Source: a virus
Strand: one strand, 5' to 3'
Virus record (IMG/VR): IMGVR_UViG_3300009826_000003
Coordinates: 2,081 to 66,080 of that record
DNA length: 64,000 nucleotides
Shown here: positions 1 through 64,000 of the stretch, piece by piece
Position numbering within the stretch: position 1 is the first letter of the stretch
How the letters are laid out: every line of letters starts with the position of its first letter
Notes under the pieces: model-generated
Told to the model about the DNA's origin: nothing
What the model saw: only the letters and a program-made list of their open reading frames with translations
The model's database searches: none
Program-made: the position numbers and the translations under genes

Positions 1-2867
1 CGCGCGAAAAGGAAGAGGCAGAAAAAGCAAAGAAGGAAGCGGAAGAGGCCAAGAAAGAAGCCGAAAAAGCAAAAGAGGAAGCAGAAAAAGCAAAGAAAGA
101 CGCCGAACAAGCACAGGAGCCAGGAAAACCGGAGCCACCTAAACCGGAGCCTGAAAAGCCTGCTCCCCCAACAACTTTCATTCCTCCGCCAGAGGCACCA
201 CCTGCGCCTCCGCCTGCTGCTGAGCCTCCGCCTGTGCCGACACCAGAGAGGCCACCTGAGCCGCACGCAGCGCCACCAGCAGCGCCACCTCCGCCACCTG
301 TACCGGCTCAGCCAGAAGTGCCGCCAGCGGCTCAGCCAGAGGCCGCGAATGTGCCTGTGCCGCAACCGATTTCGCCAGAGGAAGTTGCCGAAGCGACCAA
401 GCCAGCAATAGATGCCGCAAAGAATGCTGGCGAGAATTTCGCGAAAGGCTTTGCAGATGGCATCATTTCGGGCGTTCATTATGTACGGCAGGCCGCAATT
501 CAAGCGGCAGAGGCAGCAGCGGGAGCATTGCCCGGATCGCCTGCTAAATATGGACCTTTGAGTGGTGAAGGATATACGCTTTATCGCGGAAAGAAATTCA
601 CCTCTGCATTTGCAGAAGGAATTGCGGCCAATGTTGGCGAAGTCAAATCAAATGCGGTTTCTGTTGCGCATGGCGCGGCAAAACCTATGTCCGACAGGTT
701 TACTCAATTTATCGAAGACATGAATGAGATGTCTTCCTTTGGAAGAAAGATCGCCAATTTTCTTACTAGTATTGTCAATATAGGTGTGCAGGTTGGCAAG
801 CTATTTGAATCCTTTATGAAGCCAGGTAAAGGAAAAGGAAAAGAAGGCGAAATGACGCCTGAGCAATACGCCAGGTATCAACAACAAGCCGGATTAATGG
901 GACAACCTGCATTACCTGCGCCTGGTGGAATTAGTACCGGAAAAGGCGGTACTGGTGGCCAAACACCAGGCGCGGCAGGGGGAATGGGAGCACCGCCTGC
1001 TCCGCCTCCGCCTGCTGGCGCTGGAAAAGCTGCAAATGCGAGATACATTTATCATACGGCAAGAGCGCGCGGATATAACGATTCGCAAGCAAGAGACATC
1101 GTTGCTTATGGACTTGGCGAAAGTGGTTTGAATCCAGCAATTTCCGGTCAGGCGAATGACCCTTATGGGCAAGCGGTCGGTGGAATCTTCCAAATGACAC
1201 CAACTTTCGCGCAGGGCGGAGGTATTCGACCAGAGGAACGATTCCAATTAGATAAAAACACTGAAGCCTATTTGAACCAATTAGAGAGAAACCGTCATTT
1301 GCCAATGGCAGGTTTTGGTGTTGGGCAGGGTGCTCTTGCAACAACTTCCGTGGGCGGACCTCTTACGCGGGAAGGCAAACAAGATTGGGACCGCTTAAGA
1401 AGCGAAACGGATGCGCTTTTAACTGGTGTAAACACCAGCGCAACTACATTCGGAGATGCCGCGCAAAATGCGACAAAAGGTGTGGATAGCCTTGGGACAT
1501 CAGCGAATTCAGCAAGCAATTCTCTAGGCACATTTTCCACCACTGCTGGAAAAGGTGGCGTTGGTGGCGTTGCTGGTCTAGCTCCACAAGCGGCAAAGGG
1601 TCAAAGGGAACCATATAGTTTGCCGGTTGGCGCAGGTGGCGTTGGTGGTTATGGCGTTGGTGGTCAGGAATACTTTTCGAAAATTCCTTGGGTACAAGCC
1701 ATTGAGCAGACTTTCGGAATTAAGGCCAGTACCTATCAAGGGCACCAAGCACAAGGTAATGTTCAAAAAGGAATTGACTGGATAGGCTCAGCACCAGGCG
1801 GTCGCCATGCGCCTGAAAATGTACGGAGAATGAATGCCTTTGCCGAATACCTTTATGCTAATCCTCAATTAGTAGAACAGTTGATATTCCAAAATCCACA
1901 GACAGGCCAGCAGTTCGGAATTATCAACGGGCAGAGGAACATTCAAGGTATGGCAGGCGAATATCCAACACATATGGATCACGTCCATATTCGTACTAGC
2001 TATTCAATTCCTTTGCCTGATGGCACTTACATTTCTACGCCAGGTGGTCTACAAGCAACCCAAGGAATGACACCAGAACAATATCAGCGCTATCAACAAC
2101 AGACCGGATTAATGGGTCAGCCAGCAGCGCCATTTGGTATTTCTGGCGAAGCTGGTACTGAGGGTGCTGGATTTATGGATCAGGTTGGAAATATCGCTAG
2201 TGGTATTTCGTCCATTGTTAATGATGTATTTGATCTTTTCGACACCTCATTAAAGGCAATTGCTGACACTAAGAAGACGACAGGCATTCTGGCACGCGGT
2301 ATTTCGAATACCGAAGACATAATGAAAATGATTGACACGGTACAGACCTTTATTGAGCTAGGCGCAAAGGTCGCGCAAACCGTGAGTGACGTTGCAAGCA
2401 CTATCAATTCATTTATTCCTGACGCTGGTGGCGCAGACTTCGGAGGAACAGCAGCAGCAAAAGCTGCATTGCAAGCTGTATCTGCAATTGCCGGAATTAT
2501 CGCGGCCACGCTCCAAACGATAAATACCGGAATTGAATTGGCGCAAGAGGCTTATAAGATTGGCACTAAGTATATGGGTCGAATGCTACAGGCTTGGTAC
2601 GGATTAACTGGTGCGACTGACATTCGCTATTTGCTGGATACCATCGAAGGTCAATTGCAAGTGTATACGTCCGAAAACCCTGAATTCAAACAGACTTTCA
2701 ACACCTTATCGCGACAACTAGGTGCAAGGTATGGTGAAAGGCAAGGCGCACAAAACCAATTCAATATCTATCAGGGACCAGGCCAAGACCCGCGCGATAC
2801 GATGAATGATGCAATGTTTGCGATAAGGTCAAGTGGCGTAGGTGCTTTCGGATACTCAGGAATGTAG
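1..2867 (+). CDS. Tape measure protein, C-terminal part (5'-truncated by window) with lysozyme/SLT-like and peptidase-like domains
   Basis: Frame of ORF 234..2867 is open from base 3 (EAEKAK and Pro-rich linkers). Contains IVAYGLGESGLNP...GGIFQM (lytic transglycosylase-like) and HMDHVHI (motif seen in actinophage TMPs). Followed by minor tail genes. Confidence 0.85.
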   Translation, partial: REKEEAEKAKKEAEEAKKEAEKAKEEAEKAKKDAEQAQEPGKPEPPKPEPEKPAPPTTFIPPPEAPPAPPPAAEPPPVPTPERPPEPHAAPPAAPPPPPVPAQPEVPPAAQPEAANVPVPQPISPEEVAEATKPAIDAAKNAGENFAKGFADGIISGVHYVRQAAIQAAEAAAGALPGSPAKYGPLSGEGYTLYRGKKFTSAFAEGIAANVGEVKSNAVSVAHGAAKPMSDRFTQFIEDMNEMSSFGRKIANFLTSIVNIGVQVGKLFESFMKPGKGKGKEGEMTPEQYARYQQQAGLMGQPALPAPGGISTGKGGTGGQTPGAAGGMGAPPAPPPPAGAGKAANARYIYHTARARGYNDSQARDIVAYGLGESGLNPAISGQANDPYGQAVGGIFQMTPTFAQGGGIRPEERFQLDKNTEAYLNQLERNRHLPMAGFGVGQGALATTSVGGPLTREGKQDWDRLRSETDALLTGVNTSATTFGDAAQNATKGVDSLGTSANSASNSLGTFSTTAGKGGVGGVAGLAPQAAKGQREPYSLPVGAGGVGGYGVGGQEYFSKIPWVQAIEQTFGIKASTYQGHQAQGNVQKGIDWIGSAPGGRHAPENVRRMNAFAEYLYANPQLVEQLIFQNPQTGQQFGIINGQRNIQGMAGEYPTHMDHVHIRTSYSIPLPDGTYISTPGGLQATQGMTPEQYQRYQQQTGLMGQPAAPFGISGEAGTEGAGFMDQVGNIASGISSIVNDVFDLFDTSLKAIADTKKTTGILARGISNTEDIMKMIDTVQTFIELGAKVAQTVSDVASTINSFIPDAGGADFGGTAAAKAALQAVSAIAGIIAATLQTINTGIELAQEAYKIGTKYMGRMLQAWYGLTGATDIRYLLDTIEGQLQVYTSENPEFKQTFNTLSRQLGARYGERQGAQNQFNIYQGPGQDPRDTMNDAMFAIRSSGVGAFGYSGM
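852..2126 (+). repeat. Two ~60-bp direct repeats (852-911, 2067-2126) encoding MTPEQY.RYQQQ.GLMGQPA
   Basis: Near-identical peptides MTPEQYARYQQQAGLMGQPA and MTPEQYQRYQQQTGLMGQPA flank the enzymatic block. Confidence 0.9.
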
Positions 2868-2874
2868 GCGAAAT

Positions 2875-4542
2875 ATGTTGAACCGCAACCTTTTACCAGG
2901 TCAGTATCAAATAGGCAATTTCGTATTTGGTGCTCACACGATGTTTCGCATTGAATCGTGCGACATTGGCGCGTATGAGTTGAATGTTCAAGACTATCAA
3001 CGTGGTTCGTCTGATGAATTAAGTTTTGGTGAGGACACACTTAAGCCAATGCCAATGACGTTGACTATCAACGCATTAAACAACTATGCGATGCCTCATG
3101 TTGGCGCGATTATGAAGGACTTTCGCGAATTGAATTTTGATAATGACCGGCAACCGGGCATCTTCGCGCGGGAATGGCGCGCGGATGAGACCCGCCATAA
3201 ATGGGGCGAATTGAAGCCATTAAAGATATGTCGTCCTAGAGATGGAACTGTGGTTAGAGTGTATGGCAGGCCAGGGAAATTGGCTGTGACTCCGCTTGGA
3301 AGGCCACCAAATAACCAGGCGCGCAAGATGATTGCGGAGTTTCGGAGGTCTGATACGTTGTACTACAGCGATTACGAATATATGCTTTCCACTAAGCCAA
3401 ATGAAATCAAAACCGTTGTGCGCAATGCGAATCACGACATGGGAGATGCGCCAAGTTGGTTGCGCCTCATACTAGTTGGGCCAATGACGCATCCAATCAT
3501 CCAATTAGGTTTTGTAACAATAGAATTGGATGCTACCATTGCTATTGGTTCTATGGTCGAAATCTCTAGCTATCCGTGGGCTAGGCGCGCGGTAGACCTT
3601 GATAGCGGAATCTCCTTGAATTCCAGGGTAACTCGACCATATCTAGACAAACTCTTGTTTGAGACTAATAGCAAAGTTGAATTCTCTTGGAACGCAAGCG
3701 GTTTGAAACCTAGCTTTGGAGATGTCGAAGAGGATTTTGGTGAGTATGATTTAGATATGCTAAAGGAGAAATGGCTTATTCATTATATGGGGCCAGGCCA
3801 GGGAGAAATAGCGCCGAAAATTCAAGTGCTGCCAGGACTTCCGCTGATCCATGCTGTATTAGCTTGGCACGATAGCGGCAACCGTTGGCGATTAGGGACC
3901 GCTATTCGCAAATTAAAGAAAACGATAAGTGACTGGCAAAAGGTCGGAATGCAAATTGGAATTGCGCCTGAGCCAAGTCTTTTCGAAGAGGAATGTGCAA
4001 ATCGAATCATAGGACGCAGCAACGCGGAAGGCACGCGGTATCACTATTGGGATATTCGCTATCCGAATTTCATTTTCGGAGTACATATTGATGGAACTGA
4101 TTACGAAATTAGTAAGACATTCAAAATCCCAAGAGTGCTAGCGGTTTTGGAGAACATCATCGACAATTTCAAAGGTCTATTTGGAAGGGGAGACCACGCT
4201 GGCGCTGGTTGGTATTGGGAAGCGGAATTTGGCAGTGGTGAAGACATCCACACTCATACGCTTTGGATCAATAAACATCGCGTTTGTGTATTTCGAAATG
4301 TGAATGGTTGGGGATACCTTGGGCCAGAGTATCGGCATTATGGATTTGGAATGAAAGCAACGCAAAGGCTTTTGGGCCAGTCAACACCTGGTCCTCTTAT
4401 TAGGTTTTGGGCCAGTGACAATTACCCTCCTAGCATTGCAGAGGAAATTCTAAGAGAAGCCGAAGCAGCAGCGGAAAAGGAATATGGGTTAATTAATTCT
4501 ATGTGCTATTTGTTGTGGAGGGACGCATGGCAAACCCTATAG
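2875..4542 (+). CDS. Minor tail protein (distal-tail-like, with insertion)
   Basis: First gene after TMP. Start moved to ATG 2875. Confidence 0.7.
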   Translation: MLNRNLLPGQYQIGNFVFGAHTMFRIESCDIGAYELNVQDYQRGSSDELSFGEDTLKPMPMTLTINALNNYAMPHVGAIMKDFRELNFDNDRQPGIFAREWRADETRHKWGELKPLKICRPRDGTVVRVYGRPGKLAVTPLGRPPNNQARKMIAEFRRSDTLYYSDYEYMLSTKPNEIKTVVRNANHDMGDAPSWLRLILVGPMTHPIIQLGFVTIELDATIAIGSMVEISSYPWARRAVDLDSGISLNSRVTRPYLDKLLFETNSKVEFSWNASGLKPSFGDVEEDFGEYDLDMLKEKWLIHYMGPGQGEIAPKIQVLPGLPLIHAVLAWHDSGNRWRLGTAIRKLKKTISDWQKVGMQIGIAPEPSLFEEECANRIIGRSNAEGTRYHYWDIRYPNFIFGVHIDGTDYEISKTFKIPRVLAVLENIIDNFKGLFGRGDHAGAGWYWEAEFGSGEDIHTHTLWINKHRVCVFRNVNGWGYLGPEYRHYGFGMKATQRLLGQSTPGPLIRFWASDNYPPSIAEEILREAEAAAEKEYGLINSMCYLLWRDAWQTL

Positions 4543-5711
4543 ACTATTATGATCGTTTTCGCTTTTGTATCGAAGACGTGCATGGCAACATTGTTGCCAG
4601 AGATGTTGTGGGACAAGAGGTTAAAATCAACCGCGCGCTTAGTGGTCCGTCCGAAATCAGCATGAAGCTGCATCCGAAAGAGCCTAGTATTCAACAACTT
4701 TCAGGCGCGGGACCAATTCAGTTGAAACCGTGGGGCCACTGGATACATGCCTTGAAATACAACCAATTTGGCGAAGAGGTGTTTATAGCGTCTTGTATCA
4801 TGGAACCAAGCGAAATAGAGCCAGAGACAGGTATATTGAATTTGCGCGCAAAGGGTTTCACCAACTATGCGAAAGGCATCCCCTGGCTACAGAATTGGAA
4901 TCCCATTGCTGTTGATCCTTTTGAAATAATGGATCGCATTTGGAAGCACATTCAGAGTTATCACAATGCCGCGCTTGGGGTTTCAGTGTATCCGGCATCA
5001 AGTGGAACACTTATGTTGCCGGGATGGAGCTTTAACAATGAGCAATTCATTCAGGACTTTTTCGCTATATTCATTCGCGCCTCTGATAAAACAGACTGTG
5101 GCGAATACATTGAAAAGCTGGCGCGCGACATCCCTTTCGATTATGTCGAAGAGAGTGGATGGAATGAAAATAGGACGGCAATTAAAAAGGGAATTCGATT
5201 AGGGTATCCAAGCGGCGGAACAAAGCAACATGGCCTTGCATTTCGGAGGGGAGAGAATGTCACTGTGGCCGCGCCGAAATTAGAGTCAGAAGTGGAATGG
5301 ATGTCTGACATCATTATCGACGGATTTTTCCCTGGAAAGACTTACAGCGCAACGATTTCCAACTATGACCCTGACCGATTCCGACGTGTGATGAACGAAA
5401 TGGATTTGAGAATTGATTCGAATGAGCGCGCAGCGGCATGGGCCAAAAGGAAATTGACACGAAGGCAATTCCCTTATCAATATGAATCTCTATTTATTGA
5501 CCCTTACCATCCGAATGCACCATTTGGGACATTTGACGTTGGCGACGAAATTCTAATTGAGGGCAATATGCCTTGGGTCGGAGAAGGGATAAAACAATGG
5601 CATCGAATAATGGGGATGTCTTGGGATGAAACGAAAAAGGATGGACGGTTAGGATTGGCAGTAATGGCAGAAGGTGCATTTAACTACGATCCGATTGTGT
5701 ATATAAAATGA
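4527..5711 (+). CDS. Minor tail protein (baseplate hub/Tal-like)
   Basis: Second gene after TMP, ~394 aa. Synteny only. Confidence 0.65.
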   Translation: MANPIDYYDRFRFCIEDVHGNIVARDVVGQEVKINRALSGPSEISMKLHPKEPSIQQLSGAGPIQLKPWGHWIHALKYNQFGEEVFIASCIMEPSEIEPETGILNLRAKGFTNYAKGIPWLQNWNPIAVDPFEIMDRIWKHIQSYHNAALGVSVYPASSGTLMLPGWSFNNEQFIQDFFAIFIRASDKTDCGEYIEKLARDIPFDYVEESGWNENRTAIKKGIRLGYPSGGTKQHGLAFRRGENVTVAAPKLESEVEWMSDIIIDGFFPGKTYSATISNYDPDRFRRVMNEMDLRIDSNERAAAWAKRKLTRRQFPYQYESLFIDPYHPNAPFGTFDVGDEILIEGNMPWVGEGIKQWHRIMGMSWDETKKDGRLGLAVMAEGAFNYDPIVYIK

Positions 5712-8700
5712 CTACTCTATTTGGTGGACCTGGCTTTGGTGGTGGCGGGACTATGCCACCGACGCGAGAAGCAAAAGCGTTGGCGGCTATTGATTCTCGC
5801 ACGCAGACTTTCGTCAATCAGGATTTTGTCCGAAACATTCAGTGGCTCAACAATTCTGTGGACACATTATCCGCTTACACACAGAAATTGCAACAGGGAG
5901 TGGACGCTGCAAATCAAAATGCATTAGAGCAATTGCAGGGAATTATCGCTGATCTAATTGTGATATTCGCAGGCGGAACACCAACGGGAATTGATTTGGG
6001 AGACCTCAAATACATTTTCCAAGCATTAGGGACTTTGTTAGGTATCAACCCTGATACTGTATTTCCGCTGAATCTTATTGAGGCAGCAGGGAATCTGTTT
6101 CGCCAATTCATTGTTCCTTTACCGCAATTCACGGACATTATATTTGACGCAATGGAATTATGGTTGGAAAGGTTTGGGTTTTCCGACGAAGCAATCGAAG
6201 CGGTCAGGGAATTCAATGATGCTGTGACCGATTTATATTTTGGCATAACGGATTTTACGTCTGGCATCATTCCCGCTCTGAATCGACTATTAAAGCAAAT
6301 AGGACTTGGATTCGGTTGGTTAGACCTCACTCTATTACGCAGGCTTGTGGATGACCTCCGCGCGAAAATTCAGAAGTTGTTAAGTGGCCCAAGGGATTTC
6401 CTTTTGAATATCTTGAGCATCTTGATAACAACTGTATTTAAAGCGATGACGTGGTTGGTCAATTTGATTAATCCACGAAACCTTATGCGTAGCTTGGGAT
6501 TAGAGAGCTTGGGACCGGACCTAGCGCCGAATATCTCTGACCTGACAACCATTTGGCAAGTAGGCTCAAATCCAAATACGCAATGGGTATTTGACGCTAC
6601 ACAATGGAGTCCTGGCACGCCTCTTGAAGATTTGGTTAATGGTCGCGGTCAAGGATCGTTTAGGACTATCGGAAACGCTTATGGCAAAAGGATTTTGACG
6701 CAAGGTACTGAAACCTGTACTCCTGGTGAGACTTTCGCGTTTAGTGGTTGGCTGAGATGGCAAGGTGTTGCTACTCATCAGAATCAATGGGGGCCATGTA
6801 TTGTCTTCTATGCCGGTCTAAATGAAATAGAGCAACAGAATATTGATGCGCCATCTGATCGCGAAACTGATGGCGGTTGGTTACAGGTTGGCCGAAACAT
6901 CATAGTTCCCAACAACGTTGACGGCTTTAAGCTTGGCTATCGTTGTGGTGCGCAGGTCGGAGCAGGGACCATTTGGGGCGGAACACTTACTTGCTCGAAA
7001 TTGTCGCTTGGTCTCGAATTCAGTTTGTTTAACCTATTTGTACCGTGGAATATCTTTAAGAATATTCCCTCACTTGGCGACCTCTCTATTGGTGGCGTAA
7101 ACGCTTGGCTCAAAACGTTTTTGACCTCTCTTAGTCCGCTGAATGCCAACAATATATATGGATTCATTCCCGACAATTTGTTAGCGAAAGTTCCGATTGC
7201 TAGCCTATTCGCTGGCCAGACTGAGCTTTTGATGCATCCCGGCTTCGACAATTTGAATACCCTTGAGGGACAAGGTGTTTGGCACCATGATGAAAACATA
7301 GGCCATTCGAAATTTGGCTCTGTGTATGTGGATTGCGACGGTACGCTAAAGGAATTGTATAACCGCAACATAATTCCGGTTGAGGCGAAGCAAGGTTTTA
7401 CCTGGCGCGTCTGGGTACGCTGGCAAGCTTTAGGTGGATTTTCCACTAATCCTGCTTGTATCGTAATTCAGGAATACGCAGACGACGAATGCGAAGAATT
7501 TGTTGCTGAAAAGACAATGAACTTTGCAGGCGGAACAGGGCCGAACAGCGGTTGGCAACAGATGACATCGAATTACACTGTGCCGCAAGGTGTTTCGATG
7601 ATTAAGTACAAATTGCAGGTGAAAGCGTCTGCGACCTCTGGACGTGTATGGTTCGATGACGCAAGCGGAAAGCGGACTAACCTCCTTGGTTGGAACTTGA
7701 TTGACAGTCTCGAAAGTGCTTGGAGCGCTTTGATTTCCGCGCTTAGGGGATGGACATTCAACTTTGGTGATGGCTTGTCTGGTCTGTGGGAAAGCATTAC
7801 AGACATTGCAGCGCGCTTCCGAAACCTGTTGCCTACAGGGTGGTTTGACGCTTCTTGGCTGACAAACATATTCAACATCCCTAGCTTGTCTGACCTCAGT
7901 GTACCTGGTGTATTGACCCTTGTTGACAATATTACCACTGGAATATTCGGTTGGGCCGGATTTGGATTTAGACATGAAGATTCAAAAGAAGCGTTGGAAT
8001 CAATACGAATTCGGATGGAACAACATTCAACAGCACTTGAATCCTTTTTGGCAAAAGAGTCTAGCGGCTTTGTTATTGAGGACAATTTCCGAAGGAATGG
8101 AAACAATTTAGATAACTCTAAATGGTCACAAATGTATGCTGGTTCAAGCGGCAGATACGAAACACGAATAGACAGAGGCGCGGTCTGGAATACTGGATCA
8201 GGTATTACGCACGGAACTTTCATTTGGATTGGTAATGCGCCATCTACCCAAACACAAAGCAATTACCAGGATGTCGGATTAGTGTTGAATAGCGCAAACC
8301 ATGTAAGTTGGGCGGGTAGTAGGTGGGGATCAGTTGAGGTTGTATGTCGATTTCAAGGTGGCCCAAACAATGCAAACGATTTTGTGAAATTCCGCGTAGA
8401 AGGTAATCGTGAATGGTTTTTAATGAGATACAATGGCGGAATTCAAAGGCAGGTAGCAAATGGCAAATTGTCATTCACACCAAATGCCGGAACGTTTGTC
8501 CGAATTATGGCTGGCGACATGGCAATTGGAGACCAGCGCATTTTCAGATGCTTTGTCGGATTAGAGAAGATTTATGATTGGCCTGATGTTGGCCAGGTAA
8601 CAACAATGGGACCGACGGCACGCGGAGTTGGATTTGGCGCAAGCGCATATGATGGGTTATTTACAAGCCAACAAGCGCCAGCAGGTATTTCGCTATTCGT

Positions 8701-8716
8701 AGGAAAGGATCAGTAA
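5708..8716 (+). CDS. Large minor tail protein with carbohydrate-binding-module-like domains
   Basis: 1002 aa, coiled-coil N-terminus, two CBM-like beta segments (GWLQVGRNIIVP; GWQQMTSNYTVP...VWFDD). Confidence 0.7.
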   Translation: MTTLFGGPGFGGGGTMPPTREAKALAAIDSRTQTFVNQDFVRNIQWLNNSVDTLSAYTQKLQQGVDAANQNALEQLQGIIADLIVIFAGGTPTGIDLGDLKYIFQALGTLLGINPDTVFPLNLIEAAGNLFRQFIVPLPQFTDIIFDAMELWLERFGFSDEAIEAVREFNDAVTDLYFGITDFTSGIIPALNRLLKQIGLGFGWLDLTLLRRLVDDLRAKIQKLLSGPRDFLLNILSILITTVFKAMTWLVNLINPRNLMRSLGLESLGPDLAPNISDLTTIWQVGSNPNTQWVFDATQWSPGTPLEDLVNGRGQGSFRTIGNAYGKRILTQGTETCTPGETFAFSGWLRWQGVATHQNQWGPCIVFYAGLNEIEQQNIDAPSDRETDGGWLQVGRNIIVPNNVDGFKLGYRCGAQVGAGTIWGGTLTCSKLSLGLEFSLFNLFVPWNIFKNIPSLGDLSIGGVNAWLKTFLTSLSPLNANNIYGFIPDNLLAKVPIASLFAGQTELLMHPGFDNLNTLEGQGVWHHDENIGHSKFGSVYVDCDGTLKELYNRNIIPVEAKQGFTWRVWVRWQALGGFSTNPACIVIQEYADDECEEFVAEKTMNFAGGTGPNSGWQQMTSNYTVPQGVSMIKYKLQVKASATSGRVWFDDASGKRTNLLGWNLIDSLESAWSALISALRGWTFNFGDGLSGLWESITDIAARFRNLLPTGWFDASWLTNIFNIPSLSDLSVPGVLTLVDNITTGIFGWAGFGFRHEDSKEALESIRIRMEQHSTALESFLAKESSGFVIEDNFRRNGNNLDNSKWSQMYAGSSGRYETRIDRGAVWNTGSGITHGTFIWIGNAPSTQTQSNYQDVGLVLNSANHVSWAGSRWGSVEVVCRFQGGPNNANDFVKFRVEGNREWFLMRYNGGIQRQVANGKLSFTPNAGTFVRIMAGDMAIGDQRIFRCFVGLEKIYDWPDVGQVTTMGPTARGVGFGASAYDGLFTSQQAPAGISLFVGKDQ

Positions 8717-9013
8717 ATGCCAAGAGGAAGCGCAAAGCCGAAACCTGTTGAGACACAATACTTTTCGCTGGAAACGCCAGAAGATTTCTTGGAGTTGTCT
8801 AAAGCTGCTCTAGGTTGGGGATACGCTGGACTTATTTCTAGTCGAATGAATCCAGACATGGGCGGAGGTCCGCTAATAGAAACGTGGCATATACAGTTAG
8901 ACAGTGAATTGCAGGTCGGATTTGAAGCGAATAAGGGAGAGGTAATCCTTTGGGAGTCAGGACATTTCAGGGCGATCACGGCTAATGAGTTTCAGGAGAA
9001 GTATAACGCATGA
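8717..9013 (+). CDS. Hypothetical protein, tail region
   Basis: 98-aa ORF abutting both neighbours. Confidence 0.7.
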   Translation: MPRGSAKPKPVETQYFSLETPEDFLELSKAALGWGYAGLISSRMNPDMGGGPLIETWHIQLDSELQVGFEANKGEVILWESGHFRAITANEFQEKYNA

Positions 9014-11286
9014 CCGAACCAGGTTGGCACGCAAGGATTTTCAAGGATTTTGAGCTAGCTATTACTCCTAGCTTGGAATTCGGCGCAGGTGGCAAAAGCG
9101 CGGCCAGTTTCGCGCTAGACGTGAGTGATGTTGTCGGTCTCGAAATCGCTTGTGCGCCAAGGCTTCCTGCTGGCTTTGAGCTTGAGGTCAACCCTGAGAT
9201 GACTTTTGCCGTTCCGGTACCTGCTGACTTTGGTTTAGAAATTCAGCCGGAAATGAGCTTTACAGGTTACGAAAAGAATTACCGACAATTCGAATTGTCT
9301 GTGGCTGAGTTTATCGAAATGGGGATGTCTGGAAAAGCTAAGGCGCAGAAGGGTTTTGAGCTGGCTGTTTCTCCTTCAATGAGTATGAAAGGTGATTTGA
9401 TCGCACCATTAGCGCCAACAGTATTGGGTATTACAGGGACCGGCGCGAACAATGGAAATGCTATAAATTGGGAATCAGCTTATATTGCAACAAATACGGC
9501 ATACGCTTTGGTAATGCTGGTAAGTAGAGCAGCAGCGATGACTATTTTTCCTGTTTTAATGAAATCATATGGCGATGTTGCTGTGGATTCTAGCGGTAAC
9601 ATTTATGTTATTACTGATAACAATACTATCAATAGGGTTACTCCTGCTGGTGTAGTGACCACCCTGCCATTTACAGGACTTAATGACCCGCGCGGAATTG
9701 CTGTGGATTCTGGTGGAAATGTGTATGTTACCAATGATGGAGCTAATAATGTTCTTAGATTAACCCCTGCGAATGTGCAAACAACATTACCTTTTACTGG
9801 AATTAATGGTCCTAGAGGAATTGCTGTAGATTCCAGCAATAATGTGTATGTGGTCAATTATAGCGCGCGAACTGTCTTGCGCCGCACCACTTCTGGCACA
9901 GGTACGCAAACCACCGTAACTCCTTCGCATTCATCAATAGCAAGCAACGTTTCTCCGTGGAGTATTGCTGTGGACTCTAGCGGAACTATTTATGTTGGCT
10001 ATTACACTAGCAATCTTATTGCTAGACGAACTAGCGCAGGCGCGACAACTATTCTCCCCTATACCGGAGGCCATGCTTGCGGAATTGCTGTAGATTCAAA
10101 TGGGAATGTATATGTAGCAGCATGGAATGGTAGCAATATTCAAATGATTACTCCTGCTGGCGTACAATCAACAGTTCCGAATTTTAACGTTGGAAATAAC
10201 TATTCGGGAATTGCAGTGGATTCATCAGGTGCAATATATTCTATGCATTGGAATGCCAGTCCATTGCGCAGTGTTGTTTCTACTAAAATTCCAGACATTC
10301 CCGCTCGAATCCCTACTCTAGAAACAGTTCCCATGAAATCGCTTGGGTCTTTTTCTGCGCACAATATGAGAGCTGACCTTTTCGGTTTACTAGATACACC
10401 AGAAAACGTTTGGCGTCCAATTGCTGTTCCAGCAGCAGCAAATTCCGCTGTTGCTTCGCAATTGGTAATTGCCACGCGGTTTAATGCTCCAATTGATTTT
10501 GATGGTCCCATTATTCCATTTCAAGCTGCGAATGTTGCTGCTGTAACTAGGAATTGGGCTAGCATGAGCGCTGCTGTTCGCGCTTTTCAATTGTTTGCAA
10601 ATTCCCAAGCGACCATTACCGCTAGCGCAGTTCCAAATACAACAGCTAATCGTTATTTGAATAATAGCTATACACAAAAGGCTGTTGTTTTCCATGAACG
10701 CGGAGATGCTACCTTTAATGCTACTACGCCAAGTAATGTTGATTGGATGGGATTAGGCGCCCCTCTTAGATTAGCAAAGGCAATTAATGGAAGATACCTT
10801 TATTCGTCTATTGGTGGTCAAGCTACATTTACCAATAATACTGACCCGGCAAATGTCGCGTGGAATCAATTTAGCGCAGGCGAAGCTTTAGTTAGGACAC
10901 AACTGTTTACAGGCGGTATTGTCAATTGGGCAATGCGAATTCAAGCAATTACTGCTGGTACTTTTCCAGGGATGGTAACCTCACAACTTCCGGTCTCCGC
11001 TGGTAAATATGTTCACTTAGACGCTGAAATCCAGTGTGCCGCAGGGGGTTCCAATACTGCTGTTGGTGTATTGATTCGGTATTTTAATTCTGCTGGCGCA
11101 TGGATTACTCAGGACGCTAATGTCCAAAATTGTCCAAATGGAAAATGGACGCCAATTTCACTCACTGAAACATGCCCTGCTGGAACAGCTTCGGTCGATT
11201 TCCTTATCTGTATGGGATTAGCTGGCACTTATAACATTAACGATATGTTCTTTGCTACTAATATCAACGCTCTAACAGAAGGGTAA
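9010..11286 (+). CDS. Tail fibre / receptor-binding protein with six NHL repeats
   Basis: Six [GS]IAVDS.G..YV-type repeats between ~9570 and 10240, plus a C-terminal CBM-like domain. Confidence 0.75.
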   Translation: MTEPGWHARIFKDFELAITPSLEFGAGGKSAASFALDVSDVVGLEIACAPRLPAGFELEVNPEMTFAVPVPADFGLEIQPEMSFTGYEKNYRQFELSVAEFIEMGMSGKAKAQKGFELAVSPSMSMKGDLIAPLAPTVLGITGTGANNGNAINWESAYIATNTAYALVMLVSRAAAMTIFPVLMKSYGDVAVDSSGNIYVITDNNTINRVTPAGVVTTLPFTGLNDPRGIAVDSGGNVYVTNDGANNVLRLTPANVQTTLPFTGINGPRGIAVDSSNNVYVVNYSARTVLRRTTSGTGTQTTVTPSHSSIASNVSPWSIAVDSSGTIYVGYYTSNLIARRTSAGATTILPYTGGHACGIAVDSNGNVYVAAWNGSNIQMITPAGVQSTVPNFNVGNNYSGIAVDSSGAIYSMHWNASPLRSVVSTKIPDIPARIPTLETVPMKSLGSFSAHNMRADLFGLLDTPENVWRPIAVPAAANSAVASQLVIATRFNAPIDFDGPIIPFQAANVAAVTRNWASMSAAVRAFQLFANSQATITASAVPNTTANRYLNNSYTQKAVVFHERGDATFNATTPSNVDWMGLGAPLRLAKAINGRYLYSSIGGQATFTNNTDPANVAWNQFSAGEALVRTQLFTGGIVNWAMRIQAITAGTFPGMVTSQLPVSAGKYVHLDAEIQCAAGGSNTAVGVLIRYFNSAGAWITQDANVQNCPNGKWTPISLTETCPAGTASVDFLICMGLAGTYNINDMFFATNINALTEG

Positions 11287-11290
11287 ACAA

Positions 11291-11638
11291 ATGGCAATTC
11301 CACCTAGCACGCATCAAGCATTATGCGACCATTTTAGAGGTCTTGGCACTTGGATTACTGTATTCACCGGACCAGGCGGAACAACCGGAGCTAACGAAGC
11401 TGTATTGCCTTCTGGCAGAAAGCAAACCGTCTTTCCAGCAGCGTCTTTGGCTGCGCCATCTGTCACGCAAGGGTCAACCGTGAATATCCCTGTTAGCAAT
11501 GGCACCTACACTGAAGGCGGAATTTTCAGCGCGGAATCTGGCGGCATTTTCAGAGGGAGCGAAGCCTTTTCGGACGGAATAGTAATGGTGAGCGGATCAG
11601 GTAGCTCAATTGATGTAACGCCTATGTTGAAAGCTTAA
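11291..11638 (+). CDS. Small tail-associated protein
   Basis: 115-aa Gly/Ser/Thr-rich ORF following the fibre gene. Confidence 0.6.
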   Translation: MAIPPSTHQALCDHFRGLGTWITVFTGPGGTTGANEAVLPSGRKQTVFPAASLAAPSVTQGSTVNIPVSNGTYTEGGIFSAESGGIFRGSEAFSDGIVMVSGSGSSIDVTPMLKA

Positions 11639-11658
11639 GCGGGAGAAGGGAATTCGAA

Positions 11659-11934
11659 ATGCCGTATGGTGTACGCACGGATCATAAAGTGGTTCCTTTT
11701 GGTGACAATAGAATGGTGCTGTTTGAAACAGCAAGTGGCACAAGGCTTGTCACTGCTAATCGCGCTAGTGAGTTTCCGAAATGGGTTGTCCACGTTGAGA
11801 ATTCGCCGCGCGAAGATGTAGAAGCTGATGACCGTCAATCCGCTATTATGGCTATGATTGATTTAGCTCTGGAAAAGCTTGGCGGAAAAGGGTATTCGAC
11901 AACTGTCCCGCATGGATTATTGGAACTTCCATAA
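11659..11934 (+). CDS. Hypothetical protein
   Basis: 91-aa ORF with GGAGAAGG RBS, upstream of lysin. Confidence 0.65.
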   Translation: MPYGVRTDHKVVPFGDNRMVLFETASGTRLVTANRASEFPKWVVHVENSPREDVEADDRQSAIMAMIDLALEKLGGKGYSTTVPHGLLELP

Positions 11935-11947
11935 AAGGAATTTGAAG

Positions 11948-13534
11948 ATGACGCGAAGAATTTTGCCATTTGACAGGAATATCGTTCCTCAAGAAACAGG
12001 CTTTTGGTGCGGTCCAGCTTCCGCGCAAATTGTATTGAATTCGCGCGGAATCCACGTTCCAGAAAGCGAATTGGCGCGTGAAATAGGCACACATACCGGA
12101 GGTACGGATCACGTCGGACTCATCGTACAACGCACATTAAATAGGAGATTGCCGGAAGCACAATATCAAGTTGTGCAAATGCCAAATGATCCGCCAACGC
12201 CAACACAACAAAGCGCATTGTTTTCGAATATAACCCGAAGTATTGATGCCGGTTACGGTTTGGTGGTAAATTGGTGGGCACCTCCGAACAATTACCCGCG
12301 CGGAATTCTTGGTTCACCTTCCCCGAATTACGGTCGAATTGGTGGCCTGGTAAAACATTATGTAACCTATATGGGTTACGATTCAGGAGACATCAAAGGT
12401 GTATTTGTTGTTGATCCTGGCTTTGCTCCATTTGAGGGATTTTTCGTCAGCGCACATCAAGCCGGGACGCTCATACCTCCTATGGGATACGCATTTAGTG
12501 CTGCTGCGAAACCTGCTGTGACACAAGGGAATCCGCTTGAAATCCTTATTTCTGCAATGCGGAATGGTGTTAGCCGCGAACGTTATTCCGCGCTTTTGCC
12601 TAGTGTGCAAGAGGCATTAGTGAGATGTCATTGTGATAATCCAAATCGAATAAGTTCGTGGATGGCTCAGGTTGGCCATGAGAGTAACGGTTTATTGTGG
12701 TTTAGAGAATTATGGGGGCCAACGCCAGACCAATTAACATATGAGGGAAGAAAGGAATTGGGAAATACCATTCCTGGTGATGGTAGACGCTTTTTAGGTC
12801 GCGGTCCCATACAATTGACGGGAAGGGGCCACTACCAACGCCTTTCAGATTGGGCGTATGACCAAAAATTAGTACCAGCTAGGAATTTCTTTACCGACAA
12901 TCCAGAACAATTGGAATCTGATAAATACGGATTTCTAGGTGTAATTTGGTACTGGACTGTAGCTAGACCAACCATTAACACTATGAGCGATCATAAGGAT
13001 TTAGAAGGAGTTACGCGCGCAATTAATGGTGGTCTCAATGGATTAACTGACCGGCGGAATCGCTGGAATCACTGTCTGTCCCTTGGTGATTCGATCATGG
13101 GAATTTTACCGAAAGAGACCATTACCGTCACGCCTCCGAAAGAGCCTGCGCCAGAAGAGATTTCAGATGAGAAGCAACAAGTATCTGTTGCTGAATTGCT
13201 AAATGACGTAAGGGATTTGAAGCGCGCACTATTGGAAAAGGTACCTTCGCAATCCAGATACCGGCATGATAACGAAGACCTTTGGACGACAATAGAATTC
13301 ATTCGAAATGCTGATGCGATGATCCATGAAGAGTACGCGGAAAGGCTTGCGCTGCTTGGGGAACCGTGGTACGTCCAGCGAATAACAAGAAATGCACGGA
13401 GAGGAGACCGAATTGCCTATTCTGTTTTCGAGCGGATTGACTCAAAAGTGTTGCGGGAGTTGGGGATTAGTGCTTCCCAAGTCGAAAAGGAATTCAACGA
13501 AGCCGGAAAATACGAAACAGAGTATAAGGATTAG
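11948..13534 (+). CDS. lysA: Endolysin (lysin A): peptidase C39-like + glycoside hydrolase 19 + C-terminal domain
   Basis: QETGFWCGPAS...HY (C39-like); AQVGHES, GRGPIQLTG, VTRAINGG.NGL.DR (GH19). Start moved to ATG 11948. Confidence 0.9.
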   Translation: MTRRILPFDRNIVPQETGFWCGPASAQIVLNSRGIHVPESELAREIGTHTGGTDHVGLIVQRTLNRRLPEAQYQVVQMPNDPPTPTQQSALFSNITRSIDAGYGLVVNWWAPPNNYPRGILGSPSPNYGRIGGLVKHYVTYMGYDSGDIKGVFVVDPGFAPFEGFFVSAHQAGTLIPPMGYAFSAAAKPAVTQGNPLEILISAMRNGVSRERYSALLPSVQEALVRCHCDNPNRISSWMAQVGHESNGLLWFRELWGPTPDQLTYEGRKELGNTIPGDGRRFLGRGPIQLTGRGHYQRLSDWAYDQKLVPARNFFTDNPEQLESDKYGFLGVIWYWTVARPTINTMSDHKDLEGVTRAINGGLNGLTDRRNRWNHCLSLGDSIMGILPKETITVTPPKEPAPEEISDEKQQVSVAELLNDVRDLKRALLEKVPSQSRYRHDNEDLWTTIEFIRNADAMIHEEYAERLALLGEPWYVQRITRNARRGDRIAYSVFERIDSKVLRELGISASQVEKEFNEAGKYETEYKD

Positions 13535-13540
13535 GGAGAA

Positions 13541-14008
13541 ATGAAATACTTTAAGCGCACCAGATTCGATCACGGACCAATGTTTGTGTCCATCAATGCC
13601 GGACTTTGGGCAGGAGCCATTTATATCCTTTCCCATTTCAATGACCAAACACCTATTTTCGCTGGAATGTCTCTCCAAAGCGAAAATGCAATGGGAATTG
13701 TGCAATTCCTTGGAACGTCTGGTGTCATCTTCGGACAACTAAGTGGCACAAGGGTTTTGAAGCAAGGAATGGATATTCGCGATTCGTATAATATCGTTAA
13801 ATGGTCTTGTGTGGCAGTAATGGTTGCTTTTGGCACGCTAATTGTGGCCACCATTGTTACTGGTGTAATTACTCCGCCCTGGTCTGAGATAATGCTATTG
13901 GCCGCAGGCGCGGAGGTCGGATATTTTCTTGTGGCAACCGAATTGAATTTCGAAGCAAAAAGATTAACGCAGGATTTGAACCGTCGGATAGAATTGATGA
14001 TGCAATAA
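13541..14008 (+). CDS. Multi-pass membrane protein, putative holin
   Basis: About four hydrophobic segments, directly after lysA. Confidence 0.6.
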   Translation: MKYFKRTRFDHGPMFVSINAGLWAGAIYILSHFNDQTPIFAGMSLQSENAMGIVQFLGTSGVIFGQLSGTRVLKQGMDIRDSYNIVKWSCVAVMVAFGTLIVATIVTGVITPPWSEIMLLAAGAEVGYFLVATELNFEAKRLTQDLNRRIELMMQ

Positions 14009-14298
14009 TGAATGGGAAATGGCTTGAATTGATTAGTCTTGGCGGAGGTTTAGTGGTCGCGCTATTTGGCGTATTTATGTCTATTCGACAACGCCAAAGA
14101 GAGGATAAAGCGAATGAGGCCAAAGCTGGCGTTGATGCTGTGGCTCAGTCAAAGATGGTGCAAGACATAGCAATTGACCTGCAAAATACCTACCTTCAAA
14201 GGGTGCAAGATAATGTGTCTTTATTGGAAGCTGAATTAATAAGAACAAAGCGCCGATTGGCAGAAGTATTGGGAGAAAAGGAAATTCAGCATGACTGA
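14008..14298 (+). CDS. Single-pass membrane/coiled-coil lysis-cassette protein
   Basis: N-terminal TM helix then coiled coil; TAATG overlap. Confidence 0.6.
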   Translation: MNGKWLELISLGGGLVVALFGVFMSIRQRQREDKANEAKAGVDAVAQSKMVQDIAIDLQNTYLQRVQDNVSLLEAELIRTKRRLAEVLGEKEIQHD

Positions 14299-14866
14299 TC
14301 CAACTATTAGGCAACAAACGGTAATTCGTGGACGCTCTGGTCCTACCGGCCCAATTGGTGTGCCATTGGAAAATCCACTTTCTGAATTAGAAATGAATGA
14401 GGATGTCGCGCTATATGTCGGAATGCTGGAAGGGCAATTAGCAGCGTATGCAATTAATGAGGTCAAATATCGCACGCTATTGGAAATGCTGACCGGCAAA
14501 CCGTGGGACGCGACTATGGTTGATGTTGACTCAAATGTGTTGGTAGACATCGCATCTCAGGCTTTAATCAGGCGCGGAATGGATGGTGTAGAAGCCAGAA
14601 CAACTGTAATGCGCAGATTCCAACGCGCGGATAATTCGCCCACACAACCTCCGGCAATGCCGGTCAATATCCCAACGCATGTACCGCTGGAAGAGCGTTA
14701 TCGTGAATGGCAGAATCGCAGGCGCGGAAGACTTCCCATGTCTAATGCACCAGGACCGGAATATGTCAATCCTGTTGGCGCGCAACGGTTTTCAGCACCA
14801 GAGCCGGAACCTGTTGTGCCACAAGAGGATTCGCCAGAGCCAGAGGAAAAGCGGACCAAATCTTAG
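14291..14866 (+). CDS. Hypothetical protein, last gene of rightward operon
   Basis: 191-aa ORF overlapping the previous stop. Confidence 0.7.
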   Translation: MTDPTIRQQTVIRGRSGPTGPIGVPLENPLSELEMNEDVALYVGMLEGQLAAYAINEVKYRTLLEMLTGKPWDATMVDVDSNVLVDIASQALIRRGMDGVEARTTVMRRFQRADNSPTQPPAMPVNIPTHVPLEERYREWQNRRRGRLPMSNAPGPEYVNPVGAQRFSAPEPEPVVPQEDSPEPEEKRTKS

Positions 14867-14881
14867 GTTCGCAAGAGGGAC

Positions 14882-14946
14882 AAAAAAAAGCGCGCCAGGC
14901 GAAATCATCTCCGGGGAAACGAAATCGCTTGGCGCGCTTGGTTTTT
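14882..14946. terminator. Bidirectional intrinsic terminator
   Basis: A8 tract, AAGCGCGCCAGGCGA/TCGCTTGGCGCGCTT stem, then GGTTTTT; lies between convergent operons. Confidence 0.8.
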
Positions 14947-15142
14947 AGTGATTGTCGCAAATCCACTCTCTGCATTCTAGGAGCGTTCTGCCTGTGTATT
15001 CGATGATACCGAAATAGACCACGCGCCAAGCGATTTCGCCATTATGACGAATTCGGATAACGTCGCAACCTTCTACCATCCAGTGACCAGGCTTGACGCA
15101 TCTTTGCTCCAAACCTGCTAAGCCATAAGACTTTTCACTCAT
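14945..15142 (-). CDS. Small hypothetical protein (array gene)
   Basis: 65 aa, start directly after repeat RBS. Confidence 0.75.
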   Translation of the reverse strand: MSEKSYGLAGLEQRCVKPGHWMVEGCDVIRIRHNGEIAWRVVYFGIIEYTGRTLLECREWICDNH

Positions 15143-15218
15143 TCACTTTCCACCCTCTTCCTGTCCTAGTTGGACAACACCAAACAGGTTGTGCGCCAAC
15201 CTGTTTGATGCAATGCAA

Positions 15219-15452
15219 CTAGCCTCGCGCGTTACGCTCAGCTATAGCGCGATCTAGGCACGCTCCGTAATCACCTGGCACTCCGCACCAGTGACAAGGT
15301 GCTGGTTGTGCTAAGCGCTCCGCCTCCGTGCGAAGCTGATTAGCGGTCCAACTGCAATTGCCAGGGAAGGGATAACCGTATTCCTTTCCTAGCTCTTCCA
15401 GCAGGATAGCGGCCTGAATCATACGCTCTGGCAAGGCTTTTCGGTTACTCAT
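15219..15452 (-). CDS. Small hypothetical protein (array gene)
   Basis: 77 aa with C-terminal CxxC; TAG stop is the CTAG of repeat 1. Confidence 0.75.
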   Translation of the reverse strand: MSNRKALPERMIQAAILLEELGKEYGYPFPGNCSWTANQLRTEAERLAQPAPCHWCGVPGDYGACLDRAIAERNARG

Positions 15453-15454
15453 GG

Positions 15455-15706
15455 TTAAACTCCCTTCGAGTAATACCGAATGTTGGTGTGCTCAAACAAT
15501 TGTCGCAAGCCTAACTCCGAAAGTTCAAGAGTTAGAACAAGATTCGCGAACAGGTAGTCTTTGTCATAAAAGACATAAGACGTGTGAATGTCACACTTGG
15601 CCCTATTCACCAGATCGCGATTGATCCACTGAATCATCAACCCTTTGTTGGCATTCCGCGTGAACGGTGGAATGTCTTTAGGGTCAACCCTTTTCACTGT
15701 ATCCAT
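15455..15706 (-). CDS. Small hypothetical protein (array gene)
   Basis: 83 aa, start after repeat 2 RBS. Confidence 0.75.
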   Translation of the reverse strand: MDTVKRVDPKDIPPFTRNANKGLMIQWINRDLVNRAKCDIHTSYVFYDKDYLFANLVLTLELSELGLRQLFEHTNIRYYSKGV

Positions 15707-15780
15707 GATTCCATCCTCTCTTTCTGTCCCTAGTGGACAACGCCAAACCTGTTGGCTAGCAACAGGTTTGACGCAATCAA

Positions 15781-16065
15781 CTAGCGAACCGCATTCGCAG
15801 CTTTGAATTCGACTGCGTTGTTTGCGATTTCGTTTGCCTTCTGGTGTAAGTCATCCGGCAAACGTTGGCCCATCCGACCAAGCGCGGAAACTGCGAGGTC
15901 AATTGCACCTCTTAGCTTCCATCCAGACTGGCGAACTATGGCCTGTGGAGCGTAACTAGGCCGGTAATGAACCATGTTGTTACTGACACGATTGGCCAGC
16001 GCATTCAGTTCTGCCACAATAACTTTCGCGGCCTGCTCTTCGAATCCTTCTGGAATGTATACCAT
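15781..16065 (-). CDS. Small hypothetical protein (array gene)
   Basis: 94 aa, bounded exactly by repeats 2 and 3. Confidence 0.8.
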   Translation of the reverse strand: MVYIPEGFEEQAAKVIVAELNALANRVSNNMVHYRPSYAPQAIVRQSGWKLRGAIDLAVSALGRMGQRLPDDLHQKANEIANNAVEFKAANAVR

Positions 16066-16139
16066 TTTTCCATCCTCTTTTCTTGTCCTTAGCGGACAAC
16101 ACCAAACCCCTTGACTAGCAAGGGGTTTGATGCACTCAG

Positions 16140-16343
16140 CTAAGAACTAGCTTCACCTTCGGGCGAAACGCCAACGTACAGAGTCCTTTTCAGTGGTCCC
16201 TGTCCGCTGTGGTCGATTCCTCCGACCCAACCGGCAACCCAACCTTTCGGAAGGTCGAATGCCAAGTTGTAATCGCTTTCGCGAAATGCGACTTTGTAAC
16301 TGGCACAAAGCTTTTGGAGCGTTTCACGCTGTTTCGGATTCAT
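16140..16343 (-). CDS. Small hypothetical protein (array gene)
   Basis: MNPKQRETLQ..., 67 aa; GGAGG RBS and ATGA overlap; stop in repeat 3. Confidence 0.75.
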   Translation of the reverse strand: MNPKQRETLQKLCASYKVAFRESDYNLAFDLPKGWVAGWVGGIDHSGQGPLKRTLYVGVSPEGEASS

Positions 16344-16543
16344 ACCGATTTCACCTCCGCCTGTCCCAAACCACAAGCGCGCAAGAACCTTTCGCGGTCA
16401 AAGCGCGGATTGTCTGATTTGAATTTAGCGGCCAGTTGGTTAGCGATTGCTTCAATGGCTTTATTTGAGTCACTGAATTTCAAATCGCTTGCCAGCTTTA
16501 TGATTTGAGCAATTTGCTCGAAATCCCTTCTGGTAACTGCCAT
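16340..16543 (-). CDS. Small hypothetical protein (array gene)
   Basis: MAVTRRDFEQIA...DNPRFDRERFLRACG, 67 aa, after repeat 4 RBS. Confidence 0.8.
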   Translation of the reverse strand: MAVTRRDFEQIAQIIKLASDLKFSDSNKAIEAIANQLAAKFKSDNPRFDRERFLRACGLGQAEVKSV

Positions 16544-16632
16544 TTCAATCCATCCTCTCTTTCTGTCCCTAGTGGACAAGACGAAAACCCTTGCGAAACA
16601 AGGGTTTTCATCCAATCAACTAGTGATTTGTG

Positions 16633-16881
16633 TTAGCGGCAATCGTCCCGCAAAACAGGGTTGACATCAGGGACAAGTGACACAACGATTTTCGTTTCGA
16701 CGCGAAAACCTTTGGCCTTCACCTGTTCTAGATGATGAACCGCATTGCGCAAGTGTAATGCACTGGCGCGCTGGCGATCTCGAACATGAGTGAATCCTTC
16801 ACTCTCTGCCCTGTCCGCTTCGCAATCCAAAGCAACCGACAAATCGGTTGCGTTGATGTCGAATGCATATTGAACACTCAT
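16633..16881 (-). CDS. Small hypothetical protein (array gene)
   Basis: MSVQYAFD..., 82 aa, after repeat 5 RBS. Confidence 0.75.
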   Translation of the reverse strand: MSVQYAFDINATDLSVALDCEADRAESEGFTHVRDRQRASALHLRNAVHHLEQVKAKGFRVETKIVVSLVPDVNPVLRDDCR

Positions 16882-16954
16882 TTTTCCATCCTCTTTTCTT
16901 GTCCTAACGGACAACACGAAAAGCGTTCTGTATGAACGCTTTTCGTGCACTCCG

Positions 16955-17383
16955 TTAGGGAGTTAGTGCGCGATACCGACCCATTGCGACCCTACGCGCG
17001 TAACCCAATTTGATTAGCGTGTAGCATCTTTGGCCAGCAGCACTAGATGAAATATTCAAATGGCGTCCTAGTGCGTTAAGGTGAACGCCCACCTCGCAAT
17101 CATTCTCCGCGAGGTATTCCCAAGCGTCATACTGTGACCTGTTAAGCGCTCCATCGTGCGGAGTATGCACACCAGGCCGCGTACCCTTCGAAATGGGTTG
17201 TAACGCTTGCGGTTTCGGGTCATCCACTTCTAGCGTCACTCTCTGCCTACCCTGAAAAGGGTTGGCCTGTAACGCTATACGCTGCTCAGACTGTAACGCG
17301 CGGATAAAATCCAGCGCAGCTTGAGCTTCACCATTCGAAATATCAAGTGTCACGTCACCTTTGGCGTTGACGGTAACCTTCAA
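16955..17383 (-). CDS. Putative DNA-binding protein with C-terminal winged HTH
   Basis: LNRSQYDAWEYL...LGRHLNISSSAAGQRCYTLIKLGYARR; TTG start after GAAAGGGATGGAATA. Confidence 0.65.
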   Translation of the reverse strand: MKVTVNAKGDVTLDISNGEAQAALDFIRALQSEQRIALQANPFQGRQRVTLEVDDPKPQALQPISKGTRPGVHTPHDGALNRSQYDAWEYLAENDCEVGVHLNALGRHLNISSSAAGQRCYTLIKLGYARRVAMGRYRALTP

Positions 17384-17534
17384 TATTCCATCCCTTTCTA
17401 TCTGAAATCTGACCATCAGCATTGATGGCCTGTCCTAGCGGACAAGACCAAACCCCTTGACTAGCAAGGGGTTTGATCCAGAGCGCTAGGCTCTTACCCT
17501 GTCGATTCCTCAAATCGACTGTAGGAGAACAACT

Positions 17535-18677
17535 TTAGGACTTGGCCGCTACTAGCTCAGGCCGGTCTAGAACCTTCGCCAGTGCAATCACGCTCTTTTG
17601 GTCAACCTCTCCAAACTGACCGCGAATTGCCTTATCCAAGTTACGCTCCACACGATTACCCTTTACCGTCCGGTAGTGAGTTTCGTATGTGTTGAGCGCT
17701 TGCACTACACCTAGAGCAGTACCACGCCATTGTGCCGACATTGGATCACGATGGTAAGTGTGGTTAAGCACTTCCCTTTTGTTTTCCGCAATCGACATTT
17801 TGCGCTTGGTTGTCTCTGGGTCTTTAGCGTCGGGCATAGGGAAGATTTCATTCATCACCTTTACCCATTGCTGCGTAGTGACCGGAATAGATGCCAATTC
17901 GTGTAGCTCATCCATCATGGCATCGTTCGTCTGGTGAATGATCCTTAGCGCTTGCCGCACGTCTTTAATCCTGTTGTAATCCAAGGACTTTGACGTGTGA
18001 CGTGCCTTGTAAATTCGACCTGACGATTCCGCCTGGTGAAGCGCTGCGTTTCTGGTGTTATCGCAAACAACGTAAAGCGTTTGACCGCTGAAAGTTGTTG
18101 GGATAGAACCATCTAACGAAGTGCTTCCCATGATGTATGGCCAGAATTCCGCGCCTGTGGTCTCATCGTGCGAAGTCTCCGGTAAGGCTACTTGCACGAA
18201 AGCTTGAGCACCATTGCGAAGCAAACCAGCGCCAAGGATGGTCAGAGTATCGCCAATTACGTTGGCCTGCAATTGCATTAGCCATCTTTCGTAATTGTGA
18301 ATGCGGTACTCATCGCTGTGGTGGCCTAGCTCAAGGTGGTTGTCACTTCTAACAACACCTTGCATGTCAGGTACCACAACGATTTTGACCGGCTGACCTT
18401 GCTTGAAGTCTTCACCTCCAAGCGAAAGGTCTTGTGGCAGAAAGAAATTCGCATCCTTTCGTTCACAAGGCACCAGGTTTGCCGTAGGAACGGACATTGG
18501 CGTCCAAGGGAACAGACGCTCTTTAACCGTTTTGTAGGGTATTGGCCCTTCAAAGTGGTTGGACGGCAACCCAAGCCGCTCGCGCAGCTCTGGGTTATCG
18601 TGCCATGCCTTCGGTCGATTCGCGCAGTTCCCAACCAAGATAAACTCATTGAGCCACCTTGAGGTTTCCTGTGACAT
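17535..18677 (-). CDS. DUF932 / TIGR03299-like phage-plasmid protein
   Basis: VVRSD...Y.IHNY, AGLLRNGAQAFVQV, STSLDGS...VVCDNT...HT pattern. Start moved to ATG 18677. Confidence 0.7.
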   Translation of the reverse strand: MSQETSRWLNEFILVGNCANRPKAWHDNPELRERLGLPSNHFEGPIPYKTVKERLFPWTPMSVPTANLVPCERKDANFFLPQDLSLGGEDFKQGQPVKIVVVPDMQGVVRSDNHLELGHHSDEYRIHNYERWLMQLQANVIGDTLTILGAGLLRNGAQAFVQVALPETSHDETTGAEFWPYIMGSTSLDGSIPTTFSGQTLYVVCDNTRNAALHQAESSGRIYKARHTSKSLDYNRIKDVRQALRIIHQTNDAMMDELHELASIPVTTQQWVKVMNEIFPMPDAKDPETTKRKMSIAENKREVLNHTYHRDPMSAQWRGTALGVVQALNTYETHYRTVKGNRVERNLDKAIRGQFGEVDQKSVIALAKVLDRPELVAAKS

Positions 18678-18754
18678 ATCGTTATTCTCCAATCTATCTG
18701 TGCGCCAATGGAATTGGCGACTTTTCACGCGAACCGTGTAAGTGGCCGCGCTAG

Positions 18755-18930
18755 TGGCTGTAGCCAGATTCGAACTGGCCCAAGGCTTTTCGGCTCTTGT
18801 TCCTAATCCGCTCTTATTTGGCTTCTAAGCCTTCGGAGCGTCTGTCAGGTACTAAGACCCTTGGACGCTCCGAAAACGGCTCAGAAGCGCTCTCAGGCCG
18901 GTCTAATGGCCTGTTTGGAGCGGTACAGCC
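18755..18930 (-). ncRNA. 176-nt tRNA-like RNA with large structured insertion
   Basis: Acceptor GGCTGTA/TACAGCC, T-arm GCCAG-TTCGAAT-CTGGC, nested internal helices; fills the intergenic gap. Confidence 0.8.
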
Positions 18931-18939
18931 AGCAGCAGG

Positions 18940-19428
18940 TTACTGCTGCATGTTGAGATGACCTTTGGCAAGACGGAGAAGCGAATTGTATTCATCCCGC
19001 TTCTCTTTGGGAACTTCAATGTAGTTACCCATACCAACCACGAAACGCCAAAGACCTTCCAGCACAACAACTTTCTCTCTAGCTTTCATTTTCGGATAGC
19101 TAGGTGAACGGTTGTATGAACGTCGCGCGAAGCGCTCCGTTTCTTTGGCTTCCGCTATCACCAGGTCAATCAGTTGCCTTCTGCTGTAGGACTTTTCGAG
19201 TCCCTTAGCAATGTGGTTGTCCCACAAGGCTTTCCATGCTTCGATGTCATCGCTGTTCCAGAAAGAGCGATTCTGAAACTCGAATTTCGCAGGGGGAGTA
19301 ACGATTTCGTCGTTTTTCCGCCACGAATCAATGATGACGGCATCTGCGCCGATTGCGCGCGAGATGTCATAAATCGAAAGCATGACAACTTCCTTACCTG
19401 TTGACAGGTCAGTGATTTTCTCTGCCAT
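18940..19428 (-). CDS. Hypothetical protein, possible N-terminal HTH (array gene)
   Basis: 162 aa, LSIYDISRAIGADAVIIDSWR; start after repeat 7 RBS. Confidence 0.7.
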   Translation of the reverse strand: MAEKITDLSTGKEVVMLSIYDISRAIGADAVIIDSWRKNDEIVTPPAKFEFQNRSFWNSDDIEAWKALWDNHIAKGLEKSYSRRQLIDLVIAEAKETERFARRSYNRSPSYPKMKAREKVVVLEGLWRFVVGMGNYIEVPKEKRDEYNSLLRLAKGHLNMQQ

Positions 19429-19512
19429 GTTTCCATCCCTTTCTGTCCCTAGATCGTTCGTCTAGCGGACAACACCAAAAGCGTTAGCCTGTAACGCTTT
19501 TGATGCAATCAG

Positions 19513-19692
19513 CTAGCTCACAAGCTGCTCAGCAGCTTCTATGGCTTGCTTCTTATTGGCGTAAGAGCCATTCATCAACTGGTGGCCCTTCCAGATACGC
19601 CAGAACTTTTTAGGCGATTGCATAACGTGGATGTCGTGCTTATCGTCATGCATTCCGCCCCAATGGTTTTCACGCCAAACGATGTTACTCAT
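19513..19692 (-). CDS. 59-aa protein missed by ORF track
   Basis: MSNIVWRENHWGG...AIEAAEQLVS; ATGA overlap; stop is the CTAG of repeat 7. Confidence 0.75.
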   Translation of the reverse strand: MSNIVWRENHWGGMHDDKHDIHVMQSPKKFWRIWKGHQLMNGSYANKKQAIEAAEQLVS

Positions 19693-19895
19693 TTTTGCGA
19701 TCCTTCCTCTTGTATCTGCTCCAAGAGACCGCGCAGGCGCGAATTCTCTTCTTGCAGAGCGGAAATGGATTCAGCACGTTCTTTCGCCCAAACGTGTTGC
19801 ATCACTTCCATTTCGTCTGGGTCGCTTGGGTCGAAATCAACACCAGGTACCCAACCGTCACCTTGGACATATTGCCCATCTTCCAGATACGGCAT
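19689..19895 (-). CDS. Small acidic hypothetical protein (array gene)
   Basis: MPYLEDGQ..., 68 aa, after repeat 8 RBS. Confidence 0.75.
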   Translation of the reverse strand: MPYLEDGQYVQGDGWVPGVDFDPSDPDEMEVMQHVWAKERAESISALQEENSRLRGLLEQIQEEGSQK

Positions 19896-19968
19896 TTTTC
19901 CATCCTCTCTTTCTGTCCTAGCGGACAAGGCCAGATACGTTGGCGCGCAACGTATCTCGCCCAATGCG

Positions 19969-20202
19969 CTAGACCGGGAGAAGGTCTTGGTATTCGTTAT
20001 GGTTCAATTCACCAAAAACGAAGCGCTGCATGGCTTTTGCAACGTCTATAGGCTTTCCGCCCATTGGAACGTCGCGACCATGCCCAAGCTCCCAACCATA
20101 ACCAGGCTGTTTGTACCAGATTTGGACGCGACCCTGACTCTCTAGGTGCATCACCTGGTAACGCCAACCTTCGGCATTCTTGAATTCAAGAAGTAGCCTC
20201 AT
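19969..20202 (-). CDS. Small hypothetical protein (array gene)
   Basis: MRLLLEFK..., 77 aa; RBS GAAGGGGATGGAAACC; stop in repeat 8. Confidence 0.75.
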   Translation of the reverse strand: MRLLLEFKNAEGWRYQVMHLESQGRVQIWYKQPGYGWELGHGRDVPMGGKPIDVAKAMQRFVFGELNHNEYQDLLPV

Positions 20203-20294
20203 GGTTTCCATCCCCTTCCAGTGATCCAATTTGAATCACCAACTAGGCCAAGGGATTTCGGTTGTGTAAGCTCGAAATCCCTTGGCAACATTGG

Positions 20295-20453
20295 TTATTC
20301 AACATCATCTTGATGCAGAAGGCGAATATCGTTGCTGTAGACCTTGATTGCTGGAAATTGTCCATTGTCGCCAGCATCCCAAAGAGCAATGTATTCGATA
20401 CCGTCGAACTTGATACGGTCACCTTCACGCACTTTCATTGCAAGTGCCATCAT
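20295..20453 (-). CDS. Small hypothetical protein (array gene)
   Basis: MMALAMKVREGDRI..., 52 aa, after repeat 9 RBS. Confidence 0.7.
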   Translation of the reverse strand: MMALAMKVREGDRIKFDGIEYIALWDAGDNGQFPAIKVYSNDIRLLHQDDVE

Positions 20454-20526
20454 GTTTTCCACCCTCTTTCTTGTCCTAGCGGACAACGCGAAACCCTAAC
20501 GCAGAGTTAGGGTTTCACGCAATCAG

Positions 20527-20760
20527 CTAGAAATCGTTTCTAGCGCAGGCGATTTCGTAACCTTCCATGTCTCCGATTTCGTCATCGTAGACAGAAGGGT
20601 TATCGCGCCAGTTGTCGCGCAACCGCTGACCAAAAGCGTTGTATTGCGCGTTGCACTCAGGGCAGGAAACGTCACCCTGACCACGGTACCGGGAAACTAT
20701 TGCGCCGCAAGCGCATTCCCATTCCGAATGTCCATCATCGAACCTCTTGACGTTGGCCAT
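20527..20760 (-). CDS. Small zinc-ribbon protein (array gene)
   Basis: CACG...CPECNAQYNAFGQRLR, 77 aa, bounded exactly by repeats 9 and 10. Confidence 0.8.
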   Translation of the reverse strand: MANVKRFDDGHSEWECACGAIVSRYRGQGDVSCPECNAQYNAFGQRLRDNWRDNPSVYDDEIGDMEGYEIACARNDF

Positions 20761-20840
20761 TTTTCCATCCTCTCTTTCTGTCCTAGCGGACAACCCCAAA
20801 CCCCTTCTCGCGGAAGGGGTTTCGGGCAATGCGCTAGGCA

Positions 20841-21437
20841 TTACGCGGCAACGAAGGCATCGCCAACCTGCGCCAGATGAATTTGCTTGTTAGCTTCCAT
20901 CTGGAATTCGCGCAGGCGACCCTTGCCGACGTGCGCCAGGCGCATAGGGATAAGAGCAATTCCCTTGAGCACCTTGGCATTCCGCCGCGCTTCGAAAAGT
21001 TCGTTGTCAATCACCATGAGGTCACCGGCAACAACGTTCTTAGCTGCTTTCCGAAGGTTCATTTTTCCATCTCCTTTTGGTTGGTGGTTGCGACGTTGTG
21101 CCACAACCTTTTTCGGCTCAGCCTTCTTAGGCTGTTCCTTTGGCTCTTCCTTCTCTAGACCCTTGACGCATGGGAAAATGTCTACGTCAGAACCGTATTG
21201 CTTGCGTCCTTCCTCATCGCTCAAATCCCAATCGCTGTAGTGATCGCTGTAAATAGCGTCCACAATTTCATCAGCGTTTTTGGCATCCAAGATCCAAGGT
21301 GCTCCGCAGGCGCGATCTTCAAGCACTGCCCAATGGTATTTGGGTTGCTTGATGTCTCGACAGTCTGGCGCGTGGACGTGCATTGCGCCGCGACCGAAGT
21401 TGATTCCGTTGGGGCCAAGTATCCGAACCTTAACCAT
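20841..21437 (-). CDS. Hypothetical two-domain protein with internal in-frame start
   Basis: MVKVRILG..., 198 aa; internal GGAGATGGAAAA-ATG at 21062. Confidence 0.75.
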   Translation of the reverse strand: MVKVRILGPNGINFGRGAMHVHAPDCRDIKQPKYHWAVLEDRACGAPWILDAKNADEIVDAIYSDHYSDWDLSDEEGRKQYGSDVDIFPCVKGLEKEEPKEQPKKAEPKKVVAQRRNHQPKGDGKMNLRKAAKNVVAGDLMVIDNELFEARRNAKVLKGIALIPMRLAHVGKGRLREFQMEANKQIHLAQVGDAFVAA

Positions 21438-21564
21438 TTTTCCATCCCCTATCTTGTCCACTGTCTAGCGGACAACGCCAGAAGCGTTGATTACCAACGC
21501 TTCTCGCGCAATCAGCTAGCTTCGAATCATCACCAGGCCAGCGTAACCAAGGCCGCGATTCTCA

Positions 21565-21663
21565 TTAATCGTCATGGCACCTGCACAGGCACCACTCATG
21601 CGTGCAGTTCTCATGCCCGTTCAATTCACAGACACGCTGGTCAAACTCCCGTTGTTCGTTCAT
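21565..21663 (-). CDS. 32-aa Cys/His-rich peptide
   Basis: MNEQREFDQRVCELNGHENCTHEWCLCRCHDD, directly after repeat 12 RBS. Confidence 0.55.
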   Translation of the reverse strand: MNEQREFDQRVCELNGHENCTHEWCLCRCHDD

Positions 21664-21739
21664 TTTTCCATCCCCTATCTTGTCTGCTGTTCTAGCGGAC
21701 AACGCCGAAATCGTTACCGTGGTAACGATTTCCGCGCAA

Positions 21740-21985
21740 TCAGCTAAACATTTCCTTCTCTAGTTGGAACCTGTCATCTTCGGCTTGCTGCGCCAGCGCC
21801 AATCGGAGTACCGATTTCCAGTTAGCGATTCTTGCTGCCTCTTGCATGTAAGAGCCGCAACCGTGACCGTGCATTTTCTCCGAAAGTGCTTCCAGCACAA
21901 GCATTTTGCTTACCCTCTGTTCGTTCTTTCGAGCGTTAACAGCGATAAAGTTTGCCATGACCTTAGCAGCTTCCATCTTTTTCAT
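21740..21985 (-). CDS. Small hypothetical protein (first array gene)
   Basis: 81 aa, RBS GGGGATGGAAAA; TGA stop inside repeat 12. Confidence 0.75.
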   Translation of the reverse strand: MKKMEAAKVMANFIAVNARKNEQRVSKMLVLEALSEKMHGHGCGSYMQEAARIANWKSVLRLALAQQAEDDRFQLEKEMFS

Positions 21986-22040
21986 TTTTCCATCCCCTAT
22001 CTGTAGGTTGCCGAAATAACCCTTCCGGCAAGGGAAGTGA

Positions 22041-22119
22041 GAGCCAAGGCCGGAATCGAACCGGCACAGGTAGGGCGATCATCTTCGCGGTACCTGCTTT
22101 CATCAGCGGCCACCAGGCT
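22041..22119 (-). ncRNA. 79-nt tRNA-like RNA with aberrant D and anticodon arms
   Basis: Acceptor AGCCTGG/CTTGGCT (one mismatch), T-arm GCCGG-TTCGATT-CCGGC, central helix CAGGTA/TACCTG. Confidence 0.65.
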
Positions 22120-22522
22120 AGCTCATGTCTAAGGGCGAATCTCATTGCGCCATCAAGCTTTTCAGTTGCGCTCATTGCCTAGCTGGATTGACTAGTTTGT
22201 CAGAACAACTGAAAAGCCAGAAGGCGCAACGGATTTCGCAATCCGTTGCACCCTTTGAGGGATAGAATGGAAAATATTTTCATCTACTACCTAGGGTCCG
22301 TTTCCGCTTCGCCTCTTTCGTCATCTTGCAGCTAGTCCCTTCGCGCGCAACCGCTTTCATCAGGAAACTCCGAATAGTGTTGGCTAGCTCCGCATCTCGC
22401 GGACCTTCGGCTTTCGACTCTGTTCAGTTCTCAAATTTCACGCTGACCCTGGCTGGCGGGGGAAGTTCGTCGGTCCCGTTTGCGCGGGGGAGAGGTTCGC
22501 GCCTCTCCTAACTTCCAACTAC

Positions 22523-22552
22523 ACCGTATCACGTTTTTAGGCACCATGTCAA
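22523..22552 (-). promoter_or_regulatory. Sigma70/SigA-type leftward promoter for the array
   Basis: TTGACA-N18-TACGGT on the minus strand. Confidence 0.6.
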
Positions 22553-23414
22553 ATCGGCGTTAATCCCTTGTGGCAGAACACAATTGGACGATACTGAAAG
22601 CCTTACGGTAAGCCTCACTGTAATCCTTACCGAAAGCCTATCCCCAGAAGTGCCAGGTCGCGCACCTAGCGCGCGAAATCCCTTGGCGCGTAAGGGTTTA
22701 ACGCTCTATATCTGGCCTGCGCTGGCTCTTCCTGGTCGAATACCCTGACCAGGGAAAACGTCTGAAATGGCCTGTGGCGCGCGAAAATAACCCTCCTGGT
22801 ACGTCCGTTCATGGGAGCGCTGAAAACGGCTCAGAATCGCTCTGAGCGCCAGCAATGGCCCTTCTAGCGTTTGGCGCTGTGAATCAAGCGCTTTGAGCGT
22901 TTCCGGCCGGAAATCGCTTGGGAAATCGGCTGATTCGCCCTCTAACGCTGCTAGACCTCGCACGGGACCAGAGCCACCAGCAGCGCGGAAACTTCGCCTG
23001 GCGTGGCGCTGAGAAGGGTGTAAGGTGGCCTGCATGGTGGCAGGCTAGCAGGTGGTCCCGACAGGGTATCTCCGCCTGGTCAGAGCACTTGTCTAGACTG
23101 TCTAAGTAAATTGGTCGGTGGTCTGTGGTCAGACCTCGCGCGTAGGGTCGAAGCAAGCGAAAACCCTTGGGAAATCAAGGCTTTCGCAAAAGGGTTGGTA
23201 TATAAGGGATTAACGCAAGAGCCATCTAAATCCAGTTGGTGTCTAAGTTGGCCAATCTGGATGGTGGGCATTTTGCCCAATCTAAACGTTAATCCCTTAT
23301 ATACCAGGTGATTTGACCTCTGACCTCTGTTATGGTAGCGTCTGTATATCCCCTGCTCAGGGGACGGATTCTAGCGAATCCTGTTCTTACACATAGAGAA
23401 TAGAGGAAATCACG

Positions 23415-24245
23415 ATGGCTAATCAGTCAGTCATCAGTGATGCCAAGGTATTTGGGCAATCGGTCAAAGCCGGTGGTTTGTACCTTGGCGTCATTGTGGC
23501 CAGAAACGTCGAACCAGCTTCACCAGGTAGACCTCCGAAAAACGTTCCCAAGGAAACGAATTCGAGCGGCAAGGTCTCAATGAATGAGTTTGCCAAGCTA
23601 TCTGGTGTAAGCCTTGCTACGGTCCAGCGGTATTACCGCGCCTATGAGGAGCTGAGTAAGGCTGAGGCAGGCTTTGAGCCACCAGACCAGTTACAGCCTG
23701 GTGTTGATCCTGCTGAGCTTGAAAACGCTTCTGAGGAAACAACTTCGGAGATGGAAGACCTTTGGAAAAAGTGTGTTCGTCGCGCTCGAAACGGCGATGA
23801 AGACACGAAATCCCAAGGTACAGAACAGAAGTCACCGAAGGAAGAGAAGCCGAAACGTCTGTCGATTGATCCTGAAGATGAGGACAACAACGAACCTAGC
23901 AGCGAAGAGGTTGAGAAGGTCGGAGCAGAATTGCGCCAGGACGCTCAAATCGACGCTGTATCAAAGGAATCCGCGGAGGAAGCTACATTTGAGCTTCTGA
24001 CTGAGTTGATCCAGATTCGGCAGGACATCGAAAGAGCAAAGGAAGCAATGGATTTGGCGGTTATGTATGCGCCAGTAGACGATGAGCGATCCAGCGAACA
24101 ACTGGACTTGATCGAAAACTACGCTACCGCAATCCTTTCCGCGCTCCCCAAGTTCAAGAGCGATGAGGCGGAAGCCAAAGAGCTTGAGAACAAAGAGGTT
24201 TCGGAGCCACAACAGAAACCGGCAACAACTGAAACTAAAAAATAG
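23415..24245 (+). CDS. Acidic early protein with HTH-like segment
   Basis: VSMNEFAKLSGVSLATVQRYY; first rightward gene after the divergent region. Confidence 0.65.
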   Translation: MANQSVISDAKVFGQSVKAGGLYLGVIVARNVEPASPGRPPKNVPKETNSSGKVSMNEFAKLSGVSLATVQRYYRAYEELSKAEAGFEPPDQLQPGVDPAELENASEETTSEMEDLWKKCVRRARNGDEDTKSQGTEQKSPKEEKPKRLSIDPEDEDNNEPSSEEVEKVGAELRQDAQIDAVSKESAEEATFELLTELIQIRQDIERAKEAMDLAVMYAPVDDERSSEQLDLIENYATAILSALPKFKSDEAEAKELENKEVSEPQQKPATTETKK

Positions 24246-24253
24246 AAAGCGAC

Positions 24254-24295
24254 CCTCCACGCGGAATTCATATTCTGTTCTCCGCGTGGAGGTTT
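24254..24295 (+). terminator. Hairpin (terminator or processing site)
   Basis: CCTCCACGCGGA/TCCGCGTGGAGG 12-bp stem followed by only TTT. Confidence 0.55.
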
Positions 24296-24296
24296 C

Positions 24297-24361
24297 GCCG
24301 TTCCCTGGTGGCGCGCTACCCTGCTGTGGTAGCGTGAAAGGTTCAAATCCCTTGAGCGGCA
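24297..24361 (+). ncRNA. 65-nt D-armless tRNA-like RNA, anticodon-position GCT (Ser)
   Basis: Acceptor GCCGTTC/GAGCGGC, 9-bp stem with 7-nt loop CTGCTGT, T-arm AAAGG-TTCAAAT-CCCTT. Confidence 0.65.
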
Positions 24362-24389
24362 CGGTATTTGAGGAAAGGAGATTATAGGA

Positions 24390-24572
24390 ATGGAGCCAGA
24401 ATGGGAAGATCGCTTTTCTGATGATGACATCCAACCGGATGTTGAGCTATCACCAGAAGAGGAAGAGAAACGGAAGATGGCGCAATTAAAGGAATTGTGT
24501 GATCTAGAAGGTCTTCCGTACCCTAACGAATTGCGCGAATATATCGGCAGAATGAGGGGGATAACTGAATGA
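24390..24572 (+). CDS. Small acidic hypothetical protein
   Basis: 60 aa, ATGA overlap with next gene. Confidence 0.65.
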   Translation: MEPEWEDRFSDDDIQPDVELSPEEEEKRKMAQLKELCDLEGLPYPNELREYIGRMRGITE

Positions 24573-24841
24573 GCAACAATAAGTCTCCTTCTGATAGACG
24601 CCGAAACTTCGCTTCTCACAACAGTTTTAACCCGATTCACAAGGTAGAGCTAGACCAGCGTAAAACCATTTGGTGTACGGAATGCGAATGGCACCAATCG
24701 GATAGCTGGAAAGCAAGAAATAGACTTGGGCACCATATGGTAAATGAGCACCCTGATATTGTGCTATTTAAGCGTGGCCAATTACCACCAGATTTCGTTG
24801 ATGAGGTCAACCCAATAGGAGGAAGGTGTGTTAATGAATGA
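24569..24841 (+). CDS. Small protein with C2H2-like zinc finger
   Basis: WCTECEW...GHHMVNEH. Confidence 0.65.
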   Translation: MSNNKSPSDRRRNFASHNSFNPIHKVELDQRKTIWCTECEWHQSDSWKARNRLGHHMVNEHPDIVLFKRGQLPPDFVDEVNPIGGRCVNE

Positions 24842-26768
24842 TTCAGATTCATTTGTACCGGCCTTCCTTCCGCCCAATGTATCTGTTCCGCCATATCTGC
24901 GACGTGTCACTAAGACTGAGCTTGAGCTTCTGAATGGTGAAGGGCCACAACGGTTTCCGTTCTCTTACGACGAAGCTAAACGAATCTTCTTGGCGCACAA
25001 GGAAAAAGGTGTTCGTATCAGGGTTGAGCCGAAGCTAGCGGCCTGGCTCAAGGATGAGACTAAAATGCGGAATGAATGGAATTTAGACATGATTCCAATT
25101 GATACCGCATTAGGACAAGCCTTGGCGCACAGGCACTTTCAGCGCGAAAGTGTCGATTTCGCTGTTAGGAATCGCGAAGTGTTAATTGCTGATGAGCCTG
25201 GCCTTGGAAAGACATTGCAAGCAATTGCTGCAATTGTGCAAGCTGACATTACAGGGTCAATATTGGTGGTCGCGCCTAAAACGGCTTGTTATGTGACCTG
25301 GCCGCATGAATTGCAAAGGTGGTTGCCGGAAGTCGCGCCATATGATGAATGGGTAATTATTGGCGGCAAAATGACTAAGCTTGGCAGGTTGCGCGCTGTA
25401 AAGCGTGCTCTCCGTTGGGATTTGGGCAAAGGTCGCACAGGTCCGCGCCAGTGGATTGTTGTGTCTCCCAACTATTTACGGTTAAAACCGAAATTAGATT
25501 GGAAGGGACGATTCATTTATGACGATGACGGCAATAAGATAATCAAGCCAGTTCGCGAAGCATTTCCCGCGTTGCTGGCTATTGATTGGGCAGGCATTAT
25601 TGTTGATGAATGTCACCAAACCCTAAGTGGCGCAACAGGAAATCTCAAAAATCAGAGCGCGCAACGTCAGGGATTGGGACTATTAACAACTGCGCCAAAT
25701 GCATTGCGAATTGCGATGTCTGGCACGCCATTTCGCGGCAAACATGAGAATTTGTGGGGAACGCTAAATTGGTTAAAGCCAAGCGATTACCGCTCCGGTC
25801 CCGCTAGTTATTGGGCATGGGTACAAACGCATTTCTACGTTTATCAAGATTATATGGGTAAACGTGTTGTTGGTTCTATGATTGACGAAAAACGATTTGC
25901 GCGCGAAGTACAGAATTTAATGGTACGTCGCACGAAACGTGAAGTGGCACCGGAACTTCCGCAAAAGCTTTATGGCGGAACACCTTTGTATCCAAATGGA
26001 TCGCCAAATAACAAGAATGATAAAGGTCCGGTTGCTGTATGGCTTGATATGTTCGGATCACAAAAACGTGTTTATGAACAAATGGCGCAACAGGCAATGG
26101 CTGAATTGGAGGGCGGAACATTAATGGCTAATGGTGTATTAGCACATATGATCCGGCTAAAGCAATTCGCGACATCGCACGGATTTCTTGGTGGATCGAA
26201 TGATGAGTTTTTCCCGACATTCCCAAGTAACAAATTCGATTGGTTAATTGATTTCTTGTCTGATCGCGGCATTGATGGTAAGGGACCAGGAGAGTCGAAA
26301 GTCATTGTGGCAAGCCAGTTTACGAAAGTCATAAACCTGTATGCGGCGCATATGCGCGATAAATTGGGAATTCCTGTTTTTGTGTTGACCGGCGAAACCA
26401 ACGAAAAAGAGCGTGAATTCTTACAGCGCGATTTTCAAAGGGGAACGCTAGATAATGGTGAACCTTCGCCAGATGTCTTTATGCTCAATACAAAAGCCGG
26501 TGGCGTTTCTCTGACTTTGGACGCGGCAGATGATGTTGTGATTCTGGATCAGACTTTTACGTCAGATGACCAATTACAGGTTGAGGATCGCGTTCATCGT
26601 ATTTCTCGAATTCACCACGTTAATGTCTGGTATTTGGCATCTGTTGGTTCTATTGATGAATCAATCGCCAAGCACACATACAAAATGGAGACCAGCATTA
26701 AGAAGATTCTAGATGGTGAACGTGGAATGGATTTCGCGAAAGTGCTGTTGAGGGATGCGCTAGGATGA
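24828..26768 (+). CDS. SNF2-family DNA helicase
   Basis: ADEPGLGKT, DECH, SGTP, QVEDRVHRI motifs. Confidence 0.92.
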   Translation: MLMNDSDSFVPAFLPPNVSVPPYLRRVTKTELELLNGEGPQRFPFSYDEAKRIFLAHKEKGVRIRVEPKLAAWLKDETKMRNEWNLDMIPIDTALGQALAHRHFQRESVDFAVRNREVLIADEPGLGKTLQAIAAIVQADITGSILVVAPKTACYVTWPHELQRWLPEVAPYDEWVIIGGKMTKLGRLRAVKRALRWDLGKGRTGPRQWIVVSPNYLRLKPKLDWKGRFIYDDDGNKIIKPVREAFPALLAIDWAGIIVDECHQTLSGATGNLKNQSAQRQGLGLLTTAPNALRIAMSGTPFRGKHENLWGTLNWLKPSDYRSGPASYWAWVQTHFYVYQDYMGKRVVGSMIDEKRFAREVQNLMVRRTKREVAPELPQKLYGGTPLYPNGSPNNKNDKGPVAVWLDMFGSQKRVYEQMAQQAMAELEGGTLMANGVLAHMIRLKQFATSHGFLGGSNDEFFPTFPSNKFDWLIDFLSDRGIDGKGPGESKVIVASQFTKVINLYAAHMRDKLGIPVFVLTGETNEKEREFLQRDFQRGTLDNGEPSPDVFMLNTKAGGVSLTLDAADDVVILDQTFTSDDQLQVEDRVHRISRIHHVNVWYLASVGSIDESIAKHTYKMETSIKKILDGERGMDFAKVLLRDALG

Positions 26769-27043
26769 ACACCATTGAAATCCTCTGTGTAGCAACGGGT
26801 CTGGGCGTCGGCGCTGGTGTATTCACCGGCGCTGGCGTTTATCTTCGCCTGGTGGCGCGTCTGAGGGCCAAAGAAGCGCGGCAGGCTGTGGCTAGCGACC
26901 TCGAAAAGCGCAGGGAGACTTACCTTTCCGGTCGCGACCAGGAGCCGCGCGAAAACGCTGGTGTACCAGCAACTTCCAACAGCTTGTTTCCAATTAAGCG
27001 GTTGGGATCGCTGGCCCAAAGAAAAAGAGGGGAAGGTATTTGA
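26765..27043 (+). CDS. Small membrane protein
   Basis: N-terminal hydrophobic helix; ATGA overlap. Confidence 0.65.
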   Translation: MNTIEILCVATGLGVGAGVFTGAGVYLRLVARLRAKEARQAVASDLEKRRETYLSGRDQEPRENAGVPATSNSLFPIKRLGSLAQRKRGEGI

Positions 27044-27067
27044 CAGGCGCGAATCTTTTGGTATTCT
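27040..27067 (+). promoter_or_regulatory. Sigma70/SigA-type promoter
   Basis: TTGACA-N16-TATTCT with TGn extended -10. Confidence 0.55.
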
Positions 27068-27110
27068 TTAGTGGTACCCGAAAGGGCAGGTCAGAAAGGA
27101 AATTTCGGAA

Positions 27111-27605
27111 ATGTCAACCGACATAACAGACGCCAAGATAGAGAATGGCGAAAAGAAAAAGACTGGTGGACCGCGAGGTCCGCGCCAGTGGAAAGACAAG
27201 CCTACTCTGCGCGAACGTGTGATGACGCAGAGCTTGGCCACCTATATCAAGGATGAAACCGGCAAGGATGTATCAGCGGAAACTGTTCGCGCAGTTCGCT
27301 TTTGCCTTCCCAAATGGTCTACCTCTGATGAGACCTCCAAATTGCGGCAGAATATGGACCGCAAGCTGGAAAAGGCCAAGTTTCAGGACAAGCGCGAAAA
27401 AGCGCTTGCAATGCTCCGCGAAGCCGAAAGCGAACTTGAAAAGTACGCTGACGCAACCGATTTGGATGAGTCCGATTTGGACGATGACGAAGAGGATGAC
27501 GACGCCGATTCGGTCGCGGATTACGATGATGACGCTGATGACGAAACCGAAGATGAGGAAGACATTTTTGGTGACGACGAAAAGGTCAGCGTTACAACCA
27601 AATAA
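27111..27605 (+). CDS. Hypothetical protein with basic N-terminus and very acidic C-terminal tail
   Basis: 164 aa, DLDESDLDDDEEDDDAD... Confidence 0.75.
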   Translation: MSTDITDAKIENGEKKKTGGPRGPRQWKDKPTLRERVMTQSLATYIKDETGKDVSAETVRAVRFCLPKWSTSDETSKLRQNMDRKLEKAKFQDKREKALAMLREAESELEKYADATDLDESDLDDDEEDDDADSVADYDDDADDETEDEEDIFGDDEKVSVTTK

Positions 27606-27705
27606 ATAAACACGTCTACCTGGATGGGAATTTATTAAGAGGTCCAATTCCATCCCACCTCGAAGTAGCAGCATTGAGTGTAAGCAATGCGCTCTCCCAT
27701 TCAGG

Positions 27706-27854
27706 TAGGCTCAAACGGGTTGCGGGACAGTGACATTCACTAGACCGGAGCTAGGAATAAGACACTGTGAAAGAGCAACAGACCTTTTTCCCTACTCAGG
27801 GCAGGCAAATGTTGCATAATCCAGTTTAGTTGTCCCGCAACCTTTTTGAGCCTA
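27706..27854. ncRNA. Candidate ~150-nt structured ncRNA
   Basis: 24-nt terminal inverted repeat (22/24 match) enclosing two branched hairpins, in an intergenic gap. Confidence 0.6.
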
Positions 27855-27887
27855 ATCGTTTCCAAGGAAATAAAAGAAGGATAATTA

Positions 27888-28052
27888 GTGTCTAAAAGCG
27901 TCAACTATGAATTGGCCTATAAGGTGAAATGTCCACAATGTAATGCAGAGCCTAAAAAGCCTTGTATAACAGTGGTATTCAATGCAGGTCAGGTTATGAA
28001 AACCTTTCATTCCGCGCGGTATGCGGCGGCAGGGTGTGAGCAATGGGCATGA
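27888..28052 (+). CDS. 54-aa zinc-finger protein missed by ORF track
   Basis: KCPQCNAEPKKPC...FHSAR; GTG start; ATGA overlap with next gene. Confidence 0.7.
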   Translation: MSKSVNYELAYKVKCPQCNAEPKKPCITVVFNAGQVMKTFHSARYAAAGCEQWA

Positions 28053-29077
28053 ATCCTGTTCCGCTGCTTAGGAATTCAGAACGTGCTGATTTCAAACGTT
28101 GTCCGCAACGTTGGAATTGGCGATGGAATGAACATCTTGTATCGTCCCAAAAGGGTGCTGGCCCTTTGGTTTTCGGACAGTACGCACATTTGGCGCTGGC
28201 TGAGTGGTACCAGGCCGGAACCAAGCGCGGAAGACATCCCGCAGAGACTTGGACCGAAGTAACCCAAGAATATGTGGATGCAATAAAGAATGAATCCGCG
28301 TCATATATTGACGACGAAATCGAAGGCACTTGGGAAGACGCGCGTGTATTAGGCGCGGTAATTCTCGACAATTACGTCAAAGAGTATGGCAATGATGACC
28401 ATTGGGAAGTGTTATGGGTCGAAAGGCCAGGCAAGCAATTAATTCCGCATCCCTACGGTAAACAGTATGGCCCCATCGTAAACTATTGCTACACAATGGA
28501 TTTGATTGTTCGCGATCATATGGTTGGTGGTCGAATCCGCTATGTAGATCATAAGTTTGTGAAAAGCGTTGCTACAGAACATCTTTGGATAGATGACCAG
28601 AACGGCGGCTATCTGGCTATCGGGACGCATGAGCTTAGGCGCGCGGGAATTATTAGGCCGCGCGAAGCAGTTCGTGACTTGGTGTATAACTTTGTGCGCA
28701 AAGCGATTCCGCCCGATAAGCCGCGCGATGTCAGGACAGGCGAATACCTCAATAAAGATGGCTCTGTGATGAAGCGGCCACCTCCGCCTTTCTTTGAGCG
28801 CTTTGTGGTGAATAAGACTGTGGCAGAACGCAATTCGCAGATTCGCGCAATTGGTCGAGAAGCGTTGCATATGAAGGCAATTCGTAACGGCAAGCTCCCT
28901 ATCTATAAAACGCCGACGCGGGACTGCAAATGGGACTGTGCCTTTTTCGATTTGTGCCAGGCGCACGAAACAGGCGCAGACATCGAAGAGATGAAATCTG
29001 TATTGTTCAAAAGGGAAGACCCTTACGCTGAGTATTACGAAGGCGCGGAGTCTCCAAAACGATTGGGGGATAAGTGA
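28049..29077 (+). CDS. Cas4/RecB-like PD-(D/E)xK exonuclease
   Basis: RCPQRW...MDLIV...VDHKF...CKWDCAFFDLC (four Cys). Confidence 0.85.
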   Translation: MNPVPLLRNSERADFKRCPQRWNWRWNEHLVSSQKGAGPLVFGQYAHLALAEWYQAGTKRGRHPAETWTEVTQEYVDAIKNESASYIDDEIEGTWEDARVLGAVILDNYVKEYGNDDHWEVLWVERPGKQLIPHPYGKQYGPIVNYCYTMDLIVRDHMVGGRIRYVDHKFVKSVATEHLWIDDQNGGYLAIGTHELRRAGIIRPREAVRDLVYNFVRKAIPPDKPRDVRTGEYLNKDGSVMKRPPPPFFERFVVNKTVAERNSQIRAIGREALHMKAIRNGKLPIYKTPTRDCKWDCAFFDLCQAHETGADIEEMKSVLFKREDPYAEYYEGAESPKRLGDK

Positions 29078-29078
29078 T

Positions 29079-29264
29079 TTGGCAACGTTAATCTTGTGTC
29101 CAGAATGCCAGCGGCATAGGGCAATTCTTAGAGTGGTAGATTCTATTGAGGGCGATAAAAAGATTTTTGTATTAGATTGCCGACAAAGGCCAAACCATTT
29201 AGGACGGTTTCATACTGTGCCAAAAGATGAGGCAACAGGAATGACTATTGAGGAGGTAATGTGA
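29079..29264 (+). CDS. Small zinc-ribbon protein
   Basis: CPECQ...DCRQ; TTG start. Confidence 0.6.
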   Translation: MATLILCPECQRHRAILRVVDSIEGDKKIFVLDCRQRPNHLGRFHTVPKDEATGMTIEEVM

Positions 29265-30082
29265 CCGAATTGCCAAGTGAGATAGTACCTTTGGAGGCGG
29301 TAGCTCCGCATCCAAATATATTGGTGTATGCGAGAAGTGGAACAGGAAAAACGGTATTTGCCGGTAGTGATGATTCTGTTCTAATTCTCAACACTGAACC
29401 GGAGGGTGAGGTCTCCGCGCGCAACCTTGGGTCGAAGGCGAAGCAGTGGAAAATTCACTCTTCCAAAGACCTTGATAAAGTGTATGATTGGGCTATGTCC
29501 CTGGTCGAATCGGGCAAACGAATTCCGTTCAAGTGGTTTTGCTTTGACAGTCTAACTACTTACCAGCGAATTGATATGGACGAATTGTTGGAAGAGGGAG
29601 TAGCTATCAAATCGGCAAAAGACCCATTTGTACCGGAAATAAAGGACTACCTCAAAAATCAGCGCCGAATCGTAAGGCGCATAAAGGAATTCAACCAATT
29701 GCCGGTCAATATGCTGTATACTTGCCTGACAATGGATAAGGTGGACACCGAAGGAAACGAATTTGTATTTCCGCAAATTCACGGCAAGGATTACGAAGTC
29801 GCGGAACAGGTTTGCGCGTCTATGACCAGCTTTGGCTATCTGTTCACCAAACCGAAGACGAAAGTTGTTGATGGCCAACGGAAACGAATTGCTGGTATTG
29901 ACCGCTATATTCAATGGGAGACTATGCGGAATGTTCCTGGCAAAGACCGTACATTGGCCCTTGCGCCATACACAAAGCTACCGGAGCGGGATGCGCTCAA
30001 GTATATTAGGGAAAGGATGGAAAAGGCAGCAGCACAACACAATTCAGCAAATGGAACTGTGAAAATAGAAGGGAAAAAGTAA
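29261..30082 (+). CDS. AAA/RecA-like ATPase (Sak4-like recombinase)
   Basis: YARSGTGKT Walker A, FDSLT Walker B; sits between exonuclease and SSB-like gene. Confidence 0.8.
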   Translation: MTELPSEIVPLEAVAPHPNILVYARSGTGKTVFAGSDDSVLILNTEPEGEVSARNLGSKAKQWKIHSSKDLDKVYDWAMSLVESGKRIPFKWFCFDSLTTYQRIDMDELLEEGVAIKSAKDPFVPEIKDYLKNQRRIVRRIKEFNQLPVNMLYTCLTMDKVDTEGNEFVFPQIHGKDYEVAEQVCASMTSFGYLFTKPKTKVVDGQRKRIAGIDRYIQWETMRNVPGKDRTLALAPYTKLPERDALKYIRERMEKAAAQHNSANGTVKIEGKK

Positions 30083-30769
30083 ATGGTTAGAATGAAACCA
30101 AGTTTCGATGGCTCGAATGCCGCTCCGCCTGCCGGTGGTGGTATATACGATGGACCTCCGCCTACGCCTGGAATGTATACTGGCACAGTTGAAAAGATGG
30201 GACTGGCCAAAATCAATTCGGGTCAAAACAAAGGAGAAGATCGCATAGCGCTTTTGATCCGAATTTCGGAGGGGAAATTCACTGGCGCTGGTGTATTCCA
30301 TTCGCTGAATTTGATTCCGCAGAGCGCTTTCTTTATCAATCAATTTCTCCACGCCATGACTGATGGATCGCAACAGCAAAAAGCCGCGATTCTGAATATG
30401 TTTTACAAAAAGGGTTATGACGCTGAAAAAGACGAAGACGGCAAAATGGGCAGGCCAATAACGGTTATCGGAGCGAAATTCCGGCCTATCGGTCGCACTG
30501 TCAAATTTGTGACGGCAATGGATAAAGACCTATCAGGTGAACCGCGTGCCAAGATCAGCCGTTTCCTAGTGGCTGTGCCTGGTGGCGAAAGTGAGCTAGA
30601 AGCCACTGAGCCGGTCGATATGGTCGAAAGTGCTGATGGCATAGGCGAATTCGCGCCTGAGACCACCAGCAATCCGGTTGAGGAATCCGACGATGATCTG
30701 GAATCTGTTGAGCCAGAAGCCATTTCGGATATTGTTGACTTAGACGATGACGATGATCCTTGGGCATGA
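30083..30769 (+). CDS. ssDNA-binding-like protein (DUF669-like)
   Basis: PPTPGMYTGTVEK N-terminus; acidic tail ending DDDDDPWA. Confidence 0.65.
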   Translation: MVRMKPSFDGSNAAPPAGGGIYDGPPPTPGMYTGTVEKMGLAKINSGQNKGEDRIALLIRISEGKFTGAGVFHSLNLIPQSAFFINQFLHAMTDGSQQQKAAILNMFYKKGYDAEKDEDGKMGRPITVIGAKFRPIGRTVKFVTAMDKDLSGEPRAKISRFLVAVPGGESELEATEPVDMVESADGIGEFAPETTSNPVEESDDDLESVEPEAISDIVDLDDDDDPWA

Positions 30770-30803
30770 AATCGTCTGAGACATAACTAAATACAGTTAC
30801 GAT

Positions 30804-30848
30804 AGGGGGAGAGTAGCTTTTAGCTACCGGGCTACTCTCCCCCTTTAT
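30804..30848 (+). terminator. Hairpin/terminator
   Basis: Perfect 14-bp stem AGGGGGAGAGTAGC/GCTACTCTCCCCCT then TTAT. Confidence 0.6.
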
Positions 30849-30862
30849 AAAAGGGGAATGGA

Positions 30863-31138
30863 ATGGCGAATAAAGAGACTCCTATTCAAGTATTGTTGGC
30901 GCTTCCGCCCATTAAGATTGGCGATTTGGATGGCGTCGAATCTGTAAGCGACATTATCGAATTACTGGCAAAAGGCCAGCGGGACAACGCAGTTGAGCAA
31001 GAGTTAGAAGCAAAGAAACGTCTGATGGAAGTGTTCTCTTTGAGCCTTGACCGCATTTTGAATGACATACAAGACCCTTTCCAAAAAGCAAGTGCGCTAA
31101 GGGATTTGGCGCAGACTATGAGGAAATACTGTGATTAG
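30863..31138 (+). CDS. Hypothetical protein
   Basis: 91 aa with RBS. Confidence 0.65.
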   Translation: MANKETPIQVLLALPPIKIGDLDGVESVSDIIELLAKGQRDNAVEQELEAKKRLMEVFSLSLDRILNDIQDPFQKASALRDLAQTMRKYCD

Positions 31139-31280
31139 GAAAAAGACACGAACAGTGGACACCTATGGTAAATTGCCGTTTATAGGTAAAGAGGGGATCA
31201 CCTATTTTGTGGCAGATAGAAAGGAGCGGTTTGTGTGGCATAAAAAGGGCAAATGCTATGTGCAAGTTGAAAAGCAATGA
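31131..31280 (+). CDS. 49-aa hypothetical protein missed by ORF track
   Basis: GTG start; fills the gap; ATGA overlap with next gene. Confidence 0.55.
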   Translation: MIRKKTRTVDTYGKLPFIGKEGITYFVADRKERFVWHKKGKCYVQVEKQ

Positions 31281-31459
31281 GCGATTATAAAGAGTTTCCA
31301 CCAGAGGGCGAATGGAAAGTGATTCGGTCGGATGGCCTGAATCTTCCGCCCTTTGTGGTGATTCGCGAGGGCAAAACGTATCGGCGCTATATTGCGTATT
31401 TTGGCGCAAAGGCGGACGCTGATGAATATGTAATTTTCCTGAAAGGAAAAAAGGAGTAA
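31277..31459 (+). CDS. Small hypothetical protein
   Basis: 60 aa, TAATG overlap with dnaE. Confidence 0.65.
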   Translation: MSDYKEFPPEGEWKVIRSDGLNLPPFVVIREGKTYRRYIAYFGAKADADEYVIFLKGKKE

Positions 31460-32415
31460 TGCGTTATGTTTCATTACACACTCATACCACCTTTTCCTAT
31501 GGTGATGGTTATGGGACTGTGGCACAGCATGTTTCGCGCGTTGCGGACTTAGGGATGTCTGCGCTAGCTCTGACCGAACACGGCAACGTATCCAGTTGGG
31601 TACAGCTTGAAATCGCTTGCAAGAGAGCAGGAATCAAGCCTATCTATGGATGCGAAATCTACACTGGCCCAAGGGAAGTCAAAGAGAAGATAGGCCGCAA
31701 AACACATATGACGCTGTTGGCCGCGAATTCCGTTGGCCTGCAAAACCTTAACTATCTTGTGATGGAATCGTGGAAAACTCTTGGGCCAGACGCTAAATGG
31801 CCTTCGAAGTCGAAATTTCCTACTGTGCATTGGGAGAAGTTGAAAGAGAACGCGGATGGAATTATTGCGTTGTCTGGCTGTGCGGACTCTTTCCTATCAT
31901 GCGTCTTATTGGGCGGAAAGTCTTATGGCCCAAAGCGATTGGAATTGCGAGAGGGAGACCTCAAACGTGCAATTGACTATGCCCGGTTATACAAAGAAGT
32001 ATTTGGAGAGCGCTATTTCCTTGAGGTTCAGCGATTTCCTCGCCTTGAGCGCACTTGTGTACTTAATCCGGCCTTCGCGGAGATTTCCGAAATTGCCGGA
32101 ATTCCCCTTGCTGCTACAAGCGATGTCCATTATCCCTATCCAAACCAAAACGAAATGCAGCGCATATTGCACGCGGCGCATCGCGGCCAAACTGTCGAAA
32201 GTGCTGACGCCAGTTGGGAATACGGAGTGTTGCTGACCTATCCCGAATCCGACAGGGAAATCTTCAAAGACCTTGTGGCAACTGGACTTTCGAAAGAAAA
32301 AGCCAAGGGTGCTGTGTTGAACACAGAGCGAATTTCCGCGCTGTGTAACGTCGAACTTCCGAAGGTGCCTGTGGCGAAATACGTTGTGGGAGAAGGTGAT
32401 TGGGAACCGTGGTGA
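31459..32415 (+). CDS. dnaE: DNA polymerase III alpha, N-terminal PHP domain (split gene, part 1)
   Basis: YVSLHTHTTFSYGDG, ALTEHGN, KPIYGCE, ATSDVHY. Confidence 0.92.
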   Translation: MRYVSLHTHTTFSYGDGYGTVAQHVSRVADLGMSALALTEHGNVSSWVQLEIACKRAGIKPIYGCEIYTGPREVKEKIGRKTHMTLLAANSVGLQNLNYLVMESWKTLGPDAKWPSKSKFPTVHWEKLKENADGIIALSGCADSFLSCVLLGGKSYGPKRLELREGDLKRAIDYARLYKEVFGERYFLEVQRFPRLERTCVLNPAFAEISEIAGIPLAATSDVHYPYPNQNEMQRILHAAHRGQTVESADASWEYGVLLTYPESDREIFKDLVATGLSKEKAKGAVLNTERISALCNVELPKVPVAKYVVGEGDWEPW

Positions 32416-34745
32416 GTGAAAATAGAGCGCACGAAACGCTCTTACGTTTTTGGGTCGCGCAAGGTTGGCGGTATCGTCGCAGGGAAAACGCCCGAATGAA
32501 CGATAAAAGCTATGTGCAAGAATACAAGTCGCGCATAAAGCTTGAATTCGATGTAATCGTCGAAAAGGATTTCGTTGACTACTTCCTAATTGTGTCCGAT
32601 TTAGTGCGATATGCAAAGGACAACGGAATTGCTGTGGGGCCAGGCCGCGGAAGCTCCGCCGGGTCTCTTATCTGTTATTTGTTGCGTATTACCGAAGTTG
32701 ATTCAATGCAATTCCCTGTATTGTTCGAACGTTTTCTTGACCCTACACGAACTGACCCACCGGACATAGATATTGATTTTCAGGATCAACAAAGGGATGC
32801 GATATTCTTTTATGCCGCAGAGAAATACGGTGACGAATTTGTAGCGAATATTGGAACGTATACGCGATATAAAGGTCGAAATTCACTAGATGACGTTGGT
32901 CGCGTGTATCGAATTCCAAAATGGAAAATCGAGAATGTGAAAGATAAGCTGTTAGACCGGGAAGCTGGACATCCACGCTTCGCGAAATCTCTTGTGGATA
33001 CCTATAATACGTTTCCAGAGATAAATGATTTAGTAAACAAAACTCCCGAATTGCGGTATGCGCCAAAGCTTGAGGGAAATTATCGAAATTTCGGAATTCA
33101 TGCGGCAGGAATGGTTATTTCAACTGTCCCTATTCACGAAGTCTGCTCAACATTCCCCAAGAAAATTGGTGGTGGTCGCGGAGGTACTGGCCAGCGCTCA
33201 GGCTACACTTCTGACAGAGGGAGCGGAACGCAGGGAATACCTCGCGAAAGAGACTTTCGCGCAATAGCTTTCGATAAGTATGATGCTGCATATCTTGGCC
33301 TGTTGAAAATTGATGCCCTTAGCCTGTCCACTCTAGAAGTCTTGACGACAACCTGCGACCTGGCAGGGATTCCGTTTAATGACTTATACCGAAAACCGTT
33401 GACAGACAAGACGGTTCTAGATGCTTTCACGCGCGGAGATGTATTGGGAATCTTCCAGTTTGAAGGTGTGACAACTAGACGAATCCTAAAGGCAGTAGAG
33501 CCAACAGAATTCATGCATCTATCGGACATTAATGCTCTATCCCGGCCTGGTGCGCAGGATAAAGAGTATGTATTCAACAAGGCGAATTTTGGCGAGGGTG
33601 GACCCGGCGCGGAGGAATTCGCGCATCCTGTTATGCACCAACACCTTTCGTGGACATATGGCGTTATTGTGTATGAAGAGCAAATCTTGATGATCCTCCG
33701 CGACCTTGGGGGATTCGAACCAAAAGAATTAAATCGTATGCGAAAGATTATCCATGACAAATTGGGGGGAACGGTATTTAACGAATATTTCGCGCGCTTC
33801 ACGAAAGGCGCAGCGGCGCAAGGCGTTTCTGAAGATGATGCTAGGTCTATTTGGGATAGTATGGTTAATGCTTCTGGCTATGCTTTTAACATTGCTCATT
33901 CCGTTAGCTATACTATGATTAGTTATTGGTGCCAATGGCTGAAAATCAATTACCCTGCGGAATTCTATACCGGATTACTAACACGCGGAGGAGATGCCGC
34001 GCGGAGGGCCAAAATAATTAACGAAGCGGAGCAGGCCGGAATAGAGGTCCGCGCGCTGGATTTGTTAGAATCTGAAGGTAGCTGGACTTTAGCTCAAAAG
34101 CCAAGCGGCCCAATGATTTTGGCAGGGTTTAGTATGATTGAAGGAATTGGCGAGGTGAAAACAGATGATATTTTAGAATGGCGCGAAAAGCGAAAGGCAG
34201 AGCCTCTATTCGGTGGAATAGAAGTGAATGATTTGTTAGAGGTCCACGGTATCGGAAAAGAAACTGTTAAGAAAATTCAGAAATTCATGGATGATCCAGA
34301 CCCTTTCCAAACAGGTCATTTATCGCGTGTATTAAATGGGAAGAGAAAAGCAATTAGACGTGGTGACTATGCTGGAGTTCCCACGCCAACACATACCAGC
34401 GTTGAAATACCTTTGGATAATCAATTTGTTGTATTCATTGGAATTTTGCGCGTGCGCAAGTATTACGACGCTGCAATTCAAAAGGCAAAAAGGGAAAATA
34501 TAGATGAAATAGAAGCTTACGAAAACCTAAGGGATAAGCACCTTTTGAAGTATGTTGCGTTGACTTGTGAAGATGAAGCAGGGGAGCAGGTCAGAATTAG
34601 CGTGCATCGTTGGCTGTATCCAAAATTCGCGCGCCAAATCGAAGCTGCAAAAGTTAACCGGAGTCTTGTTGTGGCGCAAGGGTTTTCGAGCGATTTTCAA
34701 GGTATCAGTATTAACGCAAAGAGTTTGCAGGTGATGGAACCGTGA
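32412..34745 (+). CDS. dnaE: DNA polymerase III alpha, catalytic part (split gene, part 2)
   Basis: GPGRGSSAGS, PDIDIDF, HAAG, LLKID, YAFNIAHS; GTGA overlap with part 1. Confidence 0.92.
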   Translation: MSENRAHETLLRFWVAQGWRYRRRENARMNDKSYVQEYKSRIKLEFDVIVEKDFVDYFLIVSDLVRYAKDNGIAVGPGRGSSAGSLICYLLRITEVDSMQFPVLFERFLDPTRTDPPDIDIDFQDQQRDAIFFYAAEKYGDEFVANIGTYTRYKGRNSLDDVGRVYRIPKWKIENVKDKLLDREAGHPRFAKSLVDTYNTFPEINDLVNKTPELRYAPKLEGNYRNFGIHAAGMVISTVPIHEVCSTFPKKIGGGRGGTGQRSGYTSDRGSGTQGIPRERDFRAIAFDKYDAAYLGLLKIDALSLSTLEVLTTTCDLAGIPFNDLYRKPLTDKTVLDAFTRGDVLGIFQFEGVTTRRILKAVEPTEFMHLSDINALSRPGAQDKEYVFNKANFGEGGPGAEEFAHPVMHQHLSWTYGVIVYEEQILMILRDLGGFEPKELNRMRKIIHDKLGGTVFNEYFARFTKGAAAQGVSEDDARSIWDSMVNASGYAFNIAHSVSYTMISYWCQWLKINYPAEFYTGLLTRGGDAARRAKIINEAEQAGIEVRALDLLESEGSWTLAQKPSGPMILAGFSMIEGIGEVKTDDILEWREKRKAEPLFGGIEVNDLLEVHGIGKETVKKIQKFMDDPDPFQTGHLSRVLNGKRKAIRRGDYAGVPTPTHTSVEIPLDNQFVVFIGILRVRKYYDAAIQKAKRENIDEIEAYENLRDKHLLKYVALTCEDEAGEQVRISVHRWLYPKFARQIEAAKVNRSLVVAQGFSSDFQGISINAKSLQVMEP

Positions 34746-35335
34746 GTAAGGGTCACTCGAAGCGCTCCGCGCGGAAGGGTCGCGGCCAGAAGGCCAGGGC
34801 CACAACGAAAGTCGCTCAGCGTGGCTCTGAGGGCCAGCAAGCGACCACTCCGCGTGGAGATGAGCAGGTCAGGAAGGGGGCAGAGGTCGCGAAATCGCCT
34901 GTGGCAGAAGAGCTTTCGCCAGAGGACCAGGCCGCAGCGACTCAGCGCATGGCGGAGGTCTTCAAAGCGCTTGCTTCCGCGCCTGAAGGCTTTTTGCCTA
35001 TGCTGGAAAGATTAGAGGTCAATTATCAGATTGTTCCGCTTTCCGCTGAAAGCGCGCAGACTGTTCTATTCGAAGTCTCTGAAAGTGACTCTGACTCAAT
35101 GTATTTGGTGGTCAAGATGACTGACCTAATAGAAGGCGAAGAGCGAAATCAAAAACAAGGTTCGCTGCTGGATCGCTTGTCTGTCGAGAAACCTGGTGAT
35201 AAGGTAGCTAAATTGGCAAAACGGTTGTCTGGCTTCGGAATTCGGTCGGATGTTTTTGGACTGAATGCCGACAATCTGCCAAAACCTGTATGGGACAAGA
35301 TAATTGGAGAGGATCAAAAAGAAGGTGACTGCTAA
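34742..35335 (+). CDS. Hypothetical protein
   Basis: 197 aa, GTGA overlap. Confidence 0.7.
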   Translation: MSKGHSKRSARKGRGQKARATTKVAQRGSEGQQATTPRGDEQVRKGAEVAKSPVAEELSPEDQAAATQRMAEVFKALASAPEGFLPMLERLEVNYQIVPLSAESAQTVLFEVSESDSDSMYLVVKMTDLIEGEERNQKQGSLLDRLSVEKPGDKVAKLAKRLSGFGIRSDVFGLNADNLPKPVWDKIIGEDQKEGDC

Positions 35336-35702
35336 TCCAAATCCGCACAATACTTTACGGAGGGTGCGTGGATCAGCTAGTCTTTACCGTTGTGTAGACT
35401 GCGGAAAGCAAGCGCGGGATTGGTCGCATACTCATAAAACAGACCCAGATGATATAGACAATTATCATCCACGTTGCGCTATTTGTCATAAACAATACGA
35501 TAAAGAATCGTATTGGGAGAATGAAGAGTATAGAAAGAAACAATTGGCAATGCCGCAACGTCAAAGCTCTTTATCTGAAGATCAAAAAGAGCAATTGGTG
35601 ACATTGTATGCTACAGGTAAGTACACGCAAAAACAATTGGCAGAAAGGTTTGGAGTATGTCAGAAAACGATCTCTATTTGGACAAGAAAAGGGAAAAGAT
35701 AA
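35325..35702 (+). CDS. HNH endonuclease-like protein with C-terminal HTH
   Basis: RCVDCG...WSH...NYHPRCAICHKQYD; YTQKQLAERFGVCQKTIS. Confidence 0.75.
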   Translation: MTANPNPHNTLRRVRGSASLYRCVDCGKQARDWSHTHKTDPDDIDNYHPRCAICHKQYDKESYWENEEYRKKQLAMPQRQSSLSEDQKEQLVTLYATGKYTQKQLAERFGVCQKTISIWTRKGKR

Positions 35703-35878
35703 TGGCTTGGTACGGTATTTTGTTTGTATGCTTAGGCTTTAGCATTTGGAGTCTTGTGTGCGCAATGGTCGGAGCGTCAATTGTGATGACCACGCGCAGG
35801 CAAGCCGATATTGTGAGAGCAGCAGCAGAACAATCGAAATGGCAAGCGCCAGATGACATTTCGGAAATGGGCGAATGA
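35702..35878 (+). CDS. Small membrane protein
   Basis: MAWYGILFVCLGFSIWSLVC... Confidence 0.65.
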   Translation: MAWYGILFVCLGFSIWSLVCAMVGASIVMTTRRQADIVRAAAEQSKWQAPDDISEMGE

Positions 35879-35970
35879 ACTGGAATATCGTCTATCATAT
35901 CGCTAACGCAATTAACGCAATCGCCGTTATCTATCTTCTGATAGAAAGGCATTTTAGAGAATGGAAATAA
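35875..35970 (+). CDS. 31-aa membrane peptide missed by ORF track
   Basis: MNWNIVYHIANAINAIAVIYLLIERHFREWK; ATGA overlap. Confidence 0.55.
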   Translation: MNWNIVYHIANAINAIAVIYLLIERHFREWK

Positions 35971-35976
35971 AAAGGA

Positions 35977-36300
35977 ATGGATGACACGCTTATTCCTGTC
36001 TTCAGACATGCTGGCCAGCAGGACAAAAGGATGTTACGGCATTCTCACGGCTCGAAAGATATTGGCGCACAAGGGAAGTCGATTATCGAAAAGCTCCAAG
36101 ACGATATGGATAGGCAACGAAAGAAGCTGGAAGCCATCGTAACTAAGTATGGTAAAGATGTTCCTATTGAAATAGCATTTCAATTTGAGAGACAACGCGG
36201 AAGGTATGAAGGGATCGCAGCATCTTTAGCTAGAATGCGGAATTCGTCTGTGGCAGAAGAGATTTCGCGGAGTGATGAAAGGTTGGGAATTGAACAATGA
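35977..36300 (+). CDS. Hypothetical protein
   Basis: 107 aa, coiled-coil. Confidence 0.65.
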   Translation: MDDTLIPVFRHAGQQDKRMLRHSHGSKDIGAQGKSIIEKLQDDMDRQRKKLEAIVTKYGKDVPIEIAFQFERQRGRYEGIAASLARMRNSSVAEEISRSDERLGIEQ

Positions 36301-36488
36301 CCACCTCATTCGAAGAGGAATTAACGAAACTCATCAACAGGCATAGCATCGAAAATCAAAGCGACACACCAGATTTCATCTTGGCGCAGTATGTGCGTAA
36401 TTGTCTCCATGCGTACAATGTTGCTGTTCTGCGAAGGGATAAATGGTATGGCGAACAGGGATTAAAGAAAATAGGGTTAAAGCCATGA
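36297..36488 (+). CDS. Small hypothetical protein
   Basis: INRHSIENQSDTPDFILAQY; ATGA overlaps. Confidence 0.7.
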   Translation: MTTSFEEELTKLINRHSIENQSDTPDFILAQYVRNCLHAYNVAVLRRDKWYGEQGLKKIGLKP

Positions 36489-36820
36489 GTGTATGCATTG
36501 ACCCTACGCGCGATTGGGCTAGTTTAGTTATGGGAGTGGTTGCGGGACAAGCTCTTTGGTCGCTTGGCCGAAATGTGTTTGTTCGAACGCAAACGCGGAC
36601 CACGCATGACATCGCCAGGGAAGTTCATTCGCGCACGTTGGTTCCGCTTGTGTGGACAACTGATGAAAATGGCGACGATAAGCTAACGCTCCAAAACGGT
36701 TGTGAGATAGGCATTCCCGCGCGGCAGGCCAGATTGACTAAGCGGAATTTCGATGAAATTGTTGACCGCATCGTGAAAGTTGTTGAGGAACAACATAATT
36801 CAGAGGATTACGATGATTGA
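36485..36820 (+). CDS. Hypothetical membrane-anchored protein
   Basis: Start moved to ATG 36485. Confidence 0.6.
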   Translation: MSVCIDPTRDWASLVMGVVAGQALWSLGRNVFVRTQTRTTHDIAREVHSRTLVPLVWTTDENGDDKLTLQNGCEIGIPARQARLTKRNFDEIVDRIVKVVEEQHNSEDYDD

Positions 36821-37520
36821 AAAGAAGGCGATACCTATGTTTGTTGGACCGCGCAAGGCGGAATGGCGTGCTTCCGCGCGGGTTATGAAGCCGGATATTG
36901 TGGAGCATCCGCGAAATGCGTTGCCTCTGTTGGCTTTTGATCCTGGCCAGACAACCGGATGGAGCCTAATTGTATTGCCGCGCAAGGGTTTAGATGGAAA
37001 AGACATCTTCTCCTCAAATTTCGAGACTCTTCTATTGAACCGTTTAGAATGGCGGCATGGCCAAATCAATTGTGAGCACGAAGATTTCGGAGCGCGCGAA
37101 ATGATGAAGCTTTGCGAAAAATGGCCCAACGCAGCGGTTTTGGTGGAGGATTTTATATTGCGCGCCAATCGAAATGAAATGACGCGAAATCTGTTGTCTC
37201 CGGTAAGGGTTACAGCGAAATTAGAGCACTATTTGTGGAGGGTAGGTAGACAAATGATATTGCAACAGCCATCAATGGCGAAAACAACTGTGACAGATGA
37301 CCGGCTGAAAATCTGGAATTGCTATGTACCTGGACAACCTCACGCGCGGGATGCTGACCGGCATATATTGACCTACATTCGCAGATGCTATGGGCCACAA
37401 GGGGTTTCCGCGCGCTTAGCGGCTTGGCCTTACGCTTATGAAGTTAAGGTAGATAGCGGCAGAAAAGGTAAGGAGGTGAAAGGTGTTGTAAGAGAAGGTG
37501 TTTCGGTGGTGTCCAAATGA
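36813..37520 (+). CDS. RuvC-like Holliday junction resolvase
   Basis: LLAFDPGQTTGW, VLVEDF, HARDA acidic motifs. Confidence 0.75.
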   Translation: MIEKKAIPMFVGPRKAEWRASARVMKPDIVEHPRNALPLLAFDPGQTTGWSLIVLPRKGLDGKDIFSSNFETLLLNRLEWRHGQINCEHEDFGAREMMKLCEKWPNAAVLVEDFILRANRNEMTRNLLSPVRVTAKLEHYLWRVGRQMILQQPSMAKTTVTDDRLKIWNCYVPGQPHARDADRHILTYIRRCYGPQGVSARLAAWPYAYEVKVDSGRKGKEVKGVVREGVSVVSK

Positions 37521-37810
37521 ACTGGTTTAAGAGCGCAAACAATAGACATCACTATTTGCGAATAGTTAGCGGTCCAGCGCAGGGTAGAACCGTTGAATAT
37601 TACGGAACGCCGAAAGTCATTGTGATAGCGGAAGTTTCGAAGGTTGGCCTAGTGGATCGCACTTTTTGGCATGACTATAGCCAGAACAAATACGGCAATT
37701 ACGCGCATTCCCGCGATTGTCGCTGTAATTGGCATGAAGGAAGGGTGGAAACCATTCGCGCTTCTGTTAAGGAAAATGACAATGAAATACGCGATCAATC
37801 AAGGGAATAG
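37517..37810 (+). CDS. Hypothetical protein
   Basis: 97 aa, ATGA overlap. Confidence 0.6.
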   Translation: MNWFKSANNRHHYLRIVSGPAQGRTVEYYGTPKVIVIAEVSKVGLVDRTFWHDYSQNKYGNYAHSRDCRCNWHEGRVETIRASVKENDNEIRDQSRE

Positions 37811-37985
37811 AGACCGCACTTTATCATGGACTTGCGAATTAGGTTTGGAGCTATTCCTTCGCGACTATGCAAGGGAAATGGGAATATCTCTTTCGTCGGC
37901 AATTAGGAGGTTGGTGCTTATTGGCGCGCGTTGTGAAAAAGAGCATTCGAAATCTGTTCCTTCCCAAGATATTTCAACACTCTAA
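37776..37985 (+). CDS. Ribbon-helix-helix-like DNA-binding protein
   Basis: RTLSWT...LRDYAREMGISLSSAIRRLV. Confidence 0.65.
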   Translation: MTMKYAINQGNRDRTLSWTCELGLELFLRDYAREMGISLSSAIRRLVLIGARCEKEHSKSVPSQDISTL

Positions 37986-38006
37986 GGGTCGAAGAAAGAA
38001 CGGAGA

Positions 38007-38192
38007 ATGATTAACGTTGTATGCGACAACTGCCAAAAAGTGTTGCGGGACAGTCCATCTGAGGGAGAGGTGAATTTCCAACCAGAGAAAAGAGTAACGC
38101 TTATAATGCAAATTCAGGGAACCGGGTCACGTCCAATTGATATGGATTTGTGTGTTGCCTGCGCTAAAAAGTACATAGCGAAATTGCGCTAA
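38007..38192 (+). CDS. Small zinc-binding protein
   Basis: CDNC...DLCVAC. Confidence 0.65.
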   Translation: MINVVCDNCQKVLRDSPSEGEVNFQPEKRVTLIMQIQGTGSRPIDMDLCVACAKKYIAKLR

Positions 38193-38208
38193 TGACTAAG
38201 AAGGGGAA

Positions 38209-38487
38209 ATGAAAAGAGAGCCTAAATTGTGGAGATATTGTCCCTGGTGCGGACATCGAATTCATTACCATTCGAATAAAGGATGTCGAGTTAATCAGGC
38301 CATCGAAAGCAAGGTTCCCACAAAAGGTGAAAAGGTGATTTTGGATGAAACGCTGGAAGGGCCGGAAATCGTAACTGTAGCAACGGGTTTGGAAGGGAGC
38401 GAAAATCATCAGCTTGTGTTAGTTAACCGAAAATGCGAATGCAAAGCACAATCTGACCTTTTTGATTTAATTAGTGAACCTAAATAA
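38209..38487 (+). CDS. Small Cys-containing hypothetical protein
   Basis: YCPWCGH...C...CEC. Confidence 0.6.
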   Translation: MKREPKLWRYCPWCGHRIHYHSNKGCRVNQAIESKVPTKGEKVILDETLEGPEIVTVATGLEGSENHQLVLVNRKCECKAQSDLFDLISEPK

Positions 38488-38624
38488 TTGGTGGTTGGGT
38501 TGTGAACAGCCTGTGGATAAAGCTGTGGATAACACAACATATGGGCATAGTTAGACTGTCTAACCACAAAATAGAGGTTAAATTCGAGATTGAATGAATA
38601 ATGACTTTTGTTTATACAAAAGCC

Positions 38625-38683
38625 TTGACCTGCGGCGATGTCGCGCGTAGGGTGAAACGAAGGCGTTGTTACACAACGTTTTT
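38625..38683 (+). promoter_or_regulatory. Promoter with overlapping dyad upstream of primase-helicase
   Basis: TTGACC-N17-TAGGGT followed by GAAGGCGTTG-TTACA-CAACGTTTTC. Confidence 0.5.
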
Positions 38684-38803
38684 CAACCGGATAACAATAT
38701 ACTCGATCGCTGCGAAGCGGTCCTAAAAAAGCATGTTGTATCGTTGTTACGAAAACCTTTGCGTCCGTTAGGTTTTCGTAAGGGTCGAAAGGGGAATGGA
38801 ATA

Positions 38804-41800
38804 GTGGATTTTGTGCGCCATTTTGGGTCAGCACGTCCGTATGGTGACTTTGCGAAGAAGTACCGCGAAAATGGTTGGAAGAATCCAATTCCCTTACCTG
38901 CTAAAAAGAAGGGACCACCTCCAAAGGGCACAACTGGCCATAATGCGCCAAATGTAAACGGAGAGCTTATATCTCACTGGATCGAAAGAGAACCGAAAAA
39001 CAATATCGGGTTGCGTTTGCATTCAATAGAATTCGGTGACTGGAAATTTGATGCTCAAAACGATCAGTGGCAGGATTTAGAGAATAAGACTTTCGACGTA
39101 ATTGGGATTGATATAGACGAACATCCAGAAGAAGATAAAACCGGATGGTCTCAATATCTCACTCTTGCAGAAGGTTACAAACACAAAGGAAAAGTGGTGA
39201 AAGGTCTTGGGCCACTACCGAATACCTGGACCTCTTCCGCGCGGAGTAATTCGAAAGCCGGAATTCGCTTCTTTTTAGCTCCTAGTGGTCTCTATTGGCG
39301 CGGTGACTGTGGACGCTTCGGATCGAATATTGATGTAATTTCGCCTGCGTACCGTTTCGCTGTTGTATTTCCTAGCTTTCATCCAAAAGCCGGAAATGAC
39401 GGTATCGGCCAATATCTTTGGTACGCACCAGGTTTCGCGCCTGATGGCCAGGACTTTTCTGCGGAAATCCCGAAGGTGAAAGAGCTTCCGCTGTTGCCGG
39501 ATTCTTGGGTCGAATTTCTGACTCAGGGTTATATCAAGTACGAAGCTATCCCAATGGATATGACCTCTAGTTACGAAGAGTTAAAGTCTTGGGCCACAGT
39601 ATATTTCGCGAATCATAAAGGTATGTGCAAGAGCGATGATCCACGAAAGCCGGGTATGGAGGATCGCCTAGCGAAAAGGCTTGCGGAGCTTAATGATTCG
39701 GAAGAGGGTTTAGATCGCGGGTCTCATCCTTTGTTAACGAAGGTCCATTATGAGTTTTTTAGTATGGGATCAGTGAATGGTCACACTGGTTGGATGACGG
39801 CAATTAAGGAGTTTGAAAACGCTTGGCGCGCAGACGTTTTGGCGCGTCATAAGCGGACTACGAAAGAAGCCGATTCTGAAATTGAGCGGTCTAGAACTGG
39901 CGCGCTGCGAAAGCTCAAGGGAAAATGGGAAGAGTTTGCGGTTAATGGCAATTCCTATTTTAAGGATTATGACCCTTGTATAGCGGACGCTAGTCCAAAC
40001 GGTGACTGTGGCGGCTCGAAAGATGTTGAGGGAGCGGTACTTTCAAGGGAAGCAAAGTTGGCGGAGGCCAAACTTTCGGTTGTCGGTAAAGGCTTTAGTG
40101 GTGACTGGATTACTAAGGGCGACAACGGAATTGGCGAGAAGGGCGGAAGCGGAAGTGAGGGTAGCGGTAAAGGTAAGACTGGTGAAGGTGGAGGGTTAGC
40201 AACGGGCGGAGGGTTTCCGCGCACGAAGGCCAGAGAACCGGGCGACTATGAGCTAAACGATGACGGCAACGCAAAGCACTTCCTAGATTTGCACAAAGGC
40301 TATATTCTCTGGATTCCTAATGGCCCCTGTAATTGGCTGTTGTGGTACCCGAAAGCTATAAGACGGCCTAGTGTTGGTGGTGGCGTAGGGGATGGCGTAA
40401 CTGTCGAGGGCGGAAGGTGGCGGTTTGACGAAATCGACCTAACCGCAACGCTTTTCAGGAGGGTCAAGGAACGCCAGCAGAAGTATGCGAAAAAGTTGAC
40501 GGCTGACTACATGAGGGTAAAGGGCCAAAGCGGAAGCCAGGCTAATAAGGGACTAGGTACTCTGGCGAAACGGTGGGAGAATTGGGCCAATAGGAGCGGC
40601 TTTCATGGTGCTATCAAGAGCGCGCTAAGCGCAGCGAAAAGCGTTCGCGGAGGCCAAATTTCGGTACTGTTTGAGGAACTAGACGCCGACAGAAGGGTAC
40701 TAGGGTGCAATGGCCAGGTCATTAAAATTGAGCGGGATGGCCAAATTTCGATCATGGAAAATAGTCGAGAGTTGTTGATTACCAAGGATACTCACGTTAA
40801 ATACCTACCGCTCAAGGAACAACGCCGTCTAATAAAGGAACCGGGGTATTATCAGTATCTCGAATTGAGTTTGGCAGAGGTGGAGAATTTAGAAAGGGGC
40901 TATTTCGCCTTTCGCCTCTTTTTAAAGCGTTTTCGCCCGATGGACGATTTAGGGTATTTCCAAAAGCTTTGCGGGAGCGTGCTTTTGGGCGATACGCCAG
41001 AAAAGGCGGTTTGGTTCTTTTGGGGCGAACCGGATTCCGGCAAGACGACGATGATCGAGTTGCTGCGAAAAACGTTGGGGGACTACGCTTGTGCGCGGTC
41101 GCCGGATATTTTCAAGAGTGTTCACCTTAACCCGGCTTTAGCGACCGCGTTAAGTATGAGACTTATGGCGGTACATGAAATGGGCGATAATGAGATAAAT
41201 TGCCCGCTATTTAAGACCCTCAGCGGCGGAGACCAGGTCGCCGTTGAAATGAAGGGCCAAAATAACATCATCACCGACGTTCCCCAATTCACGGTAATCG
41301 TTGACACCAACACGATTCCGCGCGTCCCTAATGAAGATTTAGCCTTTCGAAATAGGTTGCGGGTCATAAGGTTTCGGCATAAAGCGACGGATTGGGAAAA
41401 AGGCAAGGAAGGCAAAAAGGCGCAGCAAGAGCTTTACGAATTCGGCAGGGAAGCCTGTTTAGCCTGGCTAGTTGAGGGAGCAAGCCGATACGTTACGGAA
41501 GGGCTAGATCCTGTACCGGACGAAATTAGGCTAGCGACAACGGAATTCACTTCGCAGCTAAGCGACATTTCGGTTTTCGTGGAGGAATGTTTGGTTAAGA
41601 AGGAGGGCGAATTTACGCGAAATGAGGATATTAAGGCTTATTTGGAGGCTTGGCTATTAAGGAATAATTTGGATTTAAGGGGATGGACGCAATCGAAGAT
41701 TACCCAAAGGCTTAAGGATATGGGTTACACTAATGGCGTGAAAAAGGTAGAAAGGTCAGATGGAAAGGGTAAGACGGCAAGTAGAGGTTTTTTCGACGTT

Positions 41801-41830
41801 ACATTGCGTCATCCAAAAGGCGAAATATAG
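38804..41830 (+). CDS. Bifunctional primase/polymerase fused to SF3 (D5/P4-type) helicase
   Basis: IGLRL...IGIDID prim-pol-like N-terminus; GEPDSGKT Walker A, VHEM Walker B. Start moved to GTG 38804. Confidence 0.85.
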   Translation: MDFVRHFGSARPYGDFAKKYRENGWKNPIPLPAKKKGPPPKGTTGHNAPNVNGELISHWIEREPKNNIGLRLHSIEFGDWKFDAQNDQWQDLENKTFDVIGIDIDEHPEEDKTGWSQYLTLAEGYKHKGKVVKGLGPLPNTWTSSARSNSKAGIRFFLAPSGLYWRGDCGRFGSNIDVISPAYRFAVVFPSFHPKAGNDGIGQYLWYAPGFAPDGQDFSAEIPKVKELPLLPDSWVEFLTQGYIKYEAIPMDMTSSYEELKSWATVYFANHKGMCKSDDPRKPGMEDRLAKRLAELNDSEEGLDRGSHPLLTKVHYEFFSMGSVNGHTGWMTAIKEFENAWRADVLARHKRTTKEADSEIERSRTGALRKLKGKWEEFAVNGNSYFKDYDPCIADASPNGDCGGSKDVEGAVLSREAKLAEAKLSVVGKGFSGDWITKGDNGIGEKGGSGSEGSGKGKTGEGGGLATGGGFPRTKAREPGDYELNDDGNAKHFLDLHKGYILWIPNGPCNWLLWYPKAIRRPSVGGGVGDGVTVEGGRWRFDEIDLTATLFRRVKERQQKYAKKLTADYMRVKGQSGSQANKGLGTLAKRWENWANRSGFHGAIKSALSAAKSVRGGQISVLFEELDADRRVLGCNGQVIKIERDGQISIMENSRELLITKDTHVKYLPLKEQRRLIKEPGYYQYLELSLAEVENLERGYFAFRLFLKRFRPMDDLGYFQKLCGSVLLGDTPEKAVWFFWGEPDSGKTTMIELLRKTLGDYACARSPDIFKSVHLNPALATALSMRLMAVHEMGDNEINCPLFKTLSGGDQVAVEMKGQNNIITDVPQFTVIVDTNTIPRVPNEDLAFRNRLRVIRFRHKATDWEKGKEGKKAQQELYEFGREACLAWLVEGASRYVTEGLDPVPDEIRLATTEFTSQLSDISVFVEECLVKKEGEFTRNEDIKAYLEAWLLRNNLDLRGWTQSKITQRLKDMGYTNGVKKVERSDGKGKTASRGFFDVTLRHPKGEI

Positions 41831-41832
41831 GC

Positions 41833-42227
41833 ACGGTTACACTTTTGAAAGTGTAACCGTTTTGGTTAGGGAAAGCCGTTGTGGGAGAGGGGATTACGGA
41901 ATGAGGTGGAATAGAGGTACGGTTACACTTTTTTGGAGTGTAACCGGGGGCGAAATGGCCTGTTACAGAAGTGAATTCGGGGAGGGAGTGTAACCGGAGT
42001 TTGGGCAGGTCGGATAGGTTAAATGGTGGTAAGGTTACAGTTACACTTTAAGTTGAATAGATATGAAGGAAAAGTAGTTAGCTATGCTAATAAAAAATGG
42101 TGCGGGGGTATTGCGTTTTATAAAAAAGAACTGGACCCAAAGTGTAACCGTAACCGCTTGTCCAGCAAACACTTTCGGACCTGCGAAAATGCTTGCGGCG
42201 CGACGCATTTCGCCTGGTTACACTTTT
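41833..42227. repeat. Cluster of GGTTACACT/AGTGTAACC iteron-like repeats (candidate origin)
   Basis: Inverted pairs 41833-41860 and 41920-41946; further copies at about 41987, 42033, 42139, 42216. Confidence 0.8.
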
Positions 42228-42298
42228 GAAAAATTCGAAGTCGAGTAACAAATCGCAGGTCAGCGCTTTTTGTATAATGTTAGCTGAGAAAGGAGACC

Positions 42299-42443
42299 GA
42301 AATATGTTGTGTAACAACATCTTTCGATTAGAGACCGAAAAGCGTTGTGCGACAACGCTTTTCGCCAAATTGAGCGCAGCGCAAAACAACGAAAGTTGTT
42401 GTGCGCGAAGCGAATTGAAAAGCCTTGCAACGCAAGGGTTTTC
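42299..42443. repeat. Three 11-bp/5-nt-loop dyads
   Basis: 42299-42325, 42337-42363 (perfect) and 42417-42443; same geometry as the array hairpin cores. Confidence 0.8.
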
Positions 42444-42521
42444 GGATTTCGCGCGAGCAAGCGCGAGCGCCAACCCCTCCGCGAAGTTTTCAACCGAAAA
42501 AGTGAAAAAGGGTGAATTAGC

Positions 42522-42917
42522 ATGTCAACACCATTAGACCCGTCAAATTTACCGGACGGCAATTCCGAATATTGTTGGGGGAGTGGAATTTTCCCACCAG
42601 GCATAGCCTCCAATATCGGCCAGCAAAACCAGCAAGACGATTTCGGAGAGGACTACCCCTCTCAAGGTCTTCAGGCCAAACATTCAGGCGGGTACGAAAA
42701 CCCAATTACCGGCTCAGGCCCCGACGGTTACGCTTTAGCCGTTGCCGCGCGAAGAACTGATACATTAGATAGTGATTCGCCGATTGATTTCGAAATAGAA
42801 GGTAACGTAGATCGTTACGGACCTAATCCCGCTTTGGTTCAAGAGCCGCCACAACCAAACGTTCCTTGGTGGACCGAATTCGAAATTCTCCCACCGGAAA
42901 CGCCAAGAGCGCCATAA
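42522..42917 (+). CDS. Acidic hypothetical protein
   Basis: 131 aa, first gene after the non-coding region. Confidence 0.65.
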   Translation: MSTPLDPSNLPDGNSEYCWGSGIFPPGIASNIGQQNQQDDFGEDYPSQGLQAKHSGGYENPITGSGPDGYALAVAARRTDTLDSDSPIDFEIEGNVDRYGPNPALVQEPPQPNVPWWTEFEILPPETPRAP

Positions 42918-43017
42918 TAAATTAGGAGCACGCGCACCTTAACCAGCACACCACACCGCGGAACCCCAACTAGCACAAAGGATTTCAAAAGAACAATCAA
43001 TTTGAATTGGAGTTGAA

Positions 43018-43242
43018 ATGAGAAACAAGCAAGCGATCCTCTTAGTCATCTTAGGCGTTGTTATTCTGTTGATGCTCTTAGCTTTTTGTGACAGGCCAGA
43101 GGACAACCAAATTCACCCGAAACATCCTTATCAGCAACGGGATTCGACCATCTATTACAGGGAGCCACCAGACAACCGACAACCAATTGTCATCAATTAT
43201 CCTGACCCGCTGCTAAATTCACCTTACTACGGAGCGCGCTAA
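43018..43242 (+). CDS. Small membrane/secreted protein
   Basis: Signal-like hydrophobic N-terminus ending LLAFC. Confidence 0.65.
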   Translation: MRNKQAILLVILGVVILLMLLAFCDRPEDNQIHPKHPYQQRDSTIYYREPPDNRQPIVINYPDPLLNSPYYGAR

Positions 43243-44286
43243 ATGACGAAACCTCCACTCCCACAACAAGATTCAGACAACAGCCAAAATAGTTCTCAGG
43301 TGCAACTAGTTGGAAGCGCGGAAGGTCCAGACGTTTTCGTAGCGACAATAGGAATGAACCTTCCTACCTTTACCAAAACAAAGGAGCAATTCGAACAGGA
43401 AGCTATAGCTAAAGGTGAAAAACCATCTATTCGCGACTTTCTTAAATGGCACGTTCCCCTATTGATGCGCGGAGACTTCCGGCCGCAAGACCTCGCGAAT
43501 TATGACCCTAACAAGAAATACCGCACAGACCCGACAGGCCGGTTACTTTGTTACGGTTACACAAAAGCCGGTTTCCGTTGCAAGCATTTAGCGGTTAACC
43601 GTTATCCGCGCTGCAAATTTCACGGAGGCCAGCTTCACCCGTTTGATAAGATCAAGCCTCCTGCCACCAGCGCGGAATCCCTTGGCGCACAGGAGAATTC
43701 GCGCGAAAAATCACGCTATCGTTTATTTCAGGAAGGATTACTGACCACCGACGATTTAGACGACGAAGAGCTAGCGACCTGTTCTTTTCGCGGATCAAAC
43801 GGCAGATTATACAAGCCGAAAACGGTTTCTCGCGAAATGGCGCACGCTTTCACGCGCGCAATTTTCGACCGCGCACAGACTGAAATGCGAAGTCACACAG
43901 TCGAAGCCGCGAAGACGATAGCCCAAATAATGATGGATGACCACAACGATCCAGAAATTCGGTTAAAGGCCGCGAAGGAACTAATTGAGCGCAACTTAGG
44001 ACGCACGCCTCAAGTTGTCGCGATAACGGCAACCGCGCCTTGGGAGCAGATTTTCGACGGAATCGCTTCTGGCACAAGGGAAGAGAGCCGCGCCAAAAGG
44101 CAAATAGAAACCACGCGCGGAGACACGCCACCAAATCAACCAAAACCGTTGCAACAACCGGCAATAGACGCGGAGGTGATAGAAGACCAAGAAGCACACA
44201 AACCCAAAGACAGGCTATTTGAGCGCAACCCGGCAATTCTGGCGCAGACACTCGAAATCGACCCTGACGCTGAGCCGCCGCGCTAG
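43243..44286 (+). CDS. Putative terminase small subunit
   Basis: C...C...RCKFHGG motif, helical core, position upstream of terL. Confidence 0.55.
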   Translation: MTKPPLPQQDSDNSQNSSQVQLVGSAEGPDVFVATIGMNLPTFTKTKEQFEQEAIAKGEKPSIRDFLKWHVPLLMRGDFRPQDLANYDPNKKYRTDPTGRLLCYGYTKAGFRCKHLAVNRYPRCKFHGGQLHPFDKIKPPATSAESLGAQENSREKSRYRLFQEGLLTTDDLDDEELATCSFRGSNGRLYKPKTVSREMAHAFTRAIFDRAQTEMRSHTVEAAKTIAQIMMDDHNDPEIRLKAAKELIERNLGRTPQVVAITATAPWEQIFDGIASGTREESRAKRQIETTRGDTPPNQPKPLQQPAIDAEVIEDQEAHKPKDRLFERNPAILAQTLEIDPDAEPPR

Positions 44287-44418
44287 CCAACCCCACGCGG
44301 AAACCGCAGGGTCAGGGTGCTTGACCTCGCAGGCGGAGCGGAGTAAAGTCCCTGGTGGGACGCGAAAAGCGCTCCGCCACAACACATTTCGAGCGAAATT
44401 TCGAGAAAGGGTCGAAAA

Positions 44419-44619
44419 ATGGGACAAGTTGGGCAAAGGCCAAAACAATTCAACCCAATCCAGCGATACAAGGACAATACGGACGATTTGCTTTTGACAC
44501 AGGCAGTTGTCGAAAAACGTTATCGTAACCGTCCAATCTCCGATTTCACCGGATTCAAAGAATCCACGAAATCGAAGAGCGTACCGCCAATGCCGCCAAG
44601 GGAGCCAGGCGGTCTGTAA
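44419..44619 (+). CDS. Small hypothetical protein
   Basis: 66 aa, GAAAGGG RBS. Confidence 0.55.
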   Translation: MGQVGQRPKQFNPIQRYKDNTDDLLLTQAVVEKRYRNRPISDFTGFKESTKSKSVPPMPPREPGGL

Positions 44620-44645
44620 TCGAAAGGTAAACGGAGGCAACCCAT

Positions 44646-44891
44646 TTGAGCGCGAAAGGAAAGATTCATGCATTCCCCCCTGAATCGACCAACCGCGATC
44701 ATGGGTCGGGAGTCCCGGCAAAATCGACCCTTGCCGGGAATTCCCGATTTTCGAAAGCTATTGCTAGGCTTCCTCTTTCTGATCCATTCTTCTTACAAGA
44801 ATTGCATTTCTTTTCGGGAGTGGATTTATCCGGTAGGGTCAAATTATCAGCGCACACTCTCAGCAATCCCCTTTTGAGAAAGCAGGAATAA
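44646..44891 (+). CDS. Possible hypothetical protein
   Basis: TTG start with GGAGG; TAATG overlap; overlaps a strong hairpin. Confidence 0.35.
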   Translation: MSAKGKIHAFPPESTNRDHGSGVPAKSTLAGNSRFSKAIARLPLSDPFFLQELHFFSGVDLSGRVKLSAHTLSNPLLRKQE

Positions 44892-45628
44892 TGGTATTTC
44901 TTTACAAGGCAACTTTGCACAGGGTTGTCTCTCCGGTCACGTTATCGGTGAATTTGGATTTGGGGTTTAATCTGGTTAAGACGCAATTGATTCGCCTAAA
45001 TGGTGTTTCGATGCCAGCTACGTCAGAAGCGAAGGCGAAAGCTGTTGCTATCATTGATGATTGGCTCAATAGGCATCCGATTTTCGTTGTCCACACTCTT
45101 CAGAGCAGGGAGCCTTTTGGTCGCTTTTTCGGTACCGTTTACAGCAGGTGGGGAACTTCGCTCAACCGTAAATTGGTGAGAGCTGGTGTGGCACAAGAGA
45201 TTCCAGACGCGGAAATCCCCACAGACGAACCGGAAGAGGATTTGGATTCTGTTATCTGTGAAGTGGTTTCAGACGACGAATTGCCGGAAATTGTCCAAGA
45301 GCCAGAAGACGAACCGGAAGAGGACCGCGAACCGGAAATAGACGAAGATGAGCTAGTGGCCGAAGATGACGAATCTGATGGTACAGATGCTCTAAAGGAT
45401 TCTATGGCTTCTGAAGTGCAAGATTTCGGAGAACAGGAATTGACTGGTGAACCGGAAGATTTGCTAGAAGAAATGGACGAAGCCGAATTGATTGATGAAA
45501 TCAGAGAGGAATTGCCACGTCGCAGGCGTTGGCGGTTGAAATCTGCCGATAGAGGCGCGAAAACGCAAGTGCCAGAAGGCGATCCGCACGAAGCTGACCC
45601 AATTTCAGCAGAGGCGGAGACTCCGTGA
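44891..45628 (+). CDS. Staphylococcal-nuclease-like fold (degenerate active site) with acidic tail
   Basis: VVSPVTL..DLGF...IRLNGV..P...EPFGRFFGTVY...SLNRKLVRAG. Confidence 0.6.
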   Translation: MVFLYKATLHRVVSPVTLSVNLDLGFNLVKTQLIRLNGVSMPATSEAKAKAVAIIDDWLNRHPIFVVHTLQSREPFGRFFGTVYSRWGTSLNRKLVRAGVAQEIPDAEIPTDEPEEDLDSVICEVVSDDELPEIVQEPEDEPEEDREPEIDEDELVAEDDESDGTDALKDSMASEVQDFGEQELTGEPEDLLEEMDEAELIDEIREELPRRRRWRLKSADRGAKTQVPEGDPHEADPISAEAETP

Positions 45629-45764
45629 TCTACTTTGAAGCCTCATGCCTGCGATCAATGAATTTTCAAGGGAGACAGGACAATTCCATCAGCACCAGTA
45701 GTCAAGACGGTTGGCGACGTGATACGGCACGTTGCACCGAATTCAGCAAGAAAGAAAAGGAAAA

Positions 45765-45851
45765 ATGGCAAAAAAGGGAAAGCTAAGCAACTTCGGCGGA
45801 AAAAAGGCACAGCCCTATAAAAAGGGTGGCGGTCGCAAAAAGAAGGGATAA
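45765..45851 (+). CDS. 28-aa Lys/Gly-rich microprotein
   Basis: MAKKGKLSNFGGKKAQPYKKGGGRKKKG with AAGGA RBS. Confidence 0.6.
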   Translation: MAKKGKLSNFGGKKAQPYKKGGGRKKKG

Positions 45852-45879
45852 CGCCGAAAACCGTTGAAAGACAAGGGAA

Positions 45880-47424
45880 TTGGCGACACTCGACAAATGG
45901 GCCATCTATGACCATCCGCTAATAGCTTGGGAGCCTAACGCGGGACAGTTAGAGATTGCCGAAAACAATTGTCGTCACCAAGTCCTTTGCGCGGGAAGAC
46001 GTTTCGGTAAATCGCGCTGTGGAGCGATGAAGATTGTTCCCGAAATCTTTTATACCAAGCCACTTTCCAGCACGCTTTTAGAGAAGGGTCAACGTCGCGA
46101 ATTCTGGATAGTAGGACCGGAATATTCGGACTCCGAAAAGGAATTTCGCGTAATTTGGAATATTGTTAAAAAGCTCGAAATGCCAATGGAAAAGGGCAGT
46201 TACAACAATCTCGAATCAGGAGATATGCAAATTGTCTTATGGGATGGGACGTTTGTTGTTGCAGCTAAATCCGCGCGCTACCCTGATCGCCTTGTGGGAG
46301 AAGGACTTTCAGGCGTTATTTTGGCAGAAGCCGCAAAGCTCAAACGCAATTTGTGGACAAAGCATATTCGTCCTGCCCTTTCTGACTTTAACGGTTGGTC
46401 TTTCCATTCCTCCACACCAGAGGGAAAGAATTGGTTTTATGAACTATTCACGCGCGCAATTGACCCAGAGAATACGGAATGGTCTGGTTGGAAAATGCCA
46501 GCGTGGAGAAATCCCTACGTTTATCGGCAACCTACTTTAGACGAACACGTCGCGAAACTCCTTGAATTGCAACGGACTTCCTACGAATCCGTTTTCAAAT
46601 TGAAAAGAGACCATAATCTCCAAATTGACTCAGAGATTATGGATGAGATAAATGACCTTACGCCAGAGGCTTTCAAGCAAGAAATAGGCGCGGATTTCAC
46701 CGAATACGTTGGTCGCGTATTCAACGAATTTGATGAAGACATCCACGTTTCCTCTTTGAATTACAATCCGGCCTGGCAATCATTCGGCGCGGTAGACTAC
46801 GGATACACCAATCCTAGCGTTTGGTTATTGGTGCAAATTGGTCCGTGGGGAGAAATCAACGTGCTTAATGAAGTGTACGAAGAGGGTTTGGCCCCAACGG
46901 ATTTCGCGGATTTGATCCTTTATCGTAATCTGCGACCTTCCAATATGACTTGCTTTTATGCTGACCCTGCCGACCCTGGCGCGTCCCGCATTCTTGAAAG
47001 CAAGTTACAAATTCGCTCCAAGCCTCATACGGGCGGAGAATTGCAGGTCCGCTTGCGGCAGATTCGAAAAGCGTTGCGCGAGACCAGAAACGTGATACCG
47101 GAATACTGGATGCCGGATGAGCCGATACCGGGATCAAATAGGCCGCGCTTAATGTTTGATCGCAAATGCAAAAGGACAATTCAAGATTTCCTCAATTATC
47201 GTTATCCTGAATTGAAAACCGAAGTCTCCGAAGTCACCGAAAAGCCAATGAAAAAGGATGACCACGGACCAGAAGCGTTGGGACGCTTGTTCGCTGGCCT
47301 ATGGGGAGCAGAAGACAAGCCAAAAGGCGCAGTAGTACACCAAGCAACCTTCAAACGTGAAGGGAAACAACAGGTTCCAGCAGGGCCAGTCTTTCTAGAT
47401 GCCCTCGCAAATTGGCGCAGATAG
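45880..47424 (+). CDS. terL: Terminase large subunit
   Basis: AGRRFGKS Walker A, ILAEAA Walker B, STP, GAVDYG and DDHGPEA nuclease motifs. Confidence 0.93.
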   Translation: MATLDKWAIYDHPLIAWEPNAGQLEIAENNCRHQVLCAGRRFGKSRCGAMKIVPEIFYTKPLSSTLLEKGQRREFWIVGPEYSDSEKEFRVIWNIVKKLEMPMEKGSYNNLESGDMQIVLWDGTFVVAAKSARYPDRLVGEGLSGVILAEAAKLKRNLWTKHIRPALSDFNGWSFHSSTPEGKNWFYELFTRAIDPENTEWSGWKMPAWRNPYVYRQPTLDEHVAKLLELQRTSYESVFKLKRDHNLQIDSEIMDEINDLTPEAFKQEIGADFTEYVGRVFNEFDEDIHVSSLNYNPAWQSFGAVDYGYTNPSVWLLVQIGPWGEINVLNEVYEEGLAPTDFADLILYRNLRPSNMTCFYADPADPGASRILESKLQIRSKPHTGGELQVRLRQIRKALRETRNVIPEYWMPDEPIPGSNRPRLMFDRKCKRTIQDFLNYRYPELKTEVSEVTEKPMKKDDHGPEALGRLFAGLWGAEDKPKGAVVHQATFKREGKQQVPAGPVFLDALANWRR

Positions 47425-47445
47425 AAACATTACCAGGGAGACATT

Positions 47446-47886
47446 ATGCCGAAGCGTGGATGGTCAGACGCAGCTAGAGCGAAATCCCTTGCGGTTAGAC
47501 GTGCTAAAGCAACGGGAAAACCTGTTGGAAAAAGCACTATTGTTTATCACCATACAACGCCAGCAAATGCGGCAAAGATAATGAAAGGCGGTTTCAAATC
47601 TGGAAAGGTAATGGCAGGGGATAGAAACATCTATTTCTCAAATGTTAAGCGCGGAGCAGCAGGTATGTTTGGGCCAACTGCAATAGGTGTGAAAGTGCCA
47701 CGTCGCAAATTGAAAAAGGACACAAACGCATTTGCGGGAGCACCAGGCATAGTTAAAGCTGTAAAGGGTGAAAAGTGGTATAAGGCACCAGCTTCCAGCT
47801 TAAAAAACGCGCAAATTAAATCGGTAAGTGGCAAGAGGACGCGAAAACGCAAGCGCCGCAAGACATTAAGCTTAGAAACGTTGTGA
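47446..47886 (+). CDS. Basic protein with WSDAAR tag and ADP-ribosyltransferase-like core
   Basis: MPKRGWSDAARAKSLAVRRAK; VYHHTTPANAAKIMKGGF...IYFS...GEKWY. Confidence 0.6.
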   Translation: MPKRGWSDAARAKSLAVRRAKATGKPVGKSTIVYHHTTPANAAKIMKGGFKSGKVMAGDRNIYFSNVKRGAAGMFGPTAIGVKVPRRKLKKDTNAFAGAPGIVKAVKGEKWYKAPASSLKNAQIKSVSGKRTRKRKRRKTLSLETL

Positions 47887-47890
47887 TGAA

Positions 47891-49387
47891 ATGCCTTACA
47901 TACCAAGACAATACGATTCCGCCAAAGACTTTCGGAGTCAGAAGGCGATTCCGAATATTGTTGATGACATGGACGCGCAACGCATCCATTCTTATCAGCT
48001 TTATGACGATTTCTATTACAACCGGCCTGAGACCTTTTGCGTGACAGTTCGCGAGAATTCAGATACCGAAATCTATTTGCCGTCAACAAAGAAGATCGTT
48101 AATGCGACCGCGCGATTCCTCGCGGTCGATTTCAATTTCACCCTCAAGGGCGGAAGTATCGACCAGGTAGAAAACTTCTTGCACAATCTCTTTGCGCGAG
48201 AAGAGATTATGCGCCGCTTTATTCGTGGCAAGCGCTCCATGCTGACGCGCGGAGACTTGGTTTGGTACATAACCGCAGACCCAGACAAACCAGAGGGAAA
48301 ACGGTTGACAGTCAACACAATTCACCCTGGCAACGTCTTCCCAATAGAACATCCCGACGATGACACGCGCGTAATCGGTTGGCACATAGTCGATTTGGTC
48401 TCTGACCCTCGCGATAAAGATGATCCAGATAAACAGGTGGCTAGACGACAGACCTACAGGCGGAATGCCAGCGGCGAAATCACTTATGAGGCAGCAACTT
48501 TCGAAATTGGTACATGGGATGACCGAAATCTGAAAAAGGACGAAATCAAGCCGGTCTCAATCATCAAAAAGCAATTCACGTTGCCGCGCGAAATCACTGC
48601 GTTTCCAGTGTATTTGGTGCCTAATCACGAACCTGATGGTAGCTCTTGGGGAATGTCATTGGTCGCAGGCATGGAATACATCATAAACGCTCTGAATCAG
48701 TCTATAACCTACGAAGATTTGACGTTGGTGTTACAGGGTTTAGGTCTTTATGTTTCGACTGCTGGACCTCCTATAGACGCAGCAACCGGAAAAGCCGGAA
48801 AATACAAATTGCATCCTGGTAATGTTGTCGAAATAGAACACGATGACGATTTCAAAAGGGTTACCGGAGTAACTAGTTTATCGCCATTCCAAGAGCACAT
48901 AAACGCTTTAGATCGTTGGGGAATGGATGGCTGTGGCGTGCCTGATATGGCTACTGGCTCAATAGAAGTCAGCGTAGCGCAGAGCGGAATTGCGCTGGCG
49001 CTGAAAATGGGACCAATTATTGCGGAGAATTCAGACCGTGAATTGGCATTAGGTGGTAAATGGGACCAAATAGGATATGACCTCATAAATGGATGGATGC
49101 CTGCTTATGAGGGAATTCGTTCCGATACCGAATTCAAAGCGATATTTGGCGATCCAATGCCGATTAACCGTGAAGCCTATATTAACGAATTAATCCAATT
49201 ATCGGTAATGAATTTGATTACGCTTGATGAGGTCCGCGAAAAGCTCGAAGTAATTGGTTATGAGAATACTGCTGGTGTTGTCGAACAGCTTTACGAACAA
49301 ATGGAAAGGCGCGCAATTTCGAATTCAGGCGGAGCTTTCATGGAAGAAACGCCGAATCCCCAAGAGGAACAACAATATTCGGAGTGA
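47891..49387 (+). CDS. Portal protein
   Basis: 498 aa after terL; SGIALALKMGPI motif near the C-terminus. Confidence 0.85.
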   Translation: MPYIPRQYDSAKDFRSQKAIPNIVDDMDAQRIHSYQLYDDFYYNRPETFCVTVRENSDTEIYLPSTKKIVNATARFLAVDFNFTLKGGSIDQVENFLHNLFAREEIMRRFIRGKRSMLTRGDLVWYITADPDKPEGKRLTVNTIHPGNVFPIEHPDDDTRVIGWHIVDLVSDPRDKDDPDKQVARRQTYRRNASGEITYEAATFEIGTWDDRNLKKDEIKPVSIIKKQFTLPREITAFPVYLVPNHEPDGSSWGMSLVAGMEYIINALNQSITYEDLTLVLQGLGLYVSTAGPPIDAATGKAGKYKLHPGNVVEIEHDDDFKRVTGVTSLSPFQEHINALDRWGMDGCGVPDMATGSIEVSVAQSGIALALKMGPIIAENSDRELALGGKWDQIGYDLINGWMPAYEGIRSDTEFKAIFGDPMPINREAYINELIQLSVMNLITLDEVREKLEVIGYENTAGVVEQLYEQMERRAISNSGGAFMEETPNPQEEQQYSE

Positions 49388-49391
49388 TGAA

Positions 49392-49730
49392 ATGGCGTGG
49401 ACAGATGCCGCAAGATTAGCCAGCGCCGCCGCGCGAAGGGCGAAAAAAGGCACTGGTATTGGTTCTATGAGCTTTAATCCAAACAAGCATCTTAGAACAC
49501 CAAAGGGGAGAATAAGCAAAACGGGAAAGGCGGCATTAAAGAAGCAATATATAAAACAGGGTGGCAGCAATACATTACGCGGAGGGTTAGGGAAGGCAAA
49601 TAAAAAGAAAAGCGCCGCTTCAGATTCCGCAAAGAATTTGAATAAAACCAAAAAGGCTTATATAAGGCCAACACATACAAGCGGAAAAAGAGTAAAGGGT
49701 GCCACTGGTAGATCAATTAGGATGAGATAG
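49392..49730 (+). CDS. Basic MAWTDAAR-family protein
   Basis: MAWTDAARLASAAARRAK; Lys/Arg-rich; start moved to ATG 49392. Confidence 0.85.
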   Translation: MAWTDAARLASAAARRAKKGTGIGSMSFNPNKHLRTPKGRISKTGKAALKKQYIKQGGSNTLRGGLGKANKKKSAASDSAKNLNKTKKAYIRPTHTSGKRVKGATGRSIRMR

Positions 49731-49734
49731 TGAA

Positions 49735-50466
49735 ATGTCCGAAAGGCCAGAGCTATTCACACTTGAATTTTGGCAAGCCACCATAACCCAAGCGGTACAT
49801 GGAATGGCGGCAGGGGGAATTGGTCCGTTAGTTGCGCATCAAGCGAATTTGATTGGAGATGTCCCTTGGTACGGTATTATGTCATCAATGGCCGCAGGTG
49901 CTTTAATCTCCTTTTTGGGATCGCTTACTACACTTAGGATTCCAGGCCGCGTACCTGGCTCTTTCCTCAAAGAGACCACCGAAGAGGCGCGGGTAGAGCG
50001 AATGGTGTTGCGAGAAGAGGCAATTGCCTTGGAGCGCAAGCGAATTCGAAACGCTATAGAAGACAAGAACTTTGGTGATTATATGGACAGGCATAGAGCG
50101 GACGAACCTCGCGAATATGGCCTAAGCGGTGAGATGCATAGCGTCGAAGGCGAAAACGCTACTTGGACAGACCCTTTCGAAGCTAACCAAAATTGCTCTG
50201 TAACAGACACGGAGGGGAACAAGGTTGCTGAATTCAATAACGAATCGCGGCCTGTTCCAATGCAAGACGTTCCAAGACGCGAACCACCGGAAACCTATGC
50301 GCCACAACGGATTTCGCAAGAGCCAGAGATTTCCGGCCTACCAACTTGGGCACAAACGGAGCGTGATCTAGACATCTATCCCGAAGTGCCTGAGCCACAA
50401 CACAATTCAGAAGAGGATTGGCCGCAGGGCGGAAAGCGCGGAAAACATTCGCAAGGAAAGGAATAA
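49735..50466 (+). CDS. r1t-type holin-like domain fused to a long acidic soluble tail
   Basis: FTLEFWQATITQAV...VPWYGIMSSMAAGALISFLGSL resembles the phage r1t holin family. Confidence 0.55.
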   Translation: MSERPELFTLEFWQATITQAVHGMAAGGIGPLVAHQANLIGDVPWYGIMSSMAAGALISFLGSLTTLRIPGRVPGSFLKETTEEARVERMVLREEAIALERKRIRNAIEDKNFGDYMDRHRADEPREYGLSGEMHSVEGENATWTDPFEANQNCSVTDTEGNKVAEFNNESRPVPMQDVPRREPPETYAPQRISQEPEISGLPTWAQTERDLDIYPEVPEPQHNSEEDWPQGGKRGKHSQGKE

Positions 50467-50471
50467 GGAAA

Positions 50472-50696
50472 ATGGTAACAACTGCATTAGTGTGGTTTCT
50501 CTGGATCGCTTTATCCGTTTTGATTGTGCTTGTGTTGGTTGAATTGTTTGCTACCGCAACAGCAATCAAGGTGATTAAGCACGTCGAAACAATTGAAGAC
50601 GAATACCGTTCACATTCGCGTGTCACCTATCGGTATCCTGAGCCAAACCAGGTGAAATTGCAAGAGTCACCGACCATTCACCCTCAAGAAGACTGA
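50472..50696 (+). CDS. Small membrane protein
   Basis: Long hydrophobic N-terminal helix. Confidence 0.7.
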   Translation: MVTTALVWFLWIALSVLIVLVLVELFATATAIKVIKHVETIEDEYRSHSRVTYRYPEPNQVKLQESPTIHPQED

Positions 50697-50724
50697 AAAC
50701 TGTTGCTAGAGAAGGGATTTCATC

Positions 50725-51165
50725 ATGGCTTGGACTGATGCGGCTAGGATCGCAAGCGCTGCTGCTAGACGTGCAAAGGGTAAAACTGGACTTCGAAAAG
50801 GAGGAGCTAATCTTAGTCATCGTGGATCAAAAAAGACTTTTCCAACCGCCACAACTGGATATGCAAAATTGAAATCGAATAAGCCAGCAGCATATGGAGT
50901 TAGAGTAAGTGCTAGAACAGGTCAGGGATACCGAAAGGTTGGGAACGCTGTTGGTGTAAAGGCGCCATTTTCTGCCGGTGGAGTTGTAAAGGGTAAAGGA
51001 AAAACTGGATGGAAAAAGCCTAGTCAAATGGGTGCTCCATTAATTAGGACAAAAAACAAGGTGAAAATGAATAAAACTTTTGATTCTCCAAAAGCAATGG
51101 AAAGGGCAAGAAAAGCCAATAAAGGTGCAATGCTTCGGCGCAGGGCAAAACGTCGCAAGGGATAA
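50725..51165 (+). CDS. Basic MAWTDAAR-family protein
   Basis: MAWTDAARIASAAARRAK; Lys/Arg/Gly-rich. Confidence 0.85.
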   Translation: MAWTDAARIASAAARRAKGKTGLRKGGANLSHRGSKKTFPTATTGYAKLKSNKPAAYGVRVSARTGQGYRKVGNAVGVKAPFSAGGVVKGKGKTGWKKPSQMGAPLIRTKNKVKMNKTFDSPKAMERARKANKGAMLRRRAKRRKG

Positions 51166-51193
51166 TATGGGCTATTCGACAGAAGGTGATATT

Positions 51194-51340
51194 GTGCCTT
51201 TCAAATCGAAAGCGCAGCAGCGCTTTGCATTCGGGACGCATCAGCCTTGGGCTAAGACGTGGGCCAGACATACCAAAAGCTTCAAAAAGCTACCTGCTCG
51301 AAAACACAAGCGCCACAAGGGAAGACGAAAGAGGAAGTAA
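51194..51340 (+). CDS. 48-aa basic protein
   Basis: MPFKSKAQQRFAF...RKHKRHKGRRKRK; GTG start after GAAGGTG. Confidence 0.7.
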   Translation: MPFKSKAQQRFAFGTHQPWAKTWARHTKSFKKLPARKHKRHKGRRKRK

Positions 51341-51546
51341 TGCTAGATAGGTTGTGGGAGAAGCTAGCTCAAAAGGTCGCGGTCAGGGTAGGCGAAATTC
51401 TCCAAGCGAATTTGCCGAAGATCATTGAGACCATCGTTAGCACAGTGATAAACGAAGTCTTCAAACGCTATCAAATTCTGGCCCCTACCAACGAAATTCG
51501 AAATACCGTCAACGATATAATGTCTCGAATGGGAATCAGGCGATGA
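51340..51546 (+). CDS. Small hypothetical protein
   Basis: MLDRLWEK..., TAATG overlap. Confidence 0.65.
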   Translation: MLDRLWEKLAQKVAVRVGEILQANLPKIIETIVSTVINEVFKRYQILAPTNEIRNTVNDIMSRMGIRR

Positions 51547-51926
51547 AACGTGATGACATCGTAAAATGGTTGCAGCGCAGGGCAATTCAGGCCGCACCAT
51601 TCGAAGCGTGCGGTTTTATTTTGAACGATGGCGAAATCATCGAGATTCCAAATGGCGCGGAAGACCCTTCGCGTCATTTTTTGATGACCTCTGATGGCTT
51701 GGCGAAAACCCTTAAGCCAGGCCAGATTTCGCGAATTATCGGCATCTGGCATACGCACCCTAAAGGCTCAAATGAGCCTAGCTACACAGACATTCACGCG
51801 ATGAGTATTGGTGCGGTACAACCGGATTGGCTCTATCTGATCGCCACTGGAAGCGCGGTAACCTGGTGGAATCCGAAAGACTATGTGCCACAAGACAATT
51901 CGTTTTGGAATGAATTTGTAGCATGA
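51543..51926 (+). CDS. JAB/MPN+ metalloprotease
   Basis: EACGFI...WHTHPKGSNEPSYTD = E...HxH-x7-S-x2-D. Confidence 0.85.
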   Translation: MKRDDIVKWLQRRAIQAAPFEACGFILNDGEIIEIPNGAEDPSRHFLMTSDGLAKTLKPGQISRIIGIWHTHPKGSNEPSYTDIHAMSIGAVQPDWLYLIATGSAVTWWNPKDYVPQDNSFWNEFVA

Positions 51927-53737
51927 GCGCTCCCTTTTTCGATGATGAAGAGGAATGGGATGAATTCCATGAATTAGAAGGTTTTCCTAGGCCACTAGTA
52001 AAGATGTCTAAGAGGGCCAGGCGCGCACGTTGGCTAGGTGGTCTCCTGGCAGCAAATGCGGTATTTGAAAAGAGCTTAAAAGGCGCATTAAACAAGACTT
52101 CTGGTGCTGTGGCAGAAGCGTTCTCCCCCAAGAGATTTGAAGGACTTTCACCAGAGGCAGAAAAAGCTCAAATTGTGTTGGCGCAGAACGATATTCGGCA
52201 AGATTTGGAAAAGCTTTTCCAGTCCACTCAAGGCTTTGTGGATACTGGAAAGCGCCGCGCGGCAGGGGAATCCGCTAACGCTTCGATGTCTGAGCAGCGC
52301 CATTTAATCGAACGAATTTTTCCCAATCAGAATGACCGGAACAGATACCGGGAATCGTTGCTAGCCACTGCAATTCGGAATCAAGAATCAAGGGAGACCC
52401 GAATCCGTGATACGAAAATTCCTCTCTCACAACAGGTTTGGAAGACACAAGCGCTTTCGCGTGGTCTTGTGGATAAAGTTATTAATGATGGCTTGGCGTC
52501 TGGCAAAGGTTATCGTCAAATTGCTAAAGAGGTCCGACATCTGGTGAATCCTGGTGCGCCAGGCGGTATTTCGTATGCAGCACTTCGCTTGGGACGCACG
52601 GAGATTAACAACGCATTTCACGCGCAGAGCATAGCCGACGCGCGGAACCAACCGTGGATTGACCATATGCGTTGGAATTTGGGAATGAGGCATCACGTTC
52701 CTGATGAATGTGATGAATGGGAAGATAGGTTATTTAGAGCGGACGAAGTGCCACCATTACCTCATCCGAATTGTTGGTGTTACACAACGCCGGAAATGCC
52801 TGATTGGGAAACCTTTTCGCAGAATTTGACAATGGGAGTTTATGACCCTTACATAAATCAGGTAATGGCAGATTGGGATAAAAACGTTGCGGCCAGAGCG
52901 TATGTATTTCGTGATTTTGATACTGGAAAAGAGTACGCAGTCGAAGGACCAGAATGGCGCGTAAGATCGCCAGAGGACTACGCACGGAATAAGGCTGCGC
53001 TAGAACGGATTAACGCAGTATATCCAGAATTGCATGGTGGCTTTTATGGCGTGTCAATTCCTGGCCAGCGCGGAACAACAATTGATCCGCGCTCAACAGA
53101 AGAATTGGCGGAAGCCGTCGAAACAATGGCCAAGAAATATCCAGATGTTAAATTGCTGCGCTTGGGATTTGGTGATACCGGAAAGGATTATGGCATTACA
53201 TTTTGCTCTGATCCTAATGGCTCTGTAACTGTGCCGACAAAATGGGGAACTGAATTACCAATTCCAAATTCATATTACAGTCGAATTGTGCTGAATCAGG
53301 ATATGGCTAAAGAGTATTCTGGATGGTGGGAAAAGGCTAAAAGCGATGAAATGTCGCGATTTCACACTGTAGGCGCGGCTTCTCAACCTATTCTGTCCAC
53401 CTATTACCATGAATTCGGTCACGCAATGGTTAATGCGTTGGGTAACAAGGGGTTACCGGACGCTAAACCGCCTGACATGATTACCGGAGTACAGGTGAAT
53501 AGAGCGGTAAAGGACGCATGGAAAGCGCAAAAGACATCTGTTCCGTATAAGGAATGGATTAGAAACAATTTGTCTGGTTATTCATTTCAGAAAAGAGGGA
53601 GTCATTTACTTGATAAAGACGAAGCATTAGCGGAGGCATTCGATGTTGTGGAGCGGTTAGGCAAAGAGGGGGCCACTCCTGCTGAATGGGCATTGCATAA
53701 ACTACTAACAGATAGGTACAAGGCACGTTATGGGTAG
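51923..53737 (+). CDS. MuF-like minor capsid protein fused to zincin metallopeptidase domain
   Basis: RLGRTEINNA...HPNCWC (MuF/SPP1 gp7-like); HEFGH...EALAEAF (zincin). Confidence 0.8.
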   Translation: MSAPFFDDEEEWDEFHELEGFPRPLVKMSKRARRARWLGGLLAANAVFEKSLKGALNKTSGAVAEAFSPKRFEGLSPEAEKAQIVLAQNDIRQDLEKLFQSTQGFVDTGKRRAAGESANASMSEQRHLIERIFPNQNDRNRYRESLLATAIRNQESRETRIRDTKIPLSQQVWKTQALSRGLVDKVINDGLASGKGYRQIAKEVRHLVNPGAPGGISYAALRLGRTEINNAFHAQSIADARNQPWIDHMRWNLGMRHHVPDECDEWEDRLFRADEVPPLPHPNCWCYTTPEMPDWETFSQNLTMGVYDPYINQVMADWDKNVAARAYVFRDFDTGKEYAVEGPEWRVRSPEDYARNKAALERINAVYPELHGGFYGVSIPGQRGTTIDPRSTEELAEAVETMAKKYPDVKLLRLGFGDTGKDYGITFCSDPNGSVTVPTKWGTELPIPNSYYSRIVLNQDMAKEYSGWWEKAKSDEMSRFHTVGAASQPILSTYYHEFGHAMVNALGNKGLPDAKPPDMITGVQVNRAVKDAWKAQKTSVPYKEWIRNNLSGYSFQKRGSHLLDKDEALAEAFDVVERLGKEGATPAEWALHKLLTDRYKARYG

Positions 53738-53984
53738 ACGAAAGCACTTGTCTAACATAGAGATTCAGGCCAACTTTGATGAATGGCTCAAAAAGGCGAT
53801 GAAGGGAGAATATCCGCGTGCTGAATTAGGATTAGAGGAAGAGGTAATTGCTGCGCTGACGGCAATTGCGTACAGATTTCCAAACTTCAGAAATGAAGAC
53901 ATCAGAATTGCAAGAGAGCAATTCCAGAAGCAGAAGCGCGGAGACTTCCGCCGCGAAGAGGAACGGACGCTGAAAAGACTGTGA
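53730..53984 (+). CDS. Small hypothetical protein (possible partner of the MuF fusion)
   Basis: 84 aa overlapping the MuF stop. Confidence 0.65.
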   Translation: MGRRKHLSNIEIQANFDEWLKKAMKGEYPRAELGLEEEVIAALTAIAYRFPNFRNEDIRIAREQFQKQKRGDFRREEERTLKRL

Positions 53985-54110
53985 CCTCCGCGCGGAAACG
54001 CTGCTGACCTGCGGAAATTCGACCTGCGAAAACCCTTGTGCCACAAGGCCATCAGGACTAATATGTGGCTTAAGGTCCGACCGGCTGAAAAACGAAAAGT
54101 GAGAAATTCG

Positions 54111-54770
54111 ATGGTTTCAGAGAAGTTTTGGACAATTTGGGGATTACCGCTCCCTTTTGGCGCAGAAGAGGAAGAGGAAAAGGAAAAGCCGAAAGATGAA
54201 GCGGGACAACAGAATTCGCCGGATTCGAAACCTCCTGAAAAGAAGGAAGATTCAGACGACGAAGACAATCCATATGCAGGACTCTCCGCTAAGGAACTTC
54301 GCCGTATTATCTCTGATACTGAGCAATCGAAGAAAGACGTTGAGGCAGAACGGGATTCATTCAAAGAAAAGGTAGACGAAGCGGAACGCGCAACAAAGAC
54401 CAAAGAAGAAAATCTCGAAAATGACGTAAAGGCAAGGGACGCAACGATTTCCACGCTCCGCGCAACTAATGCGAAGTTGGCCATCATCAACGGGATTCTG
54501 ATGGAAACGAAGTGGCGTTGGCACAATCCCGAAATCGTTGCGCAGCAACTAGATTCAAAGCTAGTCAAGGTCACTGACGACGGCAAGGTTGATGGGTTGC
54601 AGCGCGAATTAGCAAGGGTCGCAAAGGATCACAGTTATCTCTTGGTAAAGGGGAATTCGAATAACCAAGGGTCAACAGGAATTCAGCCCGGTCAGGGCAG
54701 TAGTCCAAATCAAGGGAAAAGTCCCAAAGATTTGGCGAAAGATTATCCCGCACTACTAGGTCGAATCTAG
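54111..54770 (+). CDS. Capsid scaffolding protein
   Basis: Charged coiled coil upstream of capsid genes. Start moved to ATG 54111. Confidence 0.75.
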   Translation: MVSEKFWTIWGLPLPFGAEEEEEKEKPKDEAGQQNSPDSKPPEKKEDSDDEDNPYAGLSAKELRRIISDTEQSKKDVEAERDSFKEKVDEAERATKTKEENLENDVKARDATISTLRATNAKLAIINGILMETKWRWHNPEIVAQQLDSKLVKVTDDGKVDGLQRELARVAKDHSYLLVKGNSNNQGSTGIQPGQGSSPNQGKSPKDLAKDYPALLGRI

Positions 54771-54799
54771 TTGCGCGGCAACCTGATTGGAAGGGCAGA

Positions 54800-55198
54800 A
54801 TGTCGAGATATGATAAATATGACCCAAAGAGCGGAGGCTTTCGTGCTCCGCTTGCTGGTGACTTCGATCCTGAAGACGTCGAAAAGCTAATTGGCGTTGG
54901 CCTAGACGAAAATGGCCGCGTTGTCAAAGGTGAAGGGAACACTGGAATTAAAGGTGTTCTAGTTTTGACAATGGTTCGTAAAGCCGGTGAAGTAATCGAC
55001 GTAATGACAGATGGTGAAATTGTCGAATTCGAAGGCGAAGATGGCGTGCCAGGAAAAGACCTTGCAAAACCTGGTACCAATTACTTTGTTGATGGAGATG
55101 GCAAAGTCGCTGAAGATGGCGATTTATACGTTGGGGCCACTGTCCAAAATCACAGGCTAGTTGTTCGATTTGGAAGGGCGGTACCTGAAAGTGACTAG
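54800..55198 (+). CDS. Capsid decoration/stabilising protein
   Basis: 132 aa, beta-rich, between scaffold and capsid genes. Confidence 0.6.
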   Translation: MSRYDKYDPKSGGFRAPLAGDFDPEDVEKLIGVGLDENGRVVKGEGNTGIKGVLVLTMVRKAGEVIDVMTDGEIVEFEGEDGVPGKDLAKPGTNYFVDGDGKVAEDGDLYVGATVQNHRLVVRFGRAVPESD

Positions 55199-56426
55199 CA
55201 CTCTTTATCTTCCAGATACCGTTGGTTTATCTGAAGTTAAATTGCCTTTTGGCGCGGAGACTTCGACCACTTACGAACATACAGACGTTAATGCGCAGGG
55301 TTACCATACTGAGGGAGACATTTTATATGTCACCAATGATGGAATTGACATCAACGCTTTGTGGGCGGAAGCTCTTGGCGTGCTTGACGTTTGGAACGCA
55401 GGGAGAGACCGCCTTGTGGCTCTTATGTCTTTCCCTGTTGTCAGAGAAATAGAGACAATTCCGCAGGTTGGCGAAGCGACGTTTGAACTTGCTTCGGAAT
55501 TCGGTGAGCCAGAAGGCGAACGCCTGAAAATCGGGTACTTTAACCTTGGATTCGATTTTAGGGATTATGACCGCGCAACCCGATTTACTTGGAAAGCGTT
55601 GCGGGACATGGACGCTCGCCAGGTTCGCGCTGTGAATGATGCTCTGTTGCAAGCGGATCGCCGTCTGATCTTTAAGCAAGTAATGGCGGCAATATTCGAT
55701 AATCGCGAAAGGCAAACATCCATTCGCGGAAATCCGTATAAGGTTTATTCGCTATACAATGGCGATGACACCGAACCTCCGCCATATTTGGGAACTAGGT
55801 TCTCTGTTCCGCACGATCATTATATGGTTAGCGGAAATGAGCTAATTGATTCGCAGGATTTGGAAGACGCTTACGATAACATTTCGGAGCACGGTTATTC
55901 AATTGACAATGGTACGCAAATTGTCTGCTTGCTTAACCGAAACCAAATCAAGGAAACGCGACGTTTCCGAATGGATAAAGAGAATAACAATGGCGCAATA
56001 GCCAATTATGACTTTATTCCTTCGCGTAATCAGCCTGCTCAATTGCTTGAAACGCCAATGGGTTTGATTGGTTCTCTTCCGCCTGACACTTGGAATGGTC
56101 TTCGCGTTTATGGTTCTTATGGCGACATTCTTTTGATCGAAGAGCCATTTATGCCGGACAAGTATTTCCTTATGTTTGGCACGGGCGGAGTCGAGAATCT
56201 GCAAAATCTTGTTGGTTTGCGCGAGCACGCAAATCCGCAATATCGCGGTCTGAAGATAATTCCTGGCCGCGATCAGCGTTACCCTTTGATAGAGTCTTAC
56301 TACACAAGGGGTTTCGGAACCGGAATTCGACAAAGGGGCGGAGCCGTTGTTATGCAAATTGGCGACGTTTCAGAGTACGAAATTCCAGACCAGTTCGATA
56401 GGGAAAACGGAAAGTTCGTCAGTTAG
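55191..56426 (+). CDS. Major capsid protein
   Basis: ~411 aa, position and HK97-like size. Start moved to GTG 55191. Confidence 0.8.
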   Translation: MTSTLYLPDTVGLSEVKLPFGAETSTTYEHTDVNAQGYHTEGDILYVTNDGIDINALWAEALGVLDVWNAGRDRLVALMSFPVVREIETIPQVGEATFELASEFGEPEGERLKIGYFNLGFDFRDYDRATRFTWKALRDMDARQVRAVNDALLQADRRLIFKQVMAAIFDNRERQTSIRGNPYKVYSLYNGDDTEPPPYLGTRFSVPHDHYMVSGNELIDSQDLEDAYDNISEHGYSIDNGTQIVCLLNRNQIKETRRFRMDKENNNGAIANYDFIPSRNQPAQLLETPMGLIGSLPPDTWNGLRVYGSYGDILLIEEPFMPDKYFLMFGTGGVENLQNLVGLREHANPQYRGLKIIPGRDQRYPLIESYYTRGFGTGIRQRGGAVVMQIGDVSEYEIPDQFDRENGKFVS

Positions 56427-56432
56427 CTTGGG

Positions 56433-56487
56433 GGATAAGGGGTTTCGTATCAGCGTCCAGCAGCGTCTTCCGCGAAATCCCTTATCC
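56433..56487 (+). terminator. Long hairpin after capsid gene (attenuator or stabiliser)
   Basis: GGATAAGGGGTTTCG/CGAAATCCCTTATCC 15-bp stem; no U-tract. Confidence 0.5.
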
Positions 56488-56509
56488 ACCAACAAGATTG
56501 GTGGTAAGC

Positions 56510-56863
56510 ATGGCTAGGGTTATTCCGCTAGACAAACCGCTTTCTGACGAAGACGAAAAGTACCTTCGATCCAGAGGCCGCTTTGCCGACATAGAAAGAA
56601 ATAGGAAAAAGTTCGCAGATGCGAAATCATCGAAATCACAACAGGATTCAAAGAAGGCAGAAGAGAAGCCAGCGCCGAAACCTGAAGGAGCGCAAAAATT
56701 CTCACTAGACCAAGACATCTTCGAAAAGGTCAAAGCATTTACACATGAAGATTTGAATGTGGAATTTGCAAAGGCCGGTCTAGACGCTCCCTCTACCGTT
56801 CGCGAAATGAGAGTTGTTCTGGCACAACATCTTCAGAATGAACGGAATAAGGGGAGTGGATAA
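56510..56863 (+). CDS. Hypothetical head-region protein
   Basis: MARVIPLDKPLSDED... Confidence 0.7.
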   Translation: MARVIPLDKPLSDEDEKYLRSRGRFADIERNRKKFADAKSSKSQQDSKKAEEKPAPKPEGAQKFSLDQDIFEKVKAFTHEDLNVEFAKAGLDAPSTVREMRVVLAQHLQNERNKGSG

Positions 56864-57187
56864 ATGGCTTGGACAGATGCCGCGCGCGCTGCGTCTGCTG
56901 CTGCCAGACGTGCGAAAGCTACTGGTGGCAAACGGCGTTCGACAGGTAAAAGGCGTTCAAAAACACGAAACAAAATGCTTAAACGGAAGCGACCTACTTC
57001 TGGCATTACAATTCCAAAAGGGAAAAATCAACGCAGGCAACGCGGAAGAGCCTTCAAAAAAGTAGGCAGAGGTCAAGCCGGAAGAATGCGTGGATTTGGA
57101 CAAAAGAAAAGCCGCAAAACCAAAAAGCAATCAGAGGTTTATAAAGCTAAGAGAAGGTCACCATTAAAGTATAGAAAGAAACGATAA
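56864..57187 (+). CDS. Basic MAWTDAAR-family protein (protamine-like)
   Basis: 107 aa, extremely Arg/Lys-rich. Confidence 0.85.
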   Translation: MAWTDAARAASAAARRAKATGGKRRSTGKRRSKTRNKMLKRKRPTSGITIPKGKNQRRQRGRAFKKVGRGQAGRMRGFGQKKSRKTKKQSEVYKAKRRSPLKYRKKR

Positions 57188-57609
57188 TGGCGTGGACAGA
57201 TGCAGCTAGAGCCGCCTCCGCAGCAGCACGTCGCGCGAAAGCTACTGGTAGGAAAAGGAATAACCCAAGCTGGCCTAAGAAAAGACGTTCGACAGGTAAA
57301 AAGCGATCAAAACCTAGAAATACACCAGCGGCTAGACGTGGTGAATCAGCTAGGCGAAAGGCTAGCCGTGTCCGTAAAAAGGAAACGTTATCTAGCTCAA
57401 AACGTCAGCGCGGCAGGGGAGTTCGGAGGTCAGGACGTGGTGCTGGTCAGAAACAAGCGGATTATAGGCGTGGAAGTAAAACGCGCGCAGGTAAAAAGGC
57501 TAGTCTAAAAAGAGGGTTAAAAGCAAAGGCAAATCGAAAGAGGTATGCGAGGTCAACAGCAAAGAAATTTAGTAAGGGGAGTTGGGCTAAAAGAGGAAAG
57601 AAACGATAA
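57187..57609 (+). CDS. Basic MAWTDAAR-family protein (protamine-like)
   Basis: 140 aa tandem paralogue; TAATG overlaps. Confidence 0.85.
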   Translation: MAWTDAARAASAAARRAKATGRKRNNPSWPKKRRSTGKKRSKPRNTPAARRGESARRKASRVRKKETLSSSKRQRGRGVRRSGRGAGQKQADYRRGSKTRAGKKASLKRGLKAKANRKRYARSTAKKFSKGSWAKRGKKR

Positions 57610-57938
57610 TGACTTTTCCTATTTATGCAGACAAAGAGGGAATTGTCGGATACCTTCCGGCAGATTCCGATAAACTGTATGGATGGGATGAGGAAAAAAT
57701 TGAAAAAGTGCTAATGGAATATGATGGCTCATTATCGCGAACGATGCAGCGATTTTGGCTTGAAAGATGGGCCAACACACACGAATTCATCAACATTAGC
57801 GAAGCAGGCACCAACCGTGCCTTAGAACAAATCTGGCAACATATTAAGGATATGCTTGCATATTGGGACGATAAGGTCGCGAAAGAGTTTCGCGGAATTA
57901 GGTTCGGTGAAATCGAACGTCCCACAGGAGATTGCTAG
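57609..57938 (+). CDS. Putative head-tail adaptor
   Basis: Position and size. Confidence 0.55.
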   Translation: MTFPIYADKEGIVGYLPADSDKLYGWDEEKIEKVLMEYDGSLSRTMQRFWLERWANTHEFINISEAGTNRALEQIWQHIKDMLAYWDDKVAKEFRGIRFGEIERPTGDC

Positions 57939-57951
57939 AAGGTAAAGCGAA

Positions 57952-58467
57952 ATGACGCGGGTCTGGAAAAGGCGCGGTCTGGATGCTTTGCGCCGCAATA
58001 CAATTTGGTTCATTGATGATTCGCCCTCCACTATTCGCTTGATTCCGCACGTCCAAGTCGATAGGCCAGGCGGAACGCACGAATTGGTTGCCCAAAAGCC
58101 AAGAGCGCCACAGACTTTCAGACTCATTCCAGTTGCGCAGAATTACGATGACGGCATCAATCATCTTGAAGGCGCGGACATCTCGAAATGGTCATATCAT
58201 CTAATTGGCAAGCACAATTGCGAAATGGCCGAAGGTGACACTTGGACCTGGCGCGGAATCCAGTATCGGATTAGATCGCTTTTGCCTGATAACAATTGGG
58301 AAAGACGTGCTCTAGTAACAACTTTCGGCAAAGCTCCGCCCGAAAATATTCCGCCTTGGATTCCGCCTCAAGGTGGATGGCGCGAAAAGCTGAAAGTTGC
58401 TGTGCCAGAAGACATTCCAGTGATAGGCGATGAAGTACCTTTGGTTGGTGAATATAATGAAGGTTGA
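57952..58467 (+). CDS. Putative head-tail stopper
   Basis: Position; MAEGDTWTWRGIQYRI beta pattern. Confidence 0.55.
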   Translation: MTRVWKRRGLDALRRNTIWFIDDSPSTIRLIPHVQVDRPGGTHELVAQKPRAPQTFRLIPVAQNYDDGINHLEGADISKWSYHLIGKHNCEMAEGDTWTWRGIQYRIRSLLPDNNWERRALVTTFGKAPPENIPPWIPPQGGWREKLKVAVPEDIPVIGDEVPLVGEYNEG

Positions 58468-58882
58468 AATCCGTGCTGACACAAGGAATTTGGAGACCAG
58501 ACTGCGCACCTTCGATGAGCGTAATCGTCGCGTGGTAACTGGTGTAATGGCCTATCATCAAGGCATTCTGACTAATCAAATGAAAAAGAATGCTCCGTGG
58601 ACAGATGACTCAGGCGCAGCGCGGAAAGGCTTGCACGCCAGACTAGATCGACCAGGCGCAAATGAATGGAATTTGATTTGTGCTCATGCAGTGAATTACG
58701 GAATTTGGCTTGAAACTAAATGGATGGGAACAGGAGCGCACGGTTTCGGGAAATATGCAGTTGTTTTGCCGACAATTGTTGAATGGTCGCCAGTGATAAT
58801 GAAGCGCATTATTGACAAAATTTGCGATGTTAAAGGTGGCGAAGCTGGCGTTATGAATTGGTCATTTGATTACAATGAGTAG
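58457..58882 (+). CDS. Neck protein (HK97 gp10-like)
   Basis: NAPWTDDSGAARKGL...VNYGIWLE. Confidence 0.65.
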   Translation: MKVEIRADTRNLETRLRTFDERNRRVVTGVMAYHQGILTNQMKKNAPWTDDSGAARKGLHARLDRPGANEWNLICAHAVNYGIWLETKWMGTGAHGFGKYAVVLPTIVEWSPVIMKRIIDKICDVKGGEAGVMNWSFDYNE

Positions 58883-59321
58883 AGCAGCGGTTTTCGAGAG
58901 GTTGGCCAACAATGCTGGCTTGAATTCCCTTGGGCTAGAGCGGAATCGGATATTTCCGAACTGGTCAAACGAAGAGCGGCCTATTCCATCTGGTCCCTTT
59001 CTTATATTGCGTTGGGACACAATGGATGACACACGTTGGCAAACCGTGAAAGAGCCTGTGCGCCTTTACATTTCAGCACATATGCCTATAGAGGTGATGG
59101 ATGACTTCTCTTATATAGATCATATTTTGGACGCTTGCGATTCCGCGCTGCGTCCTATGTGGGATATTGTCGGAGAAGACGGTTATACCGTTTCGCAAAT
59201 TAGGGTCTGTGGTCGCTCTGCGGACGTGAAAGACCAAGGCTTTCAAACGATTACGAAAAATGCTGCGTACCAAGTGCTTTCGCGCAGAACCGAACAGGAA
59301 AGAAAACATGACCGAACATGA
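58875..59321 (+). CDS. Putative tail terminator
   Basis: Position upstream of major tail gene. Confidence 0.55.
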   Translation: MSRAAVFERLANNAGLNSLGLERNRIFPNWSNEERPIPSGPFLILRWDTMDDTRWQTVKEPVRLYISAHMPIEVMDDFSYIDHILDACDSALRPMWDIVGEDGYTVSQIRVCGRSADVKDQGFQTITKNAAYQVLSRRTEQERKHDRT

Positions 59322-59874
59322 GGAATACGATTATTTCGAGGCTCAGCAAGAAGAGCCGAAAGATGAAGCGCCACAACCACTTTCGGAAGATCAGCTAATT
59401 GATGAGGTTAACAGGCTACAGCAGAGATTTAATCCGCCAGACCAAGCCAAGGTTGAATGGGGAAGTGGTGTACCTCGCGCGGAAGATGGTGGTAGACATA
59501 GGATTTCGGACGAAATAGAGACAACGCCAGTTGTCCCGCGCCATGATCCATCAGACCAGGTTGTCGAATTACCGCCTATACCAACACCTTCTGTGCAACC
59601 GCAAATGCCTGGCGTGCAAGAGGTTTTGATGCCTCAAGCAATGGATTTGCAAGAGCAAGACCCGACGGCAAAAGGTCCGTGGATTCAATATAACGGAGTT
59701 GCAACTGTCCGAATTATCACGCCTAGTGATTGGGTCGCGGCAGGAGTCCAGTCACGAAAATACTGCGAATGGAATTATCTAAACGGAAAACGCTTGCCGC
59801 GCAGCATGTTTAACGATGAGGAATTGCAATATCTGTTGCGCGTTGATGGTCGCTTTTCACTGGAAAAAGAATGA
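59308..59874 (+). CDS. Hypothetical protein
   Basis: Acidic/Pro-rich N-terminus; start moved to ATG 59308. Confidence 0.65.
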   Translation: MTEHEEYDYFEAQQEEPKDEAPQPLSEDQLIDEVNRLQQRFNPPDQAKVEWGSGVPRAEDGGRHRISDEIETTPVVPRHDPSDQVVELPPIPTPSVQPQMPGVQEVLMPQAMDLQEQDPTAKGPWIQYNGVATVRIITPSDWVAAGVQSRKYCEWNYLNGKRLPRSMFNDEELQYLLRVDGRFSLEKE

Positions 59875-60152
59875 CAGAAGAGCTTACTTCCACCGGATTT
59901 GTACCGGACAACCAAAGGGTTGATTCGGTGAAATTCCGTTGTGAAGGAGGGATACAGGGCATCGTAAAGAAATACCCAAATGGAAGGGTATTTTTGGAAA
60001 TGCGTTGTATTGATAAGAGATGCGCTGATCGAAATGTCGGAGAAGTGGTTTTTCACTATTTCGACATTGAGACCGGCAAATTGGATCACACTAAGAAATA
60101 CCGTGATCCAAGAAAACCGAAAAGTATGTCAGGACAAGACAAGTCAGAATAG
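59871..60152 (+). CDS. Small Cys-containing protein
   Basis: FRCEGG...RCIDKRC. Confidence 0.65.
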   Translation: MTEELTSTGFVPDNQRVDSVKFRCEGGIQGIVKKYPNGRVFLEMRCIDKRCADRNVGEVVFHYFDIETGKLDHTKKYRDPRKPKSMSGQDKSE

Positions 60153-60186
60153 GCATGTTCACGAAACACGTTGAAAGGCAACGTAA

Positions 60187-61143
60187 ATGAGTACACCTAT
60201 TGTGGTTGGTCCTGGTGGGCCAAGCGGCGGAGGTGGCGTTTTAGGAGCGCCAGCAGTTCTACCTACTCCGCTTCCCTTCGGTATGCGGGATGTCAAAATC
60301 TATCCCTATTTGGACGCGCAAGGAACTATATTGGCGGCCAAGGGATTTGACCTTCCCCATGCGCAAACATTCAGCTTTGCTGACGCGGAGGATTTCGTAG
60401 ACCTCCGTGGTGACGATGAATTGGTGGCCACGCACGGTAATGGAGCACAGGTTAACTGGACTCTTGAAGCCGGTGGTATTGCTCTTGAATGTTGGGCAAT
60501 TTTCACAGGCGGTCAAATCATTGAACAGGGAGTAGCGCCAAACAGAACAATTACTCTCCGTAAATGCTCTGATGACGCGCGACCCTATTTCATGGTTAGC
60601 GGCCAAATCATGTCTGACTCAGGCGGTTCCGTGACTGGTGTTGTTTACCGCGCGAAATGCAACGCGGACATTTCCGGTCAATTCTCAGATGGTGCATTCT
60701 TTATCACCGCTGCGAATGGAATTGGTTTGCCAATTCCCGGTACTAGGTTGCTTTATGACCTTAAGCAATCTGAAGCGCGGACATTCCTGTCACTTAAGCC
60801 GAAGCCAATTCCGCTTATGCCACCGAAAAACTTTGGCACAACGGACATTACAGAGGATTCGGTTTCGGTCATTTGGGAACCTGTCACTGGCGCAACGGGT
60901 TACGTTGTGCAATACAGCGATGATGAAGGTTCAACGTGGCAAACTCAAGACTTCGAAGAGTCTGAGGGTGAAGTCACTGGTTTGACCAAGGGTAAAGCGT
61001 ATATCTTCCAAGTCGCCACCAAAGTTGGCACCGACCAATCTTATTGGAGCGAAACGATTTACGCGACTACTCTTACTGACGAAGAGGAAGAGCCAGGCGG
61101 AGGTACAGAGCCAGAGGAACCGGAGGAACCAGAAGAACCGTAA
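60187..61143 (+). CDS. Major tail protein with C-terminal fibronectin type III domain
   Basis: LPFGMRDVKIYP N-terminus; PPKNF...VSVIWEPV...YVVQY...GLTKGKAYIFQV FN3 pattern. Confidence 0.85.
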   Translation: MSTPIVVGPGGPSGGGGVLGAPAVLPTPLPFGMRDVKIYPYLDAQGTILAAKGFDLPHAQTFSFADAEDFVDLRGDDELVATHGNGAQVNWTLEAGGIALECWAIFTGGQIIEQGVAPNRTITLRKCSDDARPYFMVSGQIMSDSGGSVTGVVYRAKCNADISGQFSDGAFFITAANGIGLPIPGTRLLYDLKQSEARTFLSLKPKPIPLMPPKNFGTTDITEDSVSVIWEPVTGATGYVVQYSDDEGSTWQTQDFEESEGEVTGLTKGKAYIFQVATKVGTDQSYWSETIYATTLTDEEEEPGGGTEPEEPEEPEEP

Positions 61144-61192
61144 ACAGTTGCACCACAACATAATTCACTAGATCAGAGAAAAGAGATCAGAA

Positions 61193-61861
61193 ATGACTCA
61201 GGCAGAAAACGCCTCCGCTGGAATGCCAAAGATGAATCCTGTTGGGTCACAGGAGGTTCCAGCGGAGTTGAAAGCAGCAGTGGCACAAGCGTTTCGGGAA
61301 GAATTTGCAGTTACCGAAGCGTGGAAACCCAGACAACGCATACGATTTCGTTTCACTTGTCCAAGCGGTCAGCCTGTATTGCTACAGCATTTGACCACAA
61401 TGGATTTGCTAGAAGCTGACCTAATCGAAGAAATTGACTTTTTCACGAAACGTCTATTTCCTTCGAATATAGATCAGAATGGCAATCCCGTTGATGAGAA
61501 CAAAGAAGACGAAGATAGCATGGATTCCGTTTGGGGATTGCTAAAGGATGTCAATAAGCGTGCTAGGTTCTTTGCTTTATTGAATAAGATAATGGTGGTT
61601 GGTGTTGTGCGACCGCGCATTCTTGACGATGGCGTAGAAACGTACACCAATAAAGCCGGAAAGCAAATGGTGCGTTTAGGCATGAAAAAGATTGAGCCGC
61701 AAGAGGGCCAAGTCCTTGCTAGCGCAATTGATTTCGCAGATAGAATGGCAATTTTCGCCGAATTGAATAGGCCATTAAACGAAATCAAACCTTTTCGCAA
61801 AGAACAGGTTGCTGGTGTGGCAAATATGGAATCAATGCAAAGCGTTACAGACAAGACCTAG
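61193..61861 (+). CDS. Tail assembly chaperone (gpG-like)
   Basis: Between major tail and TMP genes. Confidence 0.8.
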   Translation: MTQAENASAGMPKMNPVGSQEVPAELKAAVAQAFREEFAVTEAWKPRQRIRFRFTCPSGQPVLLQHLTTMDLLEADLIEEIDFFTKRLFPSNIDQNGNPVDENKEDEDSMDSVWGLLKDVNKRARFFALLNKIMVVGVVRPRILDDGVETYTNKAGKQMVRLGMKKIEPQEGQVLASAIDFADRMAIFAELNRPLNEIKPFRKEQVAGVANMESMQSVTDKT

Positions 61862-62153
61862 CGTGCTGTATGGCGTCCAAAACCCTTTGGCGGCTTTCTA
61901 TTTGGATAGAGGAGTGTATTGGTGGGGTAATTTCGTGGAGTCTAAAATGGATGAAGCAGAGACCACAATTCGAAAGTCAATGCAAAACCGTAAGGGTGTA
62001 GAGACTTTCGTGGCTTCTGCTCGAATCTCCATGTATAACAAGATATTTGGACTCAACCCTAGTGGCGCGTATAGGTCTCCCACCTTGCCTCCTGCCGAAA
62101 GTGCTGATGGCGCAATAGATTTGGCCGCGTTCAATAAGAAGGAAAAGCCGTGA
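61779..62153 (+). CDS. Tail assembly chaperone extension (gpT-like), probably reached by +1 frameshift
   Basis: +1 frame is open 61779-62153; candidate slip site CCT TTT CGC at 61790-61798. Confidence 0.7.
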   Translation, partial: TKSNLFAKNRLLVWQIWNQCKALQTRPSVLYGVQNPLAAFYLDRGVYWWGNFVESKMDEAETTIRKSMQNRKGVETFVASARISMYNKIFGLNPSGAYRSPTLPPAESADGAIDLAAFNKKEKP

Positions 62154-64000
62154 CCACTCCGAATTTGGGCGAAGTTGCCGGTAGAGTCCATATTACCTAT
62201 GACTCAACAGGCGCGGGAAGAGTAACCAATGAGTTACAGAACCTAAAGACGTATGCGCAAGGTGCGCAGGGCGGATTAGGTGGTCTCTCAGGAGCTTTCA
62301 CCAATTTAGGCGGAGTAGGCCGGAACGTATCAGGCGCGCTTAGCGGCCAATTGCAAGGTCTAGTAACATCTTTCGCGACGTTAGGACGAAGTGGCACACA
62401 AGGTTTGGGAGCGGTTACAGCGTCCTTCTCCATAATGAGCCGCGGAGTGACCCAAGGGTTAGGCCAAACCCTAAGAGCCATAAGCGGTTTCGGGCCAAAA
62501 TTCGCTGCTGAAGGAACCAAGCTAGGCTCAATGTTTTCGATGGCATTGGGCGGAGCAATTACCGCTGGTCTTGCAGTGGCGACCGCTGGAATTGTTGGTG
62601 TATTAGCTGGCGTTGGTTATACCATCAACGCAGGCATGAAAAGGCTTGTGGGACTTGATGAAGCGAAGCACAAGCTAAAAGCTCTTGGGCATGAAGGCGA
62701 AGCTGTTAAAGGCATTATGGATAATGTCAATAATGCAGCTTTAGGGACGGCATACTCACTAGATGAAATGGCAACAGCGGCAGGACAAGCATTAGCCGCT
62801 GGCGTTAAACCTGGCCAGGATTTAGAGAAATATCTAAAAGGTGTTGCAAGCGCTGCTGCAATTACCAATAAAGACTTTAACGAAATGCAGATGATTTTTG
62901 GTCGCATTCGTGGTCAGCAAAAGATGATGGGAATGGACCTCCGCCAGCTTGAATATGCTGGAATGGCACCAGTTTCCATGCTAGCCAAGCATCTTGGGAA
63001 GAGCGAAGCGCAAATTCGCGATATGGTGAAGGCCGGTCAGGTTTCCGCCAAACTTTGGGAAGAAACGGTTACTTCTCAAATAGGTAATGCCGCTGACATA
63101 ATGGGTAAATCCATTACTGGTAGCCTTCGAAATCTCCGTGCGGCGGTAGGACGTTTAGGTGAAAGCATTTTGGCACCTTTATTTTCATCAGAGGATGAGG
63201 ATAAAGCGGCTTTAGTTCCGCGATTAATCAATAACATTAGTACCGCTGTTGATGGTTTGGGCAAAACCATTAAGACGTGGATGACTGCAAACAAAGCAGA
63301 AATCAACGCCTTTATGCAAACAATGCAGGCAATGGGAGCGGTCGCATTAAAGGTAATTGGTGGGACATTTAAGGTTGTATTCGCTGTTGCCGGAACAGCT
63401 ATCAAAGCTTTTTGGGAAGTGGCAAAAGCGGTTGGGCAATCGCTTGCGCCAGTATTCCAAAAATGGGGAAAAGTCTTTGCGGATGTCTTCAAACAATTCG
63501 GTATAAGCGTTGATGCAATCACCTCCAAGATAAAGGAATTCGGACCTACAATTGCCGGAGTCTTGGCAAAGGGTGCTGCTGTTTCATTAAAGGCCATTTC
63601 GTTAATGATTAGGGGGATGACTAATCTTGTCGAAATGTGCGCAAATGTAGGGAAATCTGTTTTAAGCCTTGCTGAAATGTTCATTGGTGCATTTGAAGGA
63701 ATGGGCACAGTAAGCGGCTTTTTAGGTGGCGCATTAGAAAAGGTTCCCGGTCCCATTGGGGAAGCCGGGAAGAGGATGAAAGACTTTGGGGATGCCACCA
63801 AAAATGCCCGAAAGCATATTGATGGCGCGAAGAATGGATTGGATGCTGTAACAAAAGGCGCGCCAAAAATGCGCGAATTGGGGGATGACATTTGGGAAGC
63901 GGCCAAAAAGGTTGAGGAATTTGACTTTGCTGCTGCATTTGCCGCGACCTCTGCAAAGAAATTGGAAGAGGCGCAGCGCCAAGGCGGAGCAGCGGCAGAA
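62150..64000 (+). CDS. Tape measure protein, N-terminal part (runs off window; absent from ORF track)
   Basis: GTG start with GTGA overlap; MTTPNLGEVAGRVHITYD...AYSLDEMATAAGQALAAGV, typical TMP N-terminal domain. Confidence 0.9.
   Translation, partial: MTTPNLGEVAGRVHITYDSTGAGRVTNELQNLKTYAQGAQGGLGGLSGAFTNLGGVGRNVSGALSGQLQGLVTSFATLGRSGTQGLGAVTASFSIMSRGVTQGLGQTLRAISGFGPKFAAEGTKLGSMFSMALGGAITAGLAVATAGIVGVLAGVGYTINAGMKRLVGLDEAKHKLKALGHEGEAVKGIMDNVNNAALGTAYSLDEMATAAGQALAAGVKPGQDLEKYLKGVASAAAITNKDFNEMQMIFGRIRGQQKMMGMDLRQLEYAGMAPVSMLAKHLGKSEAQIRDMVKAGQVSAKLWEETVTSQIGNAADIMGKSITGSLRNLRAAVGRLGESILAPLFSSEDEDKAALVPRLINNISTAVDGLGKTIKTWMTANKAEINAFMQTMQAMGAVALKVIGGTFKVVFAVAGTAIKAFWEVAKAVGQSLAPVFQKWGKVFADVFKQFGISVDAITSKIKEFGPTIAGVLAKGAAVSLKAISLMIRGMTNLVEMCANVGKSVLSLAEMFIGAFEGMGTVSGFLGGALEKVPGPIGEAGKRMKDFGDATKNARKHIDGAKNGLDAVTKGAPKMRELGDDIWEAAKKVEEFDFAAAFAATSAKKLEEAQRQGGAAAE

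Follow-up and report, generated by a model that had tools for sequence, protein, structure and literature searches.

The window analyzed here, a stretch of 64,000 nucleotides (positions 2,081 to 66,080 of IMG/VR record IMGVR_UViG_3300009826_000003), derives from an uncultivated termite-gut actinophage with a genome of 71,237 bp (71 kb). It contains a single leftward operon of small genes, within which we identified twelve copies of a junction element, all on the minus strand (Table 1). A leftward candidate promoter of the SigA type and an intrinsic terminator were also assigned. The terminator shows that the phage does use U-tract terminators, unlike the elements. Across the array, a promoter scan returned 2 promoter-like sites against 6.9 expected, none of them at an element, and no TANNNT hexamer was seen in the conserved part of the element. 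We found no RNase III or other RNase encoded by the phage, and neither an integrase domain nor a protein match to an integrase among the 51 non-structural ORFs scanned.

The sequence-only reading had placed an element at almost every gene boundary; this is corrected to 12 of 18 junctions. At three of the six element-free junctions the genes overlap or abut. Of the other three, one carries a tRNA-like RNA of 176 nt, called by neither ARAGORN nor Rfam, in the slot held by an element elsewhere; one carries a different pair of hairpins; and one is missing because two cassettes have been fused in frame.

Table 1. Junction elements and other features in the 64,000-nt window. The core column gives the window position of [GC]TTGTCC; terminator, promoter and variant junction were assigned by reading the sequence.
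Feature	Position	Strand	Core	Remarks
Candidate SigA-type promoter (leftward)	22523..22552	minus		TTGACA, 18 nt, TGn-TACGGT
Copy 1	21661..21748	minus	21703	long helix, alternative hairpin with enlarged loop, leader, ATG; stop TGA of CTGATTG
Copy 2	21435..21521	minus	21476	alternative hairpin extended to 9 bp, energy nearly that of the long helix; stop 45 nt upstream
Copy 3	20758..20839	minus	20794	stop TAA 3 nt ahead of helix base
Copy 4	20451..20532	minus	20487	stop TAG within CTAGC arm; RBS GGGTGG
Variant junction	20203..20294	minus		different 13-bp hairpin plus small second hairpin; RBS of the same type
Copy 5	19893..19974	minus	19929	stop TAG within arm
Copy 6	19426..19518	minus	19473	insertion with second CTAG, giving alternative hairpin of ~10 bp
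Large tRNA-like RNA	18755..18930	minus		before DUF932 gene; 7-bp acceptor stem, canonical T-arm
Copy 7	17381..17491	minus	17446	extra 8-bp hairpin between alternative hairpin and RBS; start TTG
Copy 8	16879..16960	minus	16915	outer stem CTAAC/GTTAG; embedded stop TAA; inner stem 14 bp
Copy 9	16541..16625	minus	16580	outer stem CTAGT/ACTAG; stop 11 nt upstream
Copy 10	16063..16145	minus	16100	outer stem CTTAGC/GCTAAG containing stop TAG
Copy 11	15704..15786	minus	15741	outer stem CTAGT/ACTAG containing stop TAG
Copy 12	15140..15223	minus	15178	one base inserted per arm (compensated indel); RBS GGGTGG
Intrinsic terminator	14881..14942	minus		long GC-rich hairpin then T8, after the last array gene
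Small HTH protein	35304-35702			

A covariance model built from the twelve copies returned these twelve only from the whole 71,237-bp genome, with scores of 69.6–100 bits on the minus strand versus 20–36 bits on the plus strand, which confirms the number of elements first proposed. Perfect hairpins with a stem of at least 9 bp occur 19 times in the whole genome, and twelve of these are the junction elements. A search of the window against Rfam, a check that the sequence-only reading had called for, gave no match to a described family at the gathering score; permissive settings yielded only sub-threshold matches to generic miRNA hairpins.

Each copy folds as a helix of 25–26 positions (fold 1). 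The inner stem, variable in sequence and perfectly paired over 10–14 bp, closes a loop of 5 nt (4 nt in copy 1) and is flanked by arms of ~14 nt each, with an invariant TTGTCC. The core of the helix is fixed and non-Watson-Crick, with UGAUUG opposite UUGUCC; it includes a U/U mismatch in 12/12 copies, and a U/C (or C/C) mismatch is likewise conserved in all of them. The lower stem is short (5–8 bp) and the outer stem comprises 5 bp. Wobbles (G.U or U.G) occur at three helix positions, in about 28 cells; every one forms in the mRNA sense, and A.C cells are absent from the helix. The anatomy given by the sequence-only reading (stem, 5-nt loop, ~14-nt arms, invariant TTGTCC, a U/U mismatch in every copy and G-U pairs specific to the minus strand) therefore holds, apart from the single 4-nt loop. 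All twelve copies are intercistronic imperfect double-stranded RNA of at least ~20 bp with an internal loop, as are the R-sites of T7.

Pairing in the window copies reaches 88.5% of cells versus 71.8% in shuffles, a level attained by 0 of 500 shuffles; 14 pairs are altered on both sides, and slid controls pair in 36–48% of cells. Folding z-scores of the elements range from -3.6 to -7.1. We also aligned 29 copies from four related phages with MAFFT, an alignment that is not fitted to any model. Here 89.8% of cells are paired (72.1% when shuffled), 19 of the 23 pairs show double-sided change, and the five outer pairs are formed in 143 of 144 cells, with 2–3 pair types each. A model-fitted alignment of the copies agrees with this result. 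The compensatory changes proposed for the inner stem and outer arms are thus strong in the window and stronger across the 29 copies, including the outer stem. Together with the strand-specific wobbles they back the claim that an imperfect hairpin of ~25 bp is selected as mRNA structure, and we regard the RNA structure of the junction element as well supported.

The finding on the long helix had left out a second hairpin, mutually exclusive with it, which the sequence-only reading noted separately. In this second fold (fold 2) only the inner hairpin is kept, and the freed UUGUCC strand pairs perfectly with a GGACA(A) that sits just 5' of the Shine-Dalgarno sequence. When the 5' arm is blocked in folding, the alternative hairpin forms in 12/12 window copies and in 27/29 copies of the four phages. 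Compensating insertions have lengthened it in copies 2 and 6, and its pairing covaries in L020 and L021. The spacing between the TGTCC and GGACA half-sites varies by copy (4, 5, 10 or 18 nt), and the half-sites change jointly in relatives. The fixed core is fully explained by the need of UUGUCC for two pairing partners, and so need not be a recognition site for a nuclease or other protein.

A stop codon had been proposed to open each element. This stands for 8 of the 12 copies: their 5' arm contains the stop of the upstream gene, six times as TAG, once as TAA and once as the TGA of CTGATTG. In the remaining four, that stop precedes the helix by 3–45 nt. The embedded stop of copy 8 is TAA because its outer stem has changed to CTAAC/GTTAG. 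Among the 29 copies of the four phages, about 24 have the stop in the helix base or no more than 11 nt away from it, and relatives also have outer stems without any stop codon (CTGGT, CTTAT, CCAAT). The 3' arm is followed, as described from the sequence, by a shared RBS (GGATGG in ten copies, GGGTGG in two) and start codon (ATG in 11/12, TTG in one).

The RNA family has at least 29 members in at least four phages, and occurs on four further metagenome contigs. The slot between the stop codon and the inner hairpin is filled differently in MrMiyagi, Cuke and L021: there a minimal tRNA-like element, whose acceptor stem covaries, precedes a homologous inner hairpin and leader. These sister modules retain a canonical T-loop, and L021 mixes hairpin and tRNA-like modules within one array. 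Relatives with the DUF932 gene (56–70% identity) have just 0–3 further array genes in common with the window, and their modules are nevertheless kept at 72–88% nucleotide identity despite this almost complete turnover of gene content. The two-gene unit between copies 9 and 10 lies on the opposite side of DUF932 in L024. The swapping of gene cassettes at the repeats, as suggested in the sequence-only reading, finds support only at this coarse level, with no breakpoint mapped. As a by-product, the conserved modules are likely to serve as joints for gene exchange.

Starting from the observed structure, its strand, its covariation and the conserved second fold, we infer cleavage, an enzyme and an effect of the switch. 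The explanation that we favor, with a probability of roughly 0.45, is that the element is an endonucleolytic processing and stability signal tied to upstream translation. It would act in cis as a junction module of the polycistronic mRNA with two possible folds. In fold 1, the stop of the upstream gene sits in or next to the 5' base and the centre is the fixed weak core; this fold would be the substrate of a host enzyme of the RNase III type, cutting in the internal loop as in the early region of T7, and cleavage would split the operon transcript into single-gene mRNAs protected by hairpins. A ribosome terminating on the 5' arm may switch the module to fold 2, which would link cleavage or downstream expression to translation of the upstream gene. 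As the phage encodes no RNase of its own, the processing enzyme is a guess. The shortness of the lower stem also counts against this explanation, as does the fact that the Shine-Dalgarno sequence is hidden in neither fold. A processing role is plausible and supported only indirectly, and the best argument for it is comparative: relatives place tRNA-like elements in the same slot, and in plant mitochondria such elements are established signals for processing by RNases P and Z (PMC1920247).

Compact folding of the spacer would suit translational coupling as well as cleavage. According to a coupling model that involves no cleavage, folding of the spacer reduces the distance from the stop to the next Shine-Dalgarno sequence: the terminating ribosome melts only the outer arm, the freed 3' arm then forms the small hairpin and thereby pulls the RBS toward the ribosome, so that a gap of 73–76 nt would act like a short one. 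The position of the stops in or near the helix base, in the window and among the four phages, fits this model, as do the formation of the alternative hairpin in every copy once the outer arm is blocked, and the modules of PegLeg, whose helix base likewise includes a stop (the TGA of CTGAG). The length of the outer arm, ~14 nt, also roughly matches the footprint of a ribosome on the downstream side of its A site. However, the Shine-Dalgarno sequence and start codon are neither occluded nor exposed by either fold, four window copies keep the full element with their stops 3–45 nt upstream, relatives have stop-free outer stems, and the canonical T-loop of the tRNA-like sister modules would be superfluous for mere compaction. 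We therefore consider coupling on its own a tenable but doubtful explanation.

That the elements are weak intrinsic terminators or pause sites, grading expression along the operon by a GC-rich inner hairpin followed by the U-rich UUUGGUGUUGU, appears improbable. A T-rich tract does lie 3' of the inner stem in all copies, and two copies, 7 and 10, resemble terminators in a consensus scan. The other ten fail the scan for a GC-rich hairpin directly followed by a U-tract, the T tract is itself paired within the long helix, and the operon ends in a canonical T8 terminator. Mycobacterial RNA polymerase has been reported to require a U-tract for termination. Moreover, termination does not explain why the outer stem and the second hairpin covary.

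A role chiefly as DNA-level recombination joints, either by homology as in PeSL cassettes or by an integron-like attC fold of single-stranded DNA, and with no function in RNA, would account for the turnover of genes around conserved modules, for a one-directional array of orphan small genes, and for imperfect palindromes with conserved mismatches. Yet homology alone selects neither compensatory changes, nor wobbles in the mRNA sense, nor a second covarying hairpin. The scanned ORFs yielded no integrase, attC core sites are lacking, and the definition of a PeSL fails for want of a promoter, which makes this role quite unlikely. An integron attC site was rejected as a candidate, with no integrase domain among the 51 ORFs scanned and with arms (CTAGCTGATTG and GTTGTCCGCTAG) that misfit the core sites RYYYAAC / GTTRRRY.

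Finally, a DNA operator or stoperator (TGTCC-N4-GGACA) bound at every junction by a phage regulator that shuts the operon off has in its favor a conserved dyad enriched in the window (44 matches with at most 2 mismatches versus 14 expected), a small HTH protein (Table 1), and the precedents of cluster A stoperators and cluster K ESAS (PMC3203893), but is very improbable, as variable half-site spacing and concerted half-site change point to an RNA hairpin rather than a dimer site, and the wobble pairs are strand-specific.

A more specific form of the processing explanation, which we offer only tentatively and hold to be rather unlikely in full, is that the junction is a ribosome-actuated switch: termination at the stop in the helix base would convert the long helix, which can be cleaved, into a form that is protected and consists of the inner hairpin and a 5' hairpin, so that the processing and expression of each gene is metered by translation of its upstream neighbor, in a module functionally interchangeable with tRNA-like punctuation. 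If so, the phage would have its own version, built from swappable parts, of the tRNA punctuation of mitochondria.

Small-gene arrays make up a large unexplained share of actinophage genomes. The elements constitute an RNA family missing from Rfam, and the module is a concrete, testable unit: mutations can break the pairing among its three short strands, and further mutations can restore it. Cultivable carriers exist in cluster M, with the same architecture, and in Cuke and MrMiyagi, with the tRNA-like sisters, which makes work in M. smegmatis feasible. Were the junctions processing signals or switches, they would account for the intergenic gaps, large and fixed, that several mycobacteriophage clusters show, and polycistronic constructs for actinobacteria would gain ready-made insulator parts.

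The sequence-only reading had named the T7 RNase III hairpins and the cluster K motif as analogues, and missed the closest one, the CR3/CR4 modules of cluster M. For cluster M mycobacteriophages, intergenic stem-loops upstream of CR3/CR4 have been described (Pope et al., 2014, J Virol 88:2461, as summarised in PMC7953290), and according to the same summary inserted genes bring along a copy of CR3, a conserved intergenic repeat. The cluster M arrays and that of the window share small same-strand genes, a DUF932 gene, and junctions in which a variable stem-loop is joined by a second, small hairpin and by a fixed leader whose RBS abuts the start; in PegLeg, as in the window, a variable stem-loop lies upstream of a conserved repeat that abuts the start. 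PegLeg (cluster M) also has long imperfect helices with the stop at the 5' base; the loop of the second hairpin contains the complement of that base. One copy has the helix core CGAUUGG / CUUGUCUGCUUAG in common with the window. The leader sequence differs (ACACACGGAGAAGGGA type), as does the GC content (61% versus 47–50%), and the covariance model R1 matches PegLeg merely at E 0.55. To our knowledge, no function has so far been shown for the cluster M modules. We conclude that they have the same architecture and are the closest published analogue, and that the novelty of the window elements is accordingly limited.

RNase III sites occur in the early transcript of T7 (R0.3, R0.5, R1, R1.1 and R1.3) and in early mRNA of the Bacillus phage SP82; in T7, the upstream mRNA retains the hairpin at its 3' end. 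Like the window elements, the T7 R-sites recur between early genes as imperfect intercistronic hairpins that span about two helical turns and contain an internal loop, but the two bear no sequence relation and the window elements have no Rfam match. We know of no competing second fold or embedded stop codon in the T7 sites.

PeSL cassettes of T4-type phages combine a strong sigma-70 promoter with a terminator stem-loop (Arbiol et al., 2010, PMC2839356). They too are repeated intergenic cassettes flanking orphan small genes, which recombination between them shuffles, whereas the window elements have neither promoter nor U-tract. A PeSL assignment was rejected for want of a promoter; the hairpin is present, and its tail passes the terminator scan in 2/12 copies. 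The SAS of cluster K (Pope et al., 2011, PMC3203893), a conserved 13-bp motif with the consensus GGGATAGGAGCCC, lies a few nucleotides from the start, at the RBS of non-structural genes whose intergenic gaps are large, and half of the copies are preceded by an inverted repeat. According to the authors, deviations within the ESAS arms lend no support to RNA pairing, and they preferred DNA-binding proteins (PMC3203893); in the window elements, by contrast, the pairing covaries. SAS/ESAS was likewise rejected: GGGATAGGAGCCC has 9 matches with at most 3 mismatches in the search versus 10.5 expected, none at an element. As for the tRNA punctuation and t-elements of mitochondria (PMC1920247), the twelve elements of the window differ in being plain hairpins, whereas the sister modules of MrMiyagi, Cuke and L021 do place a minimal tRNA-like fold between cistrons, in the position that the outer arms occupy in the window elements.

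The window has 12 copies of the [GC]TTGTCC core with its flanks, all on the minus strand (15143–21747), and the same context is found nowhere else. A covariance model built from these copies recovers exactly those 12 genome-wide, scoring 69.6–100 bits on the minus strand versus 20–36 bits on the plus strand, and 12 of the 19 perfect hairpins in the genome with a stem of at least 9 bp are the elements. The leader word AGGATGGAA, part of the fixed stretch that precedes the start codons, has six occurrences in the window, five of them inside the array. When pairing is followed copy by copy outward from the loop without gaps, every element forms a single helix of 25–26 positions. Positions 1–11 are a perfect stem that varies in sequence between copies, and positions 12–14 are a U·G or C-G pair followed by two covarying Watson-Crick pairs. 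In the fixed core (positions 15–20) 5'-UGAUUG lies opposite 5'-UUGUCC, giving G·U, U/U, U·G, A-U, G-C and U/C, with the G-C pair and the mismatch swapped in four copies. The outer stem (positions 21–25) reads CTAGC/GCTAG, CTAGT/ACTAG, CTAAC/GTTAG or CTTAG/CTAAG; copy 12 has one additional base per arm but preserves the register. The helix holds approximately 28 G·U cells and not a single A·C cell, which means that only the mRNA-sense strand can form it. Minimum-energy folding returns the full helix in 10 of the 12 copies (z-scores −3.6 to −7.1). These results bear out the sequence-only reading, which had described twelve hairpins with a U/U mismatch, compensatory outer arms and G-U pairs that form only on the minus strand.

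The covariation claimed for the hairpin, outer arms included, was found both within the window and between phages. In a MAFFT alignment of the window copies 88.5% of the cells are paired, compared to 71.8% in shuffles (0 of 500 equal the observed value), and 14 pairs are changed on both sides; controls with slid registers reach 36–48%. Relatives fetched through DUF932, a protein family encoded in the array, carry further copies: six in L020 (a 71.5-kb contig, DUF932 70% identical), three or four in L021 (62%) and eight in L024 (56%). When 29 copies from four phages are independently aligned with MAFFT, 89.8% of the cells are paired (72.1% when shuffled) and 19 of 23 pairs are changed on both sides, in agreement with a model-fitted alignment (96.3% versus 73.1%). 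The five outer pairs are formed in 143 of 144 cells, with 2–3 pair types each. Further outer stems in the relatives include CTAAT/ATTAG, CTGGT/ACCAG, CTTAT/ATAAG and CCAAT/ATTGG; as a stop codon is missing from the last three, selection acts on the outer stem as a stem. Four additional small metagenome contigs contain true copies (52–63 bits). A search of Rfam, proposed as a check on novelty, matched no family to the elements. In L024 (9140–14560) each module has a third small covarying hairpin (ACGTC-N4-GACGT type) after the alternative hairpin, and its loop duplicates that of the preceding hairpin.

RNAalifold on the window alignment favors a second fold, consisting of the inner 15 bp and a small hairpin, UGUCC-loop-GGACA. 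If the 5' arm is barred from pairing, mimicking a ribosome, all 12 copies adopt the inner hairpin plus UUGUCC/GGACAA, while with the arm free the long helix is more stable by 4–13.5 kcal/mol. The halves of the small hairpin are 4, 5, 10 or 18 nt apart depending on the copy, and in copies 2 and 6 extra inserted bases extend it. In L020 and L021 it is altered on both strands (e.g., GUCUGCUAA with UUAGCAGAC, UGUAUCUU with AAGAUACA), and its downstream strand is a repeat of the 5' arm. The UUGUCC strand therefore has two conserved partners. The core is fixed and weak because this strand has to match GGACAA perfectly and UGAUUG only imperfectly.

A stop codon at the 5' end of the element had also been reported from the sequence, correctly: the upstream stop lies inside the 5' arm in eight of the 12 copies (3–45 nt upstream in the other four), and among the four phages about 24 of 29 copies have it within the helix base or at most 11 nt away. 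The arm provides TAG and TGA in two frames.

The Mycobacterium phages MrMiyagi and Cuke (GC 48–49%) have the same kind of array, with nearly the same leader (ACAGAAAAGGATGGAA, then ATG) and the same type of inner hairpin (GAAA-N4-TTG, loop, CAA-N4-TTTC). Here, the place of the outer arms, ahead of the hairpin, is taken by a minimal tRNA-like element. Its covarying acceptor stem of 6–7 bp is followed by a linker of 10–11 nt, often AACGGTTTTCG, and by a canonical T-arm whose loop is of the GGTTCGATTCC type; CACG comes next. The acceptor stems were recovered by direct search; RNAalifold on the raw MAFFT alignment of these modules gave the T-stem only. Rfam does not call these elements tRNA, and the records leave them unannotated. 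They resemble tRNA punctuation in a phage form. L021 combines both module types within one array. The array of the window contains two tRNA-like RNAs, neither of which is called by ARAGORN or Rfam, and every relative examined has a long, structured gap ahead of DUF932.

Beyond the structure, the strand and the two folds, which are established, we infer with a probability of roughly 0.45 that the elements are an mRNA processing and stability signal. This reading is favored by the T7-type RNase III design, by a slot interchangeable with tRNA-like folds, and by the predicted place of the shared inner hairpin at an mRNA end. RNase III sites of the T7 early region are two-turn helices between cistrons with a fixed internal weak spot, and hairpins at mRNA ends are protective. 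tRNA-like folds are established endonuclease signals elsewhere (PMC1920247). After cleavage, the inner hairpin would end up at the mRNA end; a ribosome terminating on the 5' arm would flip the module, tying the outcome to upstream translation. The same flip could couple translation of neighboring genes without any cleavage, the main rival, which we consider unlikely; the Shine-Dalgarno sequence and the start codon stay uncovered in both folds.

That the elements are weak terminators is very improbable, with only two of the 12 copies terminator-like by scan. The operon end carries a textbook intrinsic terminator, and none of the 12 elements has a sigma-70-like promoter. The stretch between the candidate promoter and the first array gene contains a hairpin of 15 bp whose tail is T-rich (22221–22254, minus strand), possibly an attenuator or the terminus of a ~270-nt leader RNA.

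The virus record (71,237 bp, direct terminal repeats, the window being its bases 2081–66080) represents a siphovirus-type actinophage of 45–53% GC, with tape measure, minor tail proteins, LysA-like endolysin, DnaE-type polymerase domains, primase and terminase. Nearly the whole window is present in four termite-gut metagenome runs, and two more contain ~40% of the sampled words; no RNA run is listed among the carriers. A Pfam scan of 51 ORFs (non-structural region and array genes, the structural genes lying outside it) showed no catalytic domain of RNase III, RNA polymerase, integrase or resolvase. The only array gene with a Pfam family is that for DUF932 (380 aa, 17535–18677, minus strand), also the sole one common to all relatives (identity 79% down to ~32%, 119 clusters). 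Its best isolate relatives are MrMiyagi and Fowlmouth (59%), Cuke (57%), Indlulamithi, cluster R and cluster M; Fowlmouth is not mentioned in the literature searched. DUF932 has no match among PDB sequences, and its confident AlphaFold model (pLDDT 88.6) has no convincing PDB neighbor (Foldseek nothing below E 0.008, VIA-align at most Z 5.7), so that the structure comparison offers no hint of a role in RNA biology. The array leader (GGAGATGGAAAA-ATG) also occurs inside a 198-aa ORF (20841–21437, minus strand), ahead of an in-frame start codon at 21062; the ORF looks like two fused cassettes with the intervening hairpin lost.

Homologs of five of the 19 array proteins occur in MrMiyagi, Cuke or PegLeg, in a different gene order. 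L020, L021, L023 and L024 each share DUF932 and 0–3 other array genes with the window, whereas the elements match at 72–88% nucleotide identity. Two overlapping genes that sit between copies 9 and 10, downstream of DUF932 in the window, are located upstream of it in L024, still paired. This turnover fits exchange at the modules: of the proposed cassette swapping, the differing gene content and order between conserved modules stood, but exact joints are not mappable at such divergence. Close relatives for breakpoints were found neither by megablast against phage records, nor with DUF932 peptides against viral contigs, nor with a leader-specific pattern, and in the nearest full genome DUF932 is only 70% identical. 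Contigs assembled from the four termite-gut DNA runs break at the repeats and show no variant joints. We give little credence to the elements being primarily DNA recombination joints. At 21662/21663, all four runs have one more A than the window in the A-run before the ATG of a 32-aa ORF.

A DNA operator is hardly probable, as the variable spacing of the half-sites and the concerted changes of both strands argue against a dimer-binding site on DNA. The gamma-delta resolvase half-site is TGTCYNNTA, which TGTCCGCTA fits; this candidate was dropped, since the 14-bp dyad is too short, the spacing varies and no resolvase was found among the 51 ORFs scanned.

Other repeats are present in the window (see table). 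The GAAA..CTGTGCCACAAG..TTTCGCCAGAG motif (~29–35 nt, at least 13 copies, 69–90% identity) is like the inner-hairpin template yet lacks the fold. Two of the post-primase hairpins have the arm CGGTTACACT in common, and the third belongs to the GAAA..TTG..CAA..TTTC type of the array.

Features of the window and of related arrays
Feature	Position	Strand	Remarks
Leftward operon, ~19 small genes	22175 to 14945	-	Flanked by rightward lysis genes and rightward replication genes
Candidate promoter, TTGACA-18-TGnTACGGT	22552-22523	-	Sequence reading
Intrinsic terminator, hairpin and T8	Operon end	-	Sequence reading
tRNA-like RNA	18755-18930	-	7-bp acceptor GGCTGTA/TACAGCC, T-arm GCCAG-TTCGAAT-CTGGC
Second tRNA-like RNA of the array	22041-22119	-	At junction
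tRNA-like junctions, about a dozen per phage	L007:2345-10013 (MrMiyagi), L009:2294-11246 (Cuke), L021:8804-11393		Hairpin and shared leader next
GAAA..CTGTGCCACAAG..TTTCGCCAGAG motif	347-375, 13138-13166, 14806-14841, 34891-34926, 36240-36268, 41952-41980, others	+	Mostly inside or at ends of rightward genes
Three perfect hairpins	41833-41860, 41920-41946, 42336-42364	+	Gap after primase gene
Repeat family D12, four head-region genes	49391-49445, 50724-50778, 56863-56917, 57186-57240	+	Shared opening 55 nt, ~70% identical (ATGGCGTGGACAGATGC...)

T7 R-sites, PeSLs and SAS/ESAS are conceptual relatives of the elements. Closer in kind are the repeated stem-loop-plus-leader junctions of mycobacteriophage small-gene arrays. 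In the cluster M phage PegLeg (GC 61%) the helices are long and imperfect and carry a stop codon (TGA in CTGAG) at their 5' base. A small second hairpin presents the complement, CTCAG, in its loop and is followed by a fixed leader; one copy has the same CGAUUGG/CUUGUCUGCUUAG core as the window elements. For cluster M, conserved repeats CR1–CR4 have been described; stem-loops precede CR3 and CR4, and genes are inserted together with a copy of CR3 (PMC7953290). Our search, which did not extend to the original cluster M report, found no description of the covariation, the two-partner strand or the tRNA-like interchange of this family. The element family is new to Rfam, and its kind is already known in cluster M.

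Follow-up and report, generated by a model that had tools for sequence, protein, structure and literature searches.

Intercistronic RNA hairpins of an early-type phage operon with a predicted second, mutually exclusive fold beside the RBS

The window analyzed here, 64 kb from the genome of an uncultured metagenomic phage of 71 kb, contains a leftward, early-type operon whose small genes are separated by 12 intercistronic hairpin elements, all on the minus strand and each placed between a stop codon and the next RBS. A covariance model built on the long hairpin alone (model R1) returns exactly the same 12 copies from the complete genome of 71,237 bp. Copy 1 (15140..15223) comprises a long hairpin at 15165-15223, a small hairpin at 15161-15177, and a start codon at 15142, with the upstream TAG stop codon inside the stem base. 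Listed in the same order (long hairpin; small hairpin; start codon), the copies that follow are copy 2 at 15704..15786 (15728-15786; 15724-15740; 15706), copy 3 at 16063..16145 (16087-16145; 16083-16099; 16065), copy 4 at 16541..16625 (16567-16625; 16563-16579; 16543), copy 5 at 16879..16960 (16902-16960; 16899-16914; 16881), and copy 6 at 17381..17491 (17433-17491; 17430-17445; a TTG start at 17383), which has an additional 8-bp hairpin. Farther along lie copy 7 at 19426..19517 (19461-19517; an extended small hairpin at 19443-19472; 19428), copy 8 at 19893..19973 (19917-19973; 19913-19928; 19895), copy 9 at 20451..20532 (20474-20532; 20471-20486; 20453), copy 10 at 20758..20839 (20781-20839; 20778-20793; 20760), copy 11 at 21435..21520 (21464-21520; a 9-bp small hairpin at 21454-21475; 21437), and copy 12 at 21661..21748 (21691-21748; a small hairpin of 5 bp plus 3 bp at 21680-21702; 21663), whose upstream TGA lies within the 5' arm. 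None of the 12 elements contains a sigma-70-like promoter. The window gives no Rfam match at the gathering score, and the element family is absent from Rfam.

The long hairpin has about 25 bp with conserved mismatches and, judging from double compensatory changes at 17 of 20 pairs across three phage lineages, is certainly a genuine RNA structure. The 12 window copies are paralogues, and their mutual agreement counts as one observation; model R1 finds 33 copies in total, the others being 17 in the IMG/VR phage G001 and four in Rhodococcus phage RGL3, with zero matches across 1.35 Mb of unrelated viral DNA. Two 13-nt arms form a weak, mismatch-containing lower stem, with the stop codon of the preceding gene in the 5' arm and an invariant UUGUCC in the 3' arm. 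Between them lies a stem-loop of about 33 nt, the strong upper stem, which has 10-15 bp and covaries freely; the terminal loops of the 12 elements are 4-5 nt and variable in sequence. We found no protein common to the three lineages, whose GC contents are 48, 53, and 63%, which suggests that the elements work through a host factor or by RNA alone. Attenuating intrinsic terminators between the genes, with the small hairpin as anti-terminator or alternative terminator, could be suspected from the GC-rich upper stems, behind which the window phage and G001 have a partly U-rich stretch, and two of the 12 copies do satisfy a lenient terminator rule. However, the other ten fail it, the RGL3 copies lack a U-tract altogether, the bases of the U-rich stretch take part in the covarying pairs of the lower stem, and the upper stem does not compete with the small hairpin, so that the elements do not have the GC-rich stem and U-tract of this class and we consider termination very unlikely.

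Three junctions of the operon differ in sequence from the 12 elements. At 22036..22125 (minus strand), before the first genes of the operon, a tRNA-like structure with a cloverleaf-like fold and a canonical T-arm takes the punctuation position, and no hairpin element is present; neither ARAGORN nor Rfam gives a hit in this stretch. A second candidate, at 18755..18930 (minus strand), shows a T-arm and an acceptor strand in the sequence and is the sole long junction without a hairpin element; downstream of it lie small hairpins and the RBS that serves the DUF932 gene. These two stretches hold the only T-arms in the operon, and where tRNA-like structures occur the hairpin element is missing. The third junction (20200..20296, minus strand) is unrelated in sequence, and model R1 gives no match there, yet its architecture is the same: a stop codon at the base of a bipartite long hairpin, a small hairpin, and an RBS (folding z -4.6; equaled by none of 200 shuffles). 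Mycobacteriophage Cuke has an operon that is homologous by DNA similarity, the DUF932-gene region included, and 12 of its 13 gaps carry an unannotated series of tRNA-like element, hairpin, and the same RBS motif, with the hairpin ending 14-27 nt from the AUG. The window phage and Cuke both conserve the motif GGATGGAA, which stands 2-5 nt ahead of the start codon. Model R1 has no match in Cuke, but the hairpin of that phage is similar to the upper stem seen in the window, RBS motif and leader are alike, and each AUG is preceded by a helix. The window elements in turn lack a T-arm and have the lower stem in place of the tRNA-like part, and the overlapping alternative fold is theirs alone. Plant mitochondrial t-elements are the named counterpart of such tRNA-like punctuation; the 12 elements themselves do not qualify, given that their 4-5-nt loops are variable, that no acceptor-like stem on a T-arm with a GTTCRANYC loop is found, and that ARAGORN and Rfam are negative. 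Cuke and the two tRNA-like junctions share the order of punctuation element, small hairpin, and RBS, which indirectly supports the idea, raised in the initial annotation, of a 5' hairpin left by a nuclease cut; we therefore favor processing punctuation that would give every cistron a hairpin at its 5' border.

The initial annotation had proposed that the 3' arm can pair instead with a GGACA just downstream, and inspection of the 12 copies one by one bears this out: copies 1-11 have UUGUCC, a loop, and then GGACA(A/G). The loop, written there as GCTA, is not always that, being 4 nt in copies 5, 6, 8, 9, and 10 and 5 nt in copies 1-4. Copies 11 and 12 keep the pairing despite their inserts, as claimed (UUGUCC/GGACAA in copy 11; UUGUC/GACAA with an inner GCU/AGC in copy 12), and the 13 extra nucleotides of copy 7 do lengthen its small hairpin (5+5 bp with one bulge), although part of this extension is automatic owing to a duplicated, self-complementary CTAG. 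Since UUGUCC is also part of the lower stem of the long hairpin, the two folds are indeed mutually exclusive. Exact TTGTCC-N4-GGACA does not occur outside the elements in the window. Evidence beyond chance for the small fold comes from the insertions and from the relatives: the proportion of random inserts that fold equally well is 2.5% for copy 11, 7-13% for copy 7, and 11-21% for copy 12. The small hairpin ends 14-19 nt upstream of the start codon, and in the three insertion copies it still ends at 14-16 nt, although 27-33 nt separate the end of the long stem from the AUG.

In the relatives, copies with an altered UUGUCC show matching downstream changes. Of the small-hairpin cells, 93-94% are paired, versus 25-55% for slid registers. 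One pair is doubly compensated twice, C-G to U-A in G001:2072-2129 and C-G to A-U in RGL3; its position is a mismatch within the long hairpin, so the long stem cannot account for these changes. A single copy lacks both motifs and has a new 6-bp hairpin at the same place (shuffled tails fold equally well in 2 of 2000 cases), the remaining changes are all U-G wobbles, and loop length ranges from 4 to 18 nt. Leaving aside the replaced copy, no disruptive change affects the inner four pairs in the window phage or G001 (30 copies together). Statistical support for selection is modest: two sets of 500 shuffle controls matched the observed value 37 and 58 times, and a tail-swap test gave p of about 0.02 when all canonical pairs count and 0.08 when Watson-Crick pairs alone do; covariation events are few because the motif is highly conserved. 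On these comparisons, selection probably maintains the small fold as an RNA structure. It is also conceivable that the complementarity to UUGUCC is functionless, the GG merely closing or flanking the long stem and the ACA beginning a conserved leader. The modest shuffle controls fit such an incidental fold, as does Cuke, which keeps the same leader, including the ACA of GGACA, behind its hairpin without any UUGUCC, so that part of the motif conservation requires no pairing. Cluster CA phages other than RGL3 likewise have orthologous elements with weak or absent small hairpins, the small fold having decayed in them. Against an incidental origin stand the two double compensations, the complete replacement hairpin, the undisrupted inner pairs, and the insertions, which retain or strengthen the small hairpin and its distance from the AUG, and we regard this explanation as rather unlikely.

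Short motifs with many intergenic copies per phage genome are also known as protein-binding sites in actinobacteriophages, namely the L5 stoperators and the 17-bp palindromes of cluster O, which are DNA sites of fixed spacing and, for one third of the cluster O sites, intragenic (PMC3203893, PMC4351075). TTGTCC-N4-GGACAA, a near-perfect 6+6 palindrome in four copies, could by the same token be a phage-repressor operator repeated through the operon, as in L5 and in the cluster O and EG palindromes. Here, however, each copy lies inside a transcribed hairpin, spacing varies from 4 to 18 nt, and RNA pairing is preserved, by A-to-G changes opposite T that break the DNA symmetry and by mirrored changes in single copies of one genome. 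The orientation always follows transcription, no copy is found outside the elements or near promoters, and no DNA-binding protein is common to the three lineages. The elements thus lack the fixed spacing, symmetry, and promoter sites of double-stranded DNA operators or stoperators, a reading we judge extremely improbable.

Folding predictions bear on how the two structures might be used. In the full-length RNA the lower stem is preferred by 4-10 kcal/mol, so the small fold requires a trigger; 5'-truncated RNA is predicted to form the small hairpin at -6.6 to -13.4 kcal/mol. When the 5' arm is blocked in silico, the small hairpin forms with a probability of about 1 and the SD remains open (unpaired probability 0.50 in copy 12 and 0.71-0.99 in each of the other 11 window copies); in free RNA with the long-hairpin fold its predicted unpaired probability already averages 0.84. 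This arrangement does not support the suggestion that expression of each gene is linked to the preceding one: the SD is not sequestered but open in both folds, leaving nothing for an upstream ribosome to unmask. The claim that the stop codon sits at the base of the long hairpin holds in part, the stop being inside the stem base in eight of the 12 copies and upstream of the stem in copies 10 (by 5 nt), 4 (12 nt), 6 (47 nt), and 11 (48 nt). In 26 of 28 copies from the three lineages it lies between -12 and +6 nt relative to the stem base, and within the 13-nt 5' arm it occupies positions 1-6. Going by known ribosome footprints, that arm would be the stretch which a terminating ribosome covers. 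Release of the 3' arm by a terminating ribosome or a cut, as the initial annotation envisaged, agrees with the geometry and with the effect of blocking the 5' arm. Copies 6 and 11 nevertheless retain the small hairpin with the stop about 47 nt away. A coupling switch, in which a ribosome at the 5'-arm stop flips the element to the small fold and so permits or strongly stimulates the next initiation, would draw on this stop adjacency, on the inferred match between arm and footprint, and on the predicted response to a blocked arm; the open SD and copies 6 and 11 speak against it, as do the Cuke tRNA-like elements, which adjoin the stop without an alternative fold, such that stop adjacency may be mere compaction. 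We consider the switch unlikely.

The same calculations suggest an opposite role for the small hairpin. If GGACA is masked as well as the 5' arm, UUGUCC is predicted to pair with the RBS, and in all but one of the 12 window copies SD accessibility drops from roughly 0.9 to roughly 0.4; this pairing is weaker than the small hairpin by 3-7 kcal/mol and may never be of consequence. In silico, then, the small hairpin would shield the RBS from the released arm. A bolder possibility, which we think quite unlikely, is three-state control, in which UUGUCC is an anti-RBS held in check by two decoys, the 5' arm and GGACA, and a trans-acting factor masking GGACA or the small hairpin, hypothetically a single protein or small RNA acting on every cistron at once, would shut the whole early operon. 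If true, such a unit would explain why conservation of start-associated motifs in actinobacteriophages exceeds the needs of rRNA pairing.

The reading we put forward, tentatively and at somewhat short of an even chance, is that the elements act as RNA, as intercistronic punctuation of an early polycistronic message, with the small hairpin a backup or holding helix beside an open RBS and no switch that depends on upstream translation. Opening of the lower stem would most likely come about through endonucleolytic cleavage of the long helix by a host-encoded, RNase III-type enzyme and, transiently, also through a ribosome terminating at the embedded stop. Once freed, UUGUCC would pair with the adjacent GGACA, and the resulting hairpin would give the downstream cistron a structured 5' edge, protecting it from 5'-end-dependent decay and keeping the pyrimidine-rich arm off the purine-rich RBS. 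We infer the cut, the nuclease, the protection, and any effect on expression, and RNase III is proposed by analogy. The RNase III sites of the T7 early region (R0.3 to R1.3; Dunn and Studier) are irregular hairpins about two helical turns long that contain an internal loop and, like the present elements, recur between the genes of an early polycistronic transcript, from stop codon to next RBS. The elements share two features of T7-type sites, lying between cistrons without promoters of their own and forming irregular hairpins of at least 20 bp with an internal loop, but there is no sequence relationship, the hosts here are actinobacteria, and RNase III cleavage is putative. To our knowledge, T7 sites do not give the downstream product a second, mutually exclusive hairpin. 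Stabilizer hairpins of the ompA type are short 5'-terminal structures just upstream of the RBS that block 5'-end-dependent RNases; unlike these, the small hairpin would form only after processing or arm release, and its 5' end is hypothetical.

The nearest counterparts among actinobacteriophages are the SAS/ESAS of cluster K mycobacteriophages and cluster EF Microbacterium phages and the 18-bp inverted repeats of cluster EG, which share start-tied repeats, an RBS-overlapping motif after inverted repeats, and unusually long gaps; EG repeats lie 14-22 bp ahead of start codons, compared with 14-19 nt for the small hairpin, and for ESAS, with 17-bp arms and a 4-13-bp spacer, the original authors saw little evidence of hairpin formation in the mRNA (PMC3203893, PMC7302621). 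The present elements do not belong to SAS/ESAS: the sequences differ, GGATGGAA stands in place of the 13-bp RBS motif (GGGATAGGAGCCC or GGGAAAGGACCCC), and instead of imperfect 17-bp inverted repeats around a short spacer there are 13-nt arms that enclose a stem with strong covariation. Nor has an alternative fold been described for SAS/ESAS. The function of the start-associated repeats of actinobacteriophages (SAS/ESAS, EG and O palindromes) has, as far as we know, been unexplained since 2011. The family reported here is the first start-associated kind with clear RNA covariation and a competing second fold beside the RBS, and it is tied to the tRNA-like punctuation of a homologous mycobacteriophage operon. 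Its carriers include culturable phages, with RGL3 and cluster CA growing on Rhodococcus and Cuke on M. smegmatis, which makes processing, protection, and insulation directly testable. If our reading is true, the elements would lend themselves to multi-gene expression in actinobacterial hosts, as a compact, portable "stop, insulator, RBS" module, and would reveal how actinobacterial phages cut and stabilize their early polycistronic messages.

The IMG/VR phage genome, which is 71,237 bp in length with terminal repeats and a GC content of ~47%, contains the window as its bases 2081–66080 and runs on the plus strand with the exception of a minus-strand block (~22,175 to 14,945) of some 19 small genes, whose products are a DUF932 protein and small proteins without known function. 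The plus-strand genes after the block make up a replication module, with a helicase, an exonuclease, an annealing protein, a DNA polymerase, and a primase; neither in the block nor in this module did Pfam and PHROG searches identify an RNase or an RNA-binding protein. Two overlapping plus-strand ORFs (31459–32415 and 32400–34745), which match consecutive parts of the phrog_405 profile, encode the DNA polymerase, whose gene is either split or frameshifted. At its end, the block is separated from the convergent plus-strand genes by a long inverted repeat rich in GC (14866–14945), which has an A-run and a T-run at its flanks and is probably a bidirectional terminator. Within the block, a 198-aa ORF (20841–21437, minus strand) contains a perfect copy of the RBS motif at 21062–21076 followed by an in-frame ATG at 21062, 125 codons in, pointing to a shorter product nested in the ORF or to a gene that has been joined incorrectly.

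The element occupies twelve intergenic junctions of the block. On the minus strand it comprises, in order, a 13-nt 5′ arm, a stem-loop that is GC-rich and differs in sequence between copies, a 3′ arm containing an invariant UUGUCC, the motif GGACA, a purine-rich leader with the conserved RBS motif, and the start codon. The initial annotation described a second fold beside the RBS, and everything it described is present: UUGUCC can pair with GGACA(A/G) to form a small hairpin, and the two folds are mutually exclusive, since the lower stem of the long hairpin includes UUGUCC as well. The loop of the small hairpin is 4 nt in five copies and 5 nt in four; in copy 7 the 13-nt insertion lengthens the small helix, as had been noted, whereas copy 11 forms a 9-bp helix and copy 12 retains 5+3 bp. 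The proposed placement of the upstream stop codon at the base of the long hairpin holds for most copies, the stop being embedded in the stem base in 8 of 12, where it occupies positions 1–6 of the 5′ arm, and at most 12 nt away in two others, but it lies ~47 nt upstream in the remaining two. The small hairpin ends 14–19 nt ahead of the AUG in 11 of 12 copies, including the three insertion copies, in which the long stem is displaced to 27–33 nt from the AUG. Many copies in G001, an IMG/VR phage contig carrying the element (3,200–7,400), and likewise copy 6 of the window, have an extra hairpin downstream of the small one and ahead of the RBS; the leader seems to offer a slot that tolerates additional stem-loops.

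Because the 12 copies are paralogues, we sought independent evidence outside the window. A scan of IMG/VR with a 15-mer core identified two more carriers, G001 (a 32.7-kb contig, 53% GC) and Rhodococcus phage RGL3 (63% GC), the other matches being mostly due to chance; BLAST of one element against an annotated phage collection returned RGL3 as the sole match, a weak one. An alignment of 28 copies shows double compensatory changes at 17 of 20 pairs of the long hairpin. A covariance model built on the long hairpin alone, with GGACA excluded, matches exactly 12 sites in the window phage genome, 17 in G001, and four in RGL3, with three orthologous, weaker copies per genome in the remaining cluster CA Rhodococcus phages and no match in 1.35 Mb of unrelated viral DNA. 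Searching IMG/VR with two proteins of the block, the 142-aa and the DUF932 protein, found no relatives, and two strict and one relaxed DNA pattern yielded no convincing further member in genome and metagenome collections; hits to the SAS 14-mer and to an arm pattern of G001 type were due to chance only, with no model match in the same 1.35 Mb. In three of the four RGL3 elements (record positions 40,875–42,997), the upper stem and loop include CTTGACA-N-TAGA, a sequence also retained by their cluster CA orthologues; its -35-like hexamer is perfect and has no -10 at the usual distance.

For the small hairpin, the telling copies are those with an altered UUGUCC. One G001 copy has UGUUC matched by GAACA downstream and one RGL3 copy has UGUAC matched by GUACA, double compensations affecting the same pair. 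Since the two bases at issue are mismatched in the long hairpin, neither compensation can be put down to the long stem. Two G001 copies have C-to-U changes opposite G, and another has lost both motifs and acquired a new 6-bp hairpin at the same site; otherwise, the 3′ half shows only A-to-G changes opposite U across the window phage and G001, together with a single G-to-A in the decayed first GGACA of copy 12. MAFFT could not register the variable loops, and pairs were therefore counted per loop class and with a structure-aware script. The pair-counting tool found 93–94% of small-hairpin cells paired, versus 25–55% in slid registers, and one double-compensated pair per loop class. Shuffle controls gave modest results only (37 of 500 and 58 of 500), a tail-swap test with re-optimized loops gave p ≈ 0.02, and the three informative variants were equalled by 38, 28, and 2 of 2000 shuffled tails. 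Random insertions gave folds as good as the natural ones in 2.5% of cases for copy 11, 7–13% for copy 7, and 11–21% for copy 12. The small hairpin is weak or absent in several cluster CA orthologues outside RGL3, which counts against selection and in favor of an incidental fold. We regard the small fold as, with good probability, a selected RNA structure, and an incidental fold as unlikely, the two double compensations lying at a mismatch of the long hairpin.

Several properties indicate that the element acts as RNA and not as DNA. The loop of the small fold spans 4 to 18 nt, the tolerated changes preserve G-U pairing yet break DNA symmetry, mirrored changes are found in single copies inside one genome, the elements are always oriented in the direction of transcription, and no free-standing palindrome occurs elsewhere in the window. 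We therefore rejected a DNA operator, in which the symmetry would serve a DNA-binding protein; with such variable loops and RNA-type changes, this reading is the most improbable of those considered. The elements contain no sigma-70-like promoter, and the promoter reading was likewise rejected. Only 2 of 12 elements pass a lenient terminator rule; a terminator reading was rejected on this count, and that the elements act as attenuating terminators is very unlikely.

Folding predictions describe how the two states might interconvert. For nearly every copy, an RNA beginning at UUGUCC is predicted to form the small hairpin, at −6.6 to −8.5 kcal/mol, with −11.9 kcal/mol for the extended version in copy 11 and −13.4 for that in copy 7. 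In full-length RNA the lower stem is predicted to be preferred by 4–10 kcal/mol, and in copies 1, 9, and 11 with upstream context the small fold is already predicted to be dominant. The size of the ribosome footprint is established, and with the stop at positions 1–6 a terminating ribosome should cover just the 13-nt 5′ arm. The suggested refolding of the freed 3′ arm is borne out in silico, the small hairpin forming with P ≈ 1 when the 5′ arm is unavailable. In this state the SD, part of the RBS, is predicted to be unpaired at 0.71–0.99 in 11 of 12 window copies and 0.50 in copy 12; for the long-hairpin state it is predicted to be unpaired to the same degree (mean 0.84). The SD is thus open in both folds, and classical coupling by SD unmasking is not supported as a basis for the link between each gene and the previous one that the initial annotation envisaged; we consider a true coupling switch improbable. 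When GGACA is masked as well, UUGUCC is predicted to pair onto the RBS, the partner being GGAUGG in the window phage and, in G001 and RGL3, a GACAA immediately ahead of the AUG. SD accessibility is then predicted to fall to ~0.4 in 11 of 12 window copies. Complementarity to UUGUCC is stronger at element RBSs than at other RBS-like sites (−5.1 vs. −3.4 kcal/mol in the window phage and −5.1 vs. −3.7 in G001), with p ≈ 0.003–0.004, a significance inflated by paralogy. A three-state shut-off device, with this pairing as a further state, is a slightly more doubtful proposition than the coupling switch.

The context of the elements hints at RNA processing. The block is related by weak DNA similarity to mycobacteriophages such as Cuke (MG757156), in whose homologous leftward operon (record positions 29,800–39,000) 12 of 13 intergenic gaps share one layout: a stop codon, a tRNA-like mini-structure that is unannotated and has a canonical T-arm of GGTTCGATTCC type, an 8–10-bp hairpin, an A-rich spacer, and the RBS motif found in the window too, AGGATGGAA, followed by 2–3 nt and ATG. 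The Cuke hairpin is similar to the upper stem of the window elements and its helix ends 14–27 nt from the AUG; the long-hairpin model has no match in Cuke. The leader after the Cuke hairpin matches that of the window from ACA onward, and part of GGACA is therefore kept for reasons besides pairing. In the window, the block junctions that lack the element are of several kinds. At some, stop and start codons overlap; two others (22036–22125 and 18755–18930, minus strand) contain tRNA-like structures with canonical T-arms, which ARAGORN and Rfam searches of the window did not call, and which are followed by small hairpins and an RBS. Another, between the 52-aa and 77-aa genes (20200–20296, minus strand), bears a hairpin pair unrelated in sequence to the elements but arranged in the same way, with a UAA stop at the base of a long bipartite hairpin (z −4.6), a small hairpin, and an RBS; an 8-bp alternative pairing would also take up the 3′ arm of its lower stem. 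Our literature search found no description of tRNA-like punctuation in mycobacteriophages.

The nearest functional analogues of the element are the early RNase III sites of T7 and 5′ stabilizer hairpins; the element has the structural features of a T7-type RNase III site, and its cleavage is putative. By setting, the nearest are the SAS/ESAS and EG repeats of actinobacteriophages, which have no known function (PMC3203893, PMC7302621); the authors of the ESAS work found little support for a hairpin (PMC3203893, PMC7302621). The 18-bp repeats of cluster EG lie 14–22 bp ahead of start codons (PMC7302621), compared with 14–19 nt for the small hairpin of the window and 14–27 nt for the Cuke helix. 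The element lacks the defining features of SAS/ESAS, terminators, operators, unmasking-type coupling, and t-elements; it has no Rfam match in the window search, and we found no description of it in the literature. No protein is common to all three lineages as a candidate cognate factor, and the invariant core is therefore probably read by host machinery, or the RNA acts alone. We tentatively favor a model in which a putative nuclease, cutting the long helix endonucleolytically, would open the lower stem, as would terminating ribosomes transiently, whereupon GGACA would capture the freed arm. The small hairpin would then give the downstream cistron a structured, possibly protective 5′ edge and hold the arm away from the RBS, and the elements may thus serve as punctuation of an early polycistronic mRNA.

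Follow-up and report, generated by a model that had tools for sequence, protein, structure and literature searches.

A tRNA-like intergenic element with an expanded central domain upstream of a DUF932 gene in an actinophage-type genome: a putative transcript-processing signal

Gene organization around the element

The window (the whole stretch of DNA analyzed, 64 kb) is part of a complete IMG/VR phage genome of 71,237 bp with direct terminal repeats, and its gene content was that of a siphovirus of the actinophage type: minor tail proteins, family A polymerase, primase, and portal. The region derives from an uncultured phage found in termite-gut metagenomes. A search of sequencing runs listed no RNA run with the sequence, while four termite-gut DNA runs carried the region with 0 differences, and therefore provided no natural variants of the inserted domain described below.

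The element that was the focus of this study is located in a leftward array of small genes, between a 162-aa ORF with no assigned function (18940-19428, minus strand) and a DUF932/TIGR03299 gene (17535-18677, minus strand; 380 aa from the ATG at 18677; Pfam, 3.7e-28; PHROG 1221, 7e-95; TIGR03299, 1.7e-53). A homologue of the 162-aa gene was found downstream of the DUF932 gene in related phages, unlike in the window, indicating that the RNA travels with the start region of DUF932, and not with the 162-aa gene. Since no promoter-like or terminator-like sites beyond chance were detected in the gap, the element is expected to be read through within the operon RNA. The phage genome encoded neither a CCA-adding enzyme nor SmpB, and no tyrosine integrase was found; lacking a CCA-adding enzyme of the phage's own, the fold must address host enzymes. 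Ro60/TROVE had no match across the 71-kb phage genome, the only genome covered by this search; a host gene is possible.

The DUF932/TIGR03299 protein (17535-18677, minus strand) gave a confident AlphaFold model (pLDDT 86). A comparison of this model with the PDB by Foldseek yielded no match at E ≤ 0.001, and the best Z value against all PDB representatives (VIA-align) was 5.4, confined to the helical tail and with no hint of RNA binding.

Structure of the 176-nt element

The element (minus strand, 18930-18755; 176 nt) begins 9 nt past the upstream stop codon TAA (18942-18940), as stated in an initial annotation made from the sequence. A 7-bp hairpin that contains this stop codon (GCAGCAG-UAAC-CUGCUGC; 18932-18949, minus strand) is separated from the 5' end by 1 nt (U, position -1), and a hairpin abutting the 5' end was also found in Mycobacterium phages MrMiyagi and Cuke and in the IMG/VR contig L018 (see below). 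The perfect 7-bp acceptor with A and the canonical T-arm of that annotation were read directly from the minus strand: the acceptor 5' strand GGCUGUA (positions 1-7; 18924-18930) pairs perfectly with UACAGCC (18762-18756), which is followed by the discriminator A (18755; together 18755-18762), and the T-arm is GCCAG-UUCGAAU-CUGGC with G53-C61 (18763-18779). The next letters are CUA, and CCA is not encoded. All base pairings given in the initial annotation proved correct. The acceptor stacked on the T-arm amounts to 12 bp, and strict T-arms (5 bp, closing G-C, and loop TTCRANN) occurred twice in the window versus 0.3 expected. Pair 3-70 is C-G, confirming that the alanine determinant of tmRNA is missing; the initial view that the element is not a tmRNA was supported. 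Among tRNA traits, the 7-bp acceptor with discriminator and the T-arm loop UUCRANN were present; the apical loop of the long arm (see below) has 6 nt, and no 7-nt anticodon loop exists in the element.

When only the 7-bp acceptor and 5-bp T-arm were forced in ViennaRNA, the fold returned the previously proposed branched domain and CGAAAA hairpin. In this constrained fold, an inserted domain of 116 nt (positions 8-123; 18808-18923, minus strand) consists of a closing stem (CCGCUC/GAGCGG), a hairpin (CAGGCC/GGCCUG; 18913-18894), and a long two-tier arm (18888-18821), and is followed by a single-stranded linker with GG inside (AUUAGGAA; 18800-18807) and a short bulged hairpin before the T-arm (CAAG-A-GC/CGAAAA/GCCUUG; 18781-18799). 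The energy was -86.8 kcal/mol, versus -90.0 for the unconstrained minimum free energy (MFE) structure, in which the T-arm was not formed, and -83.1 kcal/mol for a cloverleaf-like alternative with GCUC/GAGC as a D-stem-like helix around a hairpin (3.7 poorer than the closing-stem fold). These energies cannot decide the inner topology. The whole element had z = -8.2, with 0 of 200 shuffles equally stable, and the inserted domain alone was fully base-paired (MFE, -62.4 kcal/mol; z = -8.4).

The search for homologues of the 116-nt insert found none, except for the resemblance of about 25 nt to another site in the window (22822-22846, minus strand), which was 92% identical to the insert part at 18872-18896. 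The surrounding region (22600-23000), upstream of the array promoter, was rich in repeated GCCGTTTTC and GCGATTTCC motifs.

Searches for known RNA families

ARAGORN at default settings detected no tRNA or tmRNA, and no acceptable match was obtained when introns were allowed; the sole call for an intron-containing tRNA (ps90) was spurious, comprising 316 nt, of which 239 are intron, and running into the upstream ORF. In the tmRNA mode at 80% of the threshold, the program called 18754-18930 with the tag APKA*. No relevant Rfam family, including tRNA, tmRNA, and Y RNA-like families, was found at the gathering score or at E up to 10. Both searches had been suggested in the initial annotation, and neither provided a confident match to tmRNA, YrlA, or an intron-containing tRNA. 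Comparison of the region by blastn with 50,697 phage records gave nothing, and an exact copy of the T-arm plus acceptor was absent from 185,579 species' genomes and from IMG/VR. A search of IMG/VR for the locus with a single protein found no close relative, and a profile was needed to find the relatives' loci.

Elements in the same position in related phages

The nearest DUF932 proteins (50-59% identity) were those of Mycobacterium phages MrMiyagi/Fowlmouth, Cuke, Indlulamithi, and Send513/Papyrus, each of which has an unannotated gap of 149-232 nt upstream of the gene. Alignment of these gaps with the window revealed a common T-arm, acceptor 3' strand, and A-C tail, located 65-93 nt before the start codon; contig L018 also contained a tRNA-like element in this slot. 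When folded alone, the relatives' elements were 41-98 nt long, with an acceptor of 5-7 bp, a 7-nt GG-containing linker, the T-arm, and the acceptor 3' strand. A central arm was present in five of the six lineages and in locus L009, while Send513 had none, and neither sequence nor shape of the arm was common between lineages. The insert in the window was more than twice the size of the central arm of any relative. The domain had initially been described as replacing the D-arm, which was only roughly right: the relatives' arm is single and lies between the GG linker (AAUGGUU, UUGGUA, or AACGGUU), on its 5' side, and the T-arm.

Since a MAFFT alignment including the 176-nt element misplaced the core, a table of pairs was anchored on the T-loop and 3' end. 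G1-C72, G53-C61, and A73-C74 were invariant in the six lineages, while acceptor pairs 2-6 and T-stem pairs 49-52 showed compensating changes (e.g., GC/CG/AU/CG/CG/UA at pair 2), the acceptor sequence itself not being conserved between lineages. Pair 3-70, C-G in the window, was U-A or C-G in the relatives. The T-loop was UUCRANN in all lineages, the acceptor-plus-T stack was always 11-12 bp, and the distance from the T-loop to the acceptor 3' end was always 11-12 nt. The 3' tail was ACCA in Fowlmouth/MrMiyagi and Cuke, ACUA in the window and Indlulamithi, and ACGA in the others. The feature is real, and its core, unlike the insert, has been maintained through compensating changes in five phage lineages besides that of the window. 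Downstream of the element, the 77-nt DUF932 leader (18678-18754, minus strand) contains a hairpin (GCGCCAAU-UCC-AUUGGCGC) and a ribosome-binding site, as read from the sequence and the relatives' alignment; every relative has a counterpart of this hairpin with a different sequence.

In L009 (1085-1165), an acceptor-like stem and an 11-bp central hairpin were kept in the DUF932 slot, and the T-arm was replaced by UCCUUGUCCA. No T-arm was found upstream of distant DUF932 genes (metagenomes, Cluster M, L012/L013, and L019-L021), and a general partnership between DUF932 and the RNA is therefore not supported. A dedicated partner RNA of DUF932 was rejected on this ground and because the DUF932 model resembles no solved structure. 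Beside distant DUF932 genes, on the upstream or downstream side, cloverleaf-looking sequences with the loop CUUAAAA were observed (L024, 2760-2840; L025, 1715-1800; L075, 275-360), which are probably real phage tRNAs.

Mini tRNA-like units in small-gene arrays

Nearly every gap of the relatives' small-gene array contained one mini tRNA-like unit of 42-50 nt. MrMiyagi, Cuke, Indlulamithi, and Send513 each had 8-10 strict T-arms per 7 kb, on the coding strand only and in successive intergenic gaps, and the gaps with units lay within 711-5970 in L003 (MrMiyagi), 312-6330 in L004 (Cuke), 799-6275 in L005 (Indlulamithi), 128-4250 in L006 (Send513), and 249-3417 in L018. In most gaps, the unit starts 8-9 nt past the stop codon (9 nt for the window element), and the order is the acceptor 5' strand, a linker (AAYGGUUUUCGN), the T-arm, the acceptor 3' strand, A-C-G, and a hairpin of 8-11 bp, followed by ACAACAGAAA, the ribosome-binding site GGAGGATGG, and ATG. 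Most units end in ACGN. Some units in slots other than that of DUF932 have a central arm, which is thus not unique to the DUF932-slot element.

Among 28 armless units, 92.5% of the cells in the 12 proposed pairs were paired, versus 55.8% in shuffles. The covariation score was 0.874, versus 0.184 in shuffles and ≤ 0.18 when the partner was slid by 1-3 columns. A covariance model constructed from the mini units (R1) matched 8-13 sites per genome in five complete genomes, all on the array strand; 50 of 51 matches clustered in the array within 5-8 kb, the sole outlier being at 61.3 kb in Send513. These units were covered by no annotation, ARAGORN call, or Rfam family.

Even with filters off, R1 did not list the window element at E up to 10; the departures of the element from the model are the 116-nt insert and A52-U62. 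It nevertheless has the architecture and slot of a unit: the acceptor, GG linker, T-arm, and A-C tail, on the transcribed strand and between genes. Because the same slot is held by the relatives' elements and mini units fill nearly all gaps, we assign the window element, by architecture and position, to this family of intergenic tRNA mimics as an expanded and the largest member. The initial annotation had proposed a new tRNA-mimic non-coding RNA; a tRNA mimic unclaimed by detectors or Rfam it is, but as an expanded member of a family rather than as a one-off class.

The array of the window itself (15143-21739, minus strand) differed, in that most gaps contained long hairpins closed by UAGC/GCUA, not tRNA-like units; UUGUCC and then GGAUGGAAAA-AUG follow the hairpin. 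These hairpin units could be RNase III-type sites, and their presence in most gaps indicates that tRNA-type cutting is not general in this phage. A scan of the window with R1 gave nothing significant, the best match being a bare T-arm at 22049-22065 (E = 0.41). Three tRNA-like elements are left in the window: 18755-18930, 22042-22119, and 24297-24361. The second (minus strand) has the T-arm GCCGG-UUCGAUU-CCGGC and the acceptor AGCCUGG/CUUGGCU with one U-U, and precedes the first array gene (ATG at 21985) by about 56 nt. The third (plus strand) is D-armless, with a 9-bp stem and a 7-nt loop (CUGCUGU), is called tRNA-Ser(gct) in the mitochondrial mode of ARAGORN, and is located just past a terminator-like hairpin, 29 nt before an ATG. 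UCCUUGUCCA of L009 includes the UUGUCC motif of the hairpin units in the window. The hairpin gaps, together with the L009 slot, suggest that tRNA-like units and plain hairpins are interchangeable boundary signals in this phage group.

Putative role in transcript processing

RNase P, RNase Z, and the CCA-adding enzyme require, as a minimal substrate, no more than the coaxial helix of acceptor and T-arm with the T-loop, G at +1, and A73; a synthetase or the ribosome reads other parts. The 12-bp acceptor/T-arm stack, G1, A73, and C74 are kept by selection across phage genera, as is the GG linker, which may mimic the D-loop contact. Plant-mitochondrial t-elements, reportedly described by Hanic-Joyce in 1990, are the closest known parallel. 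They are tRNA-like folds with a conserved T-arm (GGTTCRANYCC) that act as RNase P/RNase Z signals at mRNA ends; their ends coincide with mRNA ends produced by the two enzymes, and non-templated C and A are added after excision (PMC1920247, Forner et al. 2007). The phage element resembles them in its non-canonical, non-decoding tRNA-like fold with a well-kept T-arm inside a longer transcript at a gene boundary. It differs in belonging to a phage of an actinobacterium-type host, in the 116-nt insert, in that cutting is predicted, and in that the relatives' units stand at almost every gene boundary.

From this parallel, we read the element as a processing module. On balance, it is probably a tRNA-like processing module in a polycistronic early transcript, i.e., the phage counterpart of a t-element, in which the central arm has grown to a branched domain of 116 nt. 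Host RNase P would cut before G1, leaving the upstream mRNA to end in the GCAGCAG/CUGCUGC hairpin, and RNase Z or another 3' activity would cut after A73, freeing a DUF932 mRNA that starts just before the leader hairpin. The 176-nt RNA would be set free, possibly as a stable by-product. The insert would not be required for processing, and may represent neutral growth at a permissive site or an added function. The processing role is deduced from anatomy and context, and an RNase P/Z signal is favored over the other two roles initially suggested (a nuclease decoy and a scaffold) by the comparative context, in which the element is the slot-homologue of the mini units. Several points, however, stand against this reading: about 45 nt suffice for a plain signal, leaving the very stable 116-nt insert unexplained; R1 does not score the element; the T-arm is missing from the unconstrained MFE structure; and distant DUF932 genes lack the element.

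Alternative roles

The exceptional stability of the insert (z = -8.4) and its size, far larger than processing requires, would be accounted for if the element were a stand-alone, trans-acting small RNA, in which the tRNA-like frame is a scaffold for exact excision and stability and the insert is the working part, such as a sponge or decoy that captures a host factor with affinity for tRNA or a defence nuclease, or a platform to which proteins bind. Retention of a central arm in this slot by five of the six lineages and L009, and the encoding of ACCA here in Fowlmouth and Cuke, versus ACGN in most mini units, are consistent with such an RNA. However, the central arms differ between lineages in sequence and shape, occur in other slots too, and are dispensed with in Send513, and neither an Rfam match nor a target or partner was found. 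We consider a trans-acting RNA possible but rather unlikely. The more specific version, a natural tRNA scaffold excised and stabilized through RNase P/Z whose insert is trans-acting cargo, e.g., a decoy for a tRNA-directed defence nuclease or a platform for a protein of host or phage, such as the adjacent DUF932, appears somewhat more doubtful still.

The constant spacing between the element and the DUF932 start (65-93 nt, every lineage) and the association of the RNA with DUF932 while the upstream gene varies are also what a cis-acting 5' cap or leader would show. The transcript would then be cut at the 5' side only, and the attached body would protect the DUF932 mRNA from 5'-end-dependent decay or tune its translation. 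An encoded CCA disfavors cutting by RNase Z, and the two lineages that encode it would fit a 5' cut only. The relatives' units, however, precede many unrelated genes, so that nothing is specific to DUF932, and distant DUF932 genes lack the element; a role as a leader is therefore improbable.

The loss of T-arm units from most slots in the lineage of the window, and of the T-arm in L009 at the DUF932 slot, recalls a former tRNA gene or mini unit that is decaying or persists as a neutral relic, with an insert that arose by duplication and has no present function; the resemblance of about 25 nt of the insert to 22822-22846 hints at copying. The perfect 7-bp acceptor, the perfect canonical T-arm, and the invariant G1 and A73-C74 are, however, unlike decay, and the insert is fully base-paired, making a relic quite improbable.

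Module exchange could be promoted by elements that recur at the boundaries of small mosaic genes, and the element may accordingly be considered as a DNA-level signal, i.e., a recombination boundary for gene-cassette exchange or attP. This is highly unlikely, because all units are on the transcribed strand, the stems covary (including the acceptor 5' strand), the T-loop keeps the RNA consensus, and neither a tyrosine integrase nor an exact copy of the T-arm plus acceptor in 185,579 species' genomes was found; attP was rejected on these grounds, and a copy of a host tRNA is unlikely.

A chargeable tRNA-like RNA or miniature tmRNA entering the ribosome, to which the sub-threshold ARAGORN call and the tmRNA-like order of acceptor, long stem, and T-arm would point, is scarcely credible given the C-G (not G-U) at 3-70, the acceptor sequence varying by lineage, the tag not conserved in relatives, the lack of a default ARAGORN or Rfam match, of SmpB in the phage, and of a 7-nt anticodon loop.

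Relationship to other systems

The tRNA-like domain of tmRNA is nevertheless similar in having an acceptor, a T-arm, a long helix from the position of the D/anticodon arms, and paired 5' and 3' ends. The element differs in length (176 versus about 350 nt) and in the absence of G3-U70, of a conserved tag frame, and of pseudoknots in the folds obtained.

A tRNA-mimicking module within a non-coding RNA is also found in YrlA and other bacterial Y RNAs, which have reportedly been described for mycobacteriophages too. The Ro60-binding stem of Y RNAs is built from their two ends, with the tRNA-like part lying inside, while in the window element the ends form the acceptor stem; this difference in topology, the lack of an Rfam match, and the lack of a Ro60/TROVE gene in the phage led us to reject this identity.

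In mitochondrial tRNA punctuation, tRNAs between mRNAs are excised by RNase P and RNase Z. The phage units are similarly tRNA-shaped and placed between the reading frames of one long transcript, but are not decoding tRNAs and have no anticodon arms.

The SAS/ESAS repeats of Cluster K mycobacteriophages are motifs linked to the start codons of many small genes, with an upstream inverted repeat and no assigned role (PMC3203893). The hairpin plus GGATGG-ATG part of the mini units looks analogous to them, as do the hairpin units in the window; however, SAS/ESAS were not described as tRNA-like, and in the mini units the hairpin is preceded by an additional T-arm/acceptor unit.

The element is probably a tRNA-mimic processing signal in a new, enlarged form. 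A literature search found no description of tRNA-shaped units steering RNase P/RNase Z cuts in phage messages. If the processing reading is true, actinophages use the logic of mitochondrial tRNA punctuation through host RNase P and RNase Z, tRNA-processing enzymes would be tied to phage gene expression in a way open to testing, and the expanded copy would indicate that such units accept large inserts, like engineered tRNA scaffolds. Under this reading, the long unannotated gaps in the well-studied genomes of Fowlmouth, Cuke, Indlulamithi, and Send513 would also be explained, and some gene starts would need correction. The annotated starts of MrMiyagi gene 55 and Cuke genes 43 and 52 overlap a mini unit, and were probably called too far upstream; one further mini unit lies inside Cuke gene 44.

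Follow-up and report, generated by a model that had tools for sequence, protein, structure and literature searches.

In plant mitochondria, the ends of mRNAs are set by t-elements, which have been proposed or shown to direct cuts by RNase P and RNase Z, and one of which lies in the 5' leader of cox1 (PMC1920247). RNase P acts as a ruler on any stack of an acceptor and a T-stem (PMC4919913); it cleaves acceptor/T-stem hairpins, with a preference for G at the cleavage site, and it pairs with C74 (PMC11143913). The RNase Z of B. subtilis cuts CCA-less precursors after the discriminator, and precursors with long 5' leaders are poor substrates for it (PMC1874595). In M. smegmatis, RNase P cleaves the YrlA RNA, to which CCA is added (PMC4201824). 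In Cluster M mycobacteriophages, according to the summary of the CR3 and CR4 repeats in PMC7953290, genes have been inserted together with their repeat, and stem-loops lie upstream of the repeats.

The locus described here lies in a phage, ahead of an array of small genes. The window (the whole stretch of DNA analyzed, 64,000 nucleotides) is contained in a complete virus record of 71,237 nt, the sequence of which is found in termite-gut metagenomes; no RNA dataset was among those listed as containing the record. The nearest protein relatives of the window are the mycobacteriophages MrMiyagi, Fowlmouth, Cuke, Indlulamithi and Send513, and the closest relative is a Logan contig (L013) with the same divergent layout. 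An initial annotation, made from the letters of the window, had proposed a non-decoding tRNA-shaped RNA just before the first array gene. The proposal is supported by a match to a covarying family in related phages, and we conclude that 22124-22041 (minus strand) is a real yet divergent member of that family.

A family of tRNA top-half modules

A set of 53 module copies was extracted from five related phage genomes, namely MrMiyagi, Cuke, Indlulamithi, Send513 and an IMG/VR genome. The relatives carry 8-14 modules each in the spacers of the homologous small-gene array, with a T-arm in most spacers. The plan of the module consists of a 5-6-bp stem, a connector with GG at its positions 4-5, a T-arm, one spacer nucleotide, and the 3' strand of the stem; downstream of this strand follow mostly A-C (the family tail is ACN, or GCN in a few members), a short hairpin, and then the ribosome-binding site. 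Membership was defined by a stem of at least 5 bp, one spacer nucleotide and a 5-bp T-stem; the element has a 7-bp stem and C22048 as the spacer. When 34 short copies were aligned, 100% of the cells paired, with 131 double changes; it is to be noted that the copies were picked for pairing, so that the 100% is partly by construction and the diversity of the stem sequences is the informative part. The D-loop GG and the T-loop core were invariant in the alignment, and eight copies bear inserted arms of 22-67 nt.

Literature searches turned up no account of these modules in phages. The family is, we conclude, one of undescribed tRNA-mimic punctuation modules between most genes of an operon, missed by both ARAGORN and Rfam. 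The modules of the relatives probably mark the places where host tRNA-cutting enzymes cut the message. They are also probably ancestral to the clade, since the helicase and exonuclease trees (rooted at the midpoint) nest the phage within the module-bearing clade, with support of 92/93.

The module is also present in further viral contigs. Short modules occur on contigs L052, L057, L060, L048, L055 and L064, some of them in tandem pairs spaced by about 100 nt, and L060 has six of them with another ribosome-binding motif. Streptomyces phage Yara (L015, ~17283 and ~18083, minus strand) contains unannotated tRNA-like elements that have a D-arm, with the anticodon arm altered or absent, Barnyard (L017, ~12860, plus strand) has an element with an arm, and Send513 (L005, 14510-14970) has an unannotated GOLLD RNA (180 bits) with a T-arm-like insert.

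Anatomy of the element and choice of register

The features of the locus are collected in Table 1.

Table 1 Features of the element and its surroundings, in window coordinates
Feature	Position	Strand	Description
Likely promoter	22523..22552	minus	TTGACA, 18 nt, TACGGT; found by eye, absent from the promoter scan list
Conserved leader end	22221..22274	minus	Complement of the ribosome-binding motif, then a 15-bp hairpin
11-bp stem upstream of the element	22158..22216	minus	Analogue of the relatives' array-head stem with variable cargo
70-aa ORF	21963..22175	minus	Overlaps the element
Rival fold (predicted)	22038..22144	minus	22144-22134 with 22045-22038; hairpin 22127-22101 hides the 5' acceptor strand
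Acceptor-like stem, 5' strand (family register)	22118..22124	minus	GAGCTAG; G at +1, U at -1
D-loop equivalent	22109..22118	minus	CCUGG, with GG at +4/+5 past the stem
A-rich linker	22098..22108	minus	
Inserted arm at the anticodon position	22066..22097	minus	7 bp, 2x2 internal loop, 4 bp, 6-nt loop
Canonical T-arm	22049..22065	minus	5/5 pairs, loop TTCGATT
Spacer C (22048) and acceptor-like stem, 3' strand	22041..22048	minus	
3' tail	22037..22040	minus	UCAC; without CCA
Short hairpin between the element and the ribosome-binding site	22008..22031	minus	Present in every family module
Ribosome-binding motif of the array (conserved)	21986..22001	minus	
First array gene (gene 1)	21740..21985	minus	81 aa; no PHROGs family
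Small-gene array	14945-21985	minus	Shared ribosome-binding motif before almost every gene

The perfect T-arm, the inner helix with its 4-bp extension around AGATGA, and the absence of an anticodon loop and of CCA were all found as initially annotated, on the minus strand. The loop of the T-arm conforms to TTCRANY and is closed by a G-C pair. The inner helix (22096-22091/22072-22067) reaches 7 bp if G22097-U22066 is added, and most pair probabilities of the inserted arm exceeded 0.85 in longer contexts. This arm was rejected as an anticodon arm, as it ends in a 6-nt loop past a 2x2 internal loop and not in a 7-nt loop.

The acceptor, in contrast, probably fits better when drawn five bases upstream of its annotated position, as judged by the family model and predicted folding. 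In the family register, 22124-22118 pairs with 22047-22041 in seven pairs with two G-U and no mismatch, whereas the annotated register has a U-U mismatch and a weaker fold; the isolated element folds at -29.8 versus -27.6 kcal/mol, the pair probability of the acceptor is 0.62 versus 0.35, and the family score is +24 versus -8 bits. CCTGG then occupies 22117-22113, with its GG at positions 4-5 following the 5' strand, as the family requires; the D-loop equivalent can also close a 3-bp mini-hairpin around UGGU. The sequence may alternatively be read with G22118 paired to C22048 and U22047 bulged, which would give a 12-bp stack. The second position of the tail is still C, as in the family, and the first is U and not a purine.

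The element lies just before the first array gene, as had been stated: its end is 55 nt from the start codon of gene 1 (family range 30-81), and the module order is that of the family, i.e., element, hairpin, ribosome-binding motif and start. ARAGORN detected no tRNA or tmRNA at the element, and Rfam gave no relevant match for it, including RF00005, tmRNA and YrlA. By inspection, a hammerhead ribozyme (CUGAUGA at 22106) was rejected, there being no stem II followed by GAAA. The linker and the beginning of the arm (22106-22083) resemble the leader at 22363-22339 on the minus strand over 25 nt, a likeness noticed post hoc and reached in 5 of 1000 shuffles; it is possibly a local duplication.

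Significance of the match and predicted folding

On its own, a perfect T-arm would turn up 0.24 times per shuffled genome by chance, which is insufficient, and further evidence was therefore required. The isolated fold of the element is not unusual (z of -1.5 to -1.7). A family rule and a log-odds model were learned from the copies of the relatives. The full rule (stem, NNYGG, T-arm, one spacer nucleotide, stem) has a chance expectation of 0.003 per shuffled genome and is satisfied once in the actual genome, by 22124-22041. The log-odds score of the element is 24 bits, as against a maximum of 11.4 in 25 shuffled genomes; the 53 family members score 32-54 bits, placing the element below every one of them. 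Its departures from the family consist of the two G-U pairs, C in place of A at position 1 of the connector, and a U-C in place of an A-C tail. A covariance model built on the short members, which is unable to absorb a 40-nt insert, found the T-arm alone at the element (E 0.18, the top match in the window); in most of the long-armed members, likewise, it sees the T-arm only.

With 30-60 nt of flanking sequence, the predicted probability of the acceptor stem falls to about 0. With the same flanks the family members have medians of 0.96 and 0.85, although 7 of 53 and 16 of 53, respectively, also lie below 0.15. The rival fold is predicted at -42.0 versus -34.6 kcal/mol, i.e., 7.4 kcal/mol more stable, in a calculation that omits the elbow contacts and in which some true members act alike.

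Leader, promoter and array

The initial annotation had placed the element at the head of the array transcript. It does precede the array; however, the term is loose, as the likely promoter lies upstream of a leader of about 400 nt. The conserved end of this leader is able to pair with the ribosome-binding motifs of the array (-15 to -18 kcal/mol) and is conserved in 6 of 6 relatives examined, with a hairpin after it in every case; from the predicted pairing, this sequence may control the translation of many array genes, as a phage leader or as a small RNA. The complementary sequence is located at 22274-22257 (minus strand) in the window, at ~2685-2701 in L002 and ~2940-2955 in L003, and also in L004, L005, L011 and L013.

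A structured leader RNA is common to Cuke, MrMiyagi, Fowlmouth and Send513, and is looser in Indlulamithi and in genome G002; it was located at 2440-2600 of L002, 2690-2850 of L003 and 790-950 of L005, and also in L004 and L011. This conserved RNA has no Rfam match, and the leader of the window (22390-22340) retains just short words of it. At the head of the array, a long inverted repeat with variable cargo is seen in L014 (~3200-3500), in the window (22216-22158) and in L013 (3150-3036); the cargo is a whole gene in Fowlmouth, ~70 nt in MrMiyagi, and almost none in Cuke and Send513. By analogy, this repeat resembles an RNase III processing stem.

Most spacers of the phage's array hold a different, long hairpin repeat, and T-arm elements are only two, versus the 8-14 in relatives; the repeat pattern found no matches in viral contigs. 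For the 81-aa gene 1, tblastn gave no convincing match in the relatives that were retrieved, PHROGs offered no family for the proteins neighboring the element, and scans for related loci with the DUF932-like and 276-aa proteins returned no matches. All four sequencing runs contain one extra base at 21662, so an assembly error of 1 nt probably affects the window where array gene 2 starts.

The site and its siblings in relatives

The full module before gene 1 is absent in every relative examined, including the closest one, whose leader can hardly be aligned any longer with the one around the element; no T-arm was found in the sequenced part of that relative's array. In MrMiyagi, a T-loop-like word in the head stem was considered as an orthologue and left uncounted, as it is poorly paired. 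The named phages have no relatives of the leader at the DNA level. A pattern scan of metagenomes gave 29 matches, all of them real tRNAs or chance, with no orthologue among them; the tRNAs include tRNA-Sec-like ones with a GCC-UGGU-GGC loop, the same as in the element. Over 21999-22265, the contigs from four termite-gut DNA runs, two of which may be the source of this DNA, are free of variants, because of which covariation at the element itself is uninformative. Covariation, which had been suggested as a check, is present in the family, but no relative conserves the stems at this position. Because gene 1 differs between the phage and its closest relative, the element may have traveled with the 81-aa gene as a cassette, comparable to the Cluster M genes inserted with their repeats (PMC7953290).

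Two more T-arm elements lie in the window, at 18930-18755 (minus strand) and 24297-24361 (plus strand). The latter also has the CCTGG connector; in the closest relative (L013, ~5381-5485), the element at the corresponding position has the same top half with an unrelated 75-nt interior, which disfavors reading its loop as a serine anticodon. Before the DUF932-like gene, the closest relative (~345-277, minus strand) has kept the acceptor-like stem and the GG, and the T-loop is replaced. The insert of the window's element before this gene (18895-18855) shares a stretch with 22850-22815 (minus strand), a gene-free region upstream of the promoter.

Proposed function and alternatives

By analogy, we favor the reading that the element would be a t-element-like signal at which RNase P makes a 5' cut, with RNase Z perhaps acting next, and assign it a rough probability of 0.45. 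The acceptor-like stem would stack on the T-arm and the D-loop GG would pair with the T-loop; host RNase P would measure the stack and cut before G22124. Such a cut would free the ~400-nt leader RNA, with its sequence complementary to the ribosome-binding sites of the array, from the mRNA, and would leave the gene 1 message with a base-paired, tRNA-like 5' end; separation of the leader could matter because its conserved end can pair with the ribosome-binding motifs. RNase Z may then cut after U22040, releasing an 84-nt RNA. The 5' cut is placed first because of the G+1 and C74 features and the A-C tail of the family, and RNase P would precede RNase Z because the latter is poor on long 5' leaders. 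The 3'-end processing originally suggested is therefore one half of a plausible route, the features pointing first to the RNase P cut. The copy itself would probably have arrived with, or been left before, the 81-aa gene as a cassette.

The main rival to the processing-signal reading, possible yet doubtful in our estimate, is that the copy is a decaying relic that no longer directs cleavage, the tRNA-like punctuation having been replaced by long irregular hairpins, possibly RNase III sites. The small number of T-arm elements left in the array agrees with this, as do the score under the family range, the lost tail, the dominance of the rival fold, and the lack of T-arms in the closest relative as far as its array was sequenced, given that the trees suggest ancestral modules. 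Nonetheless, the T-arm, the GG, the 7-bp stem and the inner arm are all intact together despite the divergence of the leader, and an empty site in the relatives suits a gain as much as a remnant. A further alternative is an uncut, two-state element, in which the tRNA-like state and the 22144-22038 junction form a folding switch, or a nuclease roadblock, that tunes gene 1. The two states are mutually exclusive, both keep the T-arm and inner arm and expose the UGGU loop, and the rival-state stem is followed by A-C-U, resembling the family tail; however, the rival state has ~15 nt from the T-loop to the stem end and is unseen in relatives, and the predicted accessibility of the ribosome-binding site (0.5-0.7) changes little with the start of the RNA, so that we regard such a switch as improbable.

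That the released small RNA is itself the product, a tRNA-elbow decoy titrating tRNA-binding defense nucleases, modifying enzymes or sensors, appears quite improbable. Each spacer has a single copy, placed at a constant distance from the next start codon, which fits a role in cis; the element has no anticodon loop to lure anticodon nucleases, and no Ro60-like partner was found among the few window proteins tested, even though the elbow and acceptor surface are retained in many copies in an early accessory-gene operon, and bacterial Y RNAs are tRNA mimics that function as free RNAs (PMC4201824). Finally, the region could code for the 70-aa protein, or its shape could be due to chance, either of which we hold to be highly improbable. 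The frame is open over 21963-22175 and is listed as a called gene in a protein collection, and the z of the isolated fold is only about -1.6; the full family rule is nonetheless expected a mere 0.003 times per genome. Searches of 5.8 billion clustered proteins and of the named phages found no homologue of the ORF, which lacks the array's ribosome-binding motif, traverses the ribosome-binding site of gene 1 and overlaps its start; in the closest relative, the frame is closed. The ORF is probably spurious on these sequence grounds, and conservation of this protein in place of the stems, which the initial annotation had named as a refutation, was not observed.

Should RNase P cut the modules, phage operons would join mitochondria, the best-known case, as places where mRNA is punctuated in tRNA style. 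A broader proposal, namely that modules cut by host RNase P serve as mitochondrial-style punctuation in the early operon of this actinophage clade, that the present lineage is midway in exchanging them for hairpins, and that this copy is a cut gated by its conformation, releasing a conserved leader RNA that can pair with the ribosome-binding sites of the array, is rather unlikely when taken as a whole. The element is less important than the family, being divergent, confined to one uncultured phage, and a copy that may be decaying; its value is that it shows that the module can accommodate large inserts and can exist alongside a second type of punctuation. The family, in turn, is present in cultured M. 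smegmatis phages (Cuke, Fowlmouth, MrMiyagi, Send513, Indlulamithi) and is testable at once.

Comparison with known systems

The element shares with plant mitochondrial t-elements a non-decoding tRNA-like fold with a conserved T-arm, situated beside an mRNA (PMC1920247). The defining traits of a t-element (tRNA-like, with a T-arm, non-decoding, and flanking an mRNA) are thus seen here in sequence and predicted fold; the difference is that the element belongs to the operon of a phage with a bacterial host, an operon in which a module is repeated together with a hairpin and a ribosome-binding site. With bacterial tRNA (RF00005) it shares the T-arm, the D-loop GG, an acceptor/T stack of ~12 bp and the G+1, and differs in having no normal D-stem, anticodon loop, CCA, or ARAGORN or Rfam match. 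YrlA has a tRNA-mimicking domain as well (PMC4201824), but is permuted, with a looped acceptor stem, has a Ro60-binding stem and lies beside the Ro60 gene, whereas the element is unpermuted and has no Rfam match to it. The CR3/CR4 repeats of Cluster M mycobacteriophages are similar in being a repeated structured module before small genes, and differ in that the summary in PMC7953290 describes no tRNA-like T-arm. A tmRNA was rejected, as the element is 84 nt long, lacks CCA, and has no ARAGORN or Rfam match to this class.

In the early mRNAs of T7 and SPO1/SP82, RNase III punctuates the transcript at long hairpins in the spacers. The common ground is an early small-gene transcript with structured spacers, which in those phages are cut by a host nuclease. 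The element differs from the T7, SPO1 and SP82 signals in being tRNA-shaped, whereas the other spacers of this phage resemble their long hairpins.
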